A stretch of DNA of 64,000 nucleotides, taken from positions 557,942 to 621,941 of the forward strand of contig OZ244939.1 in the NCBI GenBank assembly GCA_965222235.1. The letters run 5' to 3'. Positions within the stretch are counted from its first letter, which is position 1. Each line of letters starts with the position of its first letter. The notes under the pieces were generated by a model. It did not search any database. It was not told where the DNA came from and worked only from the letters and a program-made list of their open reading frames with translations. Made by a program: the position numbers and the translations under genes. Origin of the DNA: Minisyncoccota bacterium. Lineage in GTDB: Bacteria; Patescibacteriota; Minisyncoccia; Phycocordibacterales; JABAAK01. Shown here piece by piece: positions 1 to 64,000 of this stretch.

Positions 1-600
1 TTTGTGAATAACAGCACCACACACTATCTCTGGCAGTGCACTGTTGACGGAGAGGATCCGACCGACTGCTCCCTGGAACGCCCCGGCCAGTGTTCCAACC
101 CGTCGGTGCTGAACCAATGCAATACCGGCAGTCTGAACGACATACCGGATTCTGACGAAAACCATCTCTGGCAGTGCACCGGTGCGGGTTCGCCGGACAA
201 CTGCTCTTTGGCACGATCAAGCTGCAGCATCCCCCTCGGTACGCTGGCAGTCGGTACCACCGTGGAGGAAACGAGAACCCTGAACAGCGACTGTACAACA
301 ATATTCCCTCCGCAAGAGGCGCCCGCGAAATTCTTTACCTTCACCTTAGCAAGTGCCGCGACAGTAACCATCGTCATAACGGAGTCAACTCAGAGTATAG
401 GCTATTACATTGACCTGTGGAGTCAGGGCACATATGACAGCACCGGAATTTATAGCTATCTCGAAGAAGAGCGCGGTAATCCTCCCCTTACTCTTACCCA
501 GCAAATTTCGGCGGCGGGAGATTACCTCTTTGAAATATCTCACAGCTCTTCGGCCACCTCCAATAGTACCATCAGCTTCACGGTAACAGTGAGCAGTTAA
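1..600 (+). CDS. 3' part (5'-truncated by window edge) of a secreted/pilin-like protein; C-terminal ~110 aa domain resembles a pre-peptidase C-terminal (PPC)-type beta domain and is paralogous to the C-terminus of the 641..4285 protein
   Basis: ORF 4..600 stays open to base 1. Its C-terminal block CSIPLGTLAVGT...EETRTLNSDCTT...AKFFTFTLASAATVTIVITEST...YYIDLW...GDYLFEI is about 70% identical to residues ~1090-1214 of the downstream 1214-aa protein. Confidence 0.5.
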   Translation, partial: FVNNSTTHYLWQCTVDGEDPTDCSLERPGQCSNPSVLNQCNTGSLNDIPDSDENHLWQCTGAGSPDNCSLARSSCSIPLGTLAVGTTVEETRTLNSDCTTIFPPQEAPAKFFTFTLASAATVTIVITESTQSIGYYIDLWSQGTYDSTGIYSYLEEERGNPPLTLTQQISAAGDYLFEISHSSSATSNSTISFTVTVSS

Positions 601-640
601 GTACCTATCGCTCCCATTTTGACGGTATACTGAGTGCAGT

Positions 641-3600
641 ATGACAAACACCCGCGGTTTTACTTTGGTTGAGATACTCGTCGCCATCTCGCTCAGTGGC
701 ATCATCATCACCGCCCTTCTCAGCGTCTTTTTTTCCTTCATTGAGTACCAGGCGTCAACACAGGAGGAACGGGACGCGCTGGAATCCGTCCGGTTCATGC
801 TCACCGACATCACGCGCGAACTGTCGTTCGGCGGCAGATATGTCTGTGACAGCACTAATTTTCCGGTGACGGAAGAAGACGGCGATACGGTTGCGGGGCA
901 GTGCAGATGCATAGCATTCACGGATCAGCTGAACCGGACGGTGAAGGTGCGGTACAACGACATCGCGGGGCGGGTTGAAAAGAGTGTGGAGGTGCTGGAC
1001 AGAAACCCGAATGTCTGCGCCGCAGTCGGACTGAGTGGCGACAGGAACACCTGGGCGCCGCTCACCGACAGCTCCATTGACATTAGGGATCTGAGATTTG
1101 AGATAGGGACGGAAACGAACAGACAGCCGCGGGTGAAGATATTTACCGAAGCCGGATACACAATTGACGGCGAGGAGGAGACCGTCACGATGAAAACACA
1201 GGTCACCAGAAGAATCATTGAACCGGGCGGTGCAGTTCTGAAAAACTTACGCATCGGTGTTGATGTGTCGGAGGCGATACAGCGCAGCTACTTCGTGTAC
1301 GCGCCATGTCCGGCCGGATCAACGACACCGCCCTGCGATCAGAGGCCGAAGCCGAGCAGCGTCTGCCAGGATGAGAACGGCAATGTGTTTGACGGCTCCG
1401 CTCTGTGTGACATCGCGCACCGTCCCGTCGCGGTTGAATTCACGACTGAGGGGTTGTATGTGCTCGTAGACAGCGGCCTCATATTCTTCATACCGAATGC
1501 GGTACTTGACGGTTCGGACGGCGCGCTCAGGGCGACGGGGAAGATAGTCACCGAAGCCGGTACGGTCACGACCGAAGCAAAATATGTCACCGCGAAAAGT
1601 ATTAACAATACCGTGCAGCGGGTGGTAGGGAAAGGAACATCGGGGGGGTGCCGCCGCTGTAATAATGATCCGCACAGCATCATCTCCCTGCATCCGAGGC
1701 AGGGAAATATATCGGCCCTCGGCAATGACGGTTCGCTATACATCGTACCGCCCCCGCCCAATGCGGATAACGATCCGTGGTTTGCCGAACGCCTGCTCTC
1801 GGGCAGCCTGTCGTCAGGATCGGCGCGATATGTTGACACCGATTCCGGCACGAATCGGGGGAAGAAAACGCTCTCGCTATTCACCAAGTCGGACGGCACG
1901 GCCGTGTTGCGTTTGTTTCAGGGTGCCGTCGGCACGGCCCAGGTGACCGGATCATGCACTGATTTCAACTATGTACCGCTCAATCTGGGCACGACATGCA
2001 GGCAGTTGTGGCCGGATCCGGACACCCCGCATATCCCGAATATATCGCCGTCGGAAATCAATGACACTTTTTCCGGACCAAACAGCATTCCGCTCTCGTT
2101 CATTGACCGCCTGCAGGTGATCAATGAGACGGTGCATCTGTGGTATGCCGACAACACGGGCAAACATCTGCTGTCTATCGGACAAAGCGCGGTGAAAAAG
2201 AAGCGGAACGACAGCGGAAATAAGAGCGGGCTTGATTACCTGTTGGTTACCGGAAAGAAACTCGCCCACTACAACGGGGTGAGCGGGTATACATTCATAT
2301 GTGACGGTGACGGGGCGCTGTGTGCGATTGATTCAATTAATGACACCACCTTTAACACCGCGCGGAACAAGATAGCACTGAGCAGTGATATCGGCAAAAT
2401 TGAGGATCATTTACACTTTAAGAACTATCCTGTCGGTGTCAGCAACAAGGGCCGTCTGCTGTACTTCACCGGTATCAATACGGCGGTGAACGATGTGCAT
2501 GAGGCGCCGGTGTATAACAATCCGCTGCCGACATCGTCGGAAACGCGGATTCTCTGCAACGTGGAGGCATATAACCACAGCAATTCCAATGCACAGCCGC
2601 AGGACTACGATCAACAGGTGTCATTTGAATACATATCGGAAAAACATCCGACAAAAGATATGGTCGCTCTCATCGGTAAAGTGTTTGATGTGAACACCAG
2701 CGGTGCCGTGCATGAGATATATCTCCTACAGCCGACAGCGCGGGGGAGCAGAAAGCAGTTTGTTGAGAATGAACTGGAGGAGCTGTGTAATACTGAGCAT
2801 GTTGAACGGTTCCATTTGCCGAACGGTAACGGCGGCCCCGCACTTGATATTGTTCGCCTCACCGGCGTGCGATTTGTTGATGCGAAGGACATTGCTAATG
2901 AGGATGAACCGGTGCCCTGTAATGCAAGTTACCTTGGCAACTGCACGCTTCTCGCCACCGGTCACAATCAGTCCGCGACCAGGTCCTGCACCTCAGGTTC
3001 AGGATCCTGTTCCGGCACGTGCAGCAACGGTGCGTGGACGGGGATAAGCAACAGCTGCACCTCAAGCTGTGACGGAAGGACAACAAACAACTGCGATCTT
3101 GACGGGACCGACCACGGTCTGTCCGACGGAAACTGTACCGCCGGCTACACCGGCAACTGTTCTTACATCTGCAGCAATGCTCAGTGGCAGGAATCAAGCA
3201 ATACCTGTACCGCGGTGCCGGTCACTCCTGATCCGGAGAGCTGCGACGCCGGCACAGTGGGCATATGCACATTCTCTTCGGAAGGAAATCACGGTGACTC
3301 CGGTGTGTCCGGATCCTGTACCGCCGGCTACACCGGATCCTGTACCGGCTCCTGCAGCGACGGCAGCTGGAGCGTGACAGGCAATACCTGTACCGCGGTG
3401 CCGGTCACTCCTGATCCGGAGAGCTGCGATGCCGGCACAGTGGGCACATGCACATTCTCTTCGGAAGGAAATCACGGTGATTCCGGTGTGTCCGGATCCT
3501 GTACTGCCGGCTACACCGGCTCCTGTACCGGCTCCTGCAGCGACGGCAGCTGGAGCGTGACAAGCAATACCTGCATCACTGAACCGACATCCTGTAATAC

Positions 3601-4285
3601 AAATCCTCTTAGCAACTGCACGCTTCTCGCCACCGGTCACAATCAGTCCGCGACCAGGTCCTGCACCTCAGGTTCAGGATCCTGTTCCGGCACGTGCAGC
3701 AACGGTGCGTGGACGGGGATAAGCAACAGCTGCACCTCAAGCTGTGACGGAAGGACAACAAACAACTGCGATCTTGACGGGACCGACCACGGTCTGTCCG
3801 ACGGAAACTGTACCGCCGGCTACACCGGCAACTGTTCTTACATCTGCAGCAATGCTCAGTGGCAGGAATCAAGCAATACCTGTGAACAAAATGATTTATC
3901 ATCAGGCTGCAGCATCCCCCTCGGTACGCTGGTAGCCGGTACCCCCGCGGAGGAAACGAGAACCCTGAACAGCGATTGTACAACAGTCTTCCCTCCACAG
4001 CAGCAACCCGCGAAATTCTTTACCTTCACCTTAGCAAGCGCCGCGACAGTTACCATCGTCATAACGGAGTCAACCCCGAATACAAACTATTACATTGACC
4101 TATGGAATCAGGCCACATTTGATGCCGGCGGAGTCTATCTTTATCTCAGAGAAGTGGCCGGCCTTCCTCCCGTTACTCTTACCTGGCAACTTCCGGCGGG
4201 AGACTACCTCTTTGAAATAGCTCACACTCCTGTGGGCCTCATCAGATCCAGCACCCTCAACCTCTCGGTAACGGTGAGTGAATAA
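641..4285 (+). CDS. Very large type IV pilin-like (prepilin-type N-terminal cleavage/methylation) surface protein with Cys-rich tandem repeats and a C-terminal PPC-like domain
   Basis: The N-terminus MTNTRGFTLVEILVAISLSGIIITALL carries the classic G|FTLxE prepilin motif followed by a hydrophobic helix. The Cys-rich modules are repeated in an A-B-B-A order. The C-terminal domain is paralogous to ORF 1..600. Confidence 0.75.
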   Translation: MTNTRGFTLVEILVAISLSGIIITALLSVFFSFIEYQASTQEERDALESVRFMLTDITRELSFGGRYVCDSTNFPVTEEDGDTVAGQCRCIAFTDQLNRTVKVRYNDIAGRVEKSVEVLDRNPNVCAAVGLSGDRNTWAPLTDSSIDIRDLRFEIGTETNRQPRVKIFTEAGYTIDGEEETVTMKTQVTRRIIEPGGAVLKNLRIGVDVSEAIQRSYFVYAPCPAGSTTPPCDQRPKPSSVCQDENGNVFDGSALCDIAHRPVAVEFTTEGLYVLVDSGLIFFIPNAVLDGSDGALRATGKIVTEAGTVTTEAKYVTAKSINNTVQRVVGKGTSGGCRRCNNDPHSIISLHPRQGNISALGNDGSLYIVPPPPNADNDPWFAERLLSGSLSSGSARYVDTDSGTNRGKKTLSLFTKSDGTAVLRLFQGAVGTAQVTGSCTDFNYVPLNLGTTCRQLWPDPDTPHIPNISPSEINDTFSGPNSIPLSFIDRLQVINETVHLWYADNTGKHLLSIGQSAVKKKRNDSGNKSGLDYLLVTGKKLAHYNGVSGYTFICDGDGALCAIDSINDTTFNTARNKIALSSDIGKIEDHLHFKNYPVGVSNKGRLLYFTGINTAVNDVHEAPVYNNPLPTSSETRILCNVEAYNHSNSNAQPQDYDQQVSFEYISEKHPTKDMVALIGKVFDVNTSGAVHEIYLLQPTARGSRKQFVENELEELCNTEHVERFHLPNGNGGPALDIVRLTGVRFVDAKDIANEDEPVPCNASYLGNCTLLATGHNQSATRSCTSGSGSCSGTCSNGAWTGISNSCTSSCDGRTTNNCDLDGTDHGLSDGNCTAGYTGNCSYICSNAQWQESSNTCTAVPVTPDPESCDAGTVGICTFSSEGNHGDSGVSGSCTAGYTGSCTGSCSDGSWSVTGNTCTAVPVTPDPESCDAGTVGTCTFSSEGNHGDSGVSGSCTAGYTGSCTGSCSDGSWSVTSNTCITEPTSCNTNPLSNCTLLATGHNQSATRSCTSGSGSCSGTCSNGAWTGISNSCTSSCDGRTTNNCDLDGTDHGLSDGNCTAGYTGNCSYICSNAQWQESSNTCEQNDLSSGCSIPLGTLVAGTPAEETRTLNSDCTTVFPPQQQPAKFFTFTLASAATVTIVITESTPNTNYYIDLWNQATFDAGGVYLYLREVAGLPPVTLTWQLPAGDYLFEIAHTPVGLIRSSTLNLSVTVSE
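2931..3890 (+). repeat. Internal coding repeats in A-B-B-A arrangement: A unit ~285 bp at ~2931-3215 and ~3606-3890; B unit 186 bp in tandem at ~3206-3392 and ~3392-3578
   Basis: The protein blocks are near-identical: NCTLLATGHNQSATRSCTSGSGSCSGTCSNGAWTGISNSCTSSCDGRTTNNCDLDGTDHGLSDGNCTAGYTGNCSYICSNAQWQESSNTC occurs twice, and TAVPVTPDPESCDAGTVG(I/T)CTFSSEGNHGDSGVSGSCTAGYTGSCTGSCSDGSWSVT(G/S)NTC occurs twice. The nucleotide identity is visible in the sequence. Confidence 0.8.
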
Positions 4286-4332
4286 CGCACAGGAAAACAT
4301 TCGCACGCATATATGCCGGGTATCATGTATGC

Positions 4333-5142
4333 ATGCTGTATGAGATAATCATCTCGCCGCCCTGGCTGATACTTATCATGTGTGTCGCGCTGTTTTTCTT
4401 CGGTGCGACGGTGGCCAGTTTTTTTGATGTCGTTCGCCTGCGGAAATCGTGGCGGCATTCGCTCCGCGGCAGATCGCACTGCGCCTCCTGTCGGAAAACG
4501 CTGACCTGGCGTGAACTGGTACCGATTCTGTCGTACCTGTCGCTGCGGGGAAAGTGCGCTTCCTGCAGTGCGTCCATTCCCGTGTACCATCTGTGCGCCG
4601 AGATACTGTCGGGCGCACTGTTCATATATATATTCCTCTTCGCGGATTCACTGTTCACCATCGGCATCGGCGTGCTTTCCGCGGTCTTTCTGGTCCCGAT
4701 TGTGCTTGAGGATATAGAGAGGATGGAGGTGCCGGAACATTTTTCGGTGCCGTTTGCGTACAGTGCGCTCGGCATCGCCGTCGCGGTGATGCTGCAGACC
4801 GGCGACATCACGCCCGCGATGAGCGCCGTGCTGCTTGCTGCCCCTTTCTACATCCTGTGGCTGTGCACGGGCGGACGGGCGATGGGTCTCGGTGATGCCA
4901 AGGTGGCAATTGCGCTCGGTATGCTGCTGCCGTCGCTCCTCGGCGCGGTGTCCGTCTTCATCTTCACTTTCTGGCTGGGGACCCTCGGCGTGCTCGGATA
5001 CATGGCGTACAAAAAAATCAGCACCGGACGGTACGGCATTGTGAAGCACATGCACATGCCGCTGGTGCCCGCCATGGCCGCCGCATATTTCATCGTTCTC
5101 ATCAACGGCACCTCCGTTCTGGATATACTCACACTGTTCTGA
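4333..5142 (+). CDS. pilD: Prepilin (type IV pilin leader) peptidase, A24 family
   Basis: The N-terminal zinc-binding CxxC...CxxC motif (CASCRKTL ... RGKCASCSASIP), the multi-TM body and a conserved acidic region are typical of PilD/GspO. The gene lies immediately downstream of the prepilin-type protein. Confidence 0.75.
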   Translation: MLYEIIISPPWLILIMCVALFFFGATVASFFDVVRLRKSWRHSLRGRSHCASCRKTLTWRELVPILSYLSLRGKCASCSASIPVYHLCAEILSGALFIYIFLFADSLFTIGIGVLSAVFLVPIVLEDIERMEVPEHFSVPFAYSALGIAVAVMLQTGDITPAMSAVLLAAPFYILWLCTGGRAMGLGDAKVAIALGMLLPSLLGAVSVFIFTFWLGTLGVLGYMAYKKISTGRYGIVKHMHMPLVPAMAAAYFIVLINGTSVLDILTLF

Positions 5143-5185
5143 TGCTTTGTCAGGTACGAGGTGCCTGTGCTACACTGACACCATT

Positions 5186-5262
5186 GCTGCGGTAGCTCAG
5201 CCCGGTTAGAGCGCCTGCCTGTCACGCAGGAGGTCGCGGGTTCAACTCCCGTCCGCAGCGCC
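5186..5262 (+). tRNA. tRNA-Asp (anticodon GTC)
   Basis: A cloverleaf can be read by hand. The acceptor stem is gctgcgg/ccgcagc, the D-arm gctc-agcccggtta-gagc, the anticodon stem cctgc/gcagg with loop ctGTCac, and the T-arm gcggg-ttcaact-cccgt, with discriminator g. Confidence 0.85.
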
Positions 5263-5496
5263 CTTCTGTGTGGACGAAGTAATGGAACAGCCACATTCAG
5301 CACACTTCAAAAGATTTCTATATGGATGCTGTTTAGTTACCTGTTTCTTTTGTGGTTTACCCCGCTGTTCCATTATGAGATGGCATGCATCAAAAAGTTT
5401 CTTGGTAATGATTGGCTTATATGTGCCTTCGTGCGTTTCGTCATTCCATTGTACTACAGATATCGAATCAAATGCTTTTTGTAGTGATGTACCTCT
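5263..5496 (-). pseudogene. Internal fragment (zinc-ribbon region) of a large serine recombinase gene, fused directly to the 3' end of tRNA-Asp and truncated at the other side by an R-element
   Basis: The minus-strand translation ...HEGTYKPIITKKLFDACHLIMEQRGKPQKKQVTKQHPYRNLLKCAECGCSITSSTQKG matches residues ~255-300 of the recombinase at 24772 (ELYEGTHKPLITKKLFDKVQHVLTDKSRPKTRLKTPHAFRGLLLCAHCDCSITSSVQKG). The reading frame runs straight into the tRNA 3' end. Confidence 0.6.
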
Positions 5497-5758
5497 GGGC
5501 GCCCCTAATGAGATAGCACGTGAACTGGTAATTATTTTCGATCTGTTTTTTGATATTCAACCCTTATGCTCGCTCCTGTTTTTGTTTGCCTTTCAAATTC
5601 TCGCCAAAGGCGAGAAAGTGGGGGCAGGACTTAAAATGAAAACAAAAACAGGAGCTCGCAAATTTTGTGTCAGCACCTTTCTTTTGCCTTTCTCTGCGCG
5701 CAGAGCGCGCAAAGGGGTCGGCGGTAAAATGAAAAAGAAAAGTGGTCTGACACAAAAT
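5497..5758. repeat. R-element copy, left arm of the inverted-repeat pair around RM cassette 1; contains a nested internal palindrome
   Basis: Bases 5497-5596 and 5690-5758 are the reverse complement of 9093-9250 (ggcgcccctaatgagatagcacgtgaactgg ... gcctttctctgcgcgcagagcgcgcaaagggg...taaaatgaaaaag). The extra ~95 bp in the left arm contains a palindrome (gctcgctcctgtttttgtttgcc / aaaacaaaaacaggagctcgc). This copy is homologous to the R-family body elsewhere, for example 24233-24330. Confidence 0.7.
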
Positions 5759-5864
5759 GTTTTCAACAGGCATTCTCTGTAAATACCCTGATTCTACTCT
5801 TTATTTTTTTGGTTTTTGGTGTATTTACTTATTGTGCTATTTTTCCTTGTTATATTTATATTAT

Positions 5865-6944
5865 ATGCCTCTAATGTTCAGCAAGATCATTAAAGATGAT
5901 TGTGTGGCGGCACTGAGGAAGATTAAAGAAGAATCAGTTGATTTGATTTTTGCTGATCCACCATACAATCTACAACTTGGCGGTGAACTATTCAGACCGA
6001 ATAATACAAAAGTTGATGGTGTTGATGACGCATGGGATAAATTTACAGATCTTAAAGAGTATGATAAATTCACAGTGAACTGGTTGCAAGAATCTAAAAG
6101 AGTGTTGAAACCCAATGGAACCCTTTGGGTTATTGGCTCTTACCATAACATCTATAGAGTTGGTTCAATATTACAAGATCTAGATTTTTGGATACTCAAT
6201 GATGTCGTGTGGATTAAATCTAATCCTATGCCAAATTTTAAAGGCACTAGGTTCAATAATGCGCATGAAACACTGCTGTGGGTTTCTAAGGACAAAAACG
6301 CTAAGTTTACGTTTAACTACAAGACAATGAAAACATCTAATGATGATAAACAGATGCGCAGTGACTGGGTGATTCCTATATGCTCTGGGAAGGAAAGAAT
6401 TAAAACACGTGACGGAGAGAAAGCACATTCAACACAGAAGCCAGAGGAGTTGTTAAAGAGAGTAATTATTTCTTCATCAAAACAAGGTGATGTGGTTCTT
6501 GATCCATTTTTAGGGAGCGGAACCACAGGCGCTGTTGCGAAAATGCTTAACAGGAGTTTTATTGGCATAGAGAGAGAGGAGAAATACATTACAGTTGCAA
6601 AAGAACGAATTAAGAAGGTGAAACGGTACAATGAGGAGTACACGGTAAACTTTCAGGAGGTACCCAAGCCAAGGGTCCCTTTTGGTAATCTTGTAGAAAG
6701 TAATTATATTAAAGTTGGTGTGAAATTATACTCAAAGGATAAAAAACACTGGGCAAAGGTAATGGCTGACGGAACTTTGAAGAATGGGAAGTATTTTGGC
6801 TCTATTCATAAGGTGAGTGCAGAAATGCTTGAACGGGAAAGCAATAATGGTTGGATCTTTTGGAATGTTCAAAAAAATGGTAAATTGGTAAGTATAGACA
6901 GTCTGCGTGAGTTATATTTTCAGGAGACAACTCTAGCAGGATAA
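5865..6944 (+). CDS. DNA methyltransferase, beta-class (N6-adenine or N4-cytosine; DPPY before FxGxG), with a ~120-aa C-terminal extension
   Basis: It has ...SVDLIFADPPYNL (motif IV) early and DPFLGSGTTG (motif I) late. The ORF track gives 5757..6944, but the first 36 codons lie in the R-element. The likely start is MPLMFSKIIKDD at ~5865. The gene is AT-rich relative to its flanks. Confidence 0.85.
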   Translation: MPLMFSKIIKDDCVAALRKIKEESVDLIFADPPYNLQLGGELFRPNNTKVDGVDDAWDKFTDLKEYDKFTVNWLQESKRVLKPNGTLWVIGSYHNIYRVGSILQDLDFWILNDVVWIKSNPMPNFKGTRFNNAHETLLWVSKDKNAKFTFNYKTMKTSNDDKQMRSDWVIPICSGKERIKTRDGEKAHSTQKPEELLKRVIISSSKQGDVVLDPFLGSGTTGAVAKMLNRSFIGIEREEKYITVAKERIKKVKRYNEEYTVNFQEVPKPRVPFGNLVESNYIKVGVKLYSKDKKHWAKVMADGTLKNGKYFGSIHKVSAEMLERESNNGWIFWNVQKNGKLVSIDSLRELYFQETTLAG

Positions 6945-6952
6945 AAGGGTAT

Positions 6953-8140
6953 ATGGCACGAATACGAAACGCAAAAGAAAGTCATGAAAGTGGCTACGAG
7001 AGAATATTAGGAGATAAAGAAATTTCAAATCTCATTACAAAAATTCATGCAACGATGATTAGTGCAGGATCTGAACTTGAGCGGTTACTGTATGAGGAAG
7101 CAAAAAATAAAATAGAGGACGGAGAAGACCTTGACGCTTATTTTAAGGGGAACAAGGAGTTTCCAGAAAATGATGGCATATATCTTGTTAATAAGAGAAC
7201 AATTAAAAAATCAAAAGCACTGAAATCAGACAAGGAACCTGATTTTTTAGGTGTAGATTTTAAAAAAAGCACCCTCTATATCATTGAGGTGAAAGACGGA
7301 GAAAACTTTGATACTAAAAAGTCCAGTGTTGAGCATGAGAATTTAATTAGTTATAGGGACTTTATTGCTCATAAAATACCATTTTCGTCAGTCATTTACA
7401 TCTGCCTGTTTAATACTAAAGATAAAGACAGAGCATCCAAGGCAGGGCTGAAGAGTAAATTTTCAAAAGAGGAAATCATAACTGGAAAAGAGTTTTGTGA
7501 TCTGTTCAACATAGATTTTAACCGTATTCAGAAAAGGCGAGAAGAAGATGTAAAAGATAATCTAAGATTTATTATAGAGAACGTAAAGCAGTGGTTGAGA
7601 AAATATATAAAACCTGTAAGAGAAGAAAGTGATCTTAGAAAGATGTGGGATGATCTTATAAGCAAGAACGGTTACGCAATTGTAAATTATGGTGAATGGT
7701 TCGCCATTAAGAATGAATTTAAACAGTGGGGGTCTGAGAAGCAAAAAGTGCGCATAGTGGCGCAAGCAAATGCTGGAGAGGCATTGTATGCGCCGGAAGC
7801 AGATTTGTTAGGATACCTTTTCTTTGATGATATGAAAAAGGTTGATATACAAAATGACTATGCGATACGGGTTGACGGTGACTCTATGAACAAAAGAAAG
7901 ATAAATGGTAAGTATATAGAGAATAGTGATTATGTACTTGTTCAATCGGATACTCCGCCAGAAGAAGGAGATGTGGTAGTGTCACTTGTAAACGGTGGGG
8001 TGAATATAAAGGAGGTTTATAGAGAAAACGAAGACGTGATATTGCGATCTCAGTCAAAGAGTGCCGGGTACGAAGACATACGGGTGAGAGAAGACGATTA
8101 CACCTATCTGGGCAGGGCAATTGATGTTTTTAAGGTGTAG
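6953..8140 (+). CDS. Putative restriction endonuclease (PD-(D/E)xK fold) fused to a C-terminal LexA/UmuD-like S24 serine autopeptidase domain
   Basis: The start lies 9 nt after the MTase stop on the same strand. The N-terminal part has EPDFLGVDF-x8-IIEVKDGE, the PD...ExK spacing of type II REases. The C-terminal ~130 aa align to the LexA C-terminal domain: an Ala-Gly (QANAG|EAL) lies 36 residues before VDGDSM (Ser nucleophile), and the Lys in GVNIKEV lies 42 residues after the Ser. The same spacing in LexA is 34 and 37 residues. Confidence 0.6.
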   Translation: MARIRNAKESHESGYERILGDKEISNLITKIHATMISAGSELERLLYEEAKNKIEDGEDLDAYFKGNKEFPENDGIYLVNKRTIKKSKALKSDKEPDFLGVDFKKSTLYIIEVKDGENFDTKKSSVEHENLISYRDFIAHKIPFSSVIYICLFNTKDKDRASKAGLKSKFSKEEIITGKEFCDLFNIDFNRIQKRREEDVKDNLRFIIENVKQWLRKYIKPVREESDLRKMWDDLISKNGYAIVNYGEWFAIKNEFKQWGSEKQKVRIVAQANAGEALYAPEADLLGYLFFDDMKKVDIQNDYAIRVDGDSMNKRKINGKYIENSDYVLVQSDTPPEEGDVVVSLVNGGVNIKEVYRENEDVILRSQSKSAGYEDIRVREDDYTYLGRAIDVFKV

Positions 8141-8211
8141 AGACGGGTCAGTTAATATTTTTTAACATTGTGGGTGTGGAGATGGTTTGATACACTGATC
8201 AATATTAAAGA

Positions 8212-9024
8212 TTGCACATGACTTCTAACTCAAGCAAAATATTGCAAATTAATTTTTTGCACCAAGATATACAAAAGCATTGTTCAGGTTATCGCAAATC
8301 GGAGGAATATAGGGATTGTGCAAAGAAGGCGTTTGATTTGGTACGTGATAGGTATCGGGAAAAATTTGGCAGTGAAATTGTACCCAAGGAATTTTTAAAA
8401 GTATATTACATAAAAGGCACGCGAGGTTCTAGCGGTAGTGAAGAAGATAAAAATTTTCAGAAAGGGTGTGAGTATGTATTGCGCTCAGTTAATAATTTTA
8501 GGCATGAAGTAGAGCACACAGATTCCACCACACCTATGACAAAAAAAGATGCTATGCACCATTTATGTTTATGTAGTATGGCTCTTAATTTTTTAGATCA
8601 AATGGAGCACTATCCAAATAATACACATCCGTTTACACGAAATGACTATAAGAAAGAAAAGATGAGCGGATCAATTAAATTTAACTATAGCAACAACAAT
8701 GGTGAATATCGTATCGGTAAGGATTTACATGCTTTTACTGTAAAGGTTAGTTCTTGTAGTGAAAATTCTTTATACGTATATCACGATCCAGAGTTGATAA
8801 AGGGAGTGGGATTGATATTTAAGAGATGTAAAGATTTGAAGACCCTAAACGAGAAAGCATTAAAAACAATTGATATGAGTTCAAGGTGTAGGAGGATGAC
8901 AGTGGAAAATACATGTATTCTTCTAAACTTAAATAATATGTATGTCGCACTAAATTTAGAAAGTGCAGAACGTGAATGTGGTCACATTGCTATTATAGAG
9001 TATCAAATATTGCCTAAAGGGTAG
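8212..9024 (+). CDS. Hypothetical protein, third gene of RM cassette 1; contains an Rx4HxH (HEPN-like) motif
   Basis: This is a 270-aa AT-rich ORF. The motif NNFRHEVEHTD fits the HEPN Rx4-6H signature, and no other fold was recognised. It is co-directional with, and immediately downstream of, the nuclease-S24 gene. Confidence 0.45.
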   Translation: MHMTSNSSKILQINFLHQDIQKHCSGYRKSEEYRDCAKKAFDLVRDRYREKFGSEIVPKEFLKVYYIKGTRGSSGSEEDKNFQKGCEYVLRSVNNFRHEVEHTDSTTPMTKKDAMHHLCLCSMALNFLDQMEHYPNNTHPFTRNDYKKEKMSGSIKFNYSNNNGEYRIGKDLHAFTVKVSSCSENSLYVYHDPELIKGVGLIFKRCKDLKTLNEKALKTIDMSSRCRRMTVENTCILLNLNNMYVALNLESAERECGHIAIIEYQILPKG

Positions 9025-9092
9025 CGTAAGGAAATTCGCAAGCGTGATTGTATAAAGATTAATCACGCTTGCGAATTGCAGTTTAGGCAGAT

Positions 9093-9250
9093 TTTGTTCA
9101 GACTCTTCTTTTTCATTTTACCGCCGCCCCCTTTGCGCGCTCTGCGCGCAGAGAAAGGCAAACAAAAACAGGAGCAAGCATAAGGGTTGAATATCAAAAA
9201 ACAGATCGAAAATAATTAACCAGTTCACGTGCTATCTCATTAGGGGTGCC
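9093..9250. repeat. R-element copy, right arm of the inverted-repeat pair around RM cassette 1
   Basis: This is the reverse complement of the 5497-5758 arm. It contains taccgccgccccctttgcgcgctctgcgcgcagagaaaggcaaacaaaaacagg, which is homologous to cagtaccgcccccttcacgcgctccgcgcggaaaaaaggcagaagaaaatgg in the R copy at 24255-24310. Confidence 0.7.
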
Positions 9251-9367
9251 TGAGGTGCCTGAGAAGATGTGCCGGGTTTGTGCAGGATGCTTTTGTTCGG
9301 CAGGGGTGTATCGTAGAGGAGGAATGTACCCTGCCCGATGATCTTGTATGGTATACTGACTATATAT

Positions 9368-11449
9368 ATGGCGACTGCAAAGAAGAAGACAACGGCTAAG
9401 ACCGGGAGGGGGACCACAGCAAAGAAGAAAACTGCTGGCACGTACGGCGCGAAGGATATTACCGTCCTTGAGGGGCTTGATGCGGTGCGCCGCCGCCCCG
9501 GCATGTACATCGGCACCACCGGCACCGACGGCCTGTACCACCTGATCTGGGAAGTGTTTGACAACGCGCGGGACGAGGCGATGGGAGGTCATGCTGACGA
9601 GATAGAGATTGTGCTGCTGCCCGGTGATGCGGTGCGGGTTGCCGACAACGGGCGGGGGATACCGACCGATATTCATTCAAAGACGAAGGTTTCCGCGCTT
9701 GAGACGATCATGACCACGCTGCACGCCGGCGGCAAGTTCGGCGACGGTGGCTACGCGGTATCCGGCGGTCTGCACGGCGTCGGTGTCTCCGTGGTTAACG
9801 CGCTGTCAAAGGAGGTGACGGCCGCGGTACACCGCGGCGGCTCCGTGTTTGAGCAGCTATACCGATTAGGGAAGCCGGTGACGAAAATGAAGAAGGTCGG
9901 GAAGACGGATGAGCGGGGGACGGTCATCACCTTCCGCCCCGACGAGTCCGTGTTTACCACGACGAAGTTTGACGGGACGGTCTTCTCTCCCGACCGGGTG
10001 CGGGATCACCTGCGCAGCCAGTCATACCTGGTGAAGTCCATGCATGTACGCATCGTTGATGCCCGCTCATCGTCCGTCAGCACGCCCGGGAACGACATAC
10101 TCTTCGTACACCAGCAGTTTCCTGACGCGCCGACCTATTCTTTTTTCTACGACAGCGGCCTCACCTCGTTTGTGCGACACCATAACAGCAGGCAGAAGCC
10201 TGTACACCAGCATATTTTCTATACGGAAAAGCAGATCGGTGCCGTGGGGGTTGAGGTCGCGCTCCAGTATGTTGACGACATCTCGTCCCGCATCTTTGCA
10301 TTCGGCAACACGATACCGAATGCCGAGGGCGGCACGCATGTGACGGGTTTCAAGACCGCGCTTACCCGGACGATTAATGCGTACGCGAAGGGGAAGAAGC
10401 TGGTGAAAGACGGTGACGGTTTCACCGGGGACGATGTGCTGGAGGGTATCACCGCCGTCGTGTCGGTGAAGATGCCCGAGATTCAGTTTGAGGGGCAGAC
10501 AAAGGCGAAGCTGGGGAGCGTTGAGGCACGCTCGGCGGTTGAGACGGTGTTCAGCGAGGCGTTCGGAACTTTTTTGGAGGAGCATCCGGCTGACGCGAAG
10601 AATATCATCATGAAGGTGTCTCTGGCGCAGCAGGCCCGCAAGGCGGCGCGTGCGGCGAAGGACAGTGTGCTGCGGAAGAGCGCGTTTGAGGTGGGCACCC
10701 TGCCGGGGAAGCTGGGAGACTGCCAGTCAAAGAGTATGTCTGAGTCCGAGCTGTTCATCGTTGAGGGTGAGTCCGCGGGCGGTACAGCGAAACAGGCGCG
10801 CGACCGCCGCACCCAGGCGGTACTGCCGCTCAAGGGAAAGATTCTGAATGTTGAGCGGGTGCGGATAGACCGGATGATGGCGTCTGAGGAGATCAAGTCG
10901 CTTGCCATCGTGCTGGGGACTTCTATCGGGGAGTCGTTTGATATTTCTAAACTGCGGTACGGCAAGATTATCATCGCCACCGATGCCGATGTTGATGGTG
11001 CCCATATCCGAACGCTGCTGCTCACCTTATTCTATCGCTATTTTAAACCACTCATTAAGGCGGGTCATATTTACTTCGCCCAGCCGCCGCTCTACAAGCT
11101 GAAGAAGGGGAAGGAGGAGCGGTACGCGTTTTCCGACGAGGACCGTGATTCGTTCATCAAAGAGCTTTCCAAAAAGAAATCTTCCGTCGCCGGGGACGAA
11201 GACGGCGGGGCGGATGAACAGGCAAAGGCCTCCGGCGTGTTCGTGCAGCGGTACAAGGGGCTGGGGGAGATGAACTACGAGGAGCTGCGGGATACCACTA
11301 TGGAACCGAAGAACCGGATTCTGAAGCAGGTTACGGTTGAGGATGCCGAGATTGCCGACAGGACCTTTGATATGTTGATGGGCAGCGAGGTCGCTCCCCG
11401 TAAGGTATTTATTCAGGAGAATGCGACCTACGCCACACTTGATGTGTAG
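9368..11449 (+). CDS. gyrB: DNA gyrase subunit B (type IIA topoisomerase ATPase subunit)
   Basis: It contains LEGLDAVRRRPGMYIGTT, GLHHLIWEV-like and VADNGRGIP (GHKL ATPase) segments, then the transducer, then the TOPRIM region ELFIVEGESAGG and ATDADVDGAHI, and the C-terminal tail. The ORF starts at 9338, and the likely start is MATAKKK at 9368. Confidence 0.9.
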   Translation: MATAKKKTTAKTGRGTTAKKKTAGTYGAKDITVLEGLDAVRRRPGMYIGTTGTDGLYHLIWEVFDNARDEAMGGHADEIEIVLLPGDAVRVADNGRGIPTDIHSKTKVSALETIMTTLHAGGKFGDGGYAVSGGLHGVGVSVVNALSKEVTAAVHRGGSVFEQLYRLGKPVTKMKKVGKTDERGTVITFRPDESVFTTTKFDGTVFSPDRVRDHLRSQSYLVKSMHVRIVDARSSSVSTPGNDILFVHQQFPDAPTYSFFYDSGLTSFVRHHNSRQKPVHQHIFYTEKQIGAVGVEVALQYVDDISSRIFAFGNTIPNAEGGTHVTGFKTALTRTINAYAKGKKLVKDGDGFTGDDVLEGITAVVSVKMPEIQFEGQTKAKLGSVEARSAVETVFSEAFGTFLEEHPADAKNIIMKVSLAQQARKAARAAKDSVLRKSAFEVGTLPGKLGDCQSKSMSESELFIVEGESAGGTAKQARDRRTQAVLPLKGKILNVERVRIDRMMASEEIKSLAIVLGTSIGESFDISKLRYGKIIIATDADVDGAHIRTLLLTLFYRYFKPLIKAGHIYFAQPPLYKLKKGKEERYAFSDEDRDSFIKELSKKKSSVAGDEDGGADEQAKASGVFVQRYKGLGEMNYEELRDTTMEPKNRILKQVTVEDAEIADRTFDMLMGSEVAPRKVFIQENATYATLDV

Positions 11450-11605
11450 TGTTTTCTTCCGGCGTGTATTGAATTCGCACCTGAAGTGCAACAAAAAGAA
11501 AAAACACATACGCCCGCTTGGTACTATGGATATGTTACTAACCATAACCAAACAGGCGTATGTACACTCATAGTACCATTACTAAGCGGATGGCGATAGC
11601 GACAC

Positions 11606-12566
11606 TTAATGGTTCAATACATTTGCACATAGCAGCGATACTGCAGATGTATGAGACAACATCCCAAGAAAATCATTCAAATATACAAAGAAACAAGAGA
11701 TATACAGCATACTGCTGAACTGCTCGGTATCCACAGAACCACGGTATCCCGGTGGCTGAGACGGGCACGGTCACCGTATCCCTACGGGGAACCGCGGTAT
11801 GTCATGCGGGGACTGCAGCGGAAGAGCACGAGACCGAAGAGACTGAGGGAACCGGCACTCTCCGGGGAGGAAAGAGTAGTCATTGCGGCAATGAGGCAGA
11901 AACGGGGATGGTGTGCCGAGAAACTCAGGGAGGAAACCGGTATAGCGGTATCAGTAAGTACGGTGAAACGGTTCCTGATAGCCCGTGGCTACATACGACA
12001 GAAGAAGCGACATCGTCGTCCCTTGTGTCAGAATACAGTACATATGCACGCAAAGAACGCTGAAACCGTCGGCTACCTCCAGATGGATGTGAAGTACCTC
12101 ACCCCTGAATTGACAGGATTGCCCTGGACCTGTTTCGAGTATGCCATCATAGACATTTACTCCCGATACAAGGATGCCGTCATATACAATGATCTGAATC
12201 AGAATAATGCCATTTCAGCTATGACGGAAATAGTGAACCGTCTACCCTTCAGAACAGTATTCATCCAAACGGATAACGGTCTTGAATTTCAAAAAAGATT
12301 CCATACCCATGTAACTGCTCTCTGTACAAAACACCACTATATTCACAAATCAAGTCCTAACGAGAATGCCGTCATTGAACGATCGTTCAGGACTGATGAG
12401 GAGGAGTTCATCTACTACAAGGCTCCTTTCAAAGAATATGACGATCTCAGAGAACAATACGCCCAATACCTCCATCATTACAACCATGAGAGACCGCATT
12501 TCGGCATTGACCTTAAGAAACCCATAGATGTGGTACACTCATGTGCAAATGTATTGAACCATTAAG
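11606..12566 (+). mobile_element. IS481-family insertion sequence (copy 1) with 25-bp perfect terminal IRs and 7-bp target duplication gcgacac
   Basis: The ends are ttaatggttcaatacatttgcacat ... atgtgcaaatgtattgaaccattaa. The flanking gcgacac at 11599-11605 is repeated at 12567-12573. Removing the IS plus one TSD restores the IS30 transposase reading frame (ATG at 11590). Confidence 0.8.
11651..12565 (+). CDS. IS481-family transposase (N-terminal HTH + DDE integrase core/rve domain)
   Basis: It has an HTH (TAELLGIHRTTVSRWLRR) and an rve core with DVKY...TDNGLEF...NENAVIER. It is 100% identical to the protein at 26481..27395. Confidence 0.85.
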   Translation: MRQHPKKIIQIYKETRDIQHTAELLGIHRTTVSRWLRRARSPYPYGEPRYVMRGLQRKSTRPKRLREPALSGEERVVIAAMRQKRGWCAEKLREETGIAVSVSTVKRFLIARGYIRQKKRHRRPLCQNTVHMHAKNAETVGYLQMDVKYLTPELTGLPWTCFEYAIIDIYSRYKDAVIYNDLNQNNAISAMTEIVNRLPFRTVFIQTDNGLEFQKRFHTHVTALCTKHHYIHKSSPNENAVIERSFRTDEEEFIYYKAPFKEYDDLREQYAQYLHHYNHERPHFGIDLKKPIDVVHSCANVLNH

Positions 12567-13439
12567 GCGACACTGAAAAGAGCGGGGCTCTCACAGACAG
12601 CGATAGCAAGAGAGATAGGGGTACACAGAAGCACGGTATGCAGAGAGTTGCGGAGAAATGGCACGGAAAAGAAAGGGTATCGTCCAATATACGCGGAACG
12701 GAAGGCGAAAGAAAGAAGAAGAGAATCTAAGGAGCCCTACCGGAAGATAGACGGTGATCCTGATCTGCAGCAGAAAATTGAGCGGATGCTGCATCCTCTC
12801 ATCTCCCCTGAAGTAGTGGCACACCTCTGTGGTATACACCACCAGAGAATCTATGACCGGGTAAGAAGAGAGCGACCGGATCTCAAAGACAGGTTGCCGA
12901 GAAAAGGAAGGAAGAAAAGAAAGAAAACAGGAAAGAGGACAGTATGGGTCAGTACAACACGGTCAATACACAACAGACCGGAGACAGACGGGCTCTCCCG
13001 GGAGGGAGACACCCTGGTGGGGCCGACAAAGACAAGAATACTCACCCATGTGGAGAAGAAAAGCTTGTATCTTGATGCCAGAGTCATACGAGACGGTTTG
13101 TCCCACACCGTACATGAGACACTGCAAAAGAGACCGCTGCAGGGACAAATCACCTATGACTGCGGTTCTGAATTCACCCTATGGAAATGGATAGAAGAGG
13201 ATACGGGAGCGACTGTCTACTTTTGTGATCCTCATTCCCCGGGACAGCGGGGCAAGAATGAGAACACTAACGGCAGGCTCAGACGAGTCTACCCCAAGAA
13301 CACTGATCTCAGCACGATAGCACAACAGAATCTCAACAACATTGTCCACCTCATGAACAACACCCCGAGGAAGTCCCTTAACTGGAAAACTCCCGCTCAG
13401 GTGTATACTGCACTTGTTGCATCTCAGTCGAGAATCTAA
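12558..13439 (+). pseudogene. IS30-family transposase, 5' end disrupted by the IS481 insertion (first 5-6 codons lie at 11590-11605 upstream of the insertion)
   Basis: The in-frame translation reads ATLKRAGLSQTAIAREIGVHRSTVCRELRRNGTEKKGYRP... (IS30 HTH), then DDE, then CDPHSPGQRGKNENTNGRLRRVYPKNTDL, the IS30 C-terminal signature. The ORF track lists 12648..13439 (TTG start). Confidence 0.75.
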
Positions 13440-13457
13440 TACTTAGGCTCTTTTTAT

Positions 13458-14042
13458 TTGTTTTACATGGTACACTGCATAACAGTGGGTAAAATAGTAA
13501 TTGCACCGTTAATTATGATGCACATACTGGTGTTTTCTGTAGTTTTTGCGCAGGAAGAGAGAGTAGAACCACCGGAACCGCCACCATTACTATCTCCTCC
13601 GCGACAGGTGTATGAATCGGAAAAAATAGCGGAATTTGAAGATAGTCCGTATCCGGCGTATGCGGTTTACAACATATACGGCAGAGTAATCAAATTAGTG
13701 CAAGATTTTCCCTTCGGATATTACGCTGTTACCGAATATACCTGGTGGCCGAATAACTATCGGGAAGAACAGGATGAACAGGGCAGTTATTCCTACGATA
13801 ACCGGAAAAAAGAAGAAATCGGGTATCTGTATAAAAATGGAAAACAGTCCGCATACTATGAATTCACCTATGATGAAGAAGAAACCATTGTGGCAAAGAA
13901 ATCCGAAGGAGCATCTATTATACGAACATTGATATTTTTATTGGCCCCAATTTTAAGAGTAACAAACCAAGAAATAGCCGAAAATGAAGAAGTAAAAAAA
14001 CTACTTGATCTTGAAAAACCCACTACCCCAAACACCCCATAA
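13458..14042 (+). CDS. Hypothetical secreted protein (N-terminal signal/TM), AT-rich
   Basis: A 194-aa ORF with a hydrophobic N-terminus. No recognisable domain. Confidence 0.35.
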   Translation: MFYMVHCITVGKIVIAPLIMMHILVFSVVFAQEERVEPPEPPPLLSPPRQVYESEKIAEFEDSPYPAYAVYNIYGRVIKLVQDFPFGYYAVTEYTWWPNNYREEQDEQGSYSYDNRKKEEIGYLYKNGKQSAYYEFTYDEEETIVAKKSEGASIIRTLIFLLAPILRVTNQEIAENEEVKKLLDLEKPTTPNTP

Positions 14043-14306
14043 ACCGCTTCCGAGCACATACACCGCCGCGACTGTTATACCGAACACTGCGGCAACACCA
14101 ATTGCATCGCCTATTTTACGTGTCCACACCGACAGCACGAAATACCAAAGGCCAATCAACATCCACAGTATGATAAACGCCGTTCTGGTATACACATACT
14201 CCGACACCAGCACACCGTTGACTATTCGTAAAAGCAATGGCAAAACCAGAACAGCCAATGCCATAATGCCGAAAAAGGTGATAAGAAAAAACCTCAAGAC
14301 CGCCAC
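14001..14306 (-). CDS. Small hypothetical membrane protein (3 predicted TM helices)
   Basis: A 101-aa hydrophobic ORF. Its first 30 codons and ~150 bp upstream are duplicated at 18180-18370. Confidence 0.35.
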   Translation of the reverse strand: MAVLRFFLITFFGIMALAVLVLPLLLRIVNGVLVSEYVYTRTAFIILWMLIGLWYFVLSVWTRKIGDAIGVAAVFGITVAAVYVLGSGLWGVWGSGFFKIK

Positions 14307-14670
14307 CGATCTCTCCCAGATGCCCTCATCACCCTATCAAATATCTCCGAGAATATGAAGTCAAACATATAGCATTATACCATCTCAATATGGCACAGTA
14401 CCGTCTTTTTGGCAGGATACGTGATACACCGGCTGTAATAGAAAAGATGTCCCTCTTCCTTTTGTCTTGCTTGTAATAGTTGGGATAGTGCTGATATATA
14501 GTATTCGGAACATCCAGAAAACACCACATACTTACAATAATGGAGATGAGAAAACATCCGTTTATTTTTTATTTGAATTTTGTTCTTCAACCAAATTATT
14601 TTCAATATATTGAGTTAGTAATTGATTACTTTTTATCTACTTCAAATATTATTACCTTATAACCTATGAT

Positions 14671-16272
14671 ATGATTACATGTAAAGTATATATGAAAAAA
14701 CTAAAAATTAGTTTAATTATTACTGTCTTGGTTGTAGTTGGTTACGGTTTATTTGAGGTGCTTGATAGTCTTAGGGTTTCTATGCAACCTGAAAAACTAT
14801 ATAGTGGTAACACAACGGTGGCATTTGAAACAGAGCAACTTGCCTGTAATCATATTTTTAATAGTGATTTTGCATATGTCGTTGGTGGTGCTGTTATTGA
14901 TATAGATGGTTCTGGTAAAGAAAGATTTTTTGCGACTACTGGGGACGGACAAAAGGATTGTCTACTTGAAATTGGTAGTGACGGTAAAGTAACAGACATA
15001 ATAGACAGGGTTGGTATTAACAACACCATGGCAAGTTTTGGTGTTTTTGCGATTGATGTGGATGAGGACCAACTCACAGATTTATTTGTGGCAAGAGAGG
15101 GTGGACTTTATTTTTATAAAAACAAAGGAGGAATCTTTGAAGGCGGCTTATTATATGACAAATTTGAACCCCGTTCCACGCCAGTTGATATAGCCGTTTC
15201 AGATATAGACAGAGATGGAGATATTGATTTGTATATTTCTACTTTTATACAAGGCAGATTCTTTGCTTCGGCAAGTTTTAATAATACAAAAAACAGACAA
15301 AGGAATATACTACTTGAAAATACAGGTAATTTACAGTTTGTAGATTCAACAGCAAAACTCAACTTGGAATTTTCGCAAAATGTGTTCACATCTAATTTTG
15401 TAGATTTGAATAACGACGGATACGAAGATTTAATTATATCCCCCAACACTGATGTAGTTCATATATATAAAAATGATGGAACAGGTCGGTTTGAACTTGC
15501 ATACAAAGATGATAGATATGGATTTTGGATGGGAATTGGTATAGCAGACATTGATTCAGATGGGTATCTTGATCTTTTCTTCTCTAATTCTGGAAGTTCA
15601 ATTCCAGAAAAATTTTTACAAGGAGATTCAACTGACAGCCAAAAAGTTACTTCAGATTTTCTTTTGTTAAAGAATTTAGGAAATTTTCAATTTAAAAATG
15701 TTTTACCTGAAAAATATCACAACAAAATACCATTTGGTTGGGGGATAGTTGCACACGACTTTAACTTTGATAATGTGGATGACTTTTTAATTATGGAAAA
15801 TTATATACGATGGACACCTCATAAAATTAAAAAGAATCCAGGTAGTTTGTTAATAAATACAGAAGGAATGTTCGTTGATGCTATATCTTTGTTTGATTTA
15901 GAAAATAGAAATTATGGGTTTTCTGCTTTAGTTGGAGATTTGGATGGGGATGGTCTAGAAGATGTTCTGAATCTCAACATTGGTGGTAAATATGTGTTTC
16001 ATAAAAATGTATCTGTTGTAGATAAAGATAGGTTTGTGGTTCAATTCCCCTCAAGTTATAAATACACAAATACGACAGTCAGTATTGAATTTGATGATAA
16101 AACCACAATAACTAAACACCATATTAAAAAACAAGGAACAATGACGACACAAAAAGAAAGAGTATCTATTTATTTTCAAAACAAACAACCAACAAAGGTA
16201 AGTATAAAGTATTTAAACAAAGAAAAAGTTTTTGAAATCGCTAAAAATCAACGAGTGTTAATTGTTGAATAG
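14671..16272 (+). CDS. FG-GAP/VCBS-type repeat beta-propeller protein (integrin-alpha-like repeats), secreted/membrane-anchored
   Basis: It carries repeated D-x-D/N-x-D-G motifs: IDIDGSGKE, AIDVDEDQLTDLF, DIDRDGDIDLY, VDLNNDGYEDLI, ADIDSDGYLDLF and GDLDGDGLEDV. It has an N-terminal signal/TM and is strongly AT-rich. Confidence 0.65.
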   Translation: MITCKVYMKKLKISLIITVLVVVGYGLFEVLDSLRVSMQPEKLYSGNTTVAFETEQLACNHIFNSDFAYVVGGAVIDIDGSGKERFFATTGDGQKDCLLEIGSDGKVTDIIDRVGINNTMASFGVFAIDVDEDQLTDLFVAREGGLYFYKNKGGIFEGGLLYDKFEPRSTPVDIAVSDIDRDGDIDLYISTFIQGRFFASASFNNTKNRQRNILLENTGNLQFVDSTAKLNLEFSQNVFTSNFVDLNNDGYEDLIISPNTDVVHIYKNDGTGRFELAYKDDRYGFWMGIGIADIDSDGYLDLFFSNSGSSIPEKFLQGDSTDSQKVTSDFLLLKNLGNFQFKNVLPEKYHNKIPFGWGIVAHDFNFDNVDDFLIMENYIRWTPHKIKKNPGSLLINTEGMFVDAISLFDLENRNYGFSALVGDLDGDGLEDVLNLNIGGKYVFHKNVSVVDKDRFVVQFPSSYKYTNTTVSIEFDDKTTITKHHIKKQGTMTTQKERVSIYFQNKQPTKVSIKYLNKEKVFEIAKNQRVLIVE

Positions 16273-16494
16273 GGTTTTGGTGCTCTTGTTTGTGACATAC
16301 TTACCTATATGATATACCTCTGCCGTCATAAGCTGGGTGGAAAGTAGTTTGAGATGCAGGGTACTGCACTTTATCCGCTGAATGTTCTAAAAAGAAACTA
16401 TCTGTGTCTGTGTAGTTTTTTAAATTACTAATCGGCTATTATACCGAAGATAGAAACAATACCGTCATTACATTCGGCGCACCTCACACCATTG

Positions 16495-16730
16495 TGTTTG
16501 AACTCTGGAAGCACTTTGACGACACCTCGCCCGCTCAAAAACAGGAAGGGCTTTCTGCGAAACACCTTCCTGTTTTTTCACTCTTTGGCTCGGCGGTGTC
16601 TGTTCCGTTTTGTTTTTTCCATTCCGTCTCGCTACTCCGCTACCACTCCGCAAAAATCAAAAATCGGAAATACTGTTTCAGTTTTGTTTCTCCATTCCGT
16701 CCTGTATACTCCGCTAACGCTCCATACACA
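16495..16730. repeat. R-element family fragment (degenerate copy)
   Basis: Bases 16497-16545 (gtttgaactctggaagcactttgacgacacctcgcccgctc) are similar to 20296-20336. Bases 16560-16650 (ccttcctgttttttcactctttggctcggcggtgtctgttccg...) are similar to 45215-45300. Confidence 0.5.
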
Positions 16731-16821
16731 GGAGTGGGAACGGGGTTTTTCTTGCTCATGTTTTCTTTTGGTTGTGAGATGTGGAAACATCCTGTGCTTC
16801 AGGTACTATATACTGAGCATA

Positions 16822-17344
16822 TATGCAATTTCTCACAAAAATATTTCAGGGTCGTATGGATAGAATCACTTTTTTCTATTCTCGCTTTTTCTTCTCATTC
16901 TTCCGTGCATCAATTTTGTATATTTGATTGTATACAAAAATAGTGTTACTTCTTTTATTCGACTTACTTATTTTGAAGAACCGGTTCTTTTAATCTTCCT
17001 CTTTCTTTCTGTTGCTTCCGTTCCTCCTCGTACCCCTCGCTTCCCGGAGATTACAGGCTATCGGCTGGTCACGGTGGTTCTCTGTGTTAATCATCATTCC
17101 TTTGGTGAATATACTTGCCACAGCCATTCTCTCTGTTATTCCGGGAAAAAACATGGAAAGACATGTGAAGAATAAAAGTTATGCACTTCGCTGGCTCTTC
17201 CTTGTTCTCTTTATCGTTCTGGTACCCGTCATCTTTTCCTTTATTCGCTGGACAGTATGTCCTCCAAGAAAAGAGGGAAGGTTGTACAATGCCGTGTCTT
17301 ACTGTTCACCGACACCGCTGTATCAGAGAGTTATACACAACTAA
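16822..17344 (+). pseudogene. DUF805-family membrane protein gene, first of three tandem paralogs, apparently disrupted by frameshifts
   Basis: The N-terminus MQFLTKIFQGRMDRITFF (compare MYMQFLKKLFQGRVGRFTFF of copy 2) lies in a different frame from the C-terminal RRLQAIGWSRWFSVLIIIPLVNILATAILSVIPGK (ORF 17012..17344). There is a stop in between. Confidence 0.4.
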
Positions 17345-17450
17345 CACATAGTATCAGACCCAAGACCGCAGAAACTGAAAAACTTGTACCGGTAGTACCA
17401 TGCGGTCACATTACACCACAGGCGAGCGGAAATTGTGTGAGTGATATACT

Positions 17451-18002
17451 ATGTATATGCAATTTCTTAAGAAACTGTTTCAGGGTCGTGTGGGGAGATT
17501 TACATTTTTTCTGTGTACCTTCTATTTGATACTATTTCCATTGATTCAAATTTTCTATCTTATCTACTATACACAGGATCTTTCAAATTTCAGTACGGAT
17601 CCAATCTTCCTTGCTAAAGTGTTTCTGTCCCTCTATCTCGCACTCCCTTTTTTCCTTGTATCTGTTGCTTTTAGGCGATTACATGATATCGGTTGGTCAC
17701 AATGGCTCTCCGTATTAGTTGTTATTCCTGTAGTAAACTTATTTACCGCATTCGTCCTTTCTGTTACCCGGGGCAAAGAAAGTATGAAAAAATCTGAAAG
17801 ATATCTGAGGTTTTACCGGTGCCATTTTCTTTTCACCATTCTTTTCGTTCTCATTTTGTTTGTTAGTTTTGATATTATTCGCAAACAACTTTGTGGTTAT
17901 TGTCCTGAAGGGATGTTTTGCGCACAAGAAATTTATTGTATACCGGGTATACCGGGTGTACAGATGCCTGTAATACCAGCACCGGGTTCCGCATTACAGT
18001 AA
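17451..18002 (+). CDS. DUF805-family inner-membrane protein (paralog 2)
   Basis: It has the DUF805 hallmark RRLHDIGWSQW followed by VVIPVVNLFTAFVLSV, with multiple TM segments. Confidence 0.6.
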   Translation: MYMQFLKKLFQGRVGRFTFFLCTFYLILFPLIQIFYLIYYTQDLSNFSTDPIFLAKVFLSLYLALPFFLVSVAFRRLHDIGWSQWLSVLVVIPVVNLFTAFVLSVTRGKESMKKSERYLRFYRCHFLFTILFVLILFVSFDIIRKQLCGYCPEGMFCAQEIYCIPGIPGVQMPVIPAPGSALQ

Positions 18003-18465
18003 GAAAAGGTATTATGTATTGATTTTAGTTATACACTCATCATGTGCTGTCAGAATACGTTGTGGTAGAGTAAAATTTGTATGAACAATAACATCACATC
18101 AACAACAAACAAACTTCAGAGTGCCTCGGCACTCTTTATTATTTCCTCATTACTCTTTACCTCTTCCTATTTTCTGTGTACCGTCATCAACCCGTAGAAG
18201 CAATGGCAAAATCACAACAGCCAACGTCATAATACCAAAAAAGGTGATAAGAAAAAACCTCAATGTCGTCGACCGATCTCTCCCGAACGCCCCCATCACC
18301 CTATCAGACATCTTCGAGAATATAAAGTCAAACATACATATACCACTATAGCACCCCAGTATGACACACCACCGTCTCAACATTTCACAGAGTGTGTACC
18401 TCTCTGAGGTTTTCACGGACCGTACAAGCAGCAATAGGGTGTGCACCATGTTACACTCTATGTAT

Positions 18466-18927
18466 ATGCGTTTTTTGAAAAAATGGTTTCAGGGTCGTGC
18501 AGGGAGAGACATGTTTCTATTATCCGCACTATTTCTTTTGGTAATCCCGTTGTTACAGTTCCTTTCTTTTTCTTATTTATACAGTATTGTTCTTTTTCCT
18601 CATTTTCCAGAAGAACCACAACAATTCTTTATAGCATCTCTTCTCATACTCCTTATACTTCCGCTTTTCCTTCTGCCGGTCACCGTACAACGCTTGCGTG
18701 ATATGAATCGATCAAGACGGTTTGCTATATTCATCGGCATCCCTTTCGTAAATATATTTACCGCATCCCTTTTTTCTATTATTCCGGGAAGTAAAAAGAA
18801 AAGCATCTCAAGAGATAAGTCACACTCTCTTAAAAGAAGCGTTGTTGTACTTTGCAGTATTCTATACATTATCCTGCTTGTTGTTGTCCTCGGTCTGTTT
18901 ATATATATATGCTCGTTGGTGCGGTGA
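18466..18927 (+). CDS. DUF805-family inner-membrane protein (paralog 3)
   Basis: MYMRFLKKWFQGRAGR...QRLRDMNRSRRFAIFIGIPFVNIFTASLFSIIPG. The ORF track starts at 18361, and the likely start is the MYMRF methionine. Confidence 0.55.
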   Translation: MRFLKKWFQGRAGRDMFLLSALFLLVIPLLQFLSFSYLYSIVLFPHFPEEPQQFFIASLLILLILPLFLLPVTVQRLRDMNRSRRFAIFIGIPFVNIFTASLFSIIPGSKKKSISRDKSHSLKRSVVVLCSILYIILLVVVLGLFIYICSLVR

Positions 18928-19091
18928 TCGGTGTACTGATGGTGAAATTTGTAACACCATTGCCGCTTCTCCTTGCAGAGGTTGATCATTTTTGTAAATT
19001 ATGCACACCTAATAACACCACAAGACACAAAAATTGATGTTAATATTGCACTTGTATGCACAATAGCATCATATCAATAACAAACAAACTT

Positions 19092-19826
19092 CAGAGATTA
19101 GACTCTCGACTGAGATGCAACAAGTGCAGTATACACCTGAGCGGGAGTTTTCCAGTTAAGGGACTTCCTCGGGGTGTTGTTCATGAGGTGGACAATGTTG
19201 TTGAGATTCTGTTGTGCTATCGTGCTGAGATCAGTGTTCTTGGGGTAGACTCGTCTGAGCCTGCCGTTAGTGTTCTCATTCTTGCCCCGCTGTCCCGGGG
19301 AATGAGGATCACAAAAGTAGACAGTCGCTCCCGTATCCTCTTCTATCCATTTCCATAGGGTGAATTCAGAACCGCAGTCATAGGTGATTTGTCCCTGCAG
19401 CGGTCTCTTTTGCAGTGTCTCATGTACGGTGTGGGACAAACCGTCTCGTATGACTCTGGCATCAAGATACAAGCTTTTCCTCTCCACATGGGTGAGTATT
19501 CTTGTCTTTGTCGGCCCCACCAGTGTGTCTCCCTCCCGGGAGAGCCCGTCTGTCTCCGGTCTGTTGTGTATTGACCGTGTTGTACTGACCCATACTGTCC
19601 TCTTTCCTGTTTTCTTTCTTTTCTTCCTTCCTTTTCTCGGCAACCTGTCTTTGAGATCCGGTCGCTCTCTTCTTACCCGGTCATAGATTCTCTGGTGGTG
19701 TATACCACTTAGTAATGGTACTATGAGTGTACATACGCCTGTTTGGTTATGGTTAGTAACATATCCATAGTACCAAGCGGGCGTATGTGTTTTTTCTTTT
19801 TGTTGCACTTCAGGTGCGAATTCAAT
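19092..19826 (-). mobile_element. IS30-family element copy 2, inverted relative to copy 1 and carrying a ~270-bp internal deletion (removes transposase N-terminal HTH region)
   Basis: Bases 19709-19826 are the reverse complement of 11473-11590 (IS30 left end plus leader), joined directly to transposase sequence from ...GIHHQRIYDRV onward. The right-end IR is at ~19092. The transposase remnant (ORF 19098..19808, 236 aa) is otherwise about 99% identical to copy 1. Confidence 0.75.
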
Positions 19827-20198
19827 TCCGACATTGATAAACTTGATGCCAACGAAAGAGAAGTCGGCGGCATGATCGGAGACAGCGATACGGATGCTCT
19901 CACCTGGACCTACACCTCAGTGGATATCGGCAGATCAACGAACGAAGAAGGACTTATCGGCTATTGGGCACGGGTAAGTGAAAAACCAAATGTGCTGTTC
20001 AGCCATTACGACTCCGGCAAAACCACCTCACAGAGTCTCAGTACCAGCGCGGTAGGGAAAACAATCCGTGAACTGAAGGAAGGTATCCAATCAGCCCTCA
20101 GTCTGGATATGACCACCATCTACAACAGCTGGAGTGCCGACACCTGGGACTTCCGTACAACAAATCAACTCCCGAGACTCAAAACATTGAATTATTAA
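19827..20198 (+). pseudogene. 3' remnant of an unidentified gene truncated by the IS30 copy-2 insertion
   Basis: ORF 19743..20198 starts inside the IS end, so only the part from 19827 is host-derived (SDIDKLDANEREVGG...). No recognisable domain. Confidence 0.25.
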
Positions 20199-20276
20199 AG
20201 ATAGTCATGCACCTCTGAAAATCCGCCCGTGAAAACTCTTTCGGGAGATTCACGGCGGATACACCTCTTTTACCTT

Positions 20277-20588
20277 CAAGCCTTGTTCACAACCTTCTGC
20301 TTGAACTGAAAAAACATTTTGAAAACACCTCGTCCGCTCCGCCCACTCAGTAACTTTAATCCCAATCATACGCTCCAATTGCTCAGTAAACCCTTTCACC
20401 AAAGAATTCGGAGCGTCGCTCGCAAGCATGCGCAAGCTCGCATCGCGCAAATTTTTCCACTTCGCTCATCCGACTGGCGGCTTTGCCACCATCGGTAACG
20501 CCAATCACCATCTCCATTTTCTTCTGCCTTTTTTCCGCGCGGAGCGCGTGAAGGGGGCGGTACTGAATTGAAGAAGAAAATGGGGTGG
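20277..20588. repeat. R-element, left arm of a perfect 312-bp inverted repeat flanking RM cassette 2; preceded by the 19-bp core ctcttttaccttcaagcct (20265-20283)
   Basis: It is 100% identical, as the reverse complement, to 24233-24544. Every 60-nt line was checked by eye. Confidence 0.85.
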
Positions 20589-20628
20589 CGAAAGGCATGA
20601 AACAACGGAGACACCACCCTATTTTTGT

Positions 20629-21357
20629 TTAATCCCTCATTCCAATCTCTTTTTCTAATATTTTGATAAGTTCTATAATCTGTGGAATATCCAATTCGTC
20701 TATCTCAGATTTTCTCTTTATTAAATGATACCAGGAGTGTACCCGATTATTGGTTTCTGTTTTTAGTTTATCTGCAAGATTATAAAGGCGTTCCACTGCT
20801 TTGATCTTTGTACCAAAGTCACTCTTCTTATTATGTAAATTTTTGAGTATAACGCCGAAATCCCTAAGCCTTCTTTGATCTGTGTCAAAATAGAGATTTT
20901 TTTCTTTTGGATATTTTTTACAAAGTATATCTATGATTAGGTTTTCTATGATTTTTCGTGACAGGATGGAAACGGAAGTGTAGCAGCCATATGTGTACGC
21001 TTTGTTGATTTCATCAATATGTCCTTTTACAAAATGTTTGTCTGTCTCATACTCAAAGAGCACCAGTATCTCCTTCTTTTTTCTGCCACCTTCTCTTTTT
21101 ATTGCAGGTTTTGAGGTTTGGGGTATGTGTGATGGCGTTGATATAATACGTTTCTCCTCAGCAGATAATTTTTTTTGAAAGGTGGTACAAGGAACCCCTT
21201 CTTGTTTGGATATCATTACGAGAGCAACATCAGAGGAAACACTCTGTGTTCTTGATTTCCTGGAGATCCTCTCTTTTACACTTTTTCCCTTTGATCCTGT
21301 TTTTTCAGCAATTTTTTTGATCAACTTTTCTTTTGCTGATTTTTTAGTATCGTTCAT
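20629..21357 (-). CDS. Hypothetical protein of RM cassette 2; Lys-rich N-terminus, C-terminal helical domain with Rx5H (possible HEPN-like) motif
   Basis: A 242-aa AT-rich ORF with ...TETNNRVHSWYHLIKRK... No confident fold assignment. Confidence 0.4.
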   Translation of the reverse strand: MNDTKKSAKEKLIKKIAEKTGSKGKSVKERISRKSRTQSVSSDVALVMISKQEGVPCTTFQKKLSAEEKRIISTPSHIPQTSKPAIKREGGRKKKEILVLFEYETDKHFVKGHIDEINKAYTYGCYTSVSILSRKIIENLIIDILCKKYPKEKNLYFDTDQRRLRDFGVILKNLHNKKSDFGTKIKAVERLYNLADKLKTETNNRVHSWYHLIKRKSEIDELDIPQIIELIKILEKEIGMRD

Positions 21358-21361
21358 ATAT

Positions 21362-21550
21362 TTATGTCGATCTCCCGCCCCTCTTATTCTTTTCTCTGTG
21401 TAAGTAAAAACTTCTTGAAATATGTGACTGGTCTACACCAAGTATTTTTGCAATATCTTGCTGGGGTGCACCTTCCTTTGATATGATGAATACCAAGAGT
21501 CGCTTGATATCTTCCAGATCTTTCTCCATTTTACTTTCCTTTGTTTTCAT
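21362..21550 (-). CDS. Small HTH DNA-binding protein (1 of 3 tandem paralogs; controller-like)
   Basis: A 62-aa ORF with the helix-turn-helix QQDIAKILGVDQSHISR. Confidence 0.45.
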   Translation of the reverse strand: MKTKESKMEKDLEDIKRLLVFIISKEGAPQQDIAKILGVDQSHISRSFYLHREKNKRGGRST

Positions 21551-21731
21551 ATATCCATTTCTTTTTTTTATCCAGGTCTTTCAGGTATGAGTTTAATTTG
21601 CCTGTTGAGATACCTATTCTTTTTGCTATGTCGGGCTGACCTAACCCGGTTTGGTGATAAAGAAGGGCAGTAATCTGTCTCAACAGTTCTATAACTTCTT
21701 CTTCGTTGCTTTTCTTTTTTGTTCTTTGCAT
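21531..21731 (-). CDS. Small HTH DNA-binding protein (2 of 3 tandem paralogs)
   Basis: A 66-aa ORF with the helix-turn-helix QPDIAKRIGISTGKLNSYLKDL. Confidence 0.45.
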   Translation of the reverse strand: MQRTKKKSNEEEVIELLRQITALLYHQTGLGQPDIAKRIGISTGKLNSYLKDLDKKKKWIYENKGK

Positions 21732-21735
21732 AAGA

Positions 21736-21948
21736 CTATTTTTTGTTTTTTGATTTAATTACAGCAACATAGTTTTTGCTCGTGGACAGTATCTCTGCGA
21801 TTTCTTCATTGGTCAGATCGAACTCGTTGAGAAATTTAATGTTTTCTGTGGCATCAGAGTCACCCTCTCTTTTGATCATCAGGGCAATGAGTACTGACAT
21901 TTTTTTTGACAATGATCTGAGCAGATCTGTGCTTGTTTGTTGCTCCAT
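21736..21948 (-). CDS. Small HTH DNA-binding protein (3 of 3 tandem paralogs)
   Basis: A 70-aa ORF with the helix-turn-helix NEEIAEILSTSKNYVAVIKS. Confidence 0.45.
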   Translation of the reverse strand: MEQQTSTDLLRSLSKKMSVLIALMIKREGDSDATENIKFLNEFDLTNEEIAEILSTSKNYVAVIKSKNKK

Positions 21949-22065
21949 ATAATTATACTATGTTTCTTAATATTTTTATCATATACCTATATTACTTACT
22001 GTATTCAGTATACTTGAATTTCGTATAATATAGATATACCTTATATTGTATACGACACTTGATGT

Positions 22066-22824
22066 ATGTCAATATGTTTGTTATACTTTACTTATGCAAC
22101 CCAAGGCGTACACTTTGGGTATATGGATAAAATAAACGATACACAGTCTTTTGACTTATTTCTACAGAGTGTCGATCTGAATAAGTATAGGGAGAAGTAC
22201 AAGCCAATCAAATTGGTGGAGATGGATTTGCCGAGAGATATTCAGGTATTGGACCTTATGTACGAGATTTATTGGGACAAGCGAGAGTATGTTGACTTCG
22301 ATGACTTCTACAAGAGTTATGAAAAACGGTACAAGGGTGAGATAGAGTCGTTCAGAGAAAAAATAACAATGTGCCCTAATTGTTTCTATCGGGGATTGCC
22401 TGCGAGAATATACAGAACTTGGGCAAGTATTATTACACAAATACATGCCGGCTATGTTGCTGAGCGGGTATTTGGTGCTGACATGGTGCGTATGTCCACC
22501 GAGCTTGACAGAAAGAGTGCAGATATACAGGTTTCTTATAAAGGACGCACACTGAATTATCAGGTTAAGAAAGTTACAAAGAGTCGGGAGGTGCGCGTAC
22601 AAAAAACTACAAACAAGCAGTTGGAGGGTGAGGCAATAGACATCAAATATTTTGTTCCTACACAGGAAGTTTTTGAAAAACCAAAGAAACTAAATGGTGA
22701 GTACAGAAAGCCATACCGTGATTTTATGGAAAACAAAAACTTAAAGAGGTTGGATAACGGCTTTGTGGTATTTACCCCTCATGTTTTTCGTGAGAAAAAA
22801 GAAGAGATTGATGTTTCTCGTTGA
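22066..22824 (+). CDS. Hypothetical protein, candidate restriction endonuclease of RM cassette 2 (convergent with and overlapping the MTase 3' end)
   Basis: A 252-aa AT-rich ORF. The likely start is MDKIND at ~22126. It has a CPNC pair and acidic/Lys-rich motifs (STELDRKSADIQVSYKGR), but no clean PD-(D/E)xK assignment. Its position and convergent overlap with the MTase are typical of type II R genes. Confidence 0.4.
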   Translation: MSICLLYFTYATQGVHFGYMDKINDTQSFDLFLQSVDLNKYREKYKPIKLVEMDLPRDIQVLDLMYEIYWDKREYVDFDDFYKSYEKRYKGEIESFREKITMCPNCFYRGLPARIYRTWASIITQIHAGYVAERVFGADMVRMSTELDRKSADIQVSYKGRTLNYQVKKVTKSREVRVQKTTNKQLEGEAIDIKYFVPTQEVFEKPKKLNGEYRKPYRDFMENKNLKRLDNGFVVFTPHVFREKKEEIDVSR

Positions 22825-24175
22825 GTTCTTGGTTTTTTAAGAGGCCATCAGCTAGCCGGATGTATTCTTTATTAATTTCCATACCGATAAAATCATGCCC
22901 GAGCTGTTTTGCTGTAAAACACTCTGATCCGGACCCGGCGAACGGGATAAGGACTAACCCCTTTTGTTCAAGGCAGGAATTGATAAGTTTTTCTGTGAGT
23001 AAGGATGGTTTTTGTGTTGGGTGTTTGAGGGTGTTATGCTTTCTGTGTTCTTCCAAATGTTTTGCCACATATGTTTCACCACAAGTTTTACAAAGAAAAT
23101 GCCGTTCTGATCTGCCGGCACCCCCGGCAAGCGCGGGTACTTTGATAACATCTCTTGGTAGGGCACCTTTTTTGTGTGCTTTGTATATTGTTGTGCTTTC
23201 TCCCTTGCTAAATCTGCAGGATTTTGAATTTCTTGTTTTGCCAGCAGAGTTTTTGAGGAATGTTTCTGAGTACGGTTCTCTAACTGCATCTCTGAAGAAT
23301 GTTGGCTTTTTTTCTTTCCATACACATAATATGCTTTCATGACTTCGTTGCCAGAAATTGAGAGAAGCAACATTTTTATTAGTGTAATGCCAGATCAACC
23401 ATCGTTTGTTTACCTGTATGTTTGGTGTGATATGTGCCAGTATTTCACTGAATCCGTAGATAAACATGGTCCCTTCATTTTTAAGGCATCGTAATCCCTC
23501 ATTAACCCATGTGTTGCACCATCCGACATACTCATCAATCTCTCTTTTATCTTTATTATTTCCAAAATCTTTTCCTATGTTGTATGGCGGATCTGCGATG
23601 ATAACATCAACACTTACATTTGGCATCTTTCGCATTTCTATTAATGCATCTCCGTGAATTATGGTATTTTCTTTTGGTATTTCTGTATTCAGTATTCTTT
23701 TTGAAACAAGATTAACACTCTCTTGTTCTTGTGTTTCAATTTTTCCCGTTACTACACCAAGAATGTCAATCTTATTTTTAGGAAATGATAGCAATTCTCC
23801 ATTGTCAGATATTAGCGTAATATTCCTTTTTGTTACATTTTTAATTCTTTTTATGGTGTCTCCTTTTTGTGTTCTTGCAATAATAACATCATCTTGTTTT
23901 GCTTGCGTTGCGTCTTCTACAAGAATAGTTGTACCATTTTTATAGGTATGTCGCATGCTATCGCCACTCACTGTTAGGGAATAATATTTTTTATTTGGTT
24001 TTAATATGTTTTCGGGGATAGTAATTGTTGAGAAGGTGCCACATATCGCTGTGCCGAGTGAGGTTTCGGCATAAACCTTACCGAGGAAAGGTATTTTTAC
24101 ATATTTCATATATATATAGTGTAACTGGAAAATTAGGTCATGTAGAAAAATCCACCATCGTATATGGAAATCCAC
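22772..24175 (-). CDS. Fusion protein: N-terminal LexA/UmuD-like S24 serine autopeptidase domain + C-terminal beta-class DNA methyltransferase
   Basis: Residues ~60-150 read YSLTVSGDSMRHTYKNGTTILVEDATQAKQDDVIIARTQKGDTIKRIKNVTKRNITLISDNGELLSF. This aligns to LexA VRGDSM...VVVARIDDEVTVKRLKKQGNKVELLPEN, with Ser73, Lys109 and a candidate Cys-Gly cleavage site 27 residues upstream. Residues ~170-467 read IIHGDALIEM...VIIADPPYNIG ... IPFAGSGSECF, a DPPY-then-FxGxG MTase. It is a single uninterrupted ORF. The likely start is MKYVK at ~24109. Confidence 0.7.
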   Translation of the reverse strand: MDFHIRWWIFLHDLIFQLHYIYMKYVKIPFLGKVYAETSLGTAICGTFSTITIPENILKPNKKYYSLTVSGDSMRHTYKNGTTILVEDATQAKQDDVIIARTQKGDTIKRIKNVTKRNITLISDNGELLSFPKNKIDILGVVTGKIETQEQESVNLVSKRILNTEIPKENTIIHGDALIEMRKMPNVSVDVIIADPPYNIGKDFGNNKDKREIDEYVGWCNTWVNEGLRCLKNEGTMFIYGFSEILAHITPNIQVNKRWLIWHYTNKNVASLNFWQRSHESILCVWKEKKPTFFRDAVREPYSETFLKNSAGKTRNSKSCRFSKGESTTIYKAHKKGALPRDVIKVPALAGGAGRSERHFLCKTCGETYVAKHLEEHRKHNTLKHPTQKPSLLTEKLINSCLEQKGLVLIPFAGSGSECFTAKQLGHDFIGMEINKEYIRLADGLLKNQELNEKHQSLLFSHEKHEG

Positions 24176-24232
24176 TCATGCAAGAGTTCTTGCGAAATTG
24201 CATGAGCGGATTGCTAATAATTCACACCAATC

Positions 24233-24544
24233 CCACCCCATTTTCTTCTTCAATTCAGTACCGCCCCCTTCACGCGCTCCGCGCGGAAAAAAGGCAGAAG
24301 AAAATGGAGATGGTGATTGGCGTTACCGATGGTGGCAAAGCCGCCAGTCGGATGAGCGAAGTGGAAAAATTTGCGCGATGCGAGCTTGCGCATGCTTGCG
24401 AGCGACGCTCCGAATTCTTTGGTGAAAGGGTTTACTGAGCAATTGGAGCGTATGATTGGGATTAAAGTTACTGAGTGGGCGGAGCGGACGAGGTGTTTTC
24501 AAAATGTTTTTTCAGTTCAAGCAGAAGGTTGTGAACAAGGCTTG
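24233..24544. repeat. R-element, right arm of the perfect 312-bp inverted repeat; continues as a diverged extension to ~24650 that duplicates the 3' flank of tRNA-Arg(TCT)
   Basis: It is the reverse complement of 20277-20588. Bases 24540-24650 are the reverse complement of 26190-26300. Confidence 0.85.
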
Positions 24545-24771
24545 ATGGGAAGATGGAGTCCGCTTTCACGGACCTATTGATATGGCGCGCCCTATGGGCG
24601 CGCAAAAAGGGGGAAGAATAAAGGATGTGCCACGCGTTGCGTGGCACACTGATTTTTCAAAAAGATTTTTGTCCGAACGCAGAAATATTTTGTGTTGTAT
24701 ACTAACAGTGCAACCCAAGATAGTATAAGGATTAAAATCGCCTCATCAGACCGGAGTTCTTATGCTTTGGG

Positions 24772-26479
<1,708 letters not shown>

Positions 26480-26484
<5 letters not shown>

Positions 26485-27440
26485 TGGTTCAATACATTTG
26501 CACATGAGTGTACCACATCTATGGGTTTCTTAAGGTCAATGCCGAAATGCGGTCTCTCATGGTTGTAATGATGGAGGTATTGGGCGTATTGTTCTCTGAG
26601 ATCGTCATATTCTTTGAAAGGAGCCTTGTAGTAGATGAACTCCTCCTCATCAGTCCTGAACGATCGTTCAATGACGGCATTCTCGTTAGGACTTGATTTG
26701 TGAATATAGTGGTGTTTTGTACAGAGAGCAGTTACATGGGTATGGAATCTTTTTTGAAATTCAAGACCGTTATCCGTTTGGATGAATACTGTTCTGAAGG
26801 GTAGACGGTTCACTATTTCCGTCATAGCTGAAATGGCATTATTCTGATTCAGATCATTGTATATGACGGCATCCTTGTATCGGGAGTAAATGTCTATGAT
26901 GGCATACTCGAAACAGGTCCAGGGCAATCCTGTCAATTCAGGGGTGAGGTACTTCACATCCATCTGGAGGTAGCCGACGGTTTCAGCGTTCTTTGCGTGC
27001 ATATGTACTGTATTCTGACACAAGGGACGACGATGTCGCTTCTTCTGTCGTATGTAGCCACGGGCTATCAGGAACCGTTTCACCGTACTTACTGATACCG
27101 CTATACCGGTTTCCTCCCTGAGTTTCTCGGCACACCATCCCCGTTTCTGCCTCATTGCCGCAATGACTACTCTTTCCTCCCCGGAGAGTGCCGGTTCCCT
27201 CAGTCTCTTCGGTCTCGTGCTCTTCCGCTGCAGTCCCCGCATGACATACCGCGGTTCCCCGTAGGGATACGGTGACCGTGCCCGTCTCAGCCACCGGGAT
27301 ACCGTGGTTCTGTGGATACCGAGCAGTTCAGCAGTATGCTGTATATCTCTTGTTTCTTTGTATATTTGAATGATTTTCTTGGGATGTTGTCTCATACATC
27401 TGCAGTATCGCTGCTATGTGCAAATGTATTGAACCATTAA
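26480..27440 (-). mobile_element. IS481-family insertion sequence copy 2 (inverted relative to copy 1), 7-bp target duplication gatatac
   Basis: It has the same 25-bp terminal IRs as copy 1. The sequence gatatac at 26473-26479 is repeated at 27441-27447. The element sits ~90 bp from tRNA-Arg. Confidence 0.8.
26481..27395 (-). CDS. IS481-family transposase (identical to 11651..12565)
   Basis: The 304 aa are 100% identical to the copy-1 protein. Confidence 0.85.
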
Positions 27441-27643
27441 GATATACTTGATTTTTATGTGTCTGTACGATAAAATTTCTCTATATGTTCTCTATATGAA
27501 AAAAGTATTTGGTTTTCCTTGGGGTTTAGTATTCTTTTTCTTTTTATCCCTCCTTGTTTTAGTATGGGCATTTATATCTCTTTATTCTAATAACTTGGAA
27601 TACGCTTTCTATTTTTTTTAAAGAGCTTTATATTATTATTCTT

Positions 27644-28027
27644 ATGACCACATTCGGCTTTCTTTTAGTATCTGCCAGTAATCTTCTAAGCGTTGTAAGT
27701 ACCATAAGGCTGTACCCTGAATCGTTTGATGAGATTGAAGACTGGAGAAATAGAAATGTCTCTCTTAAAAAAGAAACCCTTGCCCTTTTGTTTATTTTTT
27801 TACTAGTGTCTCTTTCAACATGGCTCTTTGCTGTAGTTCCAATAGAAAAATTTTTAATAGGAGGGGGTGGTTTATATCAATTCTATCTGAACGCATCTGT
27901 TTCTATGGTTTCTCTACTTTTTATGATCGGTTCGGTCTTTTTCATGATGTATACCGCTTCACGCTTGCAAGAGGAAAACACATTTAACGCACTAAAGACA
28001 GCGAAGGATTTGAATAGTAAGGTGTAA
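27644..28027 (+). CDS. Hypothetical membrane protein
   Basis: A 127-aa ORF with 3-4 hydrophobic segments. Confidence 0.35.
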   Translation: MTTFGFLLVSASNLLSVVSTIRLYPESFDEIEDWRNRNVSLKKETLALLFIFLLVSLSTWLFAVVPIEKFLIGGGGLYQFYLNASVSMVSLLFMIGSVFFMMYTASRLQEENTFNALKTAKDLNSKV

Positions 28028-28031
28028 TTCG

Positions 28032-28673
28032 TTGCCCGAATTGCTCTTATTACCTATACTGGGCCATAGTGTTGTCACCATGAATCAGAGAAGAATATAT
28101 ATACTCATATTTTCCGTTATCGCCTTTCAGGCATTGCTCACCCTCTTTTTTGTTGTCACCATCATATATCCGGGCGAACACGCGCTGAGGAAGCAGTACT
28201 ATCAGTCCCAGTCCGCGACCCTGGTGAGTCCGCACGGTCTGCGGGAGAAGATTCTGCACGGCGACCGGTCATACATTATCGTTGACACCAGAGACAAGGA
28301 GTCATACGAGGCGGAGCATATTGTCGGTGCGGTGCACATTGAACCGGTTGAGGGTATGGTTGAGCGGTTCAGGGAGCTGCGGCAGATGTATCCGGACAGA
28401 GAGATTGTCATCTACTGCTATACCCATGTGTGCATGCGCGGCAGAAAGATCGGGAAGGTGCTCGCGGAGAACGGTCTGTATGTGCAGGAGTTGGGGATAG
28501 GGTTTAACGAATGGAAAAACTTCTGGCGTGAATGGAACTATGAGAACGAGTGGTCCGACATCACTATTTCCGACTACGTTACCGACGGTCCCGAGCCCGG
28601 TGAGTTCGCCAATCCTGTACCGAAAAAACTGTTTAATCCGTCGTGCGGGAGTGTGCCGGGGTTTGAGTGTTAA
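28032..28673 (+). CDS. Rhodanese-domain (sulfurtransferase-like) protein with N-terminal membrane anchor
   Basis: SYIIVDTRDKESYEAEHIVGAVHIEP and the active-site-like CYTHVCMRGRK loop fit the rhodanese fold. Confidence 0.55.
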   Translation: MPELLLLPILGHSVVTMNQRRIYILIFSVIAFQALLTLFFVVTIIYPGEHALRKQYYQSQSATLVSPHGLREKILHGDRSYIIVDTRDKESYEAEHIVGAVHIEPVEGMVERFRELRQMYPDREIVIYCYTHVCMRGRKIGKVLAENGLYVQELGIGFNEWKNFWREWNYENEWSDITISDYVTDGPEPGEFANPVPKKLFNPSCGSVPGFEC

Positions 28674-28683
28674 CAGCGCCGGA

Positions 28684-29376
28684 TCATCGGTCTGCGCTTG
28701 ACAGGTCAGTGAATATCGTGTATCCCCGCCATGCCCGGGAAAATGCCGTAAACGGTACAACGATATCCGGACCGCCGTGTTCGTAGTCCGGATCCTGTAT
28801 GACGAATGCATCGTCGGTCACGGCGGTGATGACGACGAGGTGTGTTGAACCGGAGCCGGGATCAAATCCACGATGCACCGAAACGATGACGGGATTCCCC
28901 GCCGCGGTCTGCTCCCGTATTTTTTTCACGCCCGCGGTAAACAGTGCCGTATCGCCGTCCGGCAGGGTAAACTCCTGGGTATATGCCGGCAGTTTCCGGT
29001 TCGTGAGCATCCGCGCGAGCGTTGAATGTTTCCATCCGATGCCGTCAAGGTATCCCCGCAGTGCCAGCGCTTCCTCAACAAGCGTGTCCGTCATAACCGG
29101 CTGTCCCGCAACGCCGAGCACCATGCCGACGCAGGCGATACCGCACCCCCGTTTCTCCCATCCGGTAATATCCCTCTGGTTGATGTACATACGATAGTAA
29201 GTATACAGCAGAAATGTAGACGACGGACAGCCCGGACAATTGTGGAAAACAATGTTGATAACAAGTGGAAAAAATGCTGCGAAATACTTGAAAAGAACAC
29301 TGTTGTATGGTACATATATTGTGTAAGCACGGTAACGGGCGTTGTAGATATGAAAAACACAATGTACATAACTCAT
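28684..29376 (-). CDS. Papain-like cysteine peptidase (C39-like, Peptidase_C39_2-type)
   Basis: It has GWEKRGCGIACVGMVL (Cys nucleophile) and a later H in DPGSGSTHLVVI. The ORF track start probably over-extends. The likely start is MYINQRD at ~29190. Confidence 0.5.
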   Translation of the reverse strand: MSYVHCVFHIYNARYRAYTIYVPYNSVLFKYFAAFFPLVINIVFHNCPGCPSSTFLLYTYYRMYINQRDITGWEKRGCGIACVGMVLGVAGQPVMTDTLVEEALALRGYLDGIGWKHSTLARMLTNRKLPAYTQEFTLPDGDTALFTAGVKKIREQTAAGNPVIVSVHRGFDPGSGSTHLVVITAVTDDAFVIQDPDYEHGGPDIVVPFTAFSRAWRGYTIFTDLSSADR

Positions 29377-30003
29377 CTGATGAATGTATGTCTGTTTCTA
29401 TGTGCCGTCTCGGTCTCCGTCTCGGTTATGACCTACGCCGCGAATACCGTTGAGTTTTCATTCACCATCAGCCCGGGACAGCTGACGGCTGATATCAGGA
29501 CGATCACCACTCAGAATTCCGTTGCCGCTCCCGAGGTCGCTTTCGGCAGCACAGCATTCAAAAGAGCGGACAATGCGGTGAGTGCGACGCTTCCGGCGAG
29601 CGGACAGGAGTTGTTCATTGATAATCAGGATGCGGCTGACAGCGGCTGGACGCTCACCATCGCCCCCGAGGGCGGCGGAGGCGGTACGAGTACCTGGGTC
29701 GGAGCGGACCACACACTGACAATCAACAGCGCAACCGGCGGACGGCTGACCATTAATCCCGGTGACGGTACACTCACCAGTTACAGTCCGACAAATGTGA
29801 CATGTAGCACGAGCGGTGTGTCCCTCGGAGGAGAGACCAGCTTTGTCTCAAATAATTCGGTGACCCTTCTCACGGCGGCGGGCGGAGCCGCTGATATTTG
29901 TCAGTACGGCATGACAGGCATCTCGATGGTGCAGCGGGTACCGGTGAATCAGCCGGCGGATAATTACTCAATTACCATGTCATTGACCGTTGCGGCGACC
30001 TAA
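29350..30003 (+). CDS. WxL-domain-like secreted surface protein (paralog 1)
   Basis: It has a signal peptide, then ...DSGWTLTIAP...TWVGA... (WxL-type motifs). It is about 45% identical to the 30129..30785 protein. The ORF track 29026..30003 extends upstream, and the start is taken at MKNTMY. Confidence 0.5.
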   Translation: MKNTMYITHLMNVCLFLCAVSVSVSVMTYAANTVEFSFTISPGQLTADIRTITTQNSVAAPEVAFGSTAFKRADNAVSATLPASGQELFIDNQDAADSGWTLTIAPEGGGGGTSTWVGADHTLTINSATGGRLTINPGDGTLTSYSPTNVTCSTSGVSLGGETSFVSNNSVTLLTAAGGAADICQYGMTGISMVQRVPVNQPADNYSITMSLTVAAT

Positions 30004-30128
30004 AAACGTTGAAAATATGCCACATAGTCCGATGTGGATAATTTTGTTGTAAAAAAAATTTCATGTTATAAAGATAGTATTGCCATGAAAGATTAATTCA
30101 TGGTTATTATAAGCTCCTTTATTGCTTT

Positions 30129-30785
30129 ATGATAAAATCGTTTACGTTAAAATCAATCAGTATCCCCGTCGCTGTAGTGTGCGGTATGTTTTCTTTATTA
30201 GCTGTCGTATACGCGGCGAACACGGTACAGTTTTCGCTGGTCATCAGTGCGGGTTCACTGACGGTTGATATTAGATCAACCGGCACCGGCGCATCCGTTG
30301 CCTCGCCGCAGATTGCATTTTCCAATCGTAATTTCAGTGCCGGTGGGCAGTCAGCAGCCGGCATCCTGCCGGCGATCGGACAGGAAATATTTGTTGACAA
30401 CCAGGACAGTGCCGATAGCGGGTGGACGCTTAGCATCGCGCCGACAGGGAGCGATCGCAACGCTACCTGGGTCGGTGCGAACGCAGCAACAAACACGTTG
30501 ACTATAAACAGCCCAACGGGCGGATTACTGACCGTTGACCCGTCTGCCGCAGTAATATCCAGTGTTAATCCGACCGGAGTGACGTGTAATACAGACGGAG
30601 TTTCTCGGGAATCATCTGCAAATTTCACCTCAGTTGATTCAATAACCCTGCTTACCGCAACCTCCGCCTCCGACGACATTTGTCAGTACACGTTGAGCCA
30701 AGTCGATCTTACCCAGACTATTCCCGCAAACCAGGCTGCCGATTCGTACTCACTCGGCATGACACTGACGACAACAGCTTCATAG
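30129..30785 (+). CDS. WxL-domain-like secreted surface protein (paralog 2)
   Basis: It has a signal peptide, DSGWTLSIAPTG, ATWVGAN and a conserved C-terminal DICQY motif shared with paralog 1. Confidence 0.5.
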   Translation: MIKSFTLKSISIPVAVVCGMFSLLAVVYAANTVQFSLVISAGSLTVDIRSTGTGASVASPQIAFSNRNFSAGGQSAAGILPAIGQEIFVDNQDSADSGWTLSIAPTGSDRNATWVGANAATNTLTINSPTGGLLTVDPSAAVISSVNPTGVTCNTDGVSRESSANFTSVDSITLLTATSASDDICQYTLSQVDLTQTIPANQAADSYSLGMTLTTTAS

Positions 30786-30817
30786 GAATCGGGAAAAGCG
30801 GGATACAATGAAGATAT

Positions 30818-31894
30818 ATGCCGATTTCTCTCCAAAGCTCATTAACGGTTAGTGCGGCAGCACTGCTATTGCTCACCGTCCTTACCGTTAATGCGGCGGG
30901 GGTCAGCGGCACCCCGGCATACCCGAGGCTGGAGAATAAGCGATCGTCATCAATATTCGTGCACACACTCAATCCGGACGAGCCCGTCAAGGACGGTGTC
31001 CTCATTTCAAACAATACTGACGAGCAGAAAACAATTAATGTATATGCGACGGATTCCGCGAAGTCAAGCGGCGGCGGATTTGCCTGCGCGCAGCGACTGC
31101 GGGAGTACAAAAAGGTTGGTACCTGGATCACTATGGAGCAGGATCAGGTGGTTCTTGAGCCCGATCACTATATCATCGTTGATTTCACCATTCAAATCCC
31201 CGGGGGAAATGACGAAGATGAACAGGAAGAAGATAGCGGGGAAGAAATCTTATCGGGAGAATACAACGGATGTATTGTCGTTGAGGAAGAAAAGGAACAG
31301 ACGAAGCAGGCCGGTGTTTCCATATCGTTCAGAAGCGCCACACGCGTTGCTATCACCATTTTGGGAGAACACAATGAACGGATTCTCAAAAATCCGGGGT
31401 TCAGTGTAACGAGCGGGGATGTTAGGTACACGGAAAAGGGGGAGAGTGAAAAGATACGGCTGAAAAGTTCCGTTGAGAACAAAGGAAATATTTCCGTTGA
31501 TACCAGGGCAATGCTGACGGTCAGAAATATGTTCGGCATGACTGTCTTTAAGAACGAGGTAACGTTCCCCGTGCTGCCGTCAAGCGAGAAGGAATGGTTT
31601 TTTGATATCCCGAAGCCGTTCCTCGGAGGAAAATACACGGCTGACCTCGCGTTTAACTATGACAGGGAAGGCACCGCGGTCGGCGAAAGCAGCAGCGCAG
31701 CAGATGAGGAGCTGCGGGCGCAGCAGACCGTCTTTTACACCTATCCTCATCCCGCTGCTGTTTTGATGTATGTCCTGCTGTTTATTCTGCTGCTGCTGCT
31801 CTTCGGTGTATACTGGTACTGCAGGAACTGCAGGAGAGGGTCCGCAAGGAGAAGAACGATGGGAAAGAAAGTGCGGTCGGTGCATAAAAAATGA
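30818..31894 (+). CDS. DUF916/DUF3324-like cell-surface protein with C-terminal TM anchor and basic tail (partner of WxL proteins)
   Basis: It has a signal peptide, a large beta-rich ectodomain, and a C-terminal VLMYVLLFILLLLLFGVYWYCRNCRRGSARRR anchor. The gene order matches csc-type WxL clusters. Confidence 0.45.
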   Translation: MPISLQSSLTVSAAALLLLTVLTVNAAGVSGTPAYPRLENKRSSSIFVHTLNPDEPVKDGVLISNNTDEQKTINVYATDSAKSSGGGFACAQRLREYKKVGTWITMEQDQVVLEPDHYIIVDFTIQIPGGNDEDEQEEDSGEEILSGEYNGCIVVEEEKEQTKQAGVSISFRSATRVAITILGEHNERILKNPGFSVTSGDVRYTEKGESEKIRLKSSVENKGNISVDTRAMLTVRNMFGMTVFKNEVTFPVLPSSEKEWFFDIPKPFLGGKYTADLAFNYDREGTAVGESSSAADEELRAQQTVFYTYPHPAAVLMYVLLFILLLLLFGVYWYCRNCRRGSARRRTMGKKVRSVHKK

Positions 31895-33036
31895 GACACA
31901 CACTACATATATGCTGCTCCGGGATACTCATCGCCCTGATGTTTGTCTCCTCGTCTGCGGTTCATGCAGCCGGCGGCGCGGTCTTCTCTCTCAATATTGA
32001 GCCGGTTGATACGGGTCCGGTCAACCCGCCACCTGTGGTTGTTGATCCTCCAGATCCGCCTGTGGTTGTTGATCCTCCAGATCCGCCTGTGGTTGTTGAT
32101 CCTCCAGATCCGCCTGTGGTTGTTGATCCTCCAGATCCGCCTGTTGAGCAGCCGCCACCGCGCCGGAGAAGGTCGGGCGGTGGCGGAGAGCGGGCCAATT
32201 CATTCCTCGTGTTCAACGAGGTGCCGTCGCAGGTGACAGATCCGACAGCGTCCGCCATTCGGGAATTGGATCATCCGGAGAATGTGTTCAGTCCGCTGCC
32301 CGATACGGTTGTCCGTCCGGTATTTACCGTTGATCCTTCACTTGATGCCGGTGATCCGTTCCGCGATTCGGAGGAATTCATCGATGTCGTCCGTTCAGGT
32401 GTGCCGTTTACTCCCGGAAAGATAAGTTTTTTGTTTGCCGGCGGGTTTGTATACTCGCTCAAAAGCATCTCCGCGGTTACGATTTTGTTAACGACTCAGG
32501 TGTCATTCTTCGCCGCCGCCGCCCGCATGATATACATATTCTTCTCCAGACCGAATCCGTTTAATATTCAGTATGTGCCGGGCCGGCTGCTGCGCGTGAT
32601 AATATTGCTGCTCAGCGTCGCACTGTTTTTCACCATAGTGCTATTCGCCGGGAAAAATCTCATACCTACGCAGGGAGGTGTTCCGACAAGCATCCGCATT
32701 GAGCAGCAACTCAACGCCGCTACCTCCGCCGTGTACCGCCTGTTTGATCGTGACGGTGTTCCGGTATTTGAGCGACAGTACGACATTTCCTCCGGGAATC
32801 TGCGGAACGGTCTGTACGCTGATATTGTGTTCCCGCTGCCTGAAACAGTGTCATACGGTCCGCATAGTCTGCAGATTTCTTTCCTGGATGGCGGTGAGGA
32901 GTATGTATCCGGTAAATATCATTTCATACTGATTCCGGAAACACTCCACGCATTCTTCAGAACATTTGCGCTGTATCCCGAAACGGAGCGGATAGGAATA
33001 CCGGTGAACAGGCGTGATATACTGCGGAGTATATGA
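31891..33036 (+). CDS. Proline-rich repeat protein with signal peptide and internal TM region
   Basis: (PPDPPVVVD)x4.5 is encoded by a 27-bp tandem repeat. There are hydrophobic segments mid-protein. Confidence 0.45.
   Translation: MRHTLHICCSGILIALMFVSSSAVHAAGGAVFSLNIEPVDTGPVNPPPVVVDPPDPPVVVDPPDPPVVVDPPDPPVVVDPPDPPVEQPPPRRRRSGGGGERANSFLVFNEVPSQVTDPTASAIRELDHPENVFSPLPDTVVRPVFTVDPSLDAGDPFRDSEEFIDVVRSGVPFTPGKISFLFAGGFVYSLKSISAVTILLTTQVSFFAAAARMIYIFFSRPNPFNIQYVPGRLLRVIILLLSVALFFTIVLFAGKNLIPTQGGVPTSIRIEQQLNAATSAVYRLFDRDGVPVFERQYDISSGNLRNGLYADIVFPLPETVSYGPHSLQISFLDGGEEYVSGKYHFILIPETLHAFFRTFALYPETERIGIPVNRRDILRSI
32028..32150 (+). repeat. 27-bp tandem repeat (gatcctccagatccgcctgtggttgtt) x ~4.5 within CDS
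   Basis: The repeat units are directly visible in the sequence. Confidence 0.85.
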
Positions 33037-33692
33037 TTGAAGGAGCCATTTTTATCATCATCATTATGCTCTCCGTGATTCTGCACGAGGTTGGGCACGG
33101 ATATTCGGCATACCTGCTCGGCGATCCGACCGCAAAAAACGAAGGCCGGCTGACGCTGAATCCGGTGCCGCATATTGATCTGTTCGGTACGGTGCTCCTC
33201 CCCGCCTTTCTCCTGTTTTTCAGCAACTTTATCTTCGGTTGGGCGAAACCGGTGCCGTACAATCCGTACAATCTGCGCGGAAGATTCGCCGAGGTGATCG
33301 TCGCGGCGGCCGGACCGCTCACCAATGTCGGCATTGCCGTTGTCGCCGCGGGCGTCATCAGGTTCTGGAGCGGCATGCCTGAGCCGTTCGCCGCACTGCT
33401 CCTCACTGTTATTTTCATAAATCTCTTTTTGGCGTTGCTGAACCTTCTTCCCATACCTCCGCTGGACGGCGCGAAAATTGTCTCATCCCTGCTGCCGGCA
33501 AGATGTCGTCTGATGCTGGAGCGGCGGTTTGAGCCGTTCCTGCACATGAACAACATCGCGCTCACCATCCTCACACTCATCCTCATCGCGTTCTTCCTAC
33601 TCGGGCCTATCAGCTCGGCGGTGAATGCCATGACCGCGTTCCTGGTGAACACCCATGTCCCCGCAGCGGTCGGCACGGTTGAGTCCGCATAG
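33033..33692 (+). CDS. Site-2 protease family zinc metallopeptidase (M50)
   Basis: HEVGHGY (HExxH) in a TM helix plus [12 protein letters not shown] (the second Zn ligand motif). Confidence 0.75.
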
Positions 33693-33739
33693 AGCCGTCT
33701 TGCAAAAAACACCGGATATATGCTACGTTGTTTATATAT

Positions 33740-34153
33740 ATGCCGACAATCAATCAGCTGACCAGAAAGAAACGGCTGCAAAGGCCTAAGAAAACCAAAA
33801 CCGCGGCATTGCGGCAGGGGTTCAATGCGGGCACCAACCGTACCACCTATTACTTCTCGCCGTTCAAGCGGGGCGTGTGCACGAAGGTGGGCACGAGAAA
33901 TCCGAGAAAGCCGAACTCGGCCATGAGAAAGATTGCCCGCGTCCGCCTGACCAACGGTATGGAGATTACAGCATACATTCCCGGAGAAGGGCACAACCTC
34001 CAGGAACACTCGGTGGTGCTCGTCCGCGGCGGCAGGGTGAAAGACATCGGTGTGAACTACACCATTGTGCGCGGCAAGCTGAACACAGACGGCGTCGCCG
34101 ATCGCAAGCGAGCGCGGAGCCGGTACGGCACGAAGAGACCGAAAGCGGCATAA
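33740..34153 (+). CDS. rpsL: 30S ribosomal protein S12
   Basis: [10 protein letters not shown]...[30 protein letters not shown]...[21 protein letters not shown]. Confidence 0.95.
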
Positions 34154-34162
34154 CATACATAT

Positions 34163-34630
34163 ATGAGACGACCGCTGAAAAAAAAGAGAACACTGGGCCA
34201 GGATATGAAATACAATTCCGTAAAAGTTGAGCGGCTCATCAACTATGTCATGAAGCGCGGCAAGAAAAACACTGCGAGAAAAATTGTGTATCAGGCATTT
34301 GACGAGATACAGAAGATGGAGGATAAGGATCCGATGCTCGTGTTTGAGGAGGCGCTGCAGAAGGTCGGACCGCTGATGGAGCTGCGGTCAAGACGGGTCG
34401 GCGGCGCAAACTATCAGATACCGCAGGAGGTCTCCATTGACCGCCACCTCGTTCTCGCACTCCGCTGGATTCTGCGCGCGGCGAAGGACCGAAAGGGCGC
34501 GCCTATGCATCAGCGGCTCGCACGGGAAATCGTTGACGCGAGCAAGAATGAGGGGGCGGCCGTTGTGCGGCGTGAGAACACGCAGAAGATGGCGGAGGCA
34601 AACCGCGCATTCGCGCATCTTGCGTGGTAG
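34163..34630 (+). CDS. rpsG: 30S ribosomal protein S7
   Basis: Conserved S7 sequence. Gene order rpsL-rpsG-fusA. Confidence 0.93.
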   Translation: MRRPLKKKRTLGQDMKYNSVKVERLINYVMKRGKKNTARKIVYQAFDEIQKMEDKDPMLVFEEALQKVGPLMELRSRRVGGANYQIPQEVSIDRHLVLALRWILRAAKDRKGAPMHQRLAREIVDASKNEGAAVVRRENTQKMAEANRAFAHLAW

Positions 34631-34654
34631 TAGCGCTGGTATACTGAAAAGCAT

Positions 34655-36820
34655 ATGTCGCAAACACGGGATTATCCATTAGAAAAGGTACGAAACTTCG
34701 GTATTATCGCACATATTGACGCCGGCAAAACAACGACCACCGAGCGTGTTCTCTTCTATACCGGTGTTTCCCACAAGATCGGCGAGGTGCACGAGGGCGC
34801 CGCGGTAATGGACTGGATGGAGCAGGAACGGGAGCGCGGCATCACCATCACCTCCGCGGCGACAACCTGTTTCTGGGTGCCGACACAGTACAAAGGAGAC
34901 AGGGCACACAGCTATCAGTTCAATATCATAGACACACCGGGGCATGTGGACTTCACCGCGGAAGTTGAGCGGTCGCTCAAGGTGCTTGACGGCGGCGTTG
35001 TCGTCTTTGACGGTGTCGCCGGCGTGGAGCCGCAGTCCGAGACAGTGTGGCGGCAGGCGGACAAGTACCGCGTGCCGAGAATCTGTTTTATCAACAAACT
35101 GGACAGGACAGGCGCAAGCTTTCAGGGGTCATTTGAAAGTATCCTCAGCCGTCTTACACCGAACGCCTTCTGCATGCAGCTGCCGATCGGCGGGGAGGAT
35201 AAGCTGAAGGGCATCGTTGATCTGCTCACCATGCGGGCGCACTACTTTGAGGGCGACATGGGATCGGTCATTCGCGAGGATGATATTCCCGAGGATATGA
35301 AGGCGGACGCGGAAGAAGCCCGCGCTCATCTTATCGAAAAGGTGGCGGATGCTGACGATGCAATCGCGGAGAAGTATCTCGGCGGCGAGGATTTGTCCGT
35401 TGAGGAGCTGCAGCGGGCAATTCGCGCCGGCACTATCAAAAACAGGCTATTTCCGGTTTTCACGGGATCCGCACTCAAAAACACCGGGGTGCAGCTGGTG
35501 CTTGACGCGGTAGTCGCCTATCTGCCGGCTCCGACGGATATACCGCCGGTTACGGGAACGCATCCGAAAGATGAGAGTGTGAAGCTTGAGCGGAAGGCGT
35601 CGGATGACGAGCCGTTCGCCGCGCTGGTGTTCAAGCTGCAGACGGATCCGTTCGTCGGCCAGCTGGCGTTCTTCCGGGTGTACTCGGGAATACTCAACGC
35701 CGGCTCATATATATACAACGCGCGGACACAGTCCAAGGAGCGGATCGGGAGAATCGTGCGGCTGCACGCCGATGAGCGCGAGGAGGTAAAAACGGTCTAT
35801 GCCGGTGAGATAGCGGCGGCGGTCGGACTGAAGGAGGCAAAGACATCCGATACGCTCTGTGACGAAAAAGAGCCCATTGAGCTGGAAAAAATCATATTCC
35901 CCGAGCCGGTGATTCAGTTGCGCATTGAGCCGAAGACGAGAGCCGACCAGGAAAAAATGGGCGTCGCGCTCTCCAAGCTCGCCGATGAGGATCCGACATT
36001 CCGCGTCTACACCGACGCTGAGACGGTGGAGACCATCATCGCCGGCATGGGCGAGCTGCATCTTGATATCATTGTCGACCGCATGAAGCGGGAGTTCAAT
36101 GTGGAGGCGAATGTCGGTCAGCCGCAGGTCGCGTATCGCGAGACACTGCGCAGCGAGGCGGATGTGGAGGAGAAATATATCAAACAGACCGGAGGCCGCG
36201 GGCAGTACGGCCATGTGAAGATGAAGGTGATGCCGATGCCGGAGATGACAGAGGAGGAAATTGCCGGTCTGCCGAAGAATGTGAAGCACACGCCGACATT
36301 CATGTTTACAAACAGCATCAAAGGAGGCGTTATCCCTCAGGAATACATTCCCGCGGTGGAGAAAGGAATCAAAGAGGCGATGAACCGTGGCGTCTACGCG
36401 GGGTACCCCATGGTTAATATCGCGGTTAATCTCTACGACGGCTCATACCACGAAGTTGACTCGTCGGAAATTGCGTTCAAAATCGCGGCGTCGCTGGCAT
36501 TTCAGGAGGGCTCAAGGAGGGCGAACCCCACGCTGCTTGAACCGATGATGAGCGTGGAAGTTATCGTTCCCGAGGAGAATATGGGCGATGTGAACGGCGA
36601 TCTCTCATCCCGACGCGGGCAGGTGGAAGGTATGGAGGACAGGGGCATGCTCAAGGCGATACGGGCGAAAGTGCCGCTCGCCGAGCTCTTCGGCTACACG
36701 ACGAACCTCCGTTCCATTACCGGCGGACGGGGGACATCAACCATGGAGTTTTCACACTATGCCGAAGTGCCGCAGAATGTCGCGGAGGAGGTTATCAAAA
36801 AGCGGACGGGGCGGGGATAG
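34655..36820 (+). CDS. fusA: Elongation factor G
   Basis: [28 protein letters not shown] and the full five-domain length (721 aa). Confidence 0.95.
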
Positions 36821-36827
36821 AAATCCG

Positions 36828-37553
36828 TTACAGCACTCCGATAAAGAATGAGCCGACAAAGAAAGCGACGGCGCCCGCGACAGTACCGACGAAAAGAACT
36901 TCGGCAACAGCGCGTACCGTGTGCTCTTTGGTGACGGAGCTGCGCACGATGCCGAGTACGGTAAGTGCGGCACCGGCACCGAGCACTGACAGGAAAAATG
37001 CATGTTCCGGCGAATCAGTATATATGAAGGGAATAATGGGGATACATCCGAATGCAACAAACGCCACGAACATATAGATTGATTTTTTTATTATCCCCTC
37101 ATCCGCAATCGGCAGCAGATACAGTTTCTCCCGCAGCAGGAAAGAAACCCAGTAGGTGTTGTTTCTGCTGTACGCGTCGGCGACCGTCGCAGCGTCCTTC
37201 CCGGAGAACCCCCGACGCCGTAGCAGGCGGACCGTTTCCTCGGTGCTCCGCGCGGCATTCTGCCGTACCGTATTCAGTTCCTTGTCCCGCGACAGCATAT
37301 ACAGTTTCTTTTCCGAACGCAGTGAAAGAAAATTCCCGAACCCCATTGATACGCCGTCCGCGAACAGGTTGGCGAGGCCGAACAGCACCACCACGCCGAC
37401 CGACAGAGACAGTACCGTCTCGGCGTTCAGATGCGCGCCCGAGAAGCCGGAGACGACGGCGAATGTGGTGACAATGCCGTCAATGCCGCCGTACACGATT
37501 TCACGGATCGCCGGCGGATTGGCGTGTGCAATCTCGGGTGTTTCTTGATTCAT
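36828..37553 (-). CDS. VIT1/CCC1-family (DUF125) iron/manganese transporter
   Basis: REIVYGGIDGIVTTFAVVSG plus a C-terminal TM bundle. The ORF track extends to 37679, and the likely start is MNQETPE. Confidence 0.6.
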   Translation of the reverse strand: MNQETPEIAHANPPAIREIVYGGIDGIVTTFAVVSGFSGAHLNAETVLSLSVGVVVLFGLANLFADGVSMGFGNFLSLRSEKKLYMLSRDKELNTVRQNAARSTEETVRLLRRRGFSGKDAATVADAYSRNNTYWVSFLLREKLYLLPIADEGIIKKSIYMFVAFVAFGCIPIIPFIYTDSPEHAFFLSVLGAGAALTVLGIVRSSVTKEHTVRAVAEVLFVGTVAGAVAFFVGSFFIGVL

Positions 37554-37623
37554 ATATATAACAGGTATATCATACCGGGCGTAGGGCGAATGTGGTACCA
37601 TACCCCCGGCAGTAACATACAAT

Positions 37624-37986
37624 ATGAATGAAATGCAAAAAACGGAGCAATATATTTCCCACCATGTACTTTCCGTCATGGCGCTTGATAAAAAGATATT
37701 CTATGTCTGCATCGGGCTGGGGGGTGCCGTCATCTGGCTCTGTGTGTTCAAAACGGGATTCGTCGCTAAGCCGCTGTTGCTGGTTTTTTTCTCTGTTGTT
37801 TCACTGACATTCGTGCTCACCGCCGTGTCGGTGCTGCTCAATCTCTCGGCATACAGAAAGGAGAAAGAGGCGGGGCGGGTATCCGCGAAACGCGACGGAT
37901 TCATAACAGCAGTCCGCTCCCTGTATATCATCGGCATCATCGCGTCGCTGGTGCTCGCGATACTGATTTACGCGTTTAATATTTAA
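37624..37986 (+). CDS. Hypothetical small membrane protein
   Basis: A 120-aa ORF with three hydrophobic helices. Confidence 0.3.
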   Translation: MNEMQKTEQYISHHVLSVMALDKKIFYVCIGLGGAVIWLCVFKTGFVAKPLLLVFFSVVSLTFVLTAVSVLLNLSAYRKEKEAGRVSAKRDGFITAVRSLYIIGIIASLVLAILIYAFNI

Positions 37987-38084
37987 TATCGCTGCCGGTG
38001 CATGTTGATATATTCCCGGCGACGGGGCACACTGTTCTGCGGAGCACGACTCCGTATGCATACCAATAAGGGAGGCAGGTTCTG

Positions 38085-38753
38085 ATGAATGAAGAACATA
38101 TCGCGATTTCCGTTCTTGAAGACATCGGCGCGGTAATTACTGGCCATTTTGTCTATCGATCCGGCAAACACGGCATGATGTATCTCAACAAAGACATCGT
38201 TTCCGTATATCTGGACGAACTGTCGCTGTTGTGCCGGTCCGTCTCCGGTCATTTTGCGTCCGCCGATGTGGAGGTGGTTGTCGCTCCGGCGGTCGGGGGA
38301 GTAGCACTCTCCCAGATGGTCGCCGTTCACCTCAATGGTATGGGATCGCGCAGGGTGTACAGCATCTATGCCGAAAAATGTCATGGGGAGCATGACGAAC
38401 CTCTGGTGATAAAGCACCGGTTCCACACCTTTCGGTTCAGGAGTGCACACAGGTCCCTTATCGCCGGCAGAAAAGTGCTCGTAGTTGAGGATGTGCTCAC
38501 CACCGGCGGCTCTGCGCGGAAAGTGGTCAGTCTGGTGCGGGCACACGGCGGCGATGTCGTCGGTCTCGGTGCCATTCTTAACCGCGGCAAAGTCACTGCG
38601 CAGGTTGTCGGCGTTCCCGAGCTCTACGCCGTTATCACGATGAAATCGGATCAGTGGGATATGTGGGATGCGGAGGAGTGTCCGCTCTGCAGGCAGGATG
38701 TGCCGGTCAATACAGATGTCGGCTACGGACAGGAGTTTCTTTCATCCCGGTAG
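38085..38753 (+). CDS. Type I phosphoribosyltransferase (orotate phosphoribosyltransferase-like)
   Basis: The PRPP-binding motif KVLVVEDVLTTGGS, with GGDVVGLGAIL after it. Confidence 0.55.
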   Translation: MNEEHIAISVLEDIGAVITGHFVYRSGKHGMMYLNKDIVSVYLDELSLLCRSVSGHFASADVEVVVAPAVGGVALSQMVAVHLNGMGSRRVYSIYAEKCHGEHDEPLVIKHRFHTFRFRSAHRSLIAGRKVLVVEDVLTTGGSARKVVSLVRAHGGDVVGLGAILNRGKVTAQVVGVPELYAVITMKSDQWDMWDAEECPLCRQDVPVNTDVGYGQEFLSSR

Positions 38754-39008
38754 AAAAATCCGTAACAGTATTCCGACTCGCCGCTCCTGTGCGGCGGGTC
38801 TTTTTCTTGCGACAGGTGGGCGTGAAACATATCACACCACCTCCGGAGATGTGCTGTAATAGGATTCAGATGACATAGGGATGGTTGGTGATATAGGGGT
38901 GTTATTACGTGTGACGGGTATAATGTGGAAATCATAGGTGGGCGGGGGGGGGGGTAGTATATACTATAATCGTAGTCGTGGTTTATGAATATTTTTTCTT
39001 ATTCATGA

Positions 39009-42000
39009 TTGTATACTATCTATATTGTTATGCATAGAAACTGTACCAAAATTTTTATACCAAACGGTGTTCATCGCACTAAAATAAGTGTTCCCTTACT
39101 TTTACTCTTCTCTCTCTTTGTTTTCCTATTGGTGATGCCGGTTTTTGCCGCTGACCCTGACCCCGAAGCTGCTCTGACTGTTGATCTTGTGGCAAGTTCA
39201 GATACCGGTGACAGCGACACCGATGATATAACACAGGATCACACACCCACGATTCTTGTCAGTCGTGGCGGAGGTCTTGAGGCATCGTATACCATTACCG
39301 TCAGCGCGTCAAAAGTAGACGCGACAGATGTTGTTGCGACCAGAGACGGTACGGGTGAGGTGACACTCGGTACCTTGTCGGACGGCATATGGACTATCAG
39401 TGCGCAAGCCGTCGATAGCTCATCATCAACAACGATAACGACAACACAGGAGGATTTGCTTGAGATAACAATTGAGAACTTTTTGACCGTTGATCTTGTG
39501 GCAGGTTCAGATACCGGTGACAGCGACACCGATGATGTAACAGGTGACCACACACCCACAATTCTTGTCAGTAGTTTCACAGATCTTGATGCATCATATG
39601 CCGTTACCGTCACCGCGCGACAGACGGATGCGACAAATGATGCGGAAGATGTTGTTGCGACCAGAGACGGTACGGGTGAGGTGACACTCGGCACCTTGTC
39701 GGACGGCATATGGACTATCAGTGCGCAAGCCGTCGATAGCTCATCAACAACAACGGTAACGACAATACAGGAGGATTTGCTTGAGATAAGAATTACTTCT
39801 GAGAACTTTTTGACTGTTGATCTTGTGGCAGGTTCAGATACCGGTGACAGCGACACCGATGATATAACAAAGGACAATACACCCACGATTCTTGTCAGTA
39901 GTGTCACAGATCTTGACGAATCGTACACCGTTACCGTCACCGCGCGACAGACGGATGCGGCAGATGTTGTTGCAACCAGAGCGGGTCCAGGTGAGGTGAC
40001 ACTCGGCACCTTGTCGGGCGGCGTATGGACTATCAGCGCGGAAGCTGTCAAGAGTGAAGACGTAGGAACGATAACGACGGATTTGGGGGTTGTGAAACCG
40101 GTCGTGAGAAAAACAGTGGTATTGACGCGGGAGTCGCTTGAGATAACAATTATTGATCTGATCATTGATCTTGTGGCAGGTTCAGATACCGGTATCAGCA
40201 GCACCGATGATGCAACCTGCGACGAAACACCCACGATTCGCGTCAGTGGTGCTCCCGGCGCGGGTCTTGACGAATCGTACACCGTTACCGTCACCGCACG
40301 AAGAGGGGGTTTGAAAGATGTTGTTGCAACCAGAGCGGGTCCAGGTGAGGTGACACTCGGCACCTTGGCGAATGATGGCGTATGGACTATCAGCGCAGAA
40401 GCTGTCAAAGGTTCATCAACGTTAATGTCACACCAGCCGCTTGAGATAAGCATTACTCGGTCGTCGCCTTCAGTGGAATTGGAGTGTGGAGTCAAAGAAC
40501 GATTTTCGTTACGACTTAAAGGTAGTTCAGATACCGGTCCTCTTGGTGCTGGCATAACTTCTGATACCACTCCCACATTTGTTGTTGAGGGAGTAGATTC
40601 GTATGCCGTTACCGTCACCGCACAAAAAGCGGGCTTGGAAGATGTTGTTGCAACCAGAGTTGGTAGAGGTGAGGTGACACTCGGTGTCAGTACCATCCTT
40701 TCTGCCCAGACAGCCGGCGACTGGAGTGCACTGGTAAGTAAGTTCACTACAACCACCTCAGATACTCTGACTGAGAGCACGTCAGTCTACACTGCTACAG
40801 ACACTGATGGAGATGGGGAAGCTGACACACTGACTCCGACATTTTCTGGTACGGCTGCCGAGGGTTCTGTTGTGCAGGTTGTCCTTGAGCGGAACGGGTA
40901 CAGTGTTTCAGTGCGTACTACTGCTAACCCGGATGGTACCTATTCTACTGTTGTGCCGCTTGCAGAAGCGACTAGTGTAGTTGGTGAGGGCCTGGAAAAC
41001 GGTGTCTGGTCAGTTACCGCTAAGAGCGTTAATGGCGAGACAACGGTCGCTACCGCGACCATGGAGATAACGATCATCGCTAACCCGGCCATTGCAGTCG
41101 ACCTCAAAAAAGATTCGGACACCGGTATAAGCGCGTATGATAATGTGACATTTGATGTTACACCCACATTTTCCATTATCGGTCTCACGATTCCCACTGA
41201 TACGGTAACTGTTATAGCAACCAACGGTCTGAAATCTGTACTTAAAACAGTGGAGGGTAACAGTGATTTCATCTTTCCTAATTCTTTTAATATCCCTTCC
41301 AACGAAATAGGCGGTGACTGGAAGGTCAAGGTCAGCGGAGCGACCAATGTATTCGACCATACGCTTAATTCAGATAGTGTTTTCACCTATACTGCCCCGG
41401 CAGTCAGTCTTGACCGATACCAAGCCGATCCCACGAACACCCAAGTACCTCTGCCTCCCGCCGAGGAGGGCGATACTGTTCCTCCCGGTCAGCGATATCC
41501 GAAGCCTATGTTTTCTGGCACAGCTCCCGTCAACGCGCCGATAGAGTTTGTCTTTGAGAAAGGAAGGTATTCATTTACCGCTACTGCTGTCGCTGATTCG
41601 GGCTGCCAATACGTCTCCAATGATGCTTACTCAAGGTGTGAATACACCATTGTTGCTCCGCTTAAAAATGCTATTGACTTGCTGTCTGAAGAAAATTTTG
41701 AAGGTATTGTAATACCCAGTACCATTCCTTCTGATCAGACAGGCGGCAACTGGAATGCTGTGGTGAGCGGAGCGACCACGGTCTCCTCGCAGACCCTGAG
41801 CGCTGACAACACGTTTGTTTACACCGCCACGGACGCTGGTAATGACGGGGTAGCCGACGATCTGAATCCGACATTTTCCGGTAGGGCTCCCGTCGGTTCT
41901 TTTGTGCGGTTTATTCTTAAGCGGAACGGGTACAGCGTTTCATTTGGTGATATTGTTGACTATAATGGCAGATATTCTATTGATGCGCCGCTTAAAAATG

Positions 42001-45000
42001 CGAGCAGTGACAGTCGCAGTAGTTTCGGGGCGGGTGTGTGGTCTATTTCCGCGGAGGGTACGGATTCAGCCGGCAACGACCTGTCTGCAGATCTTGATGT
42101 GACCGTTGTATCCGTCACACCTACGCGAATACCGATTAATCTTGATCCCCTTGCTATTGAGCGTCCAAGTGCAGATATAATAACAAGATATGTTACGCCT
42201 GATACTACGCCTGAATTTATCATAACCAACTTTCAGTCTGACACGATGCGTCGGGCGTCAATCGTCGCGAGAAAAAACGGTTCACCAACTGTTTCCAGAA
42301 GTATTAACAGCAACGGAATTTTTACGCTCTCCGATGCCCCTTTGGCGGACGGTGTTTGGTCTGTCGTTTTCCGATACGCTGACAGCAGACTCTTGTCAAA
42401 TAACATAGAAGATAAACTCTTTCTTGAGGTCACTGTTGACACCGGATTAGTGCTGCCAACCTTTAAACTGAAGACAACCTCCGACACAGGCGAAGATGAC
42501 ACCGATGGCCTGACATCTGACACCACGCCCACATTCACCATTGAGGGTATTCCGTCCGAGACTGTTGTTACTGTTACCGCTGAAAATATTGATGACGGGT
42601 CTGATGCCGTCACAAAAAGTATAACAGGCAGCGGCGATGTGACACTTGATTTAGAAGATTATAAAACATATGTCGTCACCGCGCGCACCCTGTTGGGCTG
42701 GAATCAGGAAATTGAGATAGGTATCGACAGCTTTTTCTACGGTCCCAATATTTCTCTTCATGAGTATTCGGACACAGGCGTGAGTAGCACCGACGGGATA
42801 ACGAATGATTCCACGCCGAAAATTACCGTTGCCGGTCTTTTTGCGCCGACAGGGACCGTAACGGTAACCGCGGCCAAAGCCGATTCATCGGGAGAAAATG
42901 TTGTTGCCACGAGAGCCGGCAGCGGTGATGTGACGCTCGGCGTTATTCCTCTCAGTCGGACAGCCGGCGATTGGAATGCCGTAGTGAGCGGAGCGACCAC
43001 GGTCTCCTCGCAGACTCTGAACGCTGACAATACATTTGTTTACACTGCCGCGGACGCTGATAGTGACGGGGAAGCTGACACGCTGATTCCGACATTTTCC
43101 GGTGCGGCTCCCGTTGATTCTATTGTGTGGTTTACCCTTGAGCGGGACGGATACAGTGTTTTGTTCGGTACTGTTGTCCGCGCGGACGGCACCTATTCCG
43201 TTGTCGCGCCGCTTGAAGAGGCGGTTAACGAAGAAAGCCGTTTGTCGGACGGTCTCTGGTTTATCTTCGCGTCAGGTCCTGATTTTTCAGATAACGGTGC
43301 AGTGTTCACCACAGAAACCATCAAAGTGACAGTCGTCACCGAGCCAGCATTGACGCTTGACCTTGATGAGGATTCAGATACGGGCGCGGACAACAGTGAT
43401 CATCTGACATCCGACAACACGCCGACCATTATTCTCAGCGGCTCCATCCCCGATACTACCAATCTAAAATTAACCGCGCGTCAATCGGGATCGCCTGATA
43501 GGATTCTCGGCAGTCCGAGCGGTTCCGAATTCACTGTCGGTGCTGCAAGTTCGATCCTAGAACCCAAAGAGAAGATTGGATCTGTTTTTTGTTCTTTCGA
43601 GTGGAGGGTTAAAACACACGGAGCAATTACGGTATCCTACGGTAGTGGTCCAACCACCCATGAACTTACTCCTGAACAAGGAGGTAAAAGTTCTTTCACC
43701 TACCACCCCGCCTCCGCATGCAGCACCGGTGCTCTTAGTCCTGTGCTGACCGGTACCGCCCTTCCCGGCTCACTCGTTGCCTTTACCTTTACCTATAACG
43801 GGTACAGTATCACATCTGTCACCACCGCCGATGCCAGCGGTAGCTATTCTACTGATTCCATCATTCTTGCAGATGCAGGGAGAAGTTTTGTCAGCCACCA
43901 TCTTTACCAGAGGGTTTCCCATTTAATTGAGCCGCTTACAGACGGTGTGTGGTCTATAACAGCGGAAGCGGAAGCCGATACCGGTACAAATATAGATATA
44001 GCCGGCAATGTAATAACACCGGTAACTATTGATATATCTATTGATACTACGGCACCGACTCTGGTCTCACTCGGGACGCCGGATGTTTCAACCGAGCGAC
44101 AGGTAACACTGTCGCTTGTCGCGACGCACAATCAGCACAGCAGCTACGCGGATCTACCTGAAACACTGCGGCCGATCTTCGGCGGCGACTGTTCAGACTT
44201 TGCAGCAGACACTGACTGGACAGATAGCACGCCGGCGGACGGGGAGGCAAACACATACGGGGTGACTGTTCCCGCGAGAGGTCTTTATGATGCCTGCACA
44301 GTGAAACTTGTTGACGGATTGGGAAATGAGAGCAATACACTCACTTTTGATGCATTCACCGTCAGTCGCGGTGGTGACAGTGGTAGTAGCGGTGGTAGTA
44401 GCGGTGGTAGTAGCGGTGGTAGTAGCGGTGGTAGTAGCGGTGGTAGTAGTGGTGGTAGTAGTAGCGGTGGTAGTGGTGGCAGTGGTAGTGGTGGCAGTGA
44501 TAGCAACAACAGCGCAGCGGGTGACAGTCGTAGAGGCGGCGGTATTCCGTATATCGGGTATTCCGGCAGTCATCGTGACAACTTCTGGGCCCCTTCATTA
44601 GATCTTACGTTTAGTCAACAGGGACTGCACGGGCAATCAGTCACACCCGCACTGCCTGTAATAACGGAGTCGTACCGCAAGCGGCGTATTGAGGAGATCA
44701 AGCTGCTTATTGAGGAAATCAAGTCAAAACTGCAGCAGTATCTCAAAGAGAGTAAATCACCCCTGCCCGCAACACCACCGGCCTTCATCAGAGATCTCGG
44801 TATCGGTTCAACGGGTGAAGATGTACGACGACTGCAAGTTTTTCTCAATCAAAACAATCACCCTCTGGCTGAAGCGGGACATGGTTCTCCGGGAAGTGAG
44901 ACAGCCTACTACGGCATCAGAACACGGGCGGCGAAAGAACGGTATCAAAAGACGCACGGCATACAGCCGACAGTTGAGTACGGTCACTTCGGAGCTGCCA

Positions 45001-45047
45001 GCAGGGCACATGTCAACAATGCTCTGAGCAGACAAGGAGGTAGTTAG
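39009..45047 (+). CDS. Giant (2012 aa) cell-surface adhesin-like protein: signal peptide, many Ig-like repeat domains, Gly/Ser-rich linker, C-terminal peptidoglycan-binding (PG_binding_1-like) domain
   Basis: It carries repeated D-L-V-A-x-S-D-T-G-x-S-x-T-D-x-I-T-x-D-x-T-P-T-I modules, a (GGSS)n run, and a terminal FIRDLGIGSTGEDVRRLQVFLN...YYGIRTRAAKERYQKTHGIQ... matching the PG-binding fold. Confidence 0.75.
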   Translation: MYTIYIVMHRNCTKIFIPNGVHRTKISVPLLLLFSLFVFLLVMPVFAADPDPEAALTVDLVASSDTGDSDTDDITQDHTPTILVSRGGGLEASYTITVSASKVDATDVVATRDGTGEVTLGTLSDGIWTISAQAVDSSSSTTITTTQEDLLEITIENFLTVDLVAGSDTGDSDTDDVTGDHTPTILVSSFTDLDASYAVTVTARQTDATNDAEDVVATRDGTGEVTLGTLSDGIWTISAQAVDSSSTTTVTTIQEDLLEIRITSENFLTVDLVAGSDTGDSDTDDITKDNTPTILVSSVTDLDESYTVTVTARQTDAADVVATRAGPGEVTLGTLSGGVWTISAEAVKSEDVGTITTDLGVVKPVVRKTVVLTRESLEITIIDLIIDLVAGSDTGISSTDDATCDETPTIRVSGAPGAGLDESYTVTVTARRGGLKDVVATRAGPGEVTLGTLANDGVWTISAEAVKGSSTLMSHQPLEISITRSSPSVELECGVKERFSLRLKGSSDTGPLGAGITSDTTPTFVVEGVDSYAVTVTAQKAGLEDVVATRVGRGEVTLGVSTILSAQTAGDWSALVSKFTTTTSDTLTESTSVYTATDTDGDGEADTLTPTFSGTAAEGSVVQVVLERNGYSVSVRTTANPDGTYSTVVPLAEATSVVGEGLENGVWSVTAKSVNGETTVATATMEITIIANPAIAVDLKKDSDTGISAYDNVTFDVTPTFSIIGLTIPTDTVTVIATNGLKSVLKTVEGNSDFIFPNSFNIPSNEIGGDWKVKVSGATNVFDHTLNSDSVFTYTAPAVSLDRYQADPTNTQVPLPPAEEGDTVPPGQRYPKPMFSGTAPVNAPIEFVFEKGRYSFTATAVADSGCQYVSNDAYSRCEYTIVAPLKNAIDLLSEENFEGIVIPSTIPSDQTGGNWNAVVSGATTVSSQTLSADNTFVYTATDAGNDGVADDLNPTFSGRAPVGSFVRFILKRNGYSVSFGDIVDYNGRYSIDAPLKNASSDSRSSFGAGVWSISAEGTDSAGNDLSADLDVTVVSVTPTRIPINLDPLAIERPSADIITRYVTPDTTPEFIITNFQSDTMRRASIVARKNGSPTVSRSINSNGIFTLSDAPLADGVWSVVFRYADSRLLSNNIEDKLFLEVTVDTGLVLPTFKLKTTSDTGEDDTDGLTSDTTPTFTIEGIPSETVVTVTAENIDDGSDAVTKSITGSGDVTLDLEDYKTYVVTARTLLGWNQEIEIGIDSFFYGPNISLHEYSDTGVSSTDGITNDSTPKITVAGLFAPTGTVTVTAAKADSSGENVVATRAGSGDVTLGVIPLSRTAGDWNAVVSGATTVSSQTLNADNTFVYTAADADSDGEADTLIPTFSGAAPVDSIVWFTLERDGYSVLFGTVVRADGTYSVVAPLEEAVNEESRLSDGLWFIFASGPDFSDNGAVFTTETIKVTVVTEPALTLDLDEDSDTGADNSDHLTSDNTPTIILSGSIPDTTNLKLTARQSGSPDRILGSPSGSEFTVGAASSILEPKEKIGSVFCSFEWRVKTHGAITVSYGSGPTTHELTPEQGGKSSFTYHPASACSTGALSPVLTGTALPGSLVAFTFTYNGYSITSVTTADASGSYSTDSIILADAGRSFVSHHLYQRVSHLIEPLTDGVWSITAEAEADTGTNIDIAGNVITPVTIDISIDTTAPTLVSLGTPDVSTERQVTLSLVATHNQHSSYADLPETLRPIFGGDCSDFAADTDWTDSTPADGEANTYGVTVPARGLYDACTVKLVDGLGNESNTLTFDAFTVSRGGDSGSSGGSSGGSSGGSSGGSSGGSSGGSSSGGSGGSGSGGSDSNNSAAGDSRRGGGIPYIGYSGSHRDNFWAPSLDLTFSQQGLHGQSVTPALPVITESYRKRRIEEIKLLIEEIKSKLQQYLKESKSPLPATPPAFIRDLGIGSTGEDVRRLQVFLNQNNHPLAEAGHGSPGSETAYYGIRTRAAKERYQKTHGIQPTVEYGHFGAASRAHVNNALSRQGGS
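39170..40450 (+). repeat. ~330-bp near-identical tandem coding repeats (x4) encoding N-terminal Ig-like modules
   Basis: Blocks such as gttgatcttgtggcaggttcagataccggtgacagcgacaccgatgat... and gatgttgttgcgaccagagacggtacgggtgaggtgacactcgg recur at ~330-bp spacing. Confidence 0.75.
44383..44505 (+). repeat. 12-bp microsatellite (agcggtggtagt)n encoding a (SGGS)n linker
   Basis: The repeat units are directly visible. Confidence 0.85.
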
Positions 45048-45079
45048 CTAGTGCTGTGCCGAATGCACCGAAGCCCTGA

Positions 45080-45400
45080 TCCCACCGAACGGGCTAATCT
45101 TTTCAAAGCTCCACTCCGTTGCGCACCGATCCTCGTGGCACTCCGCTCCCGCGCCAACCGCGGAGAAGGGCGCGAAATATGGAACGGCAGGGAAGGTATT
45201 GCATACGCAAACCCTCCCTGTTTTTTCACTTCTGCTCGGTTCGGCTCCGTTCAGTTCACTTTTCCCACTCCTCCTCTTTTCGCTGCGCTGTCGCTCCGCG
45301 GAAAGTGTCAGAGCCGGAAATGCCTGTGCGAATCTGAAGGCGATACTTGACCCGCACATGCTACACAACACATCCGTTGCGACAGGGAACATTGTGTTTA
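45080..45400. repeat. R-element family copy (degenerate core + body) immediately downstream of the giant adhesin gene
   Basis: Bases 45105-45160 are the reverse complement of 49760-49810. Bases 45215-45300 are similar to 16560-16650. Confidence 0.6.
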
Positions 45401-45475
45401 TGATGTCCACTACACTTTTCAAAAATATCAATTATTCATATATCGTATACTTAATTTCTTAACTGTAATTGTGAT

Positions 45476-46045
45476 TCATTTTATAAAAACCTTACATTTT
45501 TTTGCCTCGTTCATTAATTTTGTATAAGTAATTGATTCAATGAAATAATGTTTTTTATGATGGTCGTATGTTTTATTATTGATATGAAATTGCCCCTCTC
45601 CAATATTACCCCTATGCTGTTTATCTGAATAATTTATCTTTTCATCTCTTTGTATCTGCTTTTTTTCTATTTCAAATATCTCAATCACATCATTAAAAAA
45701 TAATAAGTATATCATCTTATCAAAGAGTTTTACTTTTATTTGTTGAATGTTACAATCAAATTCAAATTTACCCACATCTTTTTGTTTTATCAGTCTGTTT
45801 CTATTACTATTATTTATTATGATTTCATAAAAATTCTCAATATTCATATCTAACTTCTGTTTTTTAAAAACTTTTGATGCTTTTACCTCAACTTTATTAT
45901 TATTTATATCCACCAAATCAAACTCCAATTTTTTACTTTCTATGCATTTTTTCAGTATCATAACGATAATCTCAGCAGCAGTTCCGAACTGCCTTGTGTG
46001 TATATCAATAATGCCATCCCGAAATTTCTCACTATCCATACCCAA
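45476..46045 (-). CDS. Putative type II restriction endonuclease of RM cassette 3
   Basis: It is co-directional with, and overlaps by 14 nt, the upstream MTase. FDLVDINNNKVEVKASK fits the D...ExK motif of PD-(D/E)xK nucleases. It is very AT-rich. Confidence 0.5.
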   Translation of the reverse strand: MGMDSEKFRDGIIDIHTRQFGTAAEIIVMILKKCIESKKLEFDLVDINNNKVEVKASKVFKKQKLDMNIENFYEIIINNSNRNRLIKQKDVGKFEFDCNIQQIKVKLFDKMIYLLFFNDVIEIFEIEKKQIQRDEKINYSDKQHRGNIGEGQFHINNKTYDHHKKHYFIESITYTKLMNEAKKCKVFIK

Positions 46046-46823
46046 TTTTTCTTATTCGTTTTTCCATTATGTCAAAATACTCTTTTTTGTTCTCAAAACA
46101 GATATATTTTCTATTGCATTGTATTGATGAAACAGCGGTTGTTCCGCTGCCGGCAAAAGGATCTAACACAGCATCACCTTCATTACTGAATACCTGCACT
46201 ATTCTGTCCATCAGCATTAATGGTTTTTGAGTCGGGTGTTTCACTCTCTCTTTTGACCACGGAACAATCGGAGAAACATCGGTCCATACATTAGAGAGTG
46301 CTCTGTATCGGTTACCATTTTTTCTGCCAATTGTCCCGCCGGTTTTTTTGAGAATCGTTGAAGAAATTTTATTGTATGTGTGTGTTTTCTCATCCTTCAC
46401 ATACCACAAAATGTCCTCTCTCGTGGAGACAAGGTTGGTTTTTGCTCCTCGTCCCTTTATCCTGTCGTAAATTATCCAATTTTTTAATGTAAATAGCGCG
46501 CTGATTTCAGTATGGGTCAGCATCACATTAGACCATCCTTGAAACACTATGAGATTACCCGTTGGTTTTAGTATTCTATTGAATTCTTTTGTTAACAGAT
46601 TCCAATTCAAAAAACCTTTCGCATCCCATTCATTTCCTTCAAAATTTATTTCATACGGAGGATCGGTCGCTATCAAGTCAACTGAATTTTCAGGAAGTTT
46701 CGGGAGTAGCTCAATACAATCACCCAAAACAATCTGATTTTCAAGAGATTTTACCGAATCAACTCTATCTGTAAAAACAGATTTTCGGTTTTCTACACCT
46801 GTTAGTAACATGCCTTGCTCCAT
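46032..46823 (-). CDS. DNA methyltransferase, beta-class (DPPY ... FAGSGTT)
   Basis: VDLIATDPPYEINF early, DPFAGSGTTAV late. Confidence 0.85.
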   Translation of the reverse strand: MEQGMLLTGVENRKSVFTDRVDSVKSLENQIVLGDCIELLPKLPENSVDLIATDPPYEINFEGNEWDAKGFLNWNLLTKEFNRILKPTGNLIVFQGWSNVMLTHTEISALFTLKNWIIYDRIKGRGAKTNLVSTREDILWYVKDEKTHTYNKISSTILKKTGGTIGRKNGNRYRALSNVWTDVSPIVPWSKERVKHPTQKPLMLMDRIVQVFSNEGDAVLDPFAGSGTTAVSSIQCNRKYICFENKKEYFDIMEKRIRKIGYG

Positions 46824-46852
46824 CTATAAAATTATACCATGCAGTAGCGTAT

Positions 46853-47112
46853 TAGAAGGCGATAATATCACACCTTGAAGTTTTAATAGAAAAGCAGAGT
46901 GCCAAGTCTCCCGGAAGAAAAGTTTTTGAGGCGATGCTTGATCGCATCGCCGAGGGAGAGGCAGAAGGAATTCTTGCGTGGCATCCGGACAGACTCGCCC
47001 GCAACATGACGGACGGGGCGAAACTGGTTGAATTGATTGAATCAGTCGGCGCGTCTCTTGTCTTTCCCACTTACCATTTTGACAATACGCCTCACGGTAT
47101 CTTCTGCCTCTC
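46853..47112 (+). pseudogene. Internal fragment of a serine recombinase gene (residues ~55-140), truncated upstream by RM cassette 3 and downstream by the R-element core
   Basis: ...SHLEVLIEKQSAKSPGRKVFEAMLDRIAEGEAEGILAWHPDRLARNMTDGAKLVELIE...FPTYHFDNTPHG aligns with LEVLEERQSAKEPGRPVFNRVLSRIYDGEATGILAWHPDRLARNSIDGGQIIHLID...FPTFWFEPTPQG of the 24772 protein. The sequence then runs into ctttttaccttcaagcct. Confidence 0.6.
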
Positions 47113-47384
47113 CCTTTTTACCTTCAAGCCTTGCCAACAGGATAGCACTCAAACTCAAAAAGGACTTTGAAAACACCAATTTGCACGCTCCACCCACCCC
47201 ATAGCCCTAACCCGTCACTTCCGCTCTAGACACTCAGTAAACACGTTGACCAGTCGCGTCGCACCCCTCGGGCCCGTGTTCACTACGTTCACACAATCCC
47301 TCTGGGCGCGCCGCTCCCCGCGCCAATCACCGTCGTCATTTCCTTTTTCTATTTAGTCGCCCCCGCACCCCGCGTGCTCGCCTC
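47110..47384. repeat. R-element family copy (core ctttttaccttcaagcct at ~47115-47132 + diverged body)
   Basis: It aligns at about 65-70% with 20265-20588 in the same orientation. Confidence 0.6.
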
Positions 47385-47448
47385 CATAGTACCAAGCGGG
47401 CGTATGTGTTTTTTCTTTTTGTTGCACTTCAGGTGCGAATTCAATTCT
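47385..47448 (-). mobile_element. Solo ~62-bp fragment of the IS30-family left end
   Basis: ccatagtaccaagcgggcgtatgtgttttttctttttgttgcacttcaggtgcgaattcaattc is the reverse complement of 11469-11533. Confidence 0.65.
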
Positions 47449-47491
47449 GCCCTGATAGATATGTTTATTTTAATGTTAGAATATAAGTACT

Positions 47492-48721
47492 ATGTCAGTT
47501 ACCCAAAAGAGAGTGGAAGTTCAACAAAACCAGCTCTTCAAAGATTCTGATTTTATTTTTAAACCAAAAAATCTTGAAACAGAAGGTGTAAAATATATTG
47601 GATCAAAAAAAGAGATACTTCCGAAAATATTACTCATACTTGAATTATTAAAAAAACAAATTGATATAAATACCGTACTAGACGGTTTTTCTGGCTCAAC
47701 AAGAGTCACACAAGCATTGGCAAAAAATGATTTTAATGTTATATCAAATGATACTGCCATTTACTCAAAAATTTTTGCAGAGTGTTACTTAATGACAAAA
47801 AAAGATATCGGTTATTATGCTAAAAAAATTGATACCTTAAATGATTTAGAAGGAAAAGACGGATGGTTCTCGGCACACTATGGTGGCGCTGAAAATAACG
47901 GTTTATCAGTGGGAGGAGATGGGAAGAAGAAAATGTGGCAGCTACACAATACAAGAAAGCTTGATACGATGCTGGAAGTCATACATGCAGAAAAAGATCA
48001 ACAAGATAAAAGTGTATTACTCACCTCCCTTATGCTAGGTCTCGACAAGGTTGACAGTTCACTTGGTCATCAGGTTTCATACCTTAAAGAATGGGCAAGT
48101 CGGTCATATAATACATTAAAGTTATCTGTACCTCACTATTGGGTTAACAATGGAAAACATGACATACATAATAAGGACATATTCAAATTGATTGAAGAAA
48201 TTACTGTTGATGTCGCATACTATGATCCGCCGTATTGTTCAAACAATGAAAAGATGCCCGCTTCCCGTGTTCGGTATAATTCTTATTACCATATATGGAC
48301 ATCTGTCTGTCTGAATGACACTCCGGAAGTTTTTGGTGTCTGTAATCGAAGAAAAGATACCAGTGATAAGACCGCAATATCGGTATTTGAAGAATTCAGA
48401 AGAGATTTGGAAACAAATGAATATATCACCACACTGCAAATAAAGAAGTTAATTGAAAGGACAAAAGCGAAATGTATTATATTTTCATATTCAAGTAGCG
48501 GTCGTACTGATAAAAAAAGTTTCAAAAAAATATTAAATGAATTGGATTTAAATTTTTTATTTTATGAATTTGATTATAAAAAGAATATTATGCATGCATT
48601 AAAGTCAACCAATGAATGGATAAATGAACAAGGGAATAGGGAGTATTTAATTATGATAGACAAACAAGGGGGTGTTGATTTTGAAGAAATTGAAAGAAAT
48701 CTAACATCCGTATTTCTGTAA
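47492..48721 (+). CDS. Dam-like (alpha-class, D12 family) N6-adenine DNA methyltransferase with ~120-aa C-terminal extension
   Basis: KYIGSKKEILPKIL, LDGFSGSTRVTQAL (FxGxG-like) and DVAYYDPPYC. Confidence 0.8.
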   Translation: MSVTQKRVEVQQNQLFKDSDFIFKPKNLETEGVKYIGSKKEILPKILLILELLKKQIDINTVLDGFSGSTRVTQALAKNDFNVISNDTAIYSKIFAECYLMTKKDIGYYAKKIDTLNDLEGKDGWFSAHYGGAENNGLSVGGDGKKKMWQLHNTRKLDTMLEVIHAEKDQQDKSVLLTSLMLGLDKVDSSLGHQVSYLKEWASRSYNTLKLSVPHYWVNNGKHDIHNKDIFKLIEEITVDVAYYDPPYCSNNEKMPASRVRYNSYYHIWTSVCLNDTPEVFGVCNRRKDTSDKTAISVFEEFRRDLETNEYITTLQIKKLIERTKAKCIIFSYSSSGRTDKKSFKKILNELDLNFLFYEFDYKKNIMHALKSTNEWINEQGNREYLIMIDKQGGVDFEEIERNLTSVFL

Positions 48722-49474
48722 AAATTTTTTCAACTCCGATTTGTCCAAAAGAGAAAGCTCTTTTACTGAAAGTAAGAATTCTTGATTGATTGTGTAGGTG
48801 CCTTTGAAGAACACATCAAGGATATTTTTTGCGTGATGTGTTTTTGTCCAAATTCCCCGCTGTAAGGCATTTGCCGTTGTTCCTCCATATCTAACTTCAA
48901 ACATATAATTTTCCTTAGAATCTAAAAACTCATATATTGGGTGTTTTCTTCTACCTTCCACACCAATCTTTCTTATTGATTTCCATTTCTTTATCATCAT
49001 TTTGGTGTTGATGGTGCAAACTCTAAATGTGCTTTCTTTCTCATTGTATAAGAAACACAAAACATGTATGTTTAATAATTTGTTTAGTATCGGCAAAACA
49101 TCTTCTCGTTTAATCTGTTTCTTTTTTGCAGAAAGTTTTAACAAAGTGTCAAATAATTCATTTTTCTTATCCGTTCGTATTTGCAGTGGTCCATTGTCAC
49201 CGTAATTTTTAAGAGACAGAAAAAATTTCTTACCAGTTTTCTTTTCCTGTATCTCAAGATCCTCTTCGCTCTCTTTTGCTCGGAATTTTTCTTTCCCTAT
49301 GTGTGTTGACTTGAAATGTTTTAAATACTTATTTATGTAATGATCAAACAAGACCTCAGCCATATCACCGTGTGTTTTGTTTCCAAATTCTCTAAAGGAG
49401 AATATGTTGTCAAAAAATATAACACTTTTAGGGTTTCTCCTAAAGTTTTCTTTTAATTCTGCAAAAAAATCCAT
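48701..49474 (-). CDS. DpnII/MboI-family restriction endonuclease (GATC-type), convergent with the Dam-like MTase
   Basis: FGNKTHGDMAEVLFDHYINKYL compares with DpnII NGRKNRTGDAMENIVQSYLE. KENYMFEVRYGG compares with DpnII EQVLYLIEVNFYSG. The ORF track extends to 49810 through a repeat, and the real start is MDFFAELK at 49474. Confidence 0.65.
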   Translation of the reverse strand: MDFFAELKENFRRNPKSVIFFDNIFSFREFGNKTHGDMAEVLFDHYINKYLKHFKSTHIGKEKFRAKESEEDLEIQEKKTGKKFFLSLKNYGDNGPLQIRTDKKNELFDTLLKLSAKKKQIKREDVLPILNKLLNIHVLCFLYNEKESTFRVCTINTKMMIKKWKSIRKIGVEGRRKHPIYEFLDSKENYMFEVRYGGTTANALQRGIWTKTHHAKNILDVFFKGTYTINQEFLLSVKELSLLDKSELKKFLQKYGC

Positions 49475-49639
49475 AAAATTGAACTTTATTAATTGAATTG
49501 TAGCATTTATATTGACGCGAATCAAAGGAAATCCGCCGTTTCCCGTAAACGTTCGCAAGCGGGAAATCGGTAGATTGCATGAGTTCTCCCGACCCATCAC
49601 ACCGACATTTTCTTTTACTGTCTGATTTGCGTGCTCTTG

Positions 49640-49910
49640 TGCTACTAAATGAAGAACCCCAAAAACCCGCCTTTTAAGCAAAGAGAACAGAAACAGACGG
49701 TGGCGAGCACGCGGGGTTGGGGCGGCGGAAAAATTGAAGAAGAAAATAACGACGATGATTGGCGCGGGAGCAGAGCACCACGAGGATCGGTGCGTAACGG
49801 AGTGGAGCACGGATCCGAGAGGTGCGGAGCGACTTGTTGAAGCGTACGATGTTGGTTTGAGGGTTTACTGGGTGCTCGGAGCGGGCGAATCTTCCTCTTT
49901 TACCTTCAAG
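49640..49910. repeat. R-element family copy ending in the 19-bp core ctcttttaccttcaagcct that overlaps the 3' end of tRNA-Arg
   Basis: Its body is homologous to 24250-24480. The core lies at ~49895-49913, and its last 3 nt are the tRNA 3' terminus. Confidence 0.65.
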
Positions 49911-49982
49911 CCTCCCCAGCAGGAATCGAACCTGCATTACAAGCTCCGCAAGCCTGCGTTCTATCCATTAAACTATGGGGAG
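49911..49982 (-). tRNA. tRNA-Arg (anticodon read as GCG; assignment of anticodon less certain)
   Basis: The minus-strand cloverleaf reads ctcccca-ta-gttt-aatggata-gaac-g-caggc-ttGCGga-gcttg-taat-gcagg-ttcgatt-cctgc-tggggag-g. It has two G-U pairs and a 4-nt variable loop. Confidence 0.65.
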
Positions 49983-50112
49983 ATATGCGTTCAGTATATA
50001 CTGTACGAGCGTTTTTTGTACATGTTTTACATACTCCGCAGTACAGGTATTTTTTCCTTGGTATAGTGATAATATCTATGGCAGAAAGATGTTCCGTTAT
50101 TAAGTAATATTC

Positions 50113-52689
50113 ATGAAACTGTATATCACATTGAAAGGAATGGTGGTGGTAACCGTAGTAGGTGCGTTCTGTATATTTCTTGTAATCAAAACGATCAGCA
50201 TTGCGGGGGTGCAATCCGACCCGGATGCCGCTAATCCGCCGGCAGCGCCTGTCATAACAGTTGCGGCGCTTGACACCGCCGCTTCACGGACGAGAGAGGT
50301 GACCGCGACACTGGGGAACACCGACGGCGTTACCGATACGAAGTACGCACTTGTCAGCAGTGCCGTCTGCAACGGCGATGTCACATTTCCCAACCTGCAG
50401 ACATGGACATCGGGCGTTCCTATCGTATTCGTGTCTGAGAGCGCGAACGGCAAACGGGTCTGTTTCAAGGCGGCACGCGGTCAAAATTACACTTATAAAC
50501 TGTCCGATACTGTCAGCGGTATAAGCAGATCATTTGAGCCGACGGTCTGGGGTATGCAGACATATATTTGGAATCAGCATCTGAATGTGTGGGCGCGGAC
50601 TTCGTGCACCATGCGGATCGGCGGCGCTATCGGCACTATCGCCGCCTGCAGTGAAGCGCAGTGCACCGGCGCGGCGGGAACACCGTCATTCTGCAGTAAT
50701 GAGCCGGATTCCTGTGATGCAAGCGTTTGTGATGCCTCGGAGCCGTGGAAAAACCGGGTTAGGTACTATCACGACGGCAGGGACATTGACGGCGACGGCA
50801 CTATTGAAACGAATGAAATACAGCCGGGGGAGGTGCAGGGGACCGCATGGTCTCCCATGTACGGTGAGATCACTTTTGATCTGGAAGATTTTCCGGTCGA
50901 TAATCCGGATACAGTATCCGTTAACGAAAGCAGCTGCTACGGCCTGACCGGCGAAGACCGCCAGGCCCGCATCGTTCGCGTGGTAGCCGGGAATAACAAT
51001 AAAGTTGACAGAAGCGACCGTATTTCCACCGGCAGCTCGGCCGCCGGAACAACCATCGCGATGGTCGGCTGCGCGTATGTGCCGGGACACGATGAATATA
51101 TTCTGCTGTCTCCCGCAAACCGTCTTGCCAACGCCGTGGCCGCAAACCTTTCCGAATGGCCGTCGGATTGGACGGGGGTCTGGATTGAGGTGGATACCGC
51201 CGCACCGACCGTCTCCTGCACCGGAGACAAGCACTGCACCGGCATCACCAGTCCGCATATAAAGATGTTCGGGTGCGCATGGTCGCAGAGATCGCAAAAC
51301 AACACCATTTACGGCAATTTCTGGTCGTTCGGTCCGAATACGACAGCATCAGGCGCGGGAGACGACACGAACTGCCTGCCCGATTCGCACAGCGAAGGAC
51401 TGCTGGAGGAAATAGACGTTACCGCCATCGGCATTCCCAGCGGCGGTACGGACGCGTTGGTATATCCGAACAAGGGATCCGCCCGCGTCGGTCAGTATGT
51501 AACCTACTCCGCGGAATGTCCCGCCGGGCGCAGCAAAGTGTCAAAGATGCAGATATTCCGCAACGCCGGCGACTATGAACTGGTGTTCGGTGATGAAACG
51601 AGCAATACCTATCTGAGCGCGCTGAACGCCGCCAATCCGACCACCGTGAGCAGTCTGAATACAGTTGCCGCAACCGGTTCGGCACTGAGAACGAAGCACA
51701 CCTATTCTGAGACAATCTTTTCTTCAGTGACGGCCCTTCGTGTTGAGTGTGAAGATGCACATCCGCAGAAAATTTTCGGCGGCATATCCGCGGCCAGGAG
51801 CGTCGGTGTTGAGGCCAATTCTCTCATATACCGGGGTTTCACCGCCGAGCCGTCCGTCATTACCGAAGGCGGTATCATTGATCTTAATATTGAGGTGACC
51901 AATTTTGAAGATCCGTCCAAAAACGGCGGCTTCTGTAAGGTGACCAATGTGCTGACCGATGAGCCGGTACTCTGTTTCCGGACAAAAGGATTTACTACCA
52001 CCAAAACACTTCGCGACTGCGGAGACGGTACCACCCTATGCCTCGGCGACAGCACCGATCCTGTTGTCAGGGAGACAACGTATGAGCTGGAATGCCACCA
52101 TGACACCTCGAATGCAACACACGACGACGATGATTTTAACAGCAGGTGCATGTCATTTGAACCGACCGGCAACACATGGAAGAAAATCGGTCCGTTCGGG
52201 TTTACGGTGAAGGTGCTGCCGAGCCGAATCGTTGAGCGGGATATATCCGAATCAGTGCCCGTGCCGACCATCACCAAAACCGGCAGTGTATTCAGGGTCT
52301 CTCTGCCGCAGGAATCGCGCGGTTCCTATGATGTGCGCATCTATGAGCTTGATGCAGGATCTGCCGACGGCACCAAAACAGTCAATCCCCGCAGCCCCGA
52401 CAGAATCATCGCATTTTTCACCAACACGGCGCAGGCGAATGCCAAGGTGCAGAATACCTGTGACACGACACAAAGCTCATCGGAATTTCGGGAATGTATA
52501 AAAGGCGCGCTGTACGGAGAAACCGCTCCGGCTGTCATTGTTATCGGCGCCGGCAGTCATGATATCAGTCGGTCGGAGGTGAGTAATAAGATTTTGGTTG
52601 CCGAAACATATACAAACAGCGGGCCGAAAGGAGCAAGAAGCCAAAAGATTGTGGTTGATACCCGGGATGATCCGTTTGCCTCTCCTTAA
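50113..52689 (+). CDS. Large (858 aa) hypothetical secreted/surface protein, Cys- and Thr/Gly-rich
   Basis: An N-terminal TM/signal anchor and a long extracytoplasmic region. No recognisable catalytic motif. Confidence 0.45.
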   Translation: MKLYITLKGMVVVTVVGAFCIFLVIKTISIAGVQSDPDAANPPAAPVITVAALDTAASRTREVTATLGNTDGVTDTKYALVSSAVCNGDVTFPNLQTWTSGVPIVFVSESANGKRVCFKAARGQNYTYKLSDTVSGISRSFEPTVWGMQTYIWNQHLNVWARTSCTMRIGGAIGTIAACSEAQCTGAAGTPSFCSNEPDSCDASVCDASEPWKNRVRYYHDGRDIDGDGTIETNEIQPGEVQGTAWSPMYGEITFDLEDFPVDNPDTVSVNESSCYGLTGEDRQARIVRVVAGNNNKVDRSDRISTGSSAAGTTIAMVGCAYVPGHDEYILLSPANRLANAVAANLSEWPSDWTGVWIEVDTAAPTVSCTGDKHCTGITSPHIKMFGCAWSQRSQNNTIYGNFWSFGPNTTASGAGDDTNCLPDSHSEGLLEEIDVTAIGIPSGGTDALVYPNKGSARVGQYVTYSAECPAGRSKVSKMQIFRNAGDYELVFGDETSNTYLSALNAANPTTVSSLNTVAATGSALRTKHTYSETIFSSVTALRVECEDAHPQKIFGGISAARSVGVEANSLIYRGFTAEPSVITEGGIIDLNIEVTNFEDPSKNGGFCKVTNVLTDEPVLCFRTKGFTTTKTLRDCGDGTTLCLGDSTDPVVRETTYELECHHDTSNATHDDDDFNSRCMSFEPTGNTWKKIGPFGFTVKVLPSRIVERDISESVPVPTITKTGSVFRVSLPQESRGSYDVRIYELDAGSADGTKTVNPRSPDRIIAFFTNTAQANAKVQNTCDTTQSSSEFRECIKGALYGETAPAVIVIGAGSHDISRSEVSNKILVAETYTNSGPKGARSQKIVVDTRDDPFASP

Positions 52690-52692
52690 TCG

Positions 52693-53319
52693 CTATCCAT
52701 GTGAATGGCGGTGATTGCCGGGCAGGGGGCGGACTGCGGGAGGAGCGGGACAGGCACCGTCGAGCAGACATCCCTCATTTTTCATGCCCCGTTCCGGGCA
52801 GCGCCGTGAATGAATGCAGGCCTCGTCGCCGACCTGTTTCTGTTCCGCGATGAGCATGTCCGCATCGGTTGTGGTTGTCAGCAGTATCCGGTCGAGATCC
52901 TTCGGTATGTAGCCGTTGAATGCGGCAATGCGCGGGGTGTCATTAACGAACAGCCGGAGGCCGTCCTCACGGCAGACAGTTGTGTCGTTAAATGACAGAC
53001 AATCCTCATCCAGCAGTATATTCAGCGAAGCGAGGAAGGTGGCGAAGGTCTGTTTTTTTGCATGGATATGCAGCACGTCGCCGTCATTGTCGTGCAGGTG
53101 CAGGAACTCATGCCGGACGGTATCCTCATGCGATTGGTATACCGCATCCGAGAGGTGTATTCTCTCGCCGTGTACATACACGGCAAAGTCGGCATGTATG
53201 TGTATGTCGTTATGGTGCGGTCCGTATCCTTTATATATATAGAGCATGCATCCGAAGAAGAGCAGGGCGCAGCCGACAAGTACCGCCCTGTAGATCATCT
53301 TTCTTCCGTTGCTTTGCAT
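52693..53319 (-). CDS. Hypothetical membrane-anchored protein, His-rich (HIHADF..., HLHDNDGDVLHIH)
   Basis: A 208-aa ORF with an N-terminal TM. Confidence 0.35.
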   Translation of the reverse strand: MQSNGRKMIYRAVLVGCALLFFGCMLYIYKGYGPHHNDIHIHADFAVYVHGERIHLSDAVYQSHEDTVRHEFLHLHDNDGDVLHIHAKKQTFATFLASLNILLDEDCLSFNDTTVCREDGLRLFVNDTPRIAAFNGYIPKDLDRILLTTTTDADMLIAEQKQVGDEACIHSRRCPERGMKNEGCLLDGACPAPPAVRPLPGNHRHSHG

Positions 53320-53370
53320 GGCTATAATACTAGCACATGGTTTTGAATAATATTTTCATTCGGTGTCAAG

Positions 53371-54285
53371 TTGCATTGCGACAAAATCGTACAGTATACT
53401 AATTATCACATGAAGGGCAACGATGAATATAATCTGAAGGTCGTGTTTATCTACATCAGCATTGCAATTGCGCTGTTGGTGACCATAATTTCCGGCTCTA
53501 GCGCCGCGTTCGCCATCATTAACTATTTCCTGATGCCCGATTCATTCACCTGGTGGAATTTTCGGGGCAGTGTATACGGCAGCCTGCCGAGCAGCATCGC
53601 CTTTTTGTCTATTGCATTTCTGACGCTGATGGCGCTCTCCCGCATTGTTCGTGATGATATAGCGATTGATCATCAAAGGACGGTCTGGTATCGGCTGTGT
53701 CAGGCGATTGTCATGGTCATACTCACACTTTCACTGTGTACGGTGCTGTTTGTATCGGCGCTCCTGATTGAGGGTGTGCTGAGCGGCGACATATCATGGG
53801 CGCACTTTTTGAAACTGGTGTTCATGCTCGGCATCGGCGCCATGACATTTTATTACTATCGCGGCGTTCTTCGTCATGTGTGGCAGAGTCACAGAAAAGA
53901 AAAGAAAATGCTCGTTGTCACGGTGTCAGCGCTGGTGATCCTCCTGCTGGTATTGGGGGTTGCGGTGGTGCGGCCGCTCACACAACGGTCGGTTGCAGAA
54001 ACATACGAGGCACTGGACCATCTCAAGACAGTGTCGCGGGAGGTAAACGTATTCTTCTCCGAGAAGAAATATCTGCCGGCTGACCTGTCGGTGCTTGAAT
54101 ATATTAAACACGGATATGTGGTTGATGACGGATCGGTCACATACGAGAAAACCGGATACGCTTCATACCGTCTGTGTGCGGAATTTGAGGCGCTGCCGCG
54201 CGGCACGGACCTCTCCGAGTATCCGTACGATGATTTTGAGGTGAAAGAAACGGGCACGAACTGTTTTGTTCTCAGCGCACAGTAG
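53371..54285 (+). CDS. Hypothetical integral membrane protein
   Basis: Multiple TM segments in the first 200 aa, then a soluble C-terminal domain. Confidence 0.35.
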   Translation: MHCDKIVQYTNYHMKGNDEYNLKVVFIYISIAIALLVTIISGSSAAFAIINYFLMPDSFTWWNFRGSVYGSLPSSIAFLSIAFLTLMALSRIVRDDIAIDHQRTVWYRLCQAIVMVILTLSLCTVLFVSALLIEGVLSGDISWAHFLKLVFMLGIGAMTFYYYRGVLRHVWQSHRKEKKMLVVTVSALVILLLVLGVAVVRPLTQRSVAETYEALDHLKTVSREVNVFFSEKKYLPADLSVLEYIKHGYVVDDGSVTYEKTGYASYRLCAEFEALPRGTDLSEYPYDDFEVKETGTNCFVLSAQ

Positions 54286-54315
54286 CGCCGCAGTCGCCCC
54301 GTTTTTTGGTATAGT

Positions 54316-55896
54316 GTGCGTATGCTGCTGTCCGCACAATCATTAGAGAAACGGTACGGAGCCGAAACTGTTTTCAGCGATATATCCTTCACCCTCGACG
54401 AGGGGCATCGGGTCGCGCTGGTCGGGAAAAACGGCGCGGGAAAGAGCACGCTAATGAAATTGCTCGTCGGCAAAACGGAGCCGGATGCCGGCAGGGTGAC
54501 GGTGACCGACGGCAGAACGGTGGCGTATCTGCCGCAGGAAATTGCGGCGGATGACACGCGCACCGGCATCGCCTATCTGCAGGACGGCACCAATCTGCAG
54601 CCGCATCAGTTTTTTCCGCTGCTTGAGGGTCTGGGTGTGCCGCAGGAAGTCGCGGAGCGTTCGCTGAACGGCATGAGCGGCGGTCAGCAGACCAAAATTC
54701 TGCTGACCCGTTTTCTGCTTGAGCCGTCGGATATTCTGCTGCTGGACGAGCCGACCAATAATTTGGACATACCGTCGCTGCTCTGGCTTGAACGGTTTCT
54801 CGCCTCGTCAAAAAAAGCAATGATCATCATCTCACATGATTTGATGTTTCTGAATACCGTAGCGAACCGGGTGTTTGAGATGAAAGACGGAACGCTCCTG
54901 ACGGAACGGGGCACCTACGGCGACTACCTTGAGCGGAAGAAGAAAGAGTTGGCGCGGGCGAAAAAGGAATACGCACAATATATACAGAAAGTGCGCCAGC
55001 TTGAGCGGACAAAAAGACAGATACAGGGCAAAGGCGGGCGGATAGACGCGGCCGAGGCGGACGACGGCGACAAAATCGGTGCCGGCGCAGCGCGGGACCG
55101 CGCATCTGCGGGTCAGCGGCAGGCGCGCTCCATTGAGCGCCGGATTCAACGGATGGAGAAAGTTAAGAAGCCCTTTGAGGAGGATCCGTATGTGCTCACC
55201 ATCAGCGCAAGACAGCAGGATGGGGACATTGAAATTGCCGCGTCCGATCTGGTTGTCGGCTATCCCGGCGGCGTGCGGGTGGGCCCGGTGTCATTTTCGG
55301 TAAAGATCGGCGATCGACTTTGTCTCATGGGCATGAACGGCGCGGGAAAGAGTACGCTGCTGAAGACCGTTGCCGGCATGCTTGAGCCGTTGGAAGGCGG
55401 GATATCAGTGTCCGACGGCGTATTGTTCGGCGACCTGATGCAGAAACATGAGCGGGCGGATCCAGGCACGGTCGCACTTGATTTTTTCATGCAACAGACC
55501 GGCGGCGATGCCGAGCGGGCGATGCATGCGCTGAAACAGGCCGGCTTCACCGACCGGATGCTCCGGCAGAGGATAGCCGGCCTCTCATCCGGCATGCGCG
55601 CGCGGCTGCTCTTTGCCGTGTTCGTGGCGCTCGGCGTGAATGTTCTTATCCTTGACGAGCCGACGAACCATCTGGACATGGAGGCGGTTGCGGCGCTCAA
55701 AGATCTTTTGAAGCAGTACACGGGAATCGTATTTCTGGTGTCGCACAACCGATGGTTTTTAGAGGATCTTAATGTCGGCACATACTACAGCATCGCTGAC
55801 AGCGCCGCGGTCCGTATTCCTGACTTTGAAAAGTATCTCAGCGATGCTCAGGCGCGCGCGGAACGGATGGTGAAACAATTGAGAAGGGCGGTGTGA
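54316..55896 (+). CDS. ABC-F family ATPase (tandem ABC domains, no TM domain)
   Basis: GKNGAGKSTL / LSGGQQ / LLLDEPTNNLD, then a linker, then GMNGAGKSTLL / LSSGMRARL / LILDEPTNHLD. Confidence 0.85.
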   Translation: MRMLLSAQSLEKRYGAETVFSDISFTLDEGHRVALVGKNGAGKSTLMKLLVGKTEPDAGRVTVTDGRTVAYLPQEIAADDTRTGIAYLQDGTNLQPHQFFPLLEGLGVPQEVAERSLNGMSGGQQTKILLTRFLLEPSDILLLDEPTNNLDIPSLLWLERFLASSKKAMIIISHDLMFLNTVANRVFEMKDGTLLTERGTYGDYLERKKKELARAKKEYAQYIQKVRQLERTKRQIQGKGGRIDAAEADDGDKIGAGAARDRASAGQRQARSIERRIQRMEKVKKPFEEDPYVLTISARQQDGDIEIAASDLVVGYPGGVRVGPVSFSVKIGDRLCLMGMNGAGKSTLLKTVAGMLEPLEGGISVSDGVLFGDLMQKHERADPGTVALDFFMQQTGGDAERAMHALKQAGFTDRMLRQRIAGLSSGMRARLLFAVFVALGVNVLILDEPTNHLDMEAVAALKDLLKQYTGIVFLVSHNRWFLEDLNVGTYYSIADSAAVRIPDFEKYLSDAQARAERMVKQLRRAV

Positions 55897-55908
55897 TAGA
55901 GTGAACGT

Positions 55909-56688
55909 ATGCTGTTTACACACATGCTGCCGCTCGCGCTCATTCAGGGGGTCACGGAATTTCTGCCGATTTCCTCTTCAGCGCACCTGGTGCTGTTTCC
56001 CGAGGTGTTCGGCCGCGAAATACAGTCGGTCGGTTTTGATATTATACTTCATGCCGCGACACTGACGGCGGCAGTGTGGTATTTCAGAAAAGATATACGG
56101 GATATTACCGTCGGATGCCTGCGCGGCGATGCCGGCAGCCGTCTATATATGCAGGCATTGCTGCTCGGCACGCTTCCCGTGGTAGTTGCCGGTCCGTTTC
56201 TGTACAACACCGTGGTGTCCTCCAGGACCGCGGAGCTGATCGCTATACTCCTCATCGCCTCCGGTGCCGCGCTGTATCTGGCGGATTGGTATGTGCGTCG
56301 CATGCCGGTGCACAGTAATCTCCCCGTCCCCGCACGTGCGCTGGTCATCGGCATGTGTCAGATACTGTCGGTGTTTCCCGGCGTATCGCGGTCGGGAATT
56401 ACCATCACCGCGGGTCGTCTCCTGGGGCTCTCCCGCGGGGAATCGGTCCGGTTTTCATTCCTGCTTTCCGTTCCCGTCATCGCCGGCGCGACGGTGCTTG
56501 CCGCGCTGTCCGTGCCGTCCGCAGGGACGATCGCGCTGTCCGTGCCGTTGCTGATATCGTTCGCCGTCGCCGTTCTTGCCGCCTACACCGCAATTCGGCT
56601 GTTCATCGCGTGGGTAGAGCGTATAGGGTTCGCTCCGTTCTGCATATATCAGATAGCGCTCGGTGCCGCGCTGCTTCTGCTGCTCTAG
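55909..56688 (+). CDS. uppP: Undecaprenyl-diphosphate phosphatase
   Basis: GVTEFLPISSSAHL and SRSGITI motifs, with 7-8 TM segments. Confidence 0.85.
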   Translation: MLFTHMLPLALIQGVTEFLPISSSAHLVLFPEVFGREIQSVGFDIILHAATLTAAVWYFRKDIRDITVGCLRGDAGSRLYMQALLLGTLPVVVAGPFLYNTVVSSRTAELIAILLIASGAALYLADWYVRRMPVHSNLPVPARALVIGMCQILSVFPGVSRSGITITAGRLLGLSRGESVRFSFLLSVPVIAGATVLAALSVPSAGTIALSVPLLISFAVAVLAAYTAIRLFIAWVERIGFAPFCIYQIALGAALLLLL

Positions 56689-56855
56689 TACAGATGTTTG
56701 ACGGTAATCCACCAGGTTGTCGGCGGCAATTCGTCCAGCCCGTACGGCGGTTCGGTGACCATAACGGAATACAGCCACAGGGCGACTATGAATCCGAGGA
56801 TGATATAGGCGATTCTCTTCATGATATATGATATATATATACCGTAGCACACCAC

Positions 56856-56928
56856 GCCACCTTAGCTCAGTCGGTAGAGCACTCCCATGGTAAGGGAGAG
56901 GTCGTCGGTTCAAATCCGACAGGTGGCT
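56856..56928 (+). tRNA. tRNA-Thr (anticodon GGT)
   Basis: The cloverleaf reads gccacct-ta-gctc-agtcggta-gagc-a-ctccc-atGGTaa-gggag-aggtc-gtcgg-ttcaaat-ccgac-aggtggc-t. Confidence 0.8.
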
Positions 56929-56933
56929 CATAT

Positions 56934-58418
56934 ATGTCACACCTGTACCTCACAAAGACGGACTACATCCACTATCTCCGCTGCCCGAGTTCGCTCTGGC
57001 TGTTGAAACATAAACCGGATGTGTATCCGCACCGGGAGTTCAGCGCGTTTCTGCGGCAGATAGCGGCGGAGGGGTATGAGGTTGAGCGGTACGCACAGCG
57101 GCTGTTTCCGAACGGCATACCGCTGCCCGCCGGCACAGCGGCCGGGGAGCGCACCCGTCAGGCGGTTGCAGCCGGCACCCCAATCATGTTCCAGGCGACA
57201 TTCCACACCGATGACGGCATGTTCATCCGCAGCGATGTGCTGGAGCTGCACGGCGATGCCTGCAGTATCTATGAAATAAAATCTTCGGCGAAGGTGAAGC
57301 GGGAGAAGCAGCATGACCATATTAAGGACCTCTGTTTTCAGGTAATTGCACTTGAGAAATCCGGCCTGTCGGTGCGGGATGCATACATCATTCATGTAAA
57401 CGCCGACTATGTGCGCGACGGGGAGGTGAACCCGGCGGCGCTGCTGAAAAAAATGTGTGTTACCGATGCGGTGCGGGATGCGGAGGCGGAAACGGAGGTT
57501 GAGGTGTCAAACGCGCTTGCGCTGCTCCGCGAAACGGCAATCAGCGAAAACGGCTGTCCCTGCTACAGAAAAACCCGGGCGAACCACTGTGACGCGTTTG
57601 CATATTTCAACGGCGCGCCGGAGCGTCAGTCAGTGTGGGAGCTCGGCCGGATCAGTGAAAAAAAACTGGTGACCCTTCTTGACCGCGGCGTGACGCACCT
57701 GCGGGAGATTCCGGAAGACATTGACCTTAACCCGAAACAGCGCCGGCAGGCGCTCTCTGCGGTGCGCGGCGAGCCGGTGGTGTATGAGGAGCGGATTGCC
57801 GAGATGCTCGGCACGCTGACATTTCCGCTGTATTTTTTTGACTATGAAACCGCCGCACATGCGGTACCGCGGCTGGTCGGCTTCAGACCGTGGCAGCATA
57901 TACCGTTTCAGTATTCGCTGCATATATTGCATGAAGACGGGACGCTTGACCATCGCGAACAGGTGAGCGAGACACTGACCGGCGTTGAGGAAGTGCTCTC
58001 GGCGCTGTGCGGAGACATTGCCCCCGACGGAGACGTGATCTCGTGGCATGCGTCGTTTGAACAGTGCCGTAACCGCGAGATGGGGGAGATATTTCCGCGG
58101 TATCGTGAACAGTTAACCGATATCAACCGCCGCATGTTTGATCTGGAGGATGTGTTCAGGGAGGCGTACGCTGATGCCGCCTTCCGCGGCTCCACCTCCA
58201 TCAAGAAGGTTCTGCCGGTATTGTGTCCGCATCTGACCTATGCGGATATGGCGGTGCAGGACGGCGCGCAGGCAATGGGACAGTGGCTGACGATGGTGGA
58301 TCCGGCGACGGACGGCGCAACAAAGGCGGATATACGACGCGATTTGCTCACGTACTGCACATTGGATACCTATGCGATGGTTGAGCTGTATCGGACGCTT
58401 CGGGCGATGGTGTCGTGA
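56934..58418 (+). CDS. DUF2779-family protein (RecB-like nuclease superfamily)
   Basis: The N-terminal LTKTDYIHYLRCPSSLWL matches the DUF2779 signature (SKSxY..GLQCPKRLWL). Confidence 0.5.
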   Translation: MSHLYLTKTDYIHYLRCPSSLWLLKHKPDVYPHREFSAFLRQIAAEGYEVERYAQRLFPNGIPLPAGTAAGERTRQAVAAGTPIMFQATFHTDDGMFIRSDVLELHGDACSIYEIKSSAKVKREKQHDHIKDLCFQVIALEKSGLSVRDAYIIHVNADYVRDGEVNPAALLKKMCVTDAVRDAEAETEVEVSNALALLRETAISENGCPCYRKTRANHCDAFAYFNGAPERQSVWELGRISEKKLVTLLDRGVTHLREIPEDIDLNPKQRRQALSAVRGEPVVYEERIAEMLGTLTFPLYFFDYETAAHAVPRLVGFRPWQHIPFQYSLHILHEDGTLDHREQVSETLTGVEEVLSALCGDIAPDGDVISWHASFEQCRNREMGEIFPRYREQLTDINRRMFDLEDVFREAYADAAFRGSTSIKKVLPVLCPHLTYADMAVQDGAQAMGQWLTMVDPATDGATKADIRRDLLTYCTLDTYAMVELYRTLRAMVS

Positions 58419-58466
58419 TGTGTACGGCGGCAAAGAATTCGCGGAAGTGGGGTATGCTGAATATAT

Positions 58467-59099
58467 ATGGTCCGTACAGCGCGCAGGGTTCAGCATGCCG
58501 GTTTCACGCTCATTGAGGTGTTGGTCGCTATTTCCGTGCTCACGACGATGTTGTTTGTCCCCCTCTCCGTCATCACCCAGTATCTCACCGAAGTCGCACT
58601 GACGGAAGACAGCGTGAAAGCCGGCCTTCTGGCACAGGAGGTGATAGAGTATGTGCGGTATGACCGGGATTCAAATCTGCTTTCGGGCGACGGCACGTGG
58701 TTCACCAGGCTGCGCTCGCCGGTCAGTGTAACGAATACATACAGTGAGTGTATTACGCGGGAGAATGACTGGTTGCGCGGCGCGGATCCCCGGTTCTGCA
58801 ATGTGGAATGCACGAGCGAATCCGAAACCGGCCTCTGCAGCGAGGTTGACGGGTTTGTCTCCGGCGTGTCCGGGTTAACGACCGTGCCCGTGCGGTACCC
58901 GAACAAAACCTGTGACGGTAAGGAAGCGGGCGACACAGAAGAGACATTCAGCGTGACGCTGACGATTGTGGTGCCGTCGAACGATACCGCGGTGCAGTAT
59001 GCGTCCGTCAGACCCTGTGTATCCTGGAAAGACAGGAGCGGTGCGGAGCGGAAGATGGAGATTGAAGAGACACTCTTTCATTGGTTAGTAACTGATTAG
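58467..59099 (+). CDS. Type IV pilin-like protein (prepilin N-terminal motif)
   Basis: RRVQHAGFTLIEVLVAISVLTTML has G|FTLIE with Glu at +5. Confidence 0.6.
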   Translation: MVRTARRVQHAGFTLIEVLVAISVLTTMLFVPLSVITQYLTEVALTEDSVKAGLLAQEVIEYVRYDRDSNLLSGDGTWFTRLRSPVSVTNTYSECITRENDWLRGADPRFCNVECTSESETGLCSEVDGFVSGVSGLTTVPVRYPNKTCDGKEAGDTEETFSVTLTIVVPSNDTAVQYASVRPCVSWKDRSGAERKMEIEETLFHWLVTD

Positions 59100-59103
59100 T
59101 ACC

Positions 59104-61744
<2,641 letters not shown>

Positions 61745-62068
61745 CCGGACACTCATGTGCGGTGCGACGCTTTCATATATATAGTGTTGCGTTGCAGAAA
61801 TATGTATGATGTTTGCATACGACGAACGCGGGCGGACATATCGGCATATATGTTGTAACAATACACTTGCTTTTATTCGGCAAACAGGTAATAGTAAATA
61901 CAGATACAGAAAACCGCTGCTGAACACTCAATTAATAAATAACCTATTGTGCGGAGAAGAATTTTTTAATTAATCATGTGTCGTGCGTGATGTATGTATA
62001 CAGAAAAATTTTGCGCGCGCAGTACTCCATATATACATATGACTATAAGCAAAACTATAACAAACAAC

Positions 62069-64000
62069 ATGCGGTCATGCCTCGGCATGCTGCTCATCAC
62101 GGCGCTATGCCTCAATCCGTTGTTTATGCACACCGCGCTGGCGCAGCCGCAGGGTCCGGAACTGCTTGCGTCTGATATGTATACCACAAACGGCGGTGTC
62201 ACACACGACGGCACCACCTACATCACCGTCGGCGATGATGTTGTGCTGAAAATTGAAATATCGGATAAGGATCTCACGGAGCCGCCGACCGTAGTCATGG
62301 CGGGGGAGCGACAGACAATGAGTCTGACGGGCAAGGGCCTAAACGGCGGCAGGGAGTACAAAGCAGCAATGACCGTTACGGATACGACACCGGAAGGAGT
62401 GATATCGTATGATATCGGCGCGCTCACGTACCGCACCGGCGGCACAACCGACCCGCGGCCGAGAAGCGGTACGATTGTTGTGGACACGACACCTCCGACC
62501 ATCATCCTGCACGGGGCGAATCCGTATGTACTGCTTGAAGACGGCAGTAATCCGTACAAGGATCCCGGCGCGGTGACCGACATATGCGGGACGGATGACA
62601 ACGGTGAGACGGTCTGTGAACCGGCGGAAGTATTGCAGAACACGGTGTCAATGATTCAGGGCACCTATATCGTGACATACACCGCACGCGATATTGCGAA
62701 GAATACGAACACTGTAGAGAGAACTGTGGAGGTGATCAGACTCGACACGAAACCGACGGTGACCGTGTCCGGATCCGGCGGCTCAGTGCGCCCGGGCGAT
62801 GACATCACCCTCTCATTTGCCGTTCCCCAACCCCTTACTGAAACACCGACCGGAAGTATACGAGTGTTCGCGAACGAAGATACCGACGAAGCGGTGTTTG
62901 AGAGCGATTCGATCTCCATGACGCTGAGCGACGGAGTATATACCGCCGTCTGGACGGTGCCGGATGCCATACCGGAGACGAAACGGGCGTTTGTGCGGTA
63001 TGTGCTCAACGATTCCGACTTCATGACCGGCGGCATGTATGCTGAAGACGCGGCTGATGTTCAGGAAACAGGCGATGAGCGCGCGGATACCTCAGCAGCT
63101 ACCGAACACGCCGATGAGGCGGATCCGGCGGTATTCAGCGGCAGTATTGCTGATGCTGACGATACCGGCACTATCGGCGACGGGATTACCAGCAGAGAAG
63201 AACTTAACTACACCGGAAAAGCGTCACCCGGTGCAACGGTGACCGTGCAGTACAAGAAAACAACAGACGGACCGTGGGATGATGCCGACGGTCTCATCGC
63301 ATATGTTACCGAAGTATCTTCCGACGCAGCAGCAGACGGTTCGTTCACCGTTCGTTTTGAATCCCTGACGGACGGCGGGTATGAAGTTCGCGCCGTCATT
63401 GATACCGTCTCAGCCGAACCGGTTGCACTCACCGGCTTTACGGTGGACACCATTCCTCCCGTGCTCACACTTAACGGTGACGCAGAGATGATTCTCACCG
63501 CCGGTGAAACCTTCACTGATCCGGGCGCCGTCTCGGACGACGAAGAAGCGGTTAGTGTCGCAGGCGTGGTTGACACTGCGACCTCGGGAACTTACACCCT
63601 CACCTATCAAGCAACCGACACGGCAGGGAACACGGGAACGGCGGAAAGAACGGTTAAAATTATCGCACCTCAGCCCCAAGATGATATACCCGATCCGACA
63701 GCACCACAGGACATTATATTTGACAAACTCACAGCCGCCGCATCAAAGACAGCATCATCTCCACGACAAGTGGCACAACAAATTGGAAGCTTCATTACCG
63801 TTACCAACGCTGACTACACAATCCCCGAGCAGGAGAAATCCCTGACCGTCACCCTGTCTGAGACAACAGGCGTCACGAACACCCGGTGGGACATAGTTAA
63901 CAGCCAGAATGACTGTACCGCCGCGCAGACTCTGCGACGCACTTACACTCCCGACGTAGCCGGCGCCGATACGGTGACGATTGACACCGAAGACGCCAAC
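62069..64000 (+). CDS. Secreted surface protein with DUF5011-type Ig-like domains, 3'-partial (runs off window end)
   Basis: It has a signal peptide (MRSCLGMLLITALCLNPLFMHTALA) and repeated TPPTIxLxG...DPG..A.D...GTYT(I/L)TY.A.D.AGNT..ER.V modules. The frame, checked by hand, is open from 62069 to 64000. Confidence 0.55.
   Translation, partial: MRSCLGMLLITALCLNPLFMHTALAQPQGPELLASDMYTTNGGVTHDGTTYITVGDDVVLKIEISDKDLTEPPTVVMAGERQTMSLTGKGLNGGREYKAAMTVTDTTPEGVISYDIGALTYRTGGTTDPRPRSGTIVVDTTPPTIILHGANPYVLLEDGSNPYKDPGAVTDICGTDDNGETVCEPAEVLQNTVSMIQGTYIVTYTARDIAKNTNTVERTVEVIRLDTKPTVTVSGSGGSVRPGDDITLSFAVPQPLTETPTGSIRVFANEDTDEAVFESDSISMTLSDGVYTAVWTVPDAIPETKRAFVRYVLNDSDFMTGGMYAEDAADVQETGDERADTSAATEHADEADPAVFSGSIADADDTGTIGDGITSREELNYTGKASPGATVTVQYKKTTDGPWDDADGLIAYVTEVSSDAAADGSFTVRFESLTDGGYEVRAVIDTVSAEPVALTGFTVDTIPPVLTLNGDAEMILTAGETFTDPGAVSDDEEAVSVAGVVDTATSGTYTLTYQATDTAGNTGTAERTVKIIAPQPQDDIPDPTAPQDIIFDKLTAAASKTASSPRQVAQQIGSFITVTNADYTIPEQEKSLTVTLSETTGVTNTRWDIVNSQNDCTAAQTLRRTYTPDVAGADTVTIDTEDAN

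What the first reader, a model, noticed from the sequence alone, without database searches (positions are those of the whole stretch)
6953..8140. Restriction-modification enzymes fused to LexA/UmuD-type S24 autopeptidase domains, in two independent cassettes
Two unrelated RM-like cassettes each contain an enzyme fused to a LexA-like S24 domain. The placement is opposite in the two cases. In cassette 1 (5865-9024), a PD-(D/E)xK nuclease (EPDFLGVDF...IIEVKD) sits directly downstream of the MTase. It carries a C-terminal S24 domain with an Ala-Gly site 36 residues before the GDSM serine and the catalytic Lys 42 residues after it. In cassette 2 (22772..24175, minus strand), an S24 domain (VSGDSM...DVIIARTQKGDTIKRIK, Cys-Gly upstream) forms the N-terminus of a DPPY/FxGxG MTase. 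LexA, lambda CI and UmuD self-cleave when bound to RecA* filaments. So these architectures suggest a DNA-damage-responsive RM system. One possibility is built-in restriction alleviation or activation through RecA*-stimulated autocleavage. Another is regulated degradation or dimerisation through the S24 domain. I do not know of a characterised type II R or M enzyme with this fusion. Seeing it twice in 20 kb, in opposite domain orders, argues against a chance ORF fusion.
Basis: partly seen in the sequence, partly recalled or inferred. Interest (0 to 1): 0.9.

Follow-up and report, generated by a model that had tools for sequence, protein, structure and literature searches.

The report
Restriction enzyme carrying LexA-type self-cleaving tail
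A DNA-cutting defence enzyme in a tiny-genome bacterium is fused to the self-cutting module of the DNA-damage sensor LexA; the same fusion recurs on several unrelated restriction enzymes, so cell damage signals may switch restriction directly.

Summary
ORF 6953..8140 (395 aa) has two parts:
- residues 2-212 are a PD-(D/E)xK type II restriction endonuclease (PADLOC REase_II, E 4e-37; D97/E112/K114);
- residues ~240-395 are a LexA-type module with Ala274-Gly275, Ser311 and Lys353 at the exact LexA positions.

It sits 8 bp downstream of a CcrM/HinfI-type methyltransferase.

The fusion is not an artefact. Independent assemblies carry it, and both halves are under purifying selection. The same or a similar S24 module is attached C-terminally to at least five different nuclease types, each right after a methyltransferase gene. 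Its closest free relatives are ~211-aa Patescibacteria LexA-like repressors, so the nuclease has in effect replaced the repressor's HTH.

Cassette 2 is different. Its S24-methyltransferase is an N-terminally truncated member of a large CPR family (at least 104 clusters) of complete LexA-methyltransferase fusions paired with TaqI-like nucleases. The window copy has lost both the HTH and the canonical cleavage site (Ala-Glu).

Best reading: RecA*-coupled autoproteolytic control of restriction, probably alleviation. That step is inferred, not shown. I found no description in the searchable literature.

The parts
5185..5263 (+). tRNA-Asp, directly upstream of the low-GC island that holds cassette 1 (likely integration site)
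   Evidence: ARAGORN and Rfam. GC falls from ~56% to ~35% across 5-9 kb.
5498..5758 (.). Left arm of the long imperfect terminal inverted repeat that brackets cassette 1
   Evidence: the repeat finder I1-I3. blastn: 5498-5594 matches 9250-9153 at 97%, and 5683-5758 matches 9162-9091 at 92%.
5865..6944 (+). Methyltransferase of cassette 1: beta-class N6/N4 enzyme with a C-terminal RAMA domain, CcrM/M.HinfI-like (probable GANTC specificity, inferred)
   Evidence: Pfam N6_N4_Mtase E 6e-68 and RAMA E 4e-17. NCBIfam CcrM 570 bits, below the 830 cut-off. DPPY at aa 31 and FLGSGT at aa 215. 75% identical to the methyltransferase next to the HinfI-family nuclease-S24 fusion P0004.
6953..7588 (+). Nuclease domain (aa 1-212) of the fusion protein: PD-(D/E)xK type II restriction endonuclease with catalytic D97 (7241-7243), E112 (7286-7288) and K114 (7292-7294)
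   Evidence: PADLOC REase_II PDLC03487 E 4e-37. There are 16 free-standing homologues of 222-244 aa, and the two checked sit directly after a methyltransferase gene. The motif is nearly invariant. AF2 pLDDT is ~90 over this part.
7589..7738 (+). Connector (aa 213-262): a helix, then a Trp/Tyr-rich mini-domain that corresponds to the end of helix 3 plus the wing of a LexA-like winged helix. The HTH itself is absent.
   Evidence: Invariant W/I/G/Y/G/W/F/K/W/G positions in 5 fusion proteins on 3 nuclease families. BLASTP to the free Patescibacteria LexA-like protein P0289 begins at its residue 44, just after the HTH. AF2 gives helix-strand-helix with pLDDT 80-90.
7739..8140 (+). LexA-type cleavage-site region and S24 catalytic core (aa 263-395, plus the stop codon). 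Predicted scissile bond Ala274-Gly275 (7772-7777), nucleophile Ser311 (7883-7885), general base Lys353 (8009-8011).
   Evidence: Pfam S24. Alignments to LexA and UmuD. AF2 pLDDT >90, with Foldseek top hits LexA, lambda CI and UmuD. RecA-F203 pocket positions are hydrophobic. Ka/Ks against the 79%-identical orthologue is 0.15.
8212..9024 (+). Neighbouring gene: N-terminal Hypoth_Ymh (HEPN-clan) domain plus an unknown C-terminus. Probably a separate defence gene and not a conserved partner.
   Evidence: Pfam PF09509 E 7e-9. It is replaced by other genes in L001, L002, L004 and L009.
9091..9250 (.). Right arm of the terminal inverted repeat that brackets cassette 1
22123..22824 (+). TaqI-family restriction endonuclease of cassette 2 (the ORF opens at 22066; the likely start is Met at 22123)
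   Evidence: Pfam RE_TaqI E 1e-35. PADLOC REase_II E 1.5e-29. 65% identical to the nuclease paired with the full LexA-methyltransferase P0079.
23675..24109 (-). S24 domain (aa 1-145) at the N-terminus of the cassette 2 methyltransferase. Ser51 (23959-23957) and Lys87 (23851-23849) are kept. The LexA-homologous site reads Ala14-Glu15 (24070-24065). Cys23-Gly24 (24043-24038) is off-register.
   Evidence: Pfam S24 E 1.3e-16. Alignments and counts. Coordinates.
22772..23674 (-). Methyltransferase domain (aa 146-445; DPPY at aa 173, FAGSGS at aa 390) of the S24-methyltransferase. Its 3' end overlaps the convergent TaqI-like gene by 53 bp.
   Evidence: Pfam N6_N4_Mtase E 2e-39. Coordinates. The same convergent overlap is seen in L007, L017 and L018.

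Best explanation
**What it is (shown)**
The 395-aa protein is a genuine type II restriction endonuclease and the partner of a CcrM/HinfI-type methyltransferase. Its C-terminus is a LexA-derived self-cleaving module made of three pieces:
- a remnant of the winged-helix wing;
- the cleavage-site strand-loop with Ala274-Gly275;
- a Ser311/Lys353 S24 core.

In effect the nuclease has replaced the HTH of a Patescibacteria LexA-like repressor.

**How it most likely works (inferred)**
1. As in LexA, the S24 core dimerises and holds two DNA-binding (here nuclease) halves together.
2. When RecA filaments form on single-stranded DNA after damage or during recombination, RecA* docks on the S24 core.
3. 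RecA* stabilises the cleavable conformation, and the protein cuts itself at Ala274|Gly275.
4. My preferred outcome is restriction alleviation. The nuclease loses its dimerising or stabilising domain. The new C-terminus (...IVAQANA) makes the N-fragment a protease substrate, as happens to LexA(1-84). Restriction then falls while repair and recombination create unmethylated sites.

**Related fusions**
- The full LexA-methyltransferase fusions in related genomes would push the same way: cleavage removes the repressor head and methyltransferase expression rises.
- The window's own S24-methyltransferase (cassette 2) has lost the HTH and the canonical site. It most likely no longer responds. It resembles the post-cleavage product and keeps S24 as a structural or dimerisation domain.

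**Confidence by step**
- Architecture: ~0.95.
- Competent for self-cleavage: ~0.7.
- RecA*-coupled: ~0.5.
- Direction is alleviation: ~0.35.
For: **Domains and residues**
- Domain assignments.
- Ala-Gly, Ser and Lys fall on the LexA positions in 5/5 close and 3/3 more distant nuclease-S24 fusions, at 31-72% identity.
- The six LexA residues that form the pocket for RecA F203 (bioRxiv 10.1101/2023.10.30.564768) are V, A/V, Y, L/I, V, V in all five close fusions.
- A confident AF2 model of aa 196-395 (pLDDT 87) matches LexA including its cleavage-site region, lambda CI bound to RecA, and UmuD.

**Selection and independence**
- Purifying selection on the S24 part: pN 0.13, pS 0.55.
- Independent assemblies carry the fusion.

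**Recurrence on different nucleases, each directly after a methyltransferase gene**
- the PDLC03487 family;
- Pfam HinfI;
- MutH/Sau3AI-like;
- an unknown 230-aa domain;
- an HNH protein.

**Nuclease swap**
Between the window and P0004 the methyltransferase genes are 75% identical and the S24 modules 53-57% identical, while the nuclease domains are unrelated. The module therefore travels as a functional unit.

**Gene organisation**
There is no C-protein in these cassettes. M and R are co-oriented, 8 bp apart.

**LexA-methyltransferases**
Full LexA-methyltransferases keep all LexA features in 104/104 and pair with TaqI-like or MvaI/BcnI-like nucleases.
Against: - No experiment exists. Cleavage, RecA dependence and the effect on activity are all inferred.
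- Free-standing homologues of 222-244 aa presumably work without S24. The 274-aa cleavage product could therefore remain an active nuclease, or become one. That favours the rival 'activation' reading unless the fragment is degraded.
- The degron idea rests only on analogy with LexA (from memory: Neher et al. 2003).
- recA is not in the 64-kb window, and I could not inspect the rest of the genome.
- The close module is rare: three clusters at 50% identity, all from a few ENA assemblies. It was not found in GTDB genomes, JGI metagenomes or IMG/VR.
Confidence: 0.4

Rival explanations
1. Zymogen or timer. The S24 module keeps the nuclease inactive, sterically or by holding the halves in a non-productive dimer. 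Self-cleavage releases a ~274-aa enzyme equivalent to the free-standing homologues. The trigger could be RecA* raised by phage DNA or damage (inducible restriction or suicide). It could also be slow spontaneous cleavage that delays restriction until the methyltransferase has protected a new host, replacing the missing C-protein.
For: - Free-standing homologues lack S24, and the two checked sit in M-R pairs. The N-terminal product should therefore be a complete enzyme.
- No C-protein is present, and M and R are co-transcribed 8 bp apart.
- The cassette is mobile: it has terminal inverted repeats, sits next to a tRNA, and has a recombinase in the relative's locus. An establishment delay would therefore be useful.
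- This LexA clade lacks Glu at the E152 position. Loss of that Glu makes E. coli LexA hyper-cleavable.
Against: - Restriction has to act on incoming DNA at once. An enzyme activated only after RecA* forms would often be too late.
- The absence of Glu152 is shared by 120 free LexA-like relatives, so it is not specific to the fusions.
- LexA-type spontaneous cleavage is very slow at neutral pH (general knowledge).
- The full LexA-methyltransferase fusions suggest a 'protect the chromosome' logic rather than 'attack'.
Confidence: 0.25
2. The S24 domain is used only as a dimerisation or scaffold domain, or as a partner for other S24 proteins. It has no regulated proteolysis. This would apply above all to the cassette 2 methyltransferase.
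For: - LexA, CI and UmuD C-domains are dimerisation domains (general knowledge; solved structures listed).
- The cassette 2 subgroup has lost Gly85 in 9/9 and has no HTH. Classical cleavage there would remove at most ~14 residues.
Against: - For the nuclease fusions, Ala-Gly, Ser and Lys are kept in 8/8 proteins at 31-72% identity. This is not expected if catalysis were dispensable.
- Even the cassette 2 subgroup keeps Ser (9/9) and Lys (12/12). Some catalytic use is therefore not excluded, for example in trans or at the 7/9-conserved Cys-Gly.
Confidence: 0.15
3. The fusion is an artefact: a missed frameshift or stop, an assembly chimera, or a decaying pseudogene.
For: - Metagenome-assembled sequence.
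- Some related contigs from sample ERZ26869290 show mirror-image gene orders that look like fold-back assemblies.
Against: - The ORF is uninterrupted.
- A 79%-identical orthologue with the same length and architecture comes from a different sample and sits at the same chromosomal position.
- The same module is fused in frame to other nucleases in at least three further samples.
- Ka/Ks is 0.03 for the nuclease and 0.15 for S24.
Confidence: 0.02

Closest known systems
LexA / UmuD / lambda CI (MEROPS family S24, RecA*-stimulated autoproteolysis)
   Same: - Same fold of the C-terminal domain, including the cleavage-site strand-loop.
- Ala-Gly scissile bond about 36 residues before the Ser.
- Ser/Lys dyad.
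- Hydrophobic pocket that receives RecA F203.
- Modular logic: a DNA-binding part, then a cleavable linker, then a dimerising protease.

   Different: - The N-terminal partner is a restriction nuclease (or, in cassette 2, the C-terminal partner is a methyltransferase) rather than an HTH. Only the wing of the winged helix survives.
- NCBIfam LexA score is 45 bits against a cut-off of 111.
- No repressor function is expected.
Patescibacteria ~211-aa LexA-like 'S24 family peptidase' repressors (e.g. P0289)
   Same: These are the closest free relatives of the module: 35-40% identity from the wing to the C-terminus.
   Different: - They carry an HTH_20/LexA_DNA_bind head.
- They mostly use Cys-Gly (78/120) rather than Ala-Gly.
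LexA_DNA_bind + S24 + N6_N4 methyltransferase fusions of CPR bacteria (NCBI names them 'transcriptional repressor LexA')
   Same: - The cassette 2 methyltransferase is ~50% identical to them.
- It sits in the same convergent arrangement with a 65%-identical TaqI-family nuclease.

   Different: - The window protein and 11 close relatives lack the ~60-aa HTH head.
- They have Ala-Glu/Lys/Asp/Thr/Asn instead of Ala-Gly.
- The family itself appears undescribed in the literature I could search.
Restriction alleviation of type I systems (EcoKI: ClpXP destroys HsdR after DNA damage)
   Same: Proposed outcome: proteolytic down-regulation of restriction when damage or recombination creates unmodified sites (PMC11109961 abstract).
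   Different: - The mechanism here would be self-cleavage inside a type II enzyme, triggered directly by RecA*.
- Nothing of this kind is established for type II systems, and it is not shown here.
Type II methyltransferases with N-terminal regulatory HTH domains (M.SsoII/M.Ecl18kI type), and C-proteins
   Same: A DNA-binding regulator is built into, or placed next to, the RM genes to time methyltransferase against nuclease expression (own knowledge; review PMC3874152).
   Different: - In the CPR family the regulator is a complete, cleavable LexA.
- The nuclease fusions act post-translationally.
- Cassette 1 has no C-protein.
HinfI/CcrM-type (GANTC) and TaqI-type RM systems
   Same: - CcrM-like methyltransferase with RAMA.
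- The sister fusion uses the Pfam HinfI nuclease.
- Cassette 2's nuclease is Pfam RE_TaqI.
   Different: - The window's cassette 1 nuclease is not a detectable HinfI-family member. Pairwise E is 0.05, with only a shared ExK...D[ST]TKK motif.
- Cassette 2's methyltransferase is beta-class N6_N4, not the gamma-class M.TaqI.
- Specificities were not tested.

Membership tests
Peptidase S24 (LexA/UmuD/CI autopeptidases): protein 6953..8140 | S24 profile match and fold | tested here: met
   Pfam PF00717 E 7e-15, above the cut-off. The AF2 model matches LexA, CI and UmuD with probability 1.0 and target TM-score up to 0.82.
Peptidase S24 (LexA/UmuD/CI autopeptidases): protein 6953..8140 | Ser nucleophile (G-x-S-M) and Lys general base at the LexA Ser119/Lys156 positions | tested here: met
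   Ser311 and Lys353. They are invariant in 8/8 fusion proteins and in 120/120 free relatives.
Peptidase S24 (LexA/UmuD/CI autopeptidases): protein 6953..8140 | Ala/Cys-Gly scissile bond in a strand-loop about 35 residues upstream of the Ser | tested here: met
   Ala274-Gly275 aligns with LexA Ala84-Gly85 and is kept in 8/8 fusions.
Peptidase S24 (LexA/UmuD/CI autopeptidases): protein 6953..8140 | Actual self-cleavage, stimulated by RecA* or alkaline pH | not testable with these tools
   Only indirect evidence: the RecA-F203 pocket residues are hydrophobic in 5/5. recA is not in the window.
LexA repressor (TIGR00498 equivalog) | N-terminal LexA winged-HTH DNA-binding domain and a full-length score above the cut-off | tested here: not met
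   45 bits against a cut-off of 111. There is no LexA_DNA_bind hit, and only a wing remnant survives. The protein works like LexA's C-terminal half but is not a LexA.
Type II restriction endonuclease, PD-(D/E)xK: aa 1-212 | Profile match to a REBASE-derived nuclease family, with the D...ExK motif | tested here: met
   PADLOC PDLC03487 E 4e-37. D97/E112/K114 are nearly invariant.
Type II restriction endonuclease, PD-(D/E)xK: aa 1-212 | Genetic linkage to a cognate DNA methyltransferase | tested here: met
   The gene lies 8 bp downstream of the methyltransferase. The same M-R order is seen for orthologues and free-standing homologues.
Type II restriction endonuclease, PD-(D/E)xK: aa 1-212 | Similarity to a solved nuclease structure; sequence-specific cleavage | tested here: inconclusive
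   Foldseek against PDB gave only weak hits (EcoO109I, SdaI, Hjc; E > 0.07). Activity is not testable here.
Peptidase S24: S24-methyltransferase 22772..24109 | Profile match and Ser/Lys dyad | tested here: met
   Pfam E 1.3e-16. Ser51 and Lys87 are kept in 9/9 and 12/12 close relatives.
Peptidase S24: S24-methyltransferase 22772..24109 | Ala/Cys-Gly at the homologous cleavage position | tested here: not met
   The position reads Ala14-Glu15. Gly85 is replaced in 9/9 of the subgroup. The Cys23-Gly24 lies 9 residues downstream and is absent in 2/9.
CPR LexA-methyltransferase fusion family | LexA_DNA_bind + S24 + N6_N4_Mtase in one chain, convergent with a TaqI-family nuclease | tested here: not met
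   The methyltransferase (50% identity), the nuclease (65% identity) and the gene arrangement all match. The DNA-binding head is missing, and there is no remnant upstream. It is a truncated derivative.
Beta-class N6/N4 DNA methyltransferases (both cassettes) | DPPY and FxGxG motifs in beta order; PF01555 match | tested here: met

The most novel reading that the evidence does not exclude
LexA-type autoproteolysis is a built-in, post-translational switch of type II restriction-modification in CPR/Patescibacteria. RecA* filaments would directly cleave restriction nucleases (several unrelated nuclease types carry the module) and LexA-headed methyltransferases (more than 100 clusters). This would give the first restriction-alleviation mechanism for type II systems and a direct wire from the DNA-damage signal to a defence enzyme without transcription.
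Probability: 0.3. Interest if true: 0.85.

Novelty: new variant of a known kind. Interest (0 to 1): 0.7.

Why it matters
**The open question.** Type II restriction enzymes are a standing danger to their own host whenever repair or recombination makes unmethylated DNA. For type I systems a damage-induced proteolytic 'restriction alleviation' is known. For type II systems none is.

**What this adds.**
- A nuclease that carries its own RecA*-responsive self-cleavage module would be a compact solution. It can be tested with one purified protein and three point mutants.
- The recurrence on several unrelated nucleases shows that S24 is a portable regulatory cassette for nucleic-acid enzymes, not only for repressors.
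- The large family of complete LexA-methyltransferase fusions, now annotated simply as 'LexA', points the same way.
- These LexA-methyltransferase fusions also matter for annotation and for reconstructions of SOS regulons in CPR bacteria, which may be counting RM genes as LexA.

**Practical use.** Such modules could serve as damage- or pH-triggered off/on switches for engineered nucleases.

Tried and rejected
- **Fold search of the full-length AF2 model** (pLDDT 74). It gave no significant hit for the nuclease domain. That domain has no close solved relative, so the family assignment rests on the PADLOC profile, the motif and the gene context.
- **Scans for more copies of the close module.** GTDB genomes, JGI metagenomes and IMG/VR returned only distant LexA-like genes or nothing. 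A third protein search with the module profile returned only free ~211-aa Patescibacteria LexA-like proteins. That was useful for origin but not for spread.
- **recA or lexA in the window.** tblastn found neither.
- **Organism name.** Exact look-up gave none. CPR/Patescibacteria is inferred from 633-847 kb contigs and the taxonomy of relatives.
- **Glu152 signature.** The absence of Glu at the LexA E152 position (a hyper-cleavable change in E. coli) looked like a clue for fast spontaneous cleavage. It is shared by the free relatives, so it does not discriminate.
- **Promoter and terminator scan of 5100-9400.** Results were not above shuffled expectation.
- **Downstream HEPN/Ymh gene as a third component.** Rejected, because it is not conserved in any related locus.
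- **C-proteins distinguishing free-standing from fused systems.** They do not: neither has one in the two loci checked.
- **Operator upstream of LexA-methyltransferase genes.** An imperfect palindrome precedes the gene in L007 but there is nothing comparable in L005. Not pursued.
- **Literature.** Eight searches found no description of S24 fused to restriction or modification enzymes. The 2013 review of RM regulation and a 2026 preprint on CPR methyltransferases do not mention it.
Full report
**1. What is at the coordinates**

ORF 6953..8140 (+) is an uninterrupted 395-codon frame.
- Residues 2-212 match the PADLOC profile REase_II PDLC03487 almost end to end (E 4e-37).
- Residues 270-390 match Pfam Peptidase_S24 (E 7e-15, 55 bits against a 23-bit cut-off). 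They also match NCBIfam LexA and UmuD at sub-threshold scores.
- phmmer against PDB sequences aligns the tail with T. maritima and E. coli LexA. 'VAQANAGEAL' falls on 'VGRVAAGEPL', 'DGDSM' on 'SGMSM' and 'VNIKEV' on 'VTVKRL'.
- The residues are Ala274-Gly275, Ser311 and Lys353.

The neighbouring genes are as follows.
- Upstream, 5865..6944, is a beta-class N6/N4 methyltransferase with a RAMA domain. Its best match is CcrM, below the equivalog cut-off, so GANTC specificity is a reasonable guess and no more.
- M and R are 8 bp apart.
- The downstream gene, 8212..9024, has a Hypoth_Ymh (HEPN-clan) domain.

**2. The fusion is real**

- A 79%-identical, equally long protein (P0002) lies at the same chromosomal position in a 634-kb contig from another sample. 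That position is after the prepilin peptidase gene and downstream of an orthologous methyltransferase.
- Codon comparison gives Ka/Ks of about 0.03 for the nuclease part. For the S24 part pN is 0.13 and pS is 0.55.
- Free-standing homologues of the nuclease domain (222-244 aa) end where the extension begins.
- The two free-standing homologues whose loci I checked sit directly after an N6_N4 methyltransferase gene.

**3. The S24 tail is a portable module**

An exhaustive HMMER search of 1.84 billion cluster representatives, with residues 225-395 as query, found 347 hits. Most were ~210-aa LexA-like proteins, but several were fusions. Pfam and PADLOC scans and the gene neighbourhoods show the following.
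- **P0003/P0004:** a Pfam HinfI-family nuclease plus the same module (53-58% identity). It follows a methyltransferase 75% identical to the window's.
- **P0141:** a MutH/Sau3AI-like nuclease plus the same module (49%). It follows a C5 methyltransferase.
- **P0143:** an unassigned 230-aa domain plus a related S24. It overlaps the end of a C5 methyltransferase gene.
- **P0142:** an HNH-containing protein plus S24, after two methyltransferase genes.
- **P0152:** a Schlafen-type helicase/AbiO-like protein plus S24.

The window nuclease and the HinfI-family nuclease show no significant pairwise similarity (E 0.05). The flanking methyltransferase and S24 module are nevertheless conserved. The nuclease domain was therefore exchanged between two conserved parts.

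In all eight fusion proteins the LexA positions Ala84, Gly85, Ser119 and Lys156 are kept.

**4. Origin and structure of the module**

- A profile search with five modules returned only ~211-aa 'S24 family peptidase/LexA' proteins of Patescibacteria.
- BLASTP against one of them (P0289; HTH_20/LexA_DNA_bind head plus S24) gives 38% identity from its residue 44 to its end. That stretch runs from the end of the recognition helix, through the wing, to the C-terminus.
- The conserved Trp/Tyr-rich segment before the cleavage site is therefore a remnant of the winged helix. The nuclease has replaced the HTH proper.
- AF2 on residues 196-395 with a 128-sequence alignment gave pLDDT 87.
- Foldseek's best PDB hits for that model were LexA (including the 'cleavable' quadruple mutant 1JHE), lambda CI bound to RecA, and UmuD.
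- The six LexA residues that form the pocket for RecA Phe203 are V79, V82, F111, L113, V146 and V153 (bioRxiv 10.1101/2023.10.30.564768). In all five close fusions they are V, A/V, Y, L/I, V, V.
- This is compatible with RecA*-stimulated cleavage but does not prove it.

**5. Cassette 2 is a different story**

The minus-strand gene most likely starts at ATG 24109 (445 aa, identical to database entry P0021).
- It has S24 (E 1.3e-16) followed by N6_N4_Mtase.
- It converges on, and overlaps, a TaqI-family nuclease gene.

Its homologues fall into two groups.
- Eleven close relatives (61-87% identity) share the same short N-terminus.
- A very large set of ~505-aa proteins (~50% identity) carry LexA_DNA_bind + S24 + N6_N4_Mtase. 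They come from Parcubacteria, Kaiserbacteria, Falkowbacteria and other CPR lineages. NCBI names them 'transcriptional repressor LexA'.

In two loci the full-length form is convergent with a small gene. In L007 that gene is a TaqI-family nuclease 65% identical to the window's, with a C-protein beside it. In L005 the convergent 211-aa gene has no Pfam hit on record. In L018 a 621-aa LexA-methyltransferase of another methyltransferase type pairs with an MvaI/BcnI nuclease, right next to a truncated S24-methyltransferase/TaqI pair.

Counting on an alignment gives:
- full-length forms keep Ala84, Gly85, Ser119 and Lys156 in 104/104;
- the truncated subgroup keeps Ala (9/9), Ser (9/9) and Lys (12/12);
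- the truncated subgroup has Glu, Lys, Asp, Thr or Asn instead of Gly85 in 9/9.

From memory, G85D is the classical non-cleavable LexA3 change, and 1JHF is that mutant. No HTH remnant lies upstream.

The window's protein thus resembles the C-terminal cleavage product of a LexA-methyltransferase plus about 14 residues. It is probably no longer cleavable in the canonical way. Why it keeps the dyad is unexplained.

**6. Mechanism**

Shown:
- the domain composition and the catalytic and cleavage-site residues;
- the fold;
- selection and recurrence;
- the gene contexts.

Inferred:
- that the nuclease fusions cleave themselves;
- that RecA* stimulates this;
- that the result is a change in restriction.

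I favour restriction alleviation, for three reasons.
- LexA logic transfers directly: dimerising S24 holds two DNA-binding halves, and cleavage separates them and exposes a degradable end.
- The full LexA-methyltransferases would respond to the same signal by raising methylation, which protects the chromosome.
- Damage-induced proteolytic alleviation is established for type I systems (abstract of PMC11109961).

The main weakness is that free-standing homologues need no S24. The 274-aa product may therefore be fully active. That supports the rival view that the module is an inhibitory pro-domain or an establishment timer in a cassette lacking a C-protein. No data here decide the direction.

**7. 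Context**

- Both cassettes lie in low-GC (~35%) islands of a ~55% GC genome.
- Cassette 1 follows tRNA-Asp and is bracketed by ~160-260-bp inverted repeats.
- Cassette 2 lies next to a large serine recombinase and tRNA-Arg, inside a region flanked by two apparently identical IS transposase genes.
- The genome (a 641-kb contig) and its relatives (633-847 kb) have the size of CPR/Patescibacteria. The nearest S24 relatives carry that taxonomy.

**8. Novelty**

Eight full-text searches and two targeted readings found no description of S24 or LexA modules fused to restriction nucleases or DNA methyltransferases. The library lacks many subscription papers and REBASE, so prior mention cannot be excluded.

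The components are well known and the combination is new. I therefore rate it a new variant of a known kind. A specialist would find it surprising, and it makes the question of type II restriction alleviation directly testable.

The close module is rare (three 50%-identity clusters from a few ENA samples). The LexA-methyltransferase fusion, by contrast, is abundant.

Noticed in passing
window 5498-5758 and 9091-9250: Cassette 1 (M, R-S24, HEPN gene) is bracketed by long imperfect inverted repeats at 92-97% identity. The left arm carries an ~88-bp insertion. The repeats lie between tRNA-Asp and gyrB, and there is no other copy in the window. This suggests the RM cassette is, or was, a mobile unit.
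   Followed up: partly
L018 2172-4735 (genome of P0026); also P0264: A second kind of LexA-methyltransferase is present: a 621-aa LexA_DNA_bind+S24+N6_N4_Mtase convergent with an MvaI/BcnI-family nuclease. It is adjacent to a truncated S24-methyltransferase/TaqI pair. LexA heads therefore occur on at least two methyltransferase families.
   Followed up: partly
P0152 (685 aa): A Schlafen-group-3 helicase/AbiO-like defence protein carries a C-terminal S24 module with Ala-Gly, Ser and Lys intact. The module is therefore not restricted to RM nucleases.
   Followed up: no
window 11651-12565 (+) and 26481-27395 (-): Two 304-aa IS transposase ORFs (HTH + rve_3) have identical Pfam scores and are apparently identical copies in inverted orientation. 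They flank the 12-27 kb low-GC region that contains cassette 2. Further degenerate rve_3 ORFs lie at 12648-13439 and 19098-19808.
   Followed up: no
window 24772-26484 (+) and 26315-26389 (-): A large serine recombinase (Resolvase + Recombinase + Zn_ribbon_recom) has an ORF that runs on through tRNA-Arg(TCT) on the opposite strand. This is likely the integrase and attachment site of the island carrying cassette 2.
   Followed up: no
window 21362-21948 (-): Three tandem small ORFs (62, 66 and 70 aa) have HTH-like 'DIAK(I/R)LG' segments. They are divergent from the TaqI-like nuclease gene, whereas related loci (L007) have one HTH_3 C-protein in front of the nuclease. They may be regulators. Not analysed.
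   Followed up: no
window 8212-9024; L004 9226-10359: Different HEPN-type genes follow the R-S24 gene in the window (Hypoth_Ymh plus an unknown C-terminus) and in its closest relative (AAA_15/AAA_21 + HEPN_AbiU2). The spot looks like a small defence-gene hotspot.
   Followed up: partly
L009, L025, L026 (sample ERZ26869290): These contigs show mirror-image gene orders (the same genes repeated in inverted order). This looks like fold-back assembly artefacts or genuine large inverted duplications. The gene-level conclusions are unaffected.
   Followed up: no
window 45000-50000: A third low-GC (33-41%) island ends at tRNA-Arg(GCG) 49910-49982. Its contents were not examined.
   Followed up: no
L007 4950-4995: An imperfect palindrome (TTATTCTATTATAC...GTATAAGAATAA) lies immediately upstream of a full LexA-methyltransferase gene and is a candidate operator for autoregulation. 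Nothing comparable was seen in L005.
   Followed up: partly

Follow-up and report, generated by a model that had tools for sequence, protein, structure and literature searches.

Dispersed repeats beside tRNA genes in a Minisyncoccota genome are recombination-site arms of small serine recombinase islands

The window (the whole 64,000-nucleotide stretch of contig OZ244939.1 that was analysed) holds large serine recombinase (LSR) islands at three tRNA genes, and the islands have a GC content of 35-45% vs 55% in the backbone (Table 1). The island at tRNA-Arg(TCT), unit 1, runs in the order junction a (20276), restriction-modification (RM) cargo, inverted junction b (24538), LSR, junction c (26318) and tRNA. 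Its LSR is identical to database protein P0001 and has the full large-serine-recombinase domain set, in keeping with the earlier note on this DNA, which had named a serine recombinase as driver.

Table 1. Features of the LSR islands and their surroundings (window coordinates)
Feature	Position	Strand	Evidence or content
tRNA-Asp(GTC), target of decayed unit 0	5185..5263	+	ARAGORN, Rfam
LSR pseudogene fragment (aa ~233-297) abutting tRNA-Asp 3' end	5260..5457	-	tblastn, 49-55% identity
Unit 0 b-type arm	5491..5758	+	inverted repeat with 9091-9256
Cargo 0	5757..9024	+	three genes; Pfam, PADLOC
Cargo 0 Type II MTase with RAMA domain	5757-6944	+	
Cargo 0 Type II REase fused to S24 peptidase domain	6953-8140	+	
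Cargo 0 Hypoth_Ymh protein	8212-9024	+	
Unit 0 a-type arm, outer, attL-like	9091..9256	-	
Orphan P'-arm-like copy, then 'ext' module	16470..16691	+	TTTGAAC motif, LSR-tail-like sequence, terminator-like hairpin
Outer arm, junction a	20210..20283	+	GTGAAA-loop hairpin, then 19-mer 20265-20283 including core TCAAGCCT 20276-20283
IR2 left arm (copy A), junction a, attL-like	20270..20601	+	core, P' half-site, tail, body
Cargo 1	20629..24175	mixed	three genes; Pfam, PADLOC
Cargo 1 unknown protein	20629-21357	-	
Cargo 1 TaqI-like Type II REase	22066-22824	+	Pfam, PADLOC
Cargo 1 S24 peptidase fused to N6/N4 MTase	22772-24175	-	Pfam, PADLOC
IR2 right arm (copy B), P' arm of junction b	24221..24551	-	98% to copy A, inverted
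IR1 left arm X'	24538..24652	-	inverted copy of LSR 3' end, aa 467-502
Large serine recombinase LSR1	24814..26484	+	556-aa ORF; Pfam Resolvase, Recombinase, Zn_ribbon_recom
IR1 right arm X and core, junction c, attR-like	26202..26318	+	abuts tRNA
tRNA-Arg(TCT), target of unit 1	26316..26389	-	ARAGORN, Rfam
963-bp IS, DDE (rve_3) transposase	26479..27441	-	identical inverted copy at 11605-12567
Outer arm of decayed unit 3	45048..45403	+	P'-like sequence, body fragment 45108-45157, 'ext' terminator module
Cargo 3, unknown 189-aa protein and Type II N6/N4 MTase	45476..46823	-	Pfam, PADLOC
LSR pseudogene fragment (aa 49-130)	46874..47116	+	tblastn, 60% identity to LSR1
Copy C	47113..47385	+	19-mer variant with core 47113-47131, then P' arm and body of unit 4
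Cargo 4	47492..49810	mixed	Pfam, PADLOC
Cargo 4 D12-class Type II MTase	47492-48721	+	
Cargo 4 Type II REase	48701-49810	-	
Copy D	49699..49913	-	inverted unit 4 body, then ~30 nt remnant arm, exact 19-mer 49895-49913
tRNA-Arg(GCG), target of tandem units 3 and 4	49911..49982	-	ARAGORN, Rfam

What are the repeats? In a self-comparison of the window, each of the nine intervals listed in the earlier note significantly matched at least one other. Inverted similarities join 20270-20601 with 24221-24551 (332 bp, 98%), 24538-24652 with 26202-26318 (97-100%), 5491-5642 and 5678-5758 with 9256-9110 and 9167-9091 (86-90%), and 47249-47385 with 49837-49699 (76%). A direct match links 47116-47252 to 20268-20401 (68%); others link 45108-45157 to 49808-49759 (92%), 45191-45304 to 16544-16656 (68%) and 16484-16536 to 20287-20339 (75%). 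Inverted pairs thus surround three cassettes, cargos 0, 1 and 4, instead of the two first proposed. Nor do the repeats form a single family: they are a composite of at least three modules, the X arm (final ~100 bp of the LSR gene, reaching to the tRNA), the P'/body arm and 'ext', which holds a terminator-like hairpin. The body, once thought a possible non-coding RNA, consists of the recombinase gene's 3' coding tail and the region downstream.

The junctions form a consistent series. Junctions b and c share their sequence as far as the core, and a and b share theirs from the core on. The series reads X-O-tRNA, X-O-body and outer arm-O-body (O, the core), in agreement with the proposal of an att-like cassette array at tRNA 3' ends. 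The start of the repeat body coincides with the LSR's own 3' coding end, and attP is therefore located within the LSR gene. In its native form the gene continues into P', which consists of ~20 codons (motif ..L.EIRTFF.EN..) and a terminator-like hairpin, with a T-loop-like xGAAC within. In copy A the P' half-site is GCTTGAAC at 20299-20306, and the native C-terminal tail SSLVHNLLLELKKHFENTSSAPPTQ, ending in a stop, is at 20276-20353, followed by ~250 bp of downstream body. X' and copy B together make up an intact inverted attP (X-O-P'), and from this arrangement of X and P' the junctions a, b and c behave as attL, intact inverted attP and attR. While the conserved native tail is encoded across junction b, the last ~55 codons of the resident LSR are a read-through of the core and the reverse-complemented tRNA, as the tail analysis shows; such tRNA-derived tails (..DSNxxP..) are found in integrated copies and in database proteins. 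With attP within the reading frame, integration would therefore swap the enzyme's C-terminal tail for tRNA read-through.

The two kinds of site also differ in register. The distance from xGAAC to the point of divergence is 18 nt for P' and 13 nt for the tRNA, the T-loop TTCGAAC of tRNA-Arg(TCT) being 5 bp nearer the crossover than the matching P' motif, and a shift of +4 or +5 bp is present in 31 of 38 loci. This is presumably the known difference between attP and attB half-sites, which LSR-DNA structures reportedly display (Rutherford et al. 2013). In two respects the sites depart from those typical of characterised LSRs: no motif is conserved across loci in the left (B-type) arm of attB, and the att sites have no clear dyad symmetry. 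No directionality factor (RDF) was identified for the LSR units.

The 19-mer CTCTTTTACCTTCAAGCCT, which the earlier note took as the core, is exact at 20265 and 49895, as claimed; the copy at 47113 carries two mismatches, and there is a 14/19 variant both at 26299-26317 and, as its reverse complement, at 24538-24556. The number expected by chance is 0.01, and three matches were reached in 0 of 100 shuffles. It is indeed the immediate 3' flank of both tRNA-Arg genes and shares the last 3 nt of the tRNA, but the sequence common to all junctions is only TCAAGCCT (AGCCT in relatives). The 19-mer most likely comes from a second LSR lineage, now decayed, whose recombinase-side (X) arm would have ended in these 19 nt; the grounds are a 6-codon in-frame similarity (LLPSSL vs IFPSSL at the end of LSR1) and a similar upstream hairpin. 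A search for an intact LSR ending in the 19-mer found none. The outer arm at junction a may be what remains of the P arm of an older LSR unit that has decayed.

The remaining copies in the window are best read as decayed units. For the tRNA-Asp unit this is confirmed by locus L110, an orthologous intact LSR unit, also at tRNA-Asp, that shares the flanking gene and the RM cargo: the LSR fragment has 81% nucleotide identity to its intact LSR, and 5471-8199, the stretch of the MTase and REase-S24 genes, has 77% identity to its cargo. In the b-type arm of unit 0, the core GGGCGC (5497-5502) is followed by a P' half-site that includes GTGAAC (5520-5525) and then by the body. At tRNA-Arg(GCG), where L001 and L002 have intact LSR units, the outer arm of unit 3 carries the P'-like sequence CCGAAC...TTTTCAAAG, and the LSR fragment is joined by deletion to the 19-mer variant, with CCTCT shared at the junction. 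Copy C encodes a native-like tail, SSLANRIALKLKKDFENTNLHAPPTP, with its stop; the body of copy D (49699-49883) lacks the P' half-site, and the LSR module of unit 4 is deleted.

Could these similarities be passive scars, with no recombination system of their own, left where homologous recombination or IS-mediated rearrangement copied the intergenic DNA that follows paralogous tRNA genes? The two tRNA-Arg genes with their flanks are alike (49900-50000 vs 26305-26405, 73%), and the identical inverted IS copies bracket 12568-26478 and so unit 1. That pair lies outside the repeat family. Rearrangement by it blurs the history left of 20265. The idea is nevertheless contradicted by the three-junction architecture in dozens of unrelated genomes and at many tRNA species, by arms that are alike within a genome and only ~68-75% identical between related genomes, and by the conservation of a protein-coding tail and half-site motif; it is the least credible of the explanations weighed here.

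The unit architecture recurs across many ultra-small (CPR/Patescibacteria-type) bacterial genomes. In a comparison set of 82 related LSR loci, a convergent tRNA starts 0-100 bp after the LSR in ~50, and IR1 flanks the LSR in 65 (median 103 bp, 97.5% identity). IR2 abuts X' and surrounds cargo of 1.2-8.5 kb in 24 of the 41 loci that could be tested, i.e. those with >3 kb upstream (median 132 bp, 99% identity). RM or defence genes predominate among 73 cargo ORFs from 25 units; with Type II RM cargos in the window and the same architecture at tRNA genes in dozens of genomes, the description of a tRNA-linked defence island holds. LSR ORFs are intact in most loci, and the family is almost absent from viral contigs. 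Backbones that are 84-95% identical hold unrelated cargo between their repeat arms, which is the cassette-level polymorphism named earlier as a test, and near-identical backbones occur at different tRNA genes in different genomes. At locus L028 a single tRNA-Ser carries two LSR units, joined as X1-O-P'2, and L107 is similar.

These loci also bear on whether the repeats are terminal inverted repeats of non-autonomous, MITE-like or composite transposon-like RM cassettes, with the serine recombinase a mere neighbour. Three RM cassettes of the window do lie within inverted repeats of 150-330 bp, and IS elements with DDE transposases are present. Yet there are no target-site duplications, and the bases flanking the arms are inverted too, as part of the core; the arms start with the LSR's 3' coding tail and always abut an inverted LSR 3' end; each cassette is at a tRNA with an LSR gene or remnant, and none of the 82 loci has a cassette copy away from that context. 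Conservative recombination between inverted sites, moreover, inverts and does not excise. Transposon-like cassettes are thus very improbable, and the att-type junction series upholds the initial view that this is neither an IS nor a MITE.

The dispersed repeats are arms of recombination sites of LSR-driven islands and not one element, and the whole explanation, that the islands are small integrative units placed by an LSR at the 3' end of tRNA genes, is considered quite probable. A complete unit consists of an outer arm, core and P'-body; cargo; an inverted body-P', core and X; the LSR; and finally X, core and tRNA. A new unit would insert beside the tRNA into the attR of the previous one, pushing older units outward, hence the tandem arrays; older LSR genes would decay by deletion and leave orphan arms. 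The window holds one intact unit at tRNA-Arg(TCT), one decayed at tRNA-Asp, two tandem decayed at tRNA-Arg(GCG) and, at 16.5 kb, an orphan arm.

Given the inverted orientation of the spare attP, the LSR module (X' to X) and the cargo (between P' arms) might both be invertible, by the LSR itself or by homologous recombination. A flip of the LSR module would exchange a tRNA-derived tail, convergent with the tRNA, for the native tail and terminator, co-directional with it; if real, this flip would let the unit switch both the form and the expression of its recombinase by itself. Both module orientations are seen: in L106, and in L004 vs L005, which are 91% identical, both at tRNA-Asn and oppositely oriented. 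Native tails occur in ~12% of LSR cluster representatives, and the tRNA-convergent state dominates, roughly 9:1, which counts against two equivalent inverted attP in the mobile form, as these would predict about equal orientations.

Are the inverted pairs, then, mainly phase-variation devices like Hin/Gin segments or RM shufflons? In this view the islands are not currently mobile, and a domesticated recombinase switches expression by flipping itself and whole RM cassettes. Long, nearly identical inverted repeats around both cargo and LSR, the two LSR orientations in close relatives, a cargo 1 homolog in L001 oriented oppositely relative to its LSR, and the prevalence of intact LSR ORFs agree with this. 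Near-identical backbones at different tRNAs and genomes with unrelated cargo, and the tandem arrays, do not; they argue that units move and exchange cargo. An attL/attP/attR series with an attP/attB register shift is likewise unlike two equivalent inversion sites, and since the RM genes are in mixed orientations, no single repeat-boundary promoter could switch a whole cassette. Phase variation as the main role is therefore a rather doubtful, though serious, alternative to integrative units, whose mobility and inversion are themselves suggested by between-species comparisons.

No description of the architecture was found, and its inverted spare attP and invertible LSR module appear to be new. 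The closest known systems are the Dehalococcoides ssrA genomic islands, with the LSR DsiB, and the related staphylococcal SCC/Ccr elements. The ssrA islands have a ~500-540-aa LSR beside a small stable-RNA gene, insert at the gene 3' end, accrete in tandem downstream, some without their own recombinase, and carry accessory cargo; 20-bp direct repeats of the ssrA end mark their boundaries, their six-gene integration module includes a second small recombinase, and inverted repeats are not reported for them (PMC3146451). The present units share the LSR beside a small stable-RNA gene, 3'-end insertion, tandem accretion and accessory cargo, but differ in having a single LSR gene, attP within its ORF, a flanking inverted spare attP, many different tRNA genes as targets and a size of only 3-10 kb.

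Large serine integrases of phages and ICEs (phiC31, Bxb1, A118/LI, TP901-1) have the same Resolvase-Recombinase-zinc-ribbon build, short att sites and a small common core, and presumably the same half-site register, in which the attP motif is ~5 bp more distant from the centre than its attB counterpart. They differ in a single attP outside or beside int, quasi-palindromic sites, an RDF for excision and rare use of tRNA genes, whereas the present LSR reads the tRNA T-loop, has no evident RDF, is nearly missing from viral contigs and seems to tolerate any left arm at the target, because insertion into another unit's attR is seen. In Hin, Gin, Cin and Pin a serine recombinase gene also lies inside (Hin) or beside an inverted-site segment and both orientations occur, but these are small invertases with a C-terminal HTH, 26-bp sites, a Fis enhancer and no integration; here the recombinase is of integrase type, and the inverted sites are attP and attR types with a common recombinase-side arm.

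An attP inside an element gene whose product is altered by integration is also known from SSV-type archaeal integrases, where SSV1 int is split upon integration, and from mycobacteriophage integration-dependent immunity, where integration reportedly takes a C-terminal tag off the repressor (Broussard et al. 2013). These are tyrosine recombinase systems with no inverted spare attP, and in the present units the exchange is confined to the final ~20 codons of a serine recombinase. The integron likeness drawn earlier stands as a functional analogy, i.e. a resident recombinase, a fixed insertion point and an exchangeable cassette array with the newest nearest that point; the tyrosine IntI, folded single-stranded attC and promoterless cassettes expressed from Pc belong to integrons and have no counterpart in these units.

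Comparison of the window with itself by BLAST gave almost no matches under default scoring, and the repeats were recovered with gentler, gapped scoring and a repeat finder. By these means each of the nine repeat intervals listed in the earlier note proved significantly similar to at least one other, and the strongest pairs are all inverted (see table). Every cassette in the window carries Type II restriction-modification (RM) genes, as detected by Pfam and PADLOC, and the cassettes coincide with low-GC stretches (35-45% vs 55% GC). The repeats very probably represent the attachment (att) arms of RM islands that are driven by a large serine recombinase (LSR), target tRNA genes, accreted in tandem and partly decayed. 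The earlier proposal of a tRNA-linked serine-recombinase cassette array is supported by the logic of the junctions, by recurrence at tRNA genes in dozens of other genomes and by the RM cargo; the island system is, moreover, more general and more structured than was visible in that first reading.

Repeats, tRNA genes, recombinase sequences and cargo (window positions unless a locus, L, of another genome is named)
Feature	Position	Similarity or remark	Evidence
Inverted pair, copies A/B (strongest)	20270-20601 vs 24221-24551	332 bp, 98%	self-comparison
Inverted pair, X'/X	24538-24652 vs 26202-26318	97-100%	self-comparison
Inverted pair, arms of unit 0 (decayed, at tRNA-Asp)	5491-5758 vs 9256-9091	86-90%	self-comparison
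Inverted pair, copies C/D (arms of decayed unit 4)	47249-47385 vs 49837-49699	76%	self-comparison
Direct match, weaker	47116-47252 vs 20268-20401	68%	self-comparison
Weaker match	45108-45157 vs copy D	92%	self-comparison
Weaker matches	16484-16691 and 45157-45403	similar to one another and to copy A	self-comparison
tRNA-Arg(TCT)	26316-26389	minus strand	ARAGORN, Rfam
tRNA-Arg(GCG)	49911-49982	minus strand	ARAGORN, Rfam
LSR ORF	24814-26484	Resolvase, Recombinase, Zn_ribbon_recom	Pfam
X' arm, inverted LSR residues 467-502	24537-24644		tblastn
LSR fragment, residues 49-130	46874-47116	ends at the copy C 19-mer	tblastn
LSR fragment, residues 233-297	5260-5457	abuts the tRNA-Asp 3' end	tblastn
MTase-RAMA + REase-S24	5757-8140		Pfam/PADLOC
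TaqI-like REase + S24-MTase	22066-24175		Pfam/PADLOC
N6/N4 MTase	46032-46823		Pfam/PADLOC
D12 MTase + REase	47492-49810		Pfam/PADLOC
S24-associated proteins	6953-8140, 22772-24175; L001 5033-6373; L002 6790-8676; L107 4638-5318; L110 7180-8367		

The intact unit at tRNA-Arg(TCT), unit 1, has three junctions: a (20276), b (24538) and c (26318). On the plus strand, c reads X-O-tRNA (the tRNA as its reverse complement), where X is the arm at the LSR 3' end and the core O is TCAAGCCT; b, reverse-complemented, reads X-O-body, and a reads outer arm-O-body. Since the left arm of b is that of c and its right arm that of a, b relates as an attP to an attR (c) and an attL (a). This pairwise sharing of arms around a short core is found in the window and in 25 other loci. 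Unlike a normal prophage, the unit thus appears to keep a spare attP intact in the integrated state, inverted and immediately 5' of the LSR gene. An attP so placed would account for the two abutting inverted-repeat pairs, IR1 (X' and X) around the LSR and IR2 (copies A and B) around the cargo. Nested independent elements with terminal inverted repeats (an 'L-circle' and a 'cargo circle') were rejected, as a P' arm, the native continuation of the LSR gene, lies beyond X' in every locus, and conservative recombination between inverted sites cannot excise a segment. That the repeats do not represent an IS or MITE, as first noted, agrees with the absence of a direct target-site duplication; the flanking bases are inverted (TCAAGCCT / AGGCTTGA).

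How is the 19-mer, originally taken for the core, to be understood? Its recurrence is real: there are exact copies at 20265 and 49895 and one at 47113 that differs by two mismatches, with 0.01 copies expected by chance, and a 14/19 variant is present at 26299 and, reverse-complemented, at 24538. The 19-mer forms the immediate 3' flank of tRNA-Arg(GCG) and its variant that of tRNA-Arg(TCT). A common att core is ruled out, as a, b and c share only 5-8 nt, i.e. TCAAGCCT in the window and AGCCT in L001 and L002, two related loci. The 19-mer is in frame with the end of the LSR1 X arm and homologous to it (LLPSSL vs IFPSSL, 14/19 nt), and the hairpin just before it in copy A has the GTGAAA loop of the X hairpin. 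TTTTACnnnCAAGCCT-like sequences are found at outer junctions of L001 (twice) and L002. Alternatively, tRNA-Arg(GCG) might have the 19-mer as its native 3' trailer, which would make it the B arm of an attB, but that fits worse with the in-frame LSR homology and with the X-like hairpin ahead of it in copy A. The 19-mer is therefore best read as the putative P-arm end of a second LSR lineage, all genes of which appear decayed in the window. The 3' end of that lineage's LSR would be ...CTCTTTTACCTTCAAGCCT, and copies A and C would be tandem junctions like the one in locus L028. A metagenome scan for the 19-mer gave 22 chance matches, none with an LSR.

A Pfam search of 24772-26484 identified PF00239 (1.5e-20), PF07508 (2.7e-10) and PF13408 (7.5e-9); the database protein cluster to which the LSR belongs carries no cluster name, and look-ups of identical proteins for the window GyrB and LSR gave no result. 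Judged from translations, attP itself would lie inside the recombinase gene. Site b is open in the LSR frame in nearly every locus, for ~20 codons beyond the core, with a conserved native tail (W-L-x-x-L-x-x-I-R-T-F-F-x-E-N-P-D-A-D-F-stop), after which comes a GC-rich hairpin. The window tail reads SSLVHNLLLELKKHFENTSSAPPTQ and a stop (20276-20353 in copy A; the same in B), and in copy C it is SSLANRIALKLKKDFENTNLHAPPTP and a stop. In the integrated arrangement the LSR ORF runs through the reverse-complemented tRNA, giving a tail ..GRIRTCDL.. in the window and ..WLRGQDSNLQPS.. elsewhere. Among 102 related database proteins (<700 aa), at least 52 have recognisable tRNA-derived tails and about 12% the native one; most of the remainder stop a few codons past the core and are read as probable tRNA-side ends as well. 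As site b encodes the LSR tail, the repeat body is made up of the LSR gene's 3' end and the region downstream of it. A non-coding RNA, once suggested for the body, is ruled out: its conserved start is LSR coding tail, and Rfam at gathering thresholds finds only four tRNAs in the window. A short antisense reading frame within the body (M..VIG..) was likewise not accepted as a conserved gene, as it has stops in copies A/B and C and is open in D. LSR C-termini of the form '..DSN(L/R/P)(Q/R)P..' or alike occur in database proteins P0016, P0017, P0020, P0046 and others and in L008, L009 and L033; as these residues are translated reverse-complemented tRNA T-arms, public LSR gene calls routinely overlap tRNA genes.

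In all loci the DNA beyond X' looks like the 3' portion of a tRNA gene (consensus ..TGGCTG / ...AAAATCCGAAC..TTT). Measured from the divergence of b and c, an xGAAC motif in attP is 18 nt away, vs 13 nt for the tRNA T-loop TTCGAAC. The shift is +4 or +5 bp in 31 of 38 loci, the others being regex artefacts; the corresponding window motifs in P' and the T-loop are GCTTGAAC and ATTCGAAC. In LSR-DNA structures, the zinc-ribbon-domain motif is reportedly displaced by ~5 bp between attP and attB half-sites, and the register shift in the att sites would match this displacement in phage serine integrases. The window attP can be written GTGAAAGC-N16-TCAAGCCT-N15-GCTTGAAC, and in the family-wide logo the left arm shows no mirror image of the GAAC motif. 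Where the tRNA genes of a genome include CCA, the core starts with its reverse complement, TGG, which places the crossover at the very 3' end of the tRNA. The window tRNA genes do not encode CCA, and hence the core there is TCAAGCCT; in most other loci (among L003-L082) the core starts with TGG, which also provides the conserved Trp codon of the LSR tail.

LSR homologs number in the thousands, and those named are almost all from Parcubacteria, Paceibacteria, Microgenomates and other Patescibacteria. Two close relatives at 76% identity, L001 and L002, share this layout, at tRNA-Arg(GCG) and with different RM cargo; the L001 contig of 831 kb, read as circular (its name ends '_c'), encodes GroES/GroEL-family proteins. 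A scan of one genome per species added 80 loci at 43-55% identity, making 82 with these two. In about 50 of the 82, a tRNA gene convergent with the LSR starts 0-100 bp after it, and many tRNA species are represented. IR1 is present in 65 of the 82 (median 103 bp, 97.5% identity), and IR2 abuts X' in 24 of the 41 loci with >3 kb upstream (median 132 bp, 99% identity), with cargo of 1.2-8.5 kb. Many contigs begin or stop within an arm, as expected where repeats exceed assembly k-mers. Scans of viral contigs for the LSR family gave only two close matches and were uninformative. In L086, a 4598-bp contig from a viral collection, the inverted copy of the LSR 3' end is found 2.8 kb upstream of the LSR start and not directly upstream, so that in this variant layout an invertible segment would hold other genes too. 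The metagenome-assembled genome CAYNHQ01 has at least five LSR copies on separate contigs (L065, L074, L076, L078, L082), four of them each at another tRNA gene (Ser, Arg, Ala, Pro); directly downstream of L076 there is no tRNA, and the nearest one, tRNA-Leu, follows about 0.7 kb further on. A small genome is thus able to host many LSR copies.

Units also accrete. In L028, from a complete 562-kb genome, two LSR units lie in tandem at one tRNA-Ser with a middle junction X1-O-P'2, which indicates that the inner unit inserted into the attR of the outer one; L107 shows a similar arrangement. Insertion into an occupied attR implies that the target requires only the core and a tRNA arm, and this fits the absence of a conserved motif in the outer arms. 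At tRNA-Arg(GCG) in the window, copy C consists of an LSR remnant with the 19-mer, then O and P', and copy D of an inverted body joined to the tRNA by ~30 nt of arm with the 19-mer at its end; a deletion has removed the LSR module there. The tRNA-Asp locus keeps the canonical order of LSR fragment, b-type arm, RM cargo and a-type arm. Its intact ortholog is on a related 634-kb contig (L110), with a prepilin-peptidase neighbour and tRNA-Asp common to both, 120-bp X/X' arms, a 270-bp IR2 at 97%, and an MTase-RAMA + REase-S24 cargo 77% identical to that of the window. By this comparison the window unit has lost its LSR by two deletions.

Among 73 cargo ORFs from 25 units, RM and other defence domains dominate, e.g. 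N6_Mtase, N6_N4_Mtase, Eco57I, ResIII, Mrr, EcoRI methylase, HNH and S24/LexA fusions. Backbones of LSR plus arms are 84-95% identical within pairs and trios of loci (e.g. L033/L051, L043/L056 and L064/L066/L047), and no cargo similarity is detectable between their IR2 arms. Polymorphism of cassettes exactly at repeat boundaries, which the earlier note had named as a check, is in this way confirmed. Members of the trio L064/L066/L047 sit at tRNA-Glu and tRNA-Trp, which points to movement between tRNA targets.

Of interest is the S24 (LexA-like) peptidase domain, which recurs with RM components in the islands. Fusions with MTases are seen in both the window and L001, and one with a Type II REase in the window; the L002 fusion also bears a LexA DNA-binding domain, and in L107 and L110 the domain is in a protein encoded beside an MTase. 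The L110 protein is homologous to window 6953-8140 and so probably joins REase and S24 in one fusion. The association suggests that restriction or modification may be controlled by autocleavage or DNA damage.

Other features of the window are also repetitive. Two IS copies, 11605-12567 and 26479-27441 (963 bp, 100% identical, inverted), encode a 304-aa DDE/rve_3 transposase and have 26-31-bp terminal inverted repeats. They bracket 12568-26478, i.e. the intact LSR unit and tRNA-Arg(TCT), one copy being 90 bp upstream of the tRNA, and homologous recombination between them could invert the 14-kb block. A second IS-like element with a weak rve_3 match has two inverted partial copies (12814-13487 and 19049-19723, 96-98%), and a 63-122-bp sequence associated with its end is found at 11468-11589, 19705-19826 and 47383-47457, the last inserted at the inner edge of copy C. 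Three tandem DUF805 membrane protein paralogs of ~62% nucleotide identity (16808-18927) lie just downstream of an orphan P'-arm copy (16470-16691); a unit since destroyed may have carried them as cargo. A 2012-aa ORF (39009-45047), which probably encodes a giant surface protein, runs right up to the unit 3 outer arm; it contains tandem repeats of ~320 bp (39170-40690), repeats of ~1.0-1.2 kb (40771-43230) and a microsatellite-like run of the 12-bp GGTAGTAGCGGT (44346-44510). Five copies of a 27-bp tandem repeat are found within an ORF at 32029-32163.

Can the units invert? In L106 the LSR module is reversed: tRNA-Gln(+), X', a native-tailed LSR running into IR2, RM cargo and an inverted IR2 arm. 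L005 (flipped) and L004 (canonical) are 91% identical, both at tRNA-Asn, and homologous TaqI/S24-MTase cargo has opposite orientations relative to the LSR in the window and L001. These cases imply that both segments, LSR module and cargo, flipped during evolution. The two LSR orientations are seen between genomes only, not within one population, and the tRNA-convergent state is in strong excess, roughly 9:1. Recombination of b with c, through their common X arm, would regenerate identical sites and invert the LSR gene. The flip would toggle the tail between a tRNA-derived one, convergent with the tRNA, and the native tail with terminator, co-directional and downstream of the tRNA promoter. The architecture would also be reproduced by a 2-micron-like free element bearing two equivalent attP sites, but each orientation should then make up ~50%, contrary to observation, and this reading is retained as a sub-hypothesis only. 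Near-perfect identity extends well beyond the ~25-bp half-sites, which suggests that homologous recombination or gene conversion may also act on the arms. It is a tentative reading, less likely than not, that in this LSR lineage, widespread in ultra-small CPR-type genomes, the inverted spare attP makes a one-way attP x attB reaction reversible, with the flip in tail and transcription controlling capture, exchange and mobility of RM cassettes without a directionality factor.

CPR/Patescibacteria genomes are tiny, and few mobile elements and defence systems had been expected in them. The findings indicate that much of their RM repertoire is carried by one compact platform, a single recombinase gene with two nested inverted repeats, situated at tRNA genes, which can be annotated automatically. 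It accounts for the many assemblies that break beside LSR genes and for the unusual '...DSNxxP' C-termini seen in many database recombinases, which result from reading through tRNA genes. It also offers a natural case of an attP within an integrase ORF, tRNA T-loop recognition, insertion into an occupied site and possibly a self-inverting integrase. An integrase for which a tRNA 3' end on one flank of the target suffices could be of use in organisms without engineered landing sites.

How does the platform compare with known systems? A full-text search of the literature other than subscription journals found no description of this architecture, and a 2025 survey of Patescibacteria islands mentions neither recombinase nor tRNA. 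The likeness to integrons seen at first holds for the cassette array but not for the integron hallmarks: the sole recombinase is of the serine type and not an IntI tyrosine recombinase with attI, and in place of a direct attC per cassette there are inverted arms of 100-370 bp holding LSR coding tail. Hin resembles the platform in having its recombinase inside an invertible segment, and both orientations occur here, between genomes. Hin/Gin, however, are invertases of ~190 aa with a C-terminal HTH and two equivalent 26-bp inverted sites, whereas the LSRs have 500-556 aa and a zinc-ribbon domain, and their inverted sites differ in the outer arms (P' vs tRNA). Enzyme class and register shift are shared with phage serine integrases. 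An attP inside a gene is known also from SSV1 and from integration-dependent immunity. An attP within the LSR ORF together with an inverted spare attP, recognition of the T-loop and RM cargo is found in none of the systems compared. Nearest among those described are SCC/Ccr elements and the ssrA islands of Dehalococcoides, the latter with the LSR DsiB, tandem islands at the tmRNA gene and 20-bp direct repeats (PMC3146451). The second small recombinase of these systems (DsiA/CcrA type) is absent here, and the direct repeat in the window is only the 5-8-nt core; longer tRNA-end direct repeats are found in L047, L051 and L052, and tandem units with an LSR adjoining a tRNA are present.

Follow-up and report, generated by a model that had tools for sequence, protein, structure and literature searches.

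Why a restriction-modification cassette in the genome of a Minisyncoccota bacterium should be enclosed by a long and perfect inverted repeat is the question raised by the window considered here (a stretch of 64,000 nucleotides of contig OZ244939.1). We consider it probable (about 0.6) that positions 20277-26318 represent one integrated element of ~6 kb that a large serine recombinase (LSR) has inserted at the 3' end of a tRNA-Arg(TCT) gene and the circular form of which would carry two inverted, attP-bearing repeats. The evidence comes from the repeats themselves, their junctions with the tRNA gene, and comparison with related loci.

An inverted repeat around restriction-modification genes

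A repeat search returned two arms of 319 nt (IR-A), 99% complementary and with 3644 nt between them. Base-by-base extension gave a perfect core of 313 nt (20276-20588 and 24233-24545), so that the perfect 312-bp inverted repeat reported in an earlier note on this DNA is borne out and gains one base. A perfect match of this length cannot have arisen by chance. The repeat and the segment between its arms comprise the following features:

20270..20588, plus strand: left (distal) arm of IR-A, perfect from 20276
20589..24232, no strand: cargo segment, 3644 bp
20629-21357, minus strand: hypothetical protein, 242 aa
21362-21550, minus strand: small HTH protein (HTH match)
21531-21731, minus strand: small HTH protein (HTH match)
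21736-21948, minus strand: small ORF
22066-22824, plus strand: TaqI-family restriction endonuclease (REase; RE_TaqI, E 1e-35)
22772-24175, minus strand: fusion of Peptidase_S24 and N6_N4 methyltransferase (MTase; N6_N4_Mtase, E 2e-39)
24233..24551, minus strand: right (recombinase-proximal) arm of IR-A, reverse complement of 20270-20588

Pfam and PADLOC agree with the gene content that had been read between the arms. The REase and MTase genes are convergent and overlap at 22772-22824, and the cargo is predicted to be a type II restriction-modification system, with the REase and a cognate-type MTase side by side. Its GC content is ~36-39%, compared with ~55% for the host, and Pfam revealed no transposase gene between the IR-A arms. 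The outer ~60 nt of the left arm (the X arm) contain a T-loop-like motif, AGTTCAAG, whereas the inner ~70 nt are conserved across islands 1 and 3 and one related locus (L003), again within the arms. The region of the window in which the cassette lies is rich in IS copies (IS481-like and IS30-like).

A second repeat around a recombinase gene

IR-A is abutted by a second perfect inverted repeat of 108 nt (IR-B, 24538-24645 and 26211-26318), which is absent from the earlier note and overlaps IR-A by 14 nt at 24538-24551. IR-B brackets the LSR gene, and its outer end lies 3-4 nt inside tRNA-Arg(TCT) (26315-26389):

24538..24645, plus strand: left arm of IR-B, 108 nt, contains hairpins
24690..24815, plus strand: leader of the recombinase gene, promoter-like TTGTGT...TATACT and a long hairpin
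24772..26484, plus strand: LSR ORF, Resolvase + Recombinase + Zn_ribbon_recom
26211..26318, minus strand: right arm of IR-B, its outermost 3-4 nt are also the end of the tRNA

The inner end of the left arm is formed by a bidirectional terminator-like hairpin (24626-24648), and the right arm holds the 3' tail of the recombinase gene together with its terminator; these hairpins in the B arms would insulate the cargo from the recombinase gene. The hairpin in the leader is stable (-46 kcal/mol, z = -6.4), and its counterpart in a related locus (L002) is nearly identical.

The called product of the recombinase gene (P0001) starts at 24814 and comprises 556 aa. However, the part that is conserved among homologues stops at ~26210, while the ORF continues through the right arm of IR-B and the tRNA gene in antisense. 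Pfam matches on 24772-26484 (PF00239, E 1.5e-20; PF07508; PF13408) reveal the domain architecture of LSRs, i.e., a resolvase catalytic domain, the recombinase DBD1 and the zinc-ribbon DBD2, and the same three domains are present in 7895 LSR homologues. A small recombinase of the Hin/Gin/Cin type (~190 aa, with a C-terminal HTH) was rejected, as the conserved protein is at least 465 aa long and has LSR domains. The only PDB match covers the catalytic domain (E 4e-7); the protein is distant from every structurally studied LSR, and applying the rules established for those enzymes is thus an extrapolation. No recombination directionality factor was identified, and no candidate for one is conserved across the cargo.

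Junctions at the tRNA gene

The three repeat boundaries have one core in common, AGGCTTGA, and differ in what flanks it: S1 is X-core-Y, S2 is X-core-Z and S3 is tRNA(W)-core-Z. The core has the same orientation in S1 and S3 and is inverted in S2:

20264..20284, no strand: S1, distal junction; the minus strand reads GTGAACA AGGCTTGA AGGTAAAAGAGG, attR-type hybrid
24520..24570, plus strand: S2, internal junction of the right IR-A arm and IR-B; GTGAACA AGGCTTGA TGGGAAGATGG, intact attP-type
26305..26389, minus strand: S3 (within 26305-26330) and tRNA-Arg(TCT); tRNA 3' end (W)-core-Z, attL-type hybrid

The tRNA gene itself is intact (73.7 bits). S1, S2 and S3 would be the attR-type, intact attP and attL-type sites expected of an LSR element at a tRNA 3' end, and 22 loci besides that of the window follow the same logic (X.O.Y, X.O.Z, W.O.Z); core lengths across the whole set are 3-33 nt. 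The att core is the sole direct repeat at the element ends; there is no target-site duplication of the transposon type.

The half-sites can be compared further. The T-loop motif of the tRNA genes, GTTCRA, precedes the common core by 18 nt, whereas RTTCNR in the X arm of the element precedes it by 23 nt, as observed in 18 of 23 loci; in one locus (L064), the 5-nt offset is kept at other positions. According to the published rule for LSRs, the motif bound by DBD2 is located ~5 bp nearer the centre in attB than in attP half-sites (PMC11722253), and the 5-bp offset between the putative left half-sites of element arm and tRNA is that of this rule. In the right half-sites, Z and Y, a mirrored motif was sought but none was recognisable, and thus only half of the attP/attB geometry is checkable.

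On the distal side, the Y flank looks like host DNA: a terminator-like hairpin (~20225-20262) lies beyond Y, followed by the 3' end of a convergent host ORF (which ends at 20198), and terminator-like hairpins occur in the Y flank of 8 of 23 loci, the window included. In another locus (L029), the next tRNA of a tRNA pair is found 4 nt outside the element, i.e., the element splits the pair. Nonetheless, one simple integration event at tRNA-Arg(TCT) leaves it unexplained that the Y flank (20264-20283) has an identical counterpart at 49894-49913, next to another tRNA gene of the window, tRNA-Arg(gcg). That gene is followed by a Y-type flank such as is found at the far end of the elements in L002 and L003.

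Relatives and evolution of the arms

The same layout is present in L002 and L003, the LSRs of which are 76% identical to that of the window and which lie at tRNA-Arg(gcg), as well as in 20 others, located at tRNA-Asn, Gln, Ser, Leu, Glu, Trp and Ala. Beyond these two closer relatives, most of the 80 distant LSR relatives examined share it, and with the additional tRNA species among these 80 loci the family occupies more than ten. Among the 80 LSR relatives, IR-B was found in 45 of the 56 eligible loci and an abutting IR-A in 21 of 31. It appears that the layout, which is conserved across LSRs that are 45-76% identical, is common in CPR/Patescibacteria and other uncultivated bacteria; it is apparently undescribed, as no description was found.

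Within a locus, the arms differ at 0-4 positions, whereas 5-95 paired differences are fixed between related loci, which indicates concerted evolution. The identity of the arms had been ascribed to either a very recent duplication or ongoing homogenisation; it is the latter that these counts favour, and they speak against a single recent duplication. The A arms co-diverge with the LSR platform, not with the cargo. Cargo, which across loci consists mainly of restriction-modification and other defence genes, turns over fast, much faster than the recombinase module: LSR segments that are 83-90% identical are associated with unrelated cargo. The REase/MTase pair of the window is 74% identical to that of L002, but it points the other way and lies by the other arm. 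Judging from this comparison, the cargo has apparently changed its orientation to the recombinase module one or more times over evolutionary time.

Proposed element

The element would consist of two unique segments, each within its own inverted repeat, namely the cargo (A/A') and the recombinase (B/B'). The contiguous A' and B would form one intact attP (X-core-Z) with long arms on either side, while the other A.B copy would be split, its B half lying at the tRNA (attL type) and its A half at the far end (attR type). In the free circle, two inverted repeats of ~410 bp, with an attP central in each, would separate the two unique segments, and one attP copy would recombine with an attB made up of the tRNA 3' end and its terminator flank, presumably through catalysis by the LSR. 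If such a circle integrates, then the 313-bp repeat is a duplicated attP flank and neither a transposon end nor an expression switch. Metagenome scans for predicted empty sites found no empty attB, and neither an excised circle nor a circular contig of the element was observed. Excision and presence/absence polymorphism would have indirect support in the number of tRNA species that the family occupies, in the split tRNA pair of L029 and in the Y-type flank behind tRNA-Arg(gcg) of the window.

Gene conversion or flip-flop recombination could keep the two copies identical, and the latter would occasionally invert the cargo or the recombinase segment without altering any junction. A second attP might be kept because it permits integration in either orientation, provides homology arms for cargo swapping, or serves as insulation. 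Tentatively, and with somewhat less than even odds, the window may be typical of a widespread class of 'dual-attP' two-segment elements in which an inverted attP with arms of 100-470 bp is kept by concerted evolution. The mirrored sites of such elements would be a serine-recombinase analogue of the 2-micron/FLP design and could act as a platform for swapping defence-gene cargo in and out between arms that stay constant.

Alternative explanations

It seems unlikely that the locus is a programmed inversion switch, in which S1xS2 recombination flips the restriction-modification cargo and S2xS3 recombination flips the LSR gene in a phase-variation-like manner, comparable to Cin and the C segment of phage P1. 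Such a switch would agree with the inverted arrangement of S1 and S2 and their identical X-core half, with the adjoining recombinase gene, and with relatives that show both segments in both orientations. The only hint of two orientations within one population is that L088 and L093, with the same LSR protein and ~100% identical DNA, differ by an inverted 1.4-kb segment flanked by 193-nt repeats; however, these are short-read assemblies, which are unreliable on segment orientation between perfect repeats of 193 nt. With two identical arms, every junction and the relation of each gene to its arm would survive a flip unaltered, so that no on/off state or alternative product is predicted. A change of promoter linkage or gene ends of the Hin/Gin/Cin type was thus rejected, since the junctions are flip-invariant and the hairpin at 24626-24648 would insulate the cargo. 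Moreover, orientation is strongly biased: the cargo genes of 23 loci are oriented 51 vs. 16, and of 54 recombinase segments, 52 are convergent with the tRNA and only 2 are flipped. Equal use of both attP copies would lead to recombinase segments facing either way, and these counts argue against it; either one attP copy is preferred or one orientation is selected. The flipping of the cassette suggested in the earlier note therefore holds as a past inversion relative to L002 but not as a phase-variation-like switch. Likewise, the adjacent recombinase, proposed there as a candidate invertase, does have a functional link with the repeat, which terminates on its outer sides in the putative LSR recombination cores. 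Nonetheless, the LSR integrase architecture of the enzyme, the hybrid attL/attP/attR logic at the tRNA 3' end and the 5-bp P/B-type offset of the half-sites would fit an integrase better than a dedicated invertase.

About as doubtful are modular cassettes, in which each segment would be a circle of its own with a palindromic site (X-core-X' for the cargo, Z'-core-Z for the recombinase), inserted singly by the LSR in an integron-like manner. Each segment does have its own terminal inverted repeat, neighbours join at the core, cargo is replaced far faster than the recombinase module, and most cores hold the palindromic dinucleotide GC, which would permit excision between inverted sites. However, all 34 chains of abutting repeats found among 102 loci and the window consist of exactly two segments, and there are no arrays of three or more; the four-segment case in L088 proved to be a tandem of two elements with two segments and one LSR each. 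Three loci (L033, L070/L079 and L059) have cores without any palindromic dinucleotide, and the co-divergence of the A arms with the recombinase platform instead of the cargo does not agree with independent modules either. A one-off recent inverted duplication, or a composite or IS-type transposon with terminal repeats around the restriction-modification genes, is very improbable. The perfect identity of the arms and the abundance of IS copies nearby would suit it, and restriction-modification units between inverted repeats have been described as transposon-like (PMC2853133). Nonetheless, the architecture is kept across divergent LSRs with paired substitutions in both arms, no transposase lies inside, the arms match no IS in the window and are unrelated to its IS481-like and IS30-like copies, and the outer ends are att cores common to the tRNA junction, not ends with a target-site duplication. 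Least credible is the assembly artefact (a chimeric or collapsed repeat) that had been raised in the earlier note. Perfect inverted repeats break short-read graphs, and many related MAG contigs stop at the arms or are recombinase-only pieces of 1.6-1.9 kb. However, an independent Logan assembly (L001, run ERR13605531) equals window positions 20559-24262 exactly; at either end it continues for 30 nt (k-1) into the repeat and then halts, and thus both inner junctions are present in the raw reads. The double-repeat layout also recurs in a 97x circular metaMDBG contig (L002) and ~45 other independent assemblies, in some of which the arms are imperfect (91-96%).

Comparison with known systems

In the yeast 2-micron plasmid (FLP) and in plastid and herpesvirus genomes, two inverted repeats separate two unique segments. 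The circle that we infer for the present element would be alike in having two unique segments between two long identical inverted repeats, in the concerted evolution of these repeats and in the existence of isomers, and would further resemble the 2-micron plasmid in having a recombinase site in each repeat. However, the 2-micron plasmid uses a tyrosine recombinase, whereas the window encodes a serine recombinase within an integrating element that has no recognisable replication gene. Serine invertases (Hin, Gin and Cin) are small enzymes with a C-terminal HTH that act on two equivalent short sites and switch expression or gene ends; in the P1 C segment, inverted repeats of ~0.6 kb flank the invertible DNA, with cix sites at their outer ends. 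In such segments, as in the window, the recombinase gene adjoins DNA bracketed by inverted repeats, and crossover sites lie at the outer ends of the repeats. The window differs in its large enzyme, its hybrid att sites, and inversion without detectable change.

LSR elements and prophages (phiC31, Bxb1, A118/LI and SPbeta, and SCCmec with Ccr) share with the window an enzyme composed of Resolvase, Recombinase and zinc-ribbon domains, the proposed site-specific insertion with only a short common core and hybrid junctions at both ends, and, as far as the left half-sites go, a recognition motif that is 5 bp more distant from the core in the element arm than in the target arm. The window enzyme is, however, very distant from those studied. 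Known LSR elements have one attP, with no second, inverted and intact internal attP described, and are not known to have the perfect inverted repeats of 100-470 bp that extend from the att cores in the layout reported here. Small integrase-driven units with variable cargo at tRNA 3' ends include the tycheposons of Prochlorococcus (bioRxiv 10.1101/2020.12.28.424599), and Furuta et al. (2010) described 'RM genes + integrase at a tRNA gene', likewise with restriction-modification cargo at the tRNA 3' end; the units detailed there carry tyrosine-type or integrase-family genes (PMC2853133). Both kinds of unit have direct repeats of the tRNA 3' part as their boundaries, whereas in the layout described here the flanking direct repeat is the core of 3-14 nt only, and the conspicuous repeats are inverted and internal.

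The mobile elements of CPR bacteria are poorly known. If the proposed model holds, restriction-modification and defence genes in these bacteria have a very common carrier, the exact ends and att sites of which would now be defined. The model would also provide dozens of natural attP/attB pairs from a divergent clade of LSRs with conserved tRNA 3' ends as their targets, and these pairs are of practical interest for the discovery of recombinase tools. It also raises the mechanistic question of why an LSR element keeps and homogenises a second, inverted attP. Furthermore, the layout would explain a systematic assembly hazard, in that short-read contigs stop at the arms or hold nothing but the recombinase gene; if the 'dual-attP' reading is true, this would account for the frequent breaks of CPR MAGs at these loci. 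Segment orientation in such short-read assemblies is not to be trusted. One of the two loci with a flipped recombinase segment (L066) is a k141 contig, the k of which exceeds its 102-nt arm.

Two abutting inverted repeats enclose the cargo and the recombinase

The perfect 312-bp inverted repeat described in the earlier note is real: base-by-base extension gives 313 perfect positions, lying within arms of 319 nt (99%) found by repeat search. This repeat (IR-A, arms A and A') encloses the genes that had been listed for it, namely those of a 242-aa hypothetical protein, three small ORFs (two of them with HTH matches), a TaqI-family endonuclease and a Peptidase_S24 + N6_N4 methyltransferase (MTase) fusion. 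A second perfect inverted repeat of 108 nt (IR-B, arms B and B'), which had been missed, abuts IR-A with a 14-nt overlap and brackets the large serine recombinase (LSR) gene; its outer end lies 3-4 nt inside the tRNA-Arg(TCT) gene.

Features of the element
20270-20588 and 24233-24551: IR-A arms from the repeat search, separated by 3644 nt
20276-20588 and 24233-24545: perfect part of IR-A
22073-24103: endonuclease (RE)/MTase pair
24538-24645 and 26211-26318: IR-B
24814-26484: LSR product as called
26315-26389, minus strand: tRNA-Arg(TCT)

The GC content is ~55% in the host, ~36-39% in the cargo and ~45% in the recombinase segment. The source is a CPR/Patescibacteria genome (641-kb contig), and homologues of the LSR are labelled Parcubacteria, Pacebacteria and similar. 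An independent Logan assembly of run ERR13605531 reproduces 20559-24262 exactly, and its contig ends 30 nt (k-1) into the repeat on both sides, so both inner junctions are present in the raw reads. Other identities of the repeat were rejected: Rfam matched only tRNAs, which speaks against an RNA gene; arm ORFs are frameshifted or arginine-rich nonsense and the likeness to relatives is at the DNA level, which speaks against a protein-coding duplication; and all tblastn matches that might have made the A arm a decayed piece of a recombinase gene had E > 1.

Conservation across relatives

In two closer relative loci, L002 and L003, the LSR is 76% identical and the double-repeat layout recurs beside tRNA-Arg(gcg), its restriction-modification cargo being other than that of the window. 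L002 is a circular 831-kb metaMDBG contig (97x) with arms of 219-232 nt (98-99%) and 143 nt (100%); the L003 arms measure 292 nt (98.6%) and 110 nt (96%). A further 80 relatives, more distant at 45-55% identity, came from GTDB genomes (CPR and others labelled Omnitrophota, Elusimicrobiota etc.); of their loci, 56 have enough flank, and IR-B is found in 45 of these (median identity 99.4%, 75-189 nt), and IR-A abuts IR-B in 21 of 31 (median 99.3%, 94-469 nt). Across 102 loci and the window, all 34 chains of abutting repeat pairs comprise exactly two segments. The tRNA gene lies just after the LSR gene and convergent to it in 52 loci, whereas in two it precedes the LSR gene on the same strand, so that the orientation of the recombinase segment is strongly biased (52:2); the targets include tRNAs for Asn, Gln, Ser, Arg, His, Leu, Ala, Glu, Gly, Trp and Ile.

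Many short-read contigs stop at the arms or consist of the recombinase segment alone, 1.5-1.9 kb with a B arm at each end (examples of either kind are loci L013, L020, L038, L073, L078 and L094-L096). The double-repeat arms thus constitute a systematic fragmentation point in CPR MAGs.

Attachment-site logic

The three repeat boundaries, S1 to S3, share a core (O) between different flanking arms (X, Y, Z and W). On the contig S1 and S3 point the same way and S2 the opposite way; below, all three are given in a common orientation.

Repeat boundaries and their composition
S1: GTGAACA-AGGCTTGA-AGGTAAAAGAGG; X.O.Y
S2: GTGAACA-AGGCTTGA-TGGGAAGATGG; X.O.Z
S3: tRNA...CCGGGG-AGGCTTGA-TGGGAAGATGG; W.O.Z

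Such a pattern would be expected if an attP of the form X.O.Z had recombined with an attB of the form W.O.Y to yield W.O.Z and X.O.Y, with an extra intact attP inside. The same three-site logic holds in 23 loci, in which the cores are 3-33 nt long and mostly end in the tRNA discriminator-CCA. The tRNA T-loop motif GTTCRA begins 18 nt before the shared core, and a T-loop-like RTTCNR stands 23 nt before the core in the X arm of the element in 18 of the 23 loci; in L064 the 5-nt offset is retained but at other positions, and the offset in L033 is 4. The zinc-ribbon (DBD2) motif of LSRs is positioned 5 bp nearer the centre in attB than in attP half-sites (PMC11722253); by this rule, X behaves as a P-type and the tRNA end as a B-type half-site. 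The consistent offset appears with the specific T-loop motif only, generic shift-alignment of the X and W arms giving none. Since no mirrored motif was found in the right-hand arms (Z, Y), the expected attP/attB geometry is seen in one half of the site only.

The Y flanks resemble host DNA: 8 of the 23, that of the window among them (ATCCGCCGTGAA...TTCACGGGCGGAT), hold terminator-like hairpins. At S1, the 20 nt outside the distal arm (Y plus core, 20264-20283) are identical to the tRNA-Arg(gcg) flank at 49894-49913, yet the tRNA gene next to the element is tRNA-Arg(TCT). The two flanks may be paralogous, or ends may have been exchanged between the two islands. A similar Y (GTAAAAGAGG) occurs beside the L002 and L003 elements, both at tRNA-Arg(gcg). 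In locus L029, the element has a tRNA gene on either side, tRNA-Arg(gcg) and tRNA-Ser(tga), both in the same orientation (7706-7778, 11486-11573), and because only 4 nt separate the tRNA-Arg gene from the distal arm, the element splits the tRNA pair; this is the clearest sign of insertion into such a pair, albeit an indirect one.

Proposed mechanism and alternatives

We consider it reasonably probable (about 0.6) that this is a ~6-kb integrative element of the LSR kind, and that its circular form would have two A.B copies in inverted orientation, each with an attP. Integration via one copy would split it, placing A at the far end and B' at the tRNA end, and the other copy would remain intact between cargo and recombinase. 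Repeat identity would be kept by gene conversion or flip-flop recombination, with either segment occasionally inverted. Two observations fit this scheme less readily: the strong bias in recombinase-segment orientation (52:2), and the identity of the Y flank of S1 with that of the other tRNA-Arg gene. No candidate directionality factor was found. The predicted empty site reads ...CCTGCCGGGGAGGCTTGA joined directly to AGGTAAAAGAGGTGTATCC... (tRNA-Arg plus Y). Empty sites of the window element and of the element encoding protein P0055 had zero matches in JGI metagenomes; no circular contigs were found, identical-protein look-ups of P0077, P0037, P0055 and P0097 returned integrated or broken contexts only, and the window LSR had no record in such a look-up. 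Phage origin was rejected, with only two truncated relatives in IMG/VR.

An LSR-driven inversion switch, proposed earlier as phase-variation-like behaviour, is unlikely. Because the arms are identical, inversion leaves every junction unchanged, and the cargo is insulated by terminator hairpins within the B arms; these observations lend no support to a phase-variation function, and that proposal is probably wrong. Slightly less credence still is given to an integron-like system of single-segment cassettes with palindromic sites. The conservation of the double-repeat layout across relatives leads us to reject two further readings: a one-off duplication or transposon is highly improbable, and the suspected short-read assembly artefact is the least probable of all, given that the inner junctions occur in raw reads and that independent assemblies, including circular L002, have the same layout.

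Concerted evolution and inversion

The two arm copies in any one locus show 0-4 differences, whereas comparison of related loci gives 5-95 fixed differences common to both copies (5-23 for pairs with 83-90% identity in the LSR segment; 90 of 228 columns in A and 41 of 108 in B for the window versus L002). The arms are thus either actively homogenised or pass through a single-copy stage. Of the two origins suggested earlier, ongoing homogenisation is borne out and a one-off recent duplication is not.

L002 7075-5045 matches the RE/MTase pair of the window at 74% identity, but in the opposite orientation and at the opposite arm relative to the recombinase module, which is co-linear (77% identical). 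Taking the window orientation as assembled, this arrangement is the product that would be expected of inversion between the A arms. The earlier view was right in linking the recombinase to the repeat and in holding inversion of the interior to be possible. The recombinase segment is flipped in L005 and L066; in L066, a k141 contig, the k-mers are longer than the 102-nt arms and so resolve the orientation. L088 and L093 share the same LSR protein and ~100% identical DNA, with a 1.4-kb segment between 193-nt repeats inverted. Both are short-read assemblies, and a perfect 193-nt repeat is beyond what short-read graphs orient, so that this pair is only suggestive and was rejected as proof of population-level flipping. 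L088 comprises two tandem two-segment elements, the second with a distant LSR.

Cargo

The 67 cargo ORFs of 23 loci most commonly match DNA methylases, S24/LexA domains and TaqI, Mrr, MvaI/BcnI and CfrBI endonucleases in Pfam; Vsr, Shedu SduA and a few metabolic genes also occur. They are oriented away from the recombinase gene more often than toward it (51 vs 16). Recombinase segments may be 83-90% identical and yet carry unrelated cargo, and the A arms co-diverge with the recombinase platform, which indicates that cargo is swapped between constant arms.

MTases with an N-terminal LexA/S24 autopeptidase-like domain recur (window 22772-24175, L002 5033-6373, L003 6790-8676, the last also with a LexA DNA-binding domain), and S24 matches occur in 6 of the 67 ORFs. 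Such a fusion could give the restriction-modification system a regulator of its own, perhaps one that responds to damage.

Comparison with known systems

In topology, the proposed circle would be similar to the 2-micron plasmid, and the layout of a repeat with outer sites resembles the P1 C segment. By its enzyme, distant from those of solved structure, and by its hybrid junctions, the window element falls among LSR integrative elements. It is like tycheposons and the 'RM + integrase at tRNA' units of Furuta et al. [quoted passage not shown] Our literature search, which is not proof of novelty, found no integrated LSR element described with a second, inverted, intact attP in long homogenised repeats; the finding gains interest from the architecture being widespread.

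Neighbouring elements

Island 1 (5185-9250; GC ~35%), at tRNA-Asp, is a degraded element of the same type, and island 3 (45050-49982) adjoins tRNA-Arg(gcg), with no recombinase segment between tRNA and arm.

Features of islands 1 and 3
5185-5263, plus strand: tRNA-Asp
5260-5448, minus strand: LSR remnant, aa 236-297
5498-5743 and 9102-9250: A-type arms, homologous to the inner and outer parts of arm A
5757-6944: MTase, part of a cargo that also includes a 270-aa ORF
6953-8140: 395-aa protein with a C-terminal S24-like domain
45108-45157 and 49759-49808: A-like arms (92%) enclosing two restriction-modification gene pairs
46874-47116: LSR N-terminal remnant, fused at the core-like TTCAAGCCT to A-like sequence (47116-47252)
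49910-49982, minus strand: tRNA-Arg(gcg)

The recombinase leader (24690-24815) forms a long hairpin (-46 kcal/mol, z = -6.4 vs shuffles). Overall identity to L002 is 77%, yet the leader is almost the same there, and it may act in the control of translation or transcription. The whole 11-28 kb region is packed with inverted repeats. An IS481-like element (963 nt) has two 100% identical inverted copies in the window, one immediately adjoining tRNA-Arg(TCT) and the other lying inside an IS30-like element (IS481-like/IS30-like positions 11468-13440, 19097-19826, 26479-27441 and 47383-47447), and further IS30-like fragments are present. L002 also has a perfect inverted repeat of a type different from IR-A and IR-B (18422-19586; 358 nt, arms 449 nt apart), which is flanked by tRNA-Gln and a tRNA-Asp-like gene and contains two identical 73-aa HTH_3 genes.

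Follow-up and report, generated by a model that had tools for sequence, protein, structure and literature searches.

Dam and DpnM (M.DpnII) belong to the broad D12, or alpha, class of DNA methyltransferases (MTases), in which an AdoMet-binding motif is followed by a target-recognition region and then by DPPY, and the DpnII and MboI endonucleases make up family PF04556. The beta-class N6-adenine MTases M.RsrI, CcrM and M.MboIIA carry DPPY in a permuted motif order. PvuII, a small single-domain restriction endonuclease (REase), has an N4-cytosine MTase as its partner. Among canonical enzymes, it is also the one most closely related to NhoI and Eco15I, which are modification-dependent enzymes of the BisI family that need methylated cytosines and use a QxK motif (PMC11347163). 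A further Type II restriction-modification (RM) family is represented in PADLOC by models PDLC03342 (MTase) and PDLC03568 (REase), and its genes mostly run REase-then-MTase in the same direction. We compared these systems with two adjacent RM cassettes, numbered 3 and 4, in a bacterial DNA stretch of 64,000 nucleotides (the window). An earlier note had proposed both cassettes from the sequence. The pair is supported by motifs, gene pairing, fold predictions and repeats, and the four RM systems that the note counted are confirmed within the window, but the DpnII/Dam/GATC identity given to cassette 4 and the claim that its MTase is long did not hold. Both cassettes are ordinary bacterial defence RM pairs of known kinds. 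We are fairly confident that they are two independent, intact Type II RM modules that arrived by horizontal transfer and sit in a hotspot scarred by mobile elements, next to a tRNA-Arg gene.

All four open reading frames proposed for the cassettes are present. Cassette 3 is made up of a candidate REase gene (45476..46045, minus strand), assigned to the PD-(D/E)XK family without a family model, and a gene for a 263-aa beta-class MTase (46032..46823, minus strand); the two are co-directional and overlap by 8–14 nt. The candidate REase is 187 aa long if translation starts at the ATG at 46039, and 189 aa long with the TTG at 46045 as its start. Cassette 4 combines a gene for a 409-aa alpha (D12)-class MTase (47492..48721, plus strand) with one for a 257-aa Type II REase (48701..49474, minus strand) in a convergent arrangement with a 21-nt overlap. 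The AT-richness remarked on in the earlier note was reproduced, with GC fractions of 0.326 and 0.322 for the two cassettes against 0.495 in the remaining window. Both are of foreign composition and were horizontally acquired. DPPY and an AdoMet-binding motif are present in both MTases.

The cassette 3 MTase matches PF01555 with E = 7e-42 (144 bits against a cut-off of 26.7). Its DPPY (residues 54–57) precedes the AdoMet motif FAGSG (223–227), which is the beta-class order shared with M.RsrI, CcrM and M.MboIIA, and the class assigned to this gene is thereby borne out. PADLOC MTase_II also matches it (1e-55). M.RsrI is its best match in the PDB and aligns with it along the entire length (E = 4e-26). 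We predict N6-methyladenine as its product. Unlike the relationship in class and motif order, the specificity of the M.RsrI, CcrM and M.MboIIA group cannot be transferred to it, because its score falls far below the NCBIfam equivalog cut-offs.

The 187-aa protein gave no sequence match in Pfam, NCBIfam, PADLOC, PHROG or the PDB, and nothing was found when its family profile was run against the PDB. The family itself is well populated, with 290 homologues and 505 representatives at 50% identity, and E23, D41 and E51-V-K53 are invariant in 44 of its sequences. AlphaFold2 modeled the protein with a pLDDT of 93.4, placing E23 in a helix (residues 15–30) and E51-V-K53 in a strand (49–56). The invariant D...ExK and the confident predicted fold support the earlier suggestion of a PD-ExK candidate overlapping the MTase gene, and the modeled structure places the protein in the PD-(D/E)XK superfamily. 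Its best folds in the PDB are NhoI, the N-terminal domain of Eco15I, and PvuII (E = 3.5e-4, TM 0.46–0.55). E-values were modest for both nuclease models in these searches (3.5e-4 here and 1.8e-3 for the 257-aa protein, with TM scores of 0.31–0.55 overall). For each model, restriction enzymes were confined to the head of the list of fold matches.

With PvuII, NhoI and Eco15I, the 187-aa protein shares a small single-domain size (about 150–190 aa) and, in its model, a core of a helix and three strands bearing E...D...ExK. The resemblance to the PvuII and BisI families is at the level of fold only, with no homology at the sequence level. Whereas NhoI and Eco15I act on methylated cytosines through QxK, the 187-aa protein has ExK and is paired with an MTase predicted to make N6-methyladenine, a partner that also sets it apart from PvuII. 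The protein may represent a never-characterised family of Type II REases, built as a minimal PvuII-like PD-(D/E)XK enzyme.

In cassette 4, both proteins match the PDLC03342/PDLC03568 family nearly end to end. For the MTase, the PDLC03342 (MTase_II) alignment has E = 6e-110 and places residues 28–392 on positions 20–382 of a 383-position model; for the 257-aa protein, the match to PDLC03568 (REase_II) has E = 4.7e-47. Judged by sequence, then, the 257-aa protein would be a Type II REase of an already modelled family. It has more than 670 homologues, among which D37, E40, E70-E71-D72, S87-x-K89 and E193 are invariant. The putative catalytic motif is D72...S87-x-K89, which has E70 and E71 as invariant acidic neighbours, and it may resemble the serine-substituted PD...SxK site of NgoMIV and Cfr10I. 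The best fold matches of its AlphaFold2 model (pLDDT 91.1) are instead R.SwaI and R.HinP1I. In the models of both nucleases, the invariant PD-(D/E)XK residues sit on the expected helix and strands.

The pairing of the two cassette 4 families is strongly conserved. Across 80 genomes drawn from many phyla, the MTase gene adjoins a gene of the 257-aa family in 79; in the remaining one the contig ends 115 bp past the match. Orientation is REase-then-MTase and co-directional in 77 of the 80 loci, whereas the window, its relative in Kaiserbacteria and one other locus (L046) have the convergent, overlapping arrangement. The Kaiserbacteria genome carries cassette 4 at 76.7% nucleotide identity over 1,936 bp, in an AT-rich island between tRNA genes whose flanks are not syntenic with the window. 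Cassette 4 has thus been transferred as a 1.9-kb unit. A literature search on Kaiserbacteria, sponge and RM returned nothing, and neither nuclease matched annotated plasmids or phages by tblastn.

The space between and around the cassettes holds mobile-element debris. The recombinase fragment, R-element and solo IS30 end that had been reported between them are all real, as judged by PF00239, repeat comparison and copies linked to NF033563, respectively. The serine recombinase (resolvase) gene fragment (46934–47170, with 46934..47110 on the plus strand annotated as the part itself) retains the middle of the catalytic domain and nothing else of it (PF00239 positions 55–116 of 145, E = 1.5e-7). 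An intact large serine recombinase gene lies elsewhere in the window, at 24772–26484. The solo IS30-family end (65 bp; 47383..47447, plus strand) is 100% identical to 19764–19828 and, inverted, to 11468–11530, the identity holding over 63–65 bp in these two copies, both of which adjoin transposase genes whose product scores 157.9 bits on NF033563 (E = 4e-46; cut-off 80). Cassette 3 also lies between the two units of an 18-nt direct repeat (45328–45345 and 46847–46864, 83%), for which we weighed a target duplication and rejected it, because several such pairs are estimated to occur by chance in 5.5 kb.

Repeat comparison placed three copies of the R-element in and around the island. A partial copy, R1, lies left of cassette 3 (45108..45157, plus strand; 92% complementary to 49759–49808), R2 lies between the cassettes (47116..47385, plus strand), and R3 (49699..49924, minus strand) lies directly 3' of a tRNA-Arg (GCG) gene. 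This gene, at 49910..49982 on the minus strand (ARAGORN; Rfam RF00005, 62 bits), forms the right boundary of the island. Within R2, positions 47249–47385 are 76% identical to 49837–49699, and positions 47116–47252 are 68% identical to 20268–20401, an arm of the 319-nt inverted repeats on either side of a TaqI-like cassette. An att-like copy of the tRNA-Arg 3' end and its downstream flank is found at 47111..47142 (plus strand), 84–86% identical to 49890–49924, a segment that overlaps the tRNA gene. Rfam recognized the tRNA only and gave no match to the R-element. Each of RM cassettes 2 and 4 lies between inverted copies of this tRNA-Arg-linked repeat family, which could be an undescribed vehicle for RM systems. 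That these repeats are such a vehicle and that the 187-aa protein founds an uncharacterised Type II REase family is, taken jointly, a tentative reading to which we give somewhat less than even chances.

The earlier note had read cassette 4 as a DpnII/Dam-type GATC system whose MTase had gained a C-terminal domain of about 120 aa. The MTase does match the D12 (Dam) model of Pfam (PF02086, E = 3e-17, 63.6 bits against a gathering cut-off of 22), and FSGST (residues 66–70) precedes DPPY (245–248) in the alpha-class order that it has in common with Dam and DpnM. That alignment spans only positions 1–192 of the 253 in the profile and leaves the long C-terminal region unaligned, as an added domain would. 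However, homologues of this MTase number more than 3,600 and are 382–417 aa long, so at 409 aa it is of normal length for its family, in which about 390–410 aa is the rule; conservation spans the whole length, including the C-terminal 150 residues, which fall within the PADLOC model. Compared with the family consensus, its surplus is about 27 aa at the N-terminus, and its C-terminus is shorter. The likeness to Dam is local. An hhalign comparison with E. coli Dam covered 25 columns around DPPY at a probability of 17%, with no detectable similarity beyond that region, and neither phmmer nor the family profile found Dam, DpnM or T4 Dam chains in the PDB. PDB sequence and profile searches with the three non-beta proteins of the two cassettes likewise yielded no informative match. 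Since only the DPPY region resembles Dam, GATC specificity is without support; the motifs and the Pfam match point to a distant, divergent member of the D12 class, with N6-methyladenine as its predicted product. The nuclease lies outside the DpnII/MboI family, as neither the 257-aa protein nor any of its 44–45 aligned relatives matched PF04556 (E ≤ 0.05–0.1). Host GATC depletion, which the note had suggested checking, is slight: the observed/expected ratio (O/E) is 0.82 in 60 kb of host DNA, where 213 sites persist, and the avoidance is weaker than that of TCGA (0.28), ACGT (0.31) or GGCC (0.43). The GATC/DpnII reading of cassette 4 is largely refuted, and we regard it as very improbable. In a wider Markov-model survey of palindromes of 4, 5 and 6 nt across the same 60 kb, TCGA, ACGT, CTAG and GGCC alone were strongly depleted; the TCGA deficit is explained by a TaqI-family enzyme that another part of the window encodes, and no depletion was attributable to cassette 3 or 4. 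Pooled O/E values for 80 loci with the cassette 4 family and 80 loci with the 187-aa family showed general palindrome avoidance only. The differences between the two sets (ATGCAT 0.56 vs. 0.80, ATTAAT 0.73 vs. 0.39, CTCGAG 0.64 vs. 0.33) were rejected as a guide to specificity, being too weak and confounded by taxonomy.

The reading of both cassettes as intact Type II modules has to be weighed against two others. One holds that the 187-aa protein is a stand-alone nuclease, whether phage-type, repair or modification-dependent, leaving the beta-class MTase effectively an orphan. In 12 of 80 metagenome loci, members of the 187-aa family do lie in phage replication modules, between primase and DNA polymerase I, with no methylase; the best folds, NhoI and Eco15I, are modification-dependent enzymes, and REase models in PADLOC, Pfam and NCBIfam do not match the protein. 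Against this, a DNA methylase is adjacent in at least 50 of the 80 loci and comes from two classes, PF01555-type in 33 and gamma-class (NPPW) in 17. The gene also overlaps its MTase gene in the window, and near relatives (51–68% identical by tblastn) keep the MTase-then-REase order behind a PF01555 MTase gene, with abutting or overlapping genes; called genes of two of these overlap by 4 nt (L003) and 8 nt (L004). Pfam scans of longer relatives found no fused domains. The active site has ExK rather than the QxK of the BisI family, and a host that made a modification-dependent nuclease from one transcript with a methylase would be in danger of being killed by it. We consider a stand-alone role unlikely; the family may have been recruited by at least two MTase classes, and it also occurs without an MTase in phage replication modules. 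The other alternative, that at least one of the cassettes is a non-functional remnant in decay, is suggested by flanks in which a recombinase gene is cut short, an IS30 end stands alone and the copies of the repeat have diverged, and by the lack of attributable motif depletion in the host. Yet all four open reading frames are full length for their families and keep every invariant family residue, and we think decay improbable. Both cassettes are presumably active today, although expression signals may have been lost in the surrounding debris.

As intact modules, the two cassettes would work as follows. Cassette 3 would be an operon of two overlapping genes, in which the beta-class MTase would shield its site, by predicted N6-adenine methylation, and the PvuII-like PD-(D/E)XK nuclease, probably acting as a homodimer, would cleave that site wherever it is unmethylated. 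Cassette 4 would pair its divergent alpha/D12 MTase, also predicted to make N6-methyladenine, with the 257-aa PD-(D/E)XK nuclease from a convergent gene.

For annotation, the analysis is chiefly corrective: cassette 4 should not be labeled a GATC or DpnII system, and its MTase contains no novel domain. For the organism, the analysis shows a small genome, probably of the candidate phyla radiation, in which several imported Type II RM systems are stacked at one hotspot linked to a tRNA gene. Such stacking fits the known mobility of RM systems and carries little weight beyond annotation. The 187-aa family, which has no public family model, is of minor interest as a set in which to look for new restriction specificities; if its members are indeed Type II REases, the family would be a source of new cleavage specificities.

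All four open reading frames described in the earlier note were found in the window. Cassette 3 lies on the reverse strand and pairs a 263-aa methylase (46032–46823) with a downstream nuclease frame at 45476–46045 that encodes 189 aa from a TTG codon; gene callers take the ATG at 46039, which gives 187 aa. The nuclease start falls 8–14 nt ahead of the methylase stop codon. In cassette 4, a 409-aa methylase on the forward strand (47492–48721) and a 257-aa nuclease on the reverse strand (48701–49474) are convergent, with 21 nt common to both genes. The nuclease start used here is family-supported and sits within a longer ORF reaching 49810. Both cassettes are AT-rich relative to their flanks, as the sequence had indicated, with GC contents of 0.326 (cassette 3) and 0.322 (cassette 4) against 0.495 for the remaining window. 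A 2,012-aa ORF (39009–45047, forward strand) terminates just left of cassette 3. It contains many internal repeats of ~105 aa as well as a run rich in Gly and Ser (12-nt tandem repeats, 44356–44522), and probably encodes a giant surface protein.

Both methylases carry catalytic motifs and match Pfam profiles, PF01555 in cassette 3 and PF02086 in cassette 4. The 263-aa methylase of cassette 3 matches PF01555 in Pfam with E = 7e-42 and aligns over its full length with the structures of M.RsrI, CcrM, DpnA and M.MboIIA. Its DPPY motif (residues 54–57) precedes FAGSG (223–227), which is the beta-class permutation. DPPY as opposed to SPPY is an indicator of N6-adenine methylation in such methylase families. 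Because the motif here is DPPY, not SPPY, the sequence suggests that this enzyme methylates adenine at N6.

The 187-aa protein had no match in Pfam, NCBIfam, PADLOC, PHROGs or the PDB, whether searched as a single sequence or as a profile. Its family is nevertheless real, with 290 homologues, 505 representatives at 50% identity and a set of invariant residues (E23, D41, E51-x-K53, F-D-C-N-I-Q-Q and Q-H-x-x-N-x-G-E-G-Q-F-H). AlphaFold gave a very confident model (pLDDT 93.4) that places E23 in helix 15–30 and E51-V-K53 in strand 49–56. In the PDB, this fold was matched best by NhoI, by the N-terminal domain of Eco15I and by PvuII, at E-values from 3.5e-4 to 1e-2 and TM-scores of 0.46–0.55, with probabilities as high as 1.00. 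According to PMC11347163, no canonical Type II enzyme is more closely related to NhoI and Eco15I than PvuII, so these matches represent a single lineage. The invariant residues and the predicted fold support the proposal that this gene is a PD-ExK candidate, with D41, E51 and K53 as putative active-site residues. Its family is PvuII-like, has no family model and is probably uncharacterised.

Closer relatives of the 187-aa protein (51–68% identical) abut or overlap an upstream PF01555 methylase. Among 80 metagenome loci carrying the family, 33 had a neighboring PF01555-type methylase, mostly in convergent orientation, and 17 adjoined a protein of ~659 aa with an NPPW (gamma-class) motif. Another 12 had no methylase, with the nuclease gene lying between primase and DNA polymerase I genes, and these look like phage genomes; the remainder were mostly short contigs. 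With 33 and 17 methylase-linked loci against 12 methylase-less ones, the family is mostly, not exclusively, linked to restriction–modification (RM). The methylase-less relatives (38–40% identical; loci L105, L108, L114, L115, L117, L125, L141, L147, L162 and others) that are flanked by primase and DNA polymerase I genes appear to be a version of the family carried in phage replication modules.

Cassette 4 had been proposed as a DpnII/Dam-type GATC system with an unusually long methylase, and it was this proposal that did not hold up. The 409-aa methylase does match PF02086, the D12 class (E = 3e-17), and FSGST (66–70) precedes DPPY (245–248), the alpha-class order. Its length is ordinary: of more than 3,600 homologues, the best 120 are 382–417 aa, except for one 287-aa fragment. 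Nor is there a C-terminal extension of ~120 aa. In an alignment of 34 homologues, conservation reaches the end of the protein, with N-R-R-x-D, S-x-F-E, S-Y-x-x-x-G-R, D-Y-K-K-N-x-M and N-x-E-Y-L invariant between residues 256 and 386, and a 383-position PADLOC Type II methylase model covers residues 28–392 (E = 6e-110). What looked like an extension is the part left unaligned by the Pfam model, whose match ends at position 192 of 253. Compared with the family consensus, the protein has ~27 additional aa at its N-terminus, a stretch also found in its closest relatives, and is shorter at its C-terminus.

The likeness to Dam is confined to the region around DPPY. Neither phmmer nor the family profile retrieved a Dam, DpnM or T4 Dam chain from the PDB, and an hhalign comparison with E. 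coli Dam aligned just 25 columns of the family profile, around DPPY, with a probability of 17%. The suggested check for GATC depletion in the host, taken as the window outside the two islands, gave a slightly low value (213 sites, O/E 0.82), but this mild under-representation is weaker than that of TCGA (0.28), ACGT (0.31) or GGCC (0.43). A GATC specificity is therefore not supported. Motif avoidance gave no recognition sequence for either cassette. ACGT (47 sites where 150 were expected) and GGCC are avoided as strongly as TCGA, with no RM system in the window to which this could be attributed; CTAG is also low (O/E 0.29), as it is in many bacteria.

The DpnII label for the nuclease fared no better, as none of 45 members of its family matched PF04556. 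The 257-aa protein itself had no Pfam or NCBIfam match. However, the PADLOC model REase_II PDLC03568 matches residues 19–241 (E = 4.7e-47), by which the protein is predicted to be a restriction enzyme of a recognized type. More than 670 proteins, none of them named, belong to its family, in which 42 positions are invariant, including G-N-K-T-H-G-D37-x-x-E40, E70-E71-D72, S87-x-K89, E193-x-R-Y-G and A-N-A-L-Q-R-G-x-W. In a confident AlphaFold model (pLDDT 91.1), D37 and E40 lie in a helix, D72 heads a strand, and S87-x-K89 is in the next long strand, a predicted PD-(D/E)XK arrangement in which D72 and K89 are putative active-site residues. The best fold matches in the PDB were R.SwaI and R.HinP1I, followed by DpnI, HincII and an archaeal Holliday junction resolvase, all with weak E-values.

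A genome scan for this nuclease family found 540 loci, of which 80 were retrieved, from many phyla. In 79 of the 80, a gene for a 409-aa-type methylase lies directly beside the nuclease gene; in the other, the contig ends 115 bp past the match. Linkage of nuclease and methylase in this family is close to absolute. Nuclease-then-methylase order on the same strand was seen in 77 of the 80, and convergent pairs occur in the window, in a Kaiserbacteria relative and at one further locus (L046).

Judged from their sequence surroundings, cassettes 3 and 4 behave like small mobile units. Identical proteins are present in sequencing run ERR13605531 and on a 641,294-bp contig, and the nearest named relatives are Candidatus Kaiserbacteria, so the host probably belongs to the candidate phyla radiation. 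One Kaiserbacteria genome carries cassette 4 (window 47544–49479) with 76.7% of nucleotides identical over 1,936 bp, as an AT-rich island that has tRNA-Tyr on one side and a tRNA-Leu cluster on the other and whose flanks are not shared with the window. The cassette 4 module is more than 3 GC points below its flanks in 56 of 66 other genomes, and a cassette 3 relative lies between leuD and mraZ in a 2.5-Mb genome (GC 0.34 vs. 0.44–0.46). The debris that had been described was present: a serine-recombinase fragment between the cassettes (PF00239 positions 55–116), a repeat termed the R-element (45108–45157, 47116–47385 and 49699–49924) and a solo 65-bp IS30-family end identical to IS30-family copies. 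A tRNA-Arg(GCG) gene lies at 49910–49982, and a 32-nt copy of the 3' end of this gene with its downstream flank (49893–49924) is found at 47111–47142.

The count of four RM systems in 45 kb was correct. One of the other two (5757–8140) pairs a CcrM/HinfI-like methylase (5757–6944, forward strand; NF050803, E = 1e-171; PF01555 plus RAMA) with a 395-aa protein that follows it (6953–8140, forward strand). This protein has an N-terminal REase_II domain (PDLC03487, E = 3.9e-37, residues 2–212) and a C-terminal LexA-like Peptidase_S24 domain (PF00717, E = 7e-15, residues 270–390). Restriction enzymes are not usually fused to an autoproteolytic S24 domain, and this case may merit separate study. The site modified by this system is probably GANTC, to which CcrM/HinfI-like methylases are assigned. 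The other system (22066–24175) has a TaqI-family endonuclease (22066–22824, forward strand; PF09573, E = 1e-35) convergent with a 467-aa methylase (22772–24175, reverse strand), in which Peptidase_S24 (49–142, E = 1e-16) precedes PF01555 (189–442), making this the second RM component within 20 kb to be fused to S24. The strong host depletion of TCGA, the recognition site of TaqI, fits a system that is active or long resident.

Inverted repeats of 319 nt (20270–20588 and 24233–24551, 99% identical) flank the TaqI-like cassette and are diverged relatives (68–80%) of the R-element copies that flank cassette 4 in inverted orientation. This repeat family, which had no Rfam match, starts with sequence found just 3' of tRNA-Arg genes (49910–49982, 26315–26389), and an intact large serine recombinase (24772–26484) extends into tRNA-Arg(TCT). 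These features point to a carrier or integration hotspot, linked to tRNA-Arg, that RM cassettes share. From ~5 kb to 28 kb, the window is densely packed with mobile elements and AT-rich islands. An IS30-family element (11468–13440; transposase 12648–13439, NF033563; also 19097–19826) seems to have been split by an IS481-like element (11605–12567), which has a 100% identical inverted copy at 26479–27441 and whose transposase (11651–12565) best matches NF033577, under its cut-off.

The best-supported reading, from motifs, pairing and folds, is that the two back-to-back cassettes are ordinary Type II systems. Each methylase would modify adenine within its recognition site, which the partner nuclease, a small PD-(D/E)XK enzyme that presumably acts as a homodimer, would cut when unmodified. 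Both cassettes are presumed functional because every invariant family residue is intact in the window copies. None of this would surprise a specialist, and the earlier note's single unusual claim was wrong. Cassette 4 adds a member to a Type II family that already has models, and cassette 3 joins a beta-class methylase of standard type to a nuclease from a PvuII-like family that has no model.
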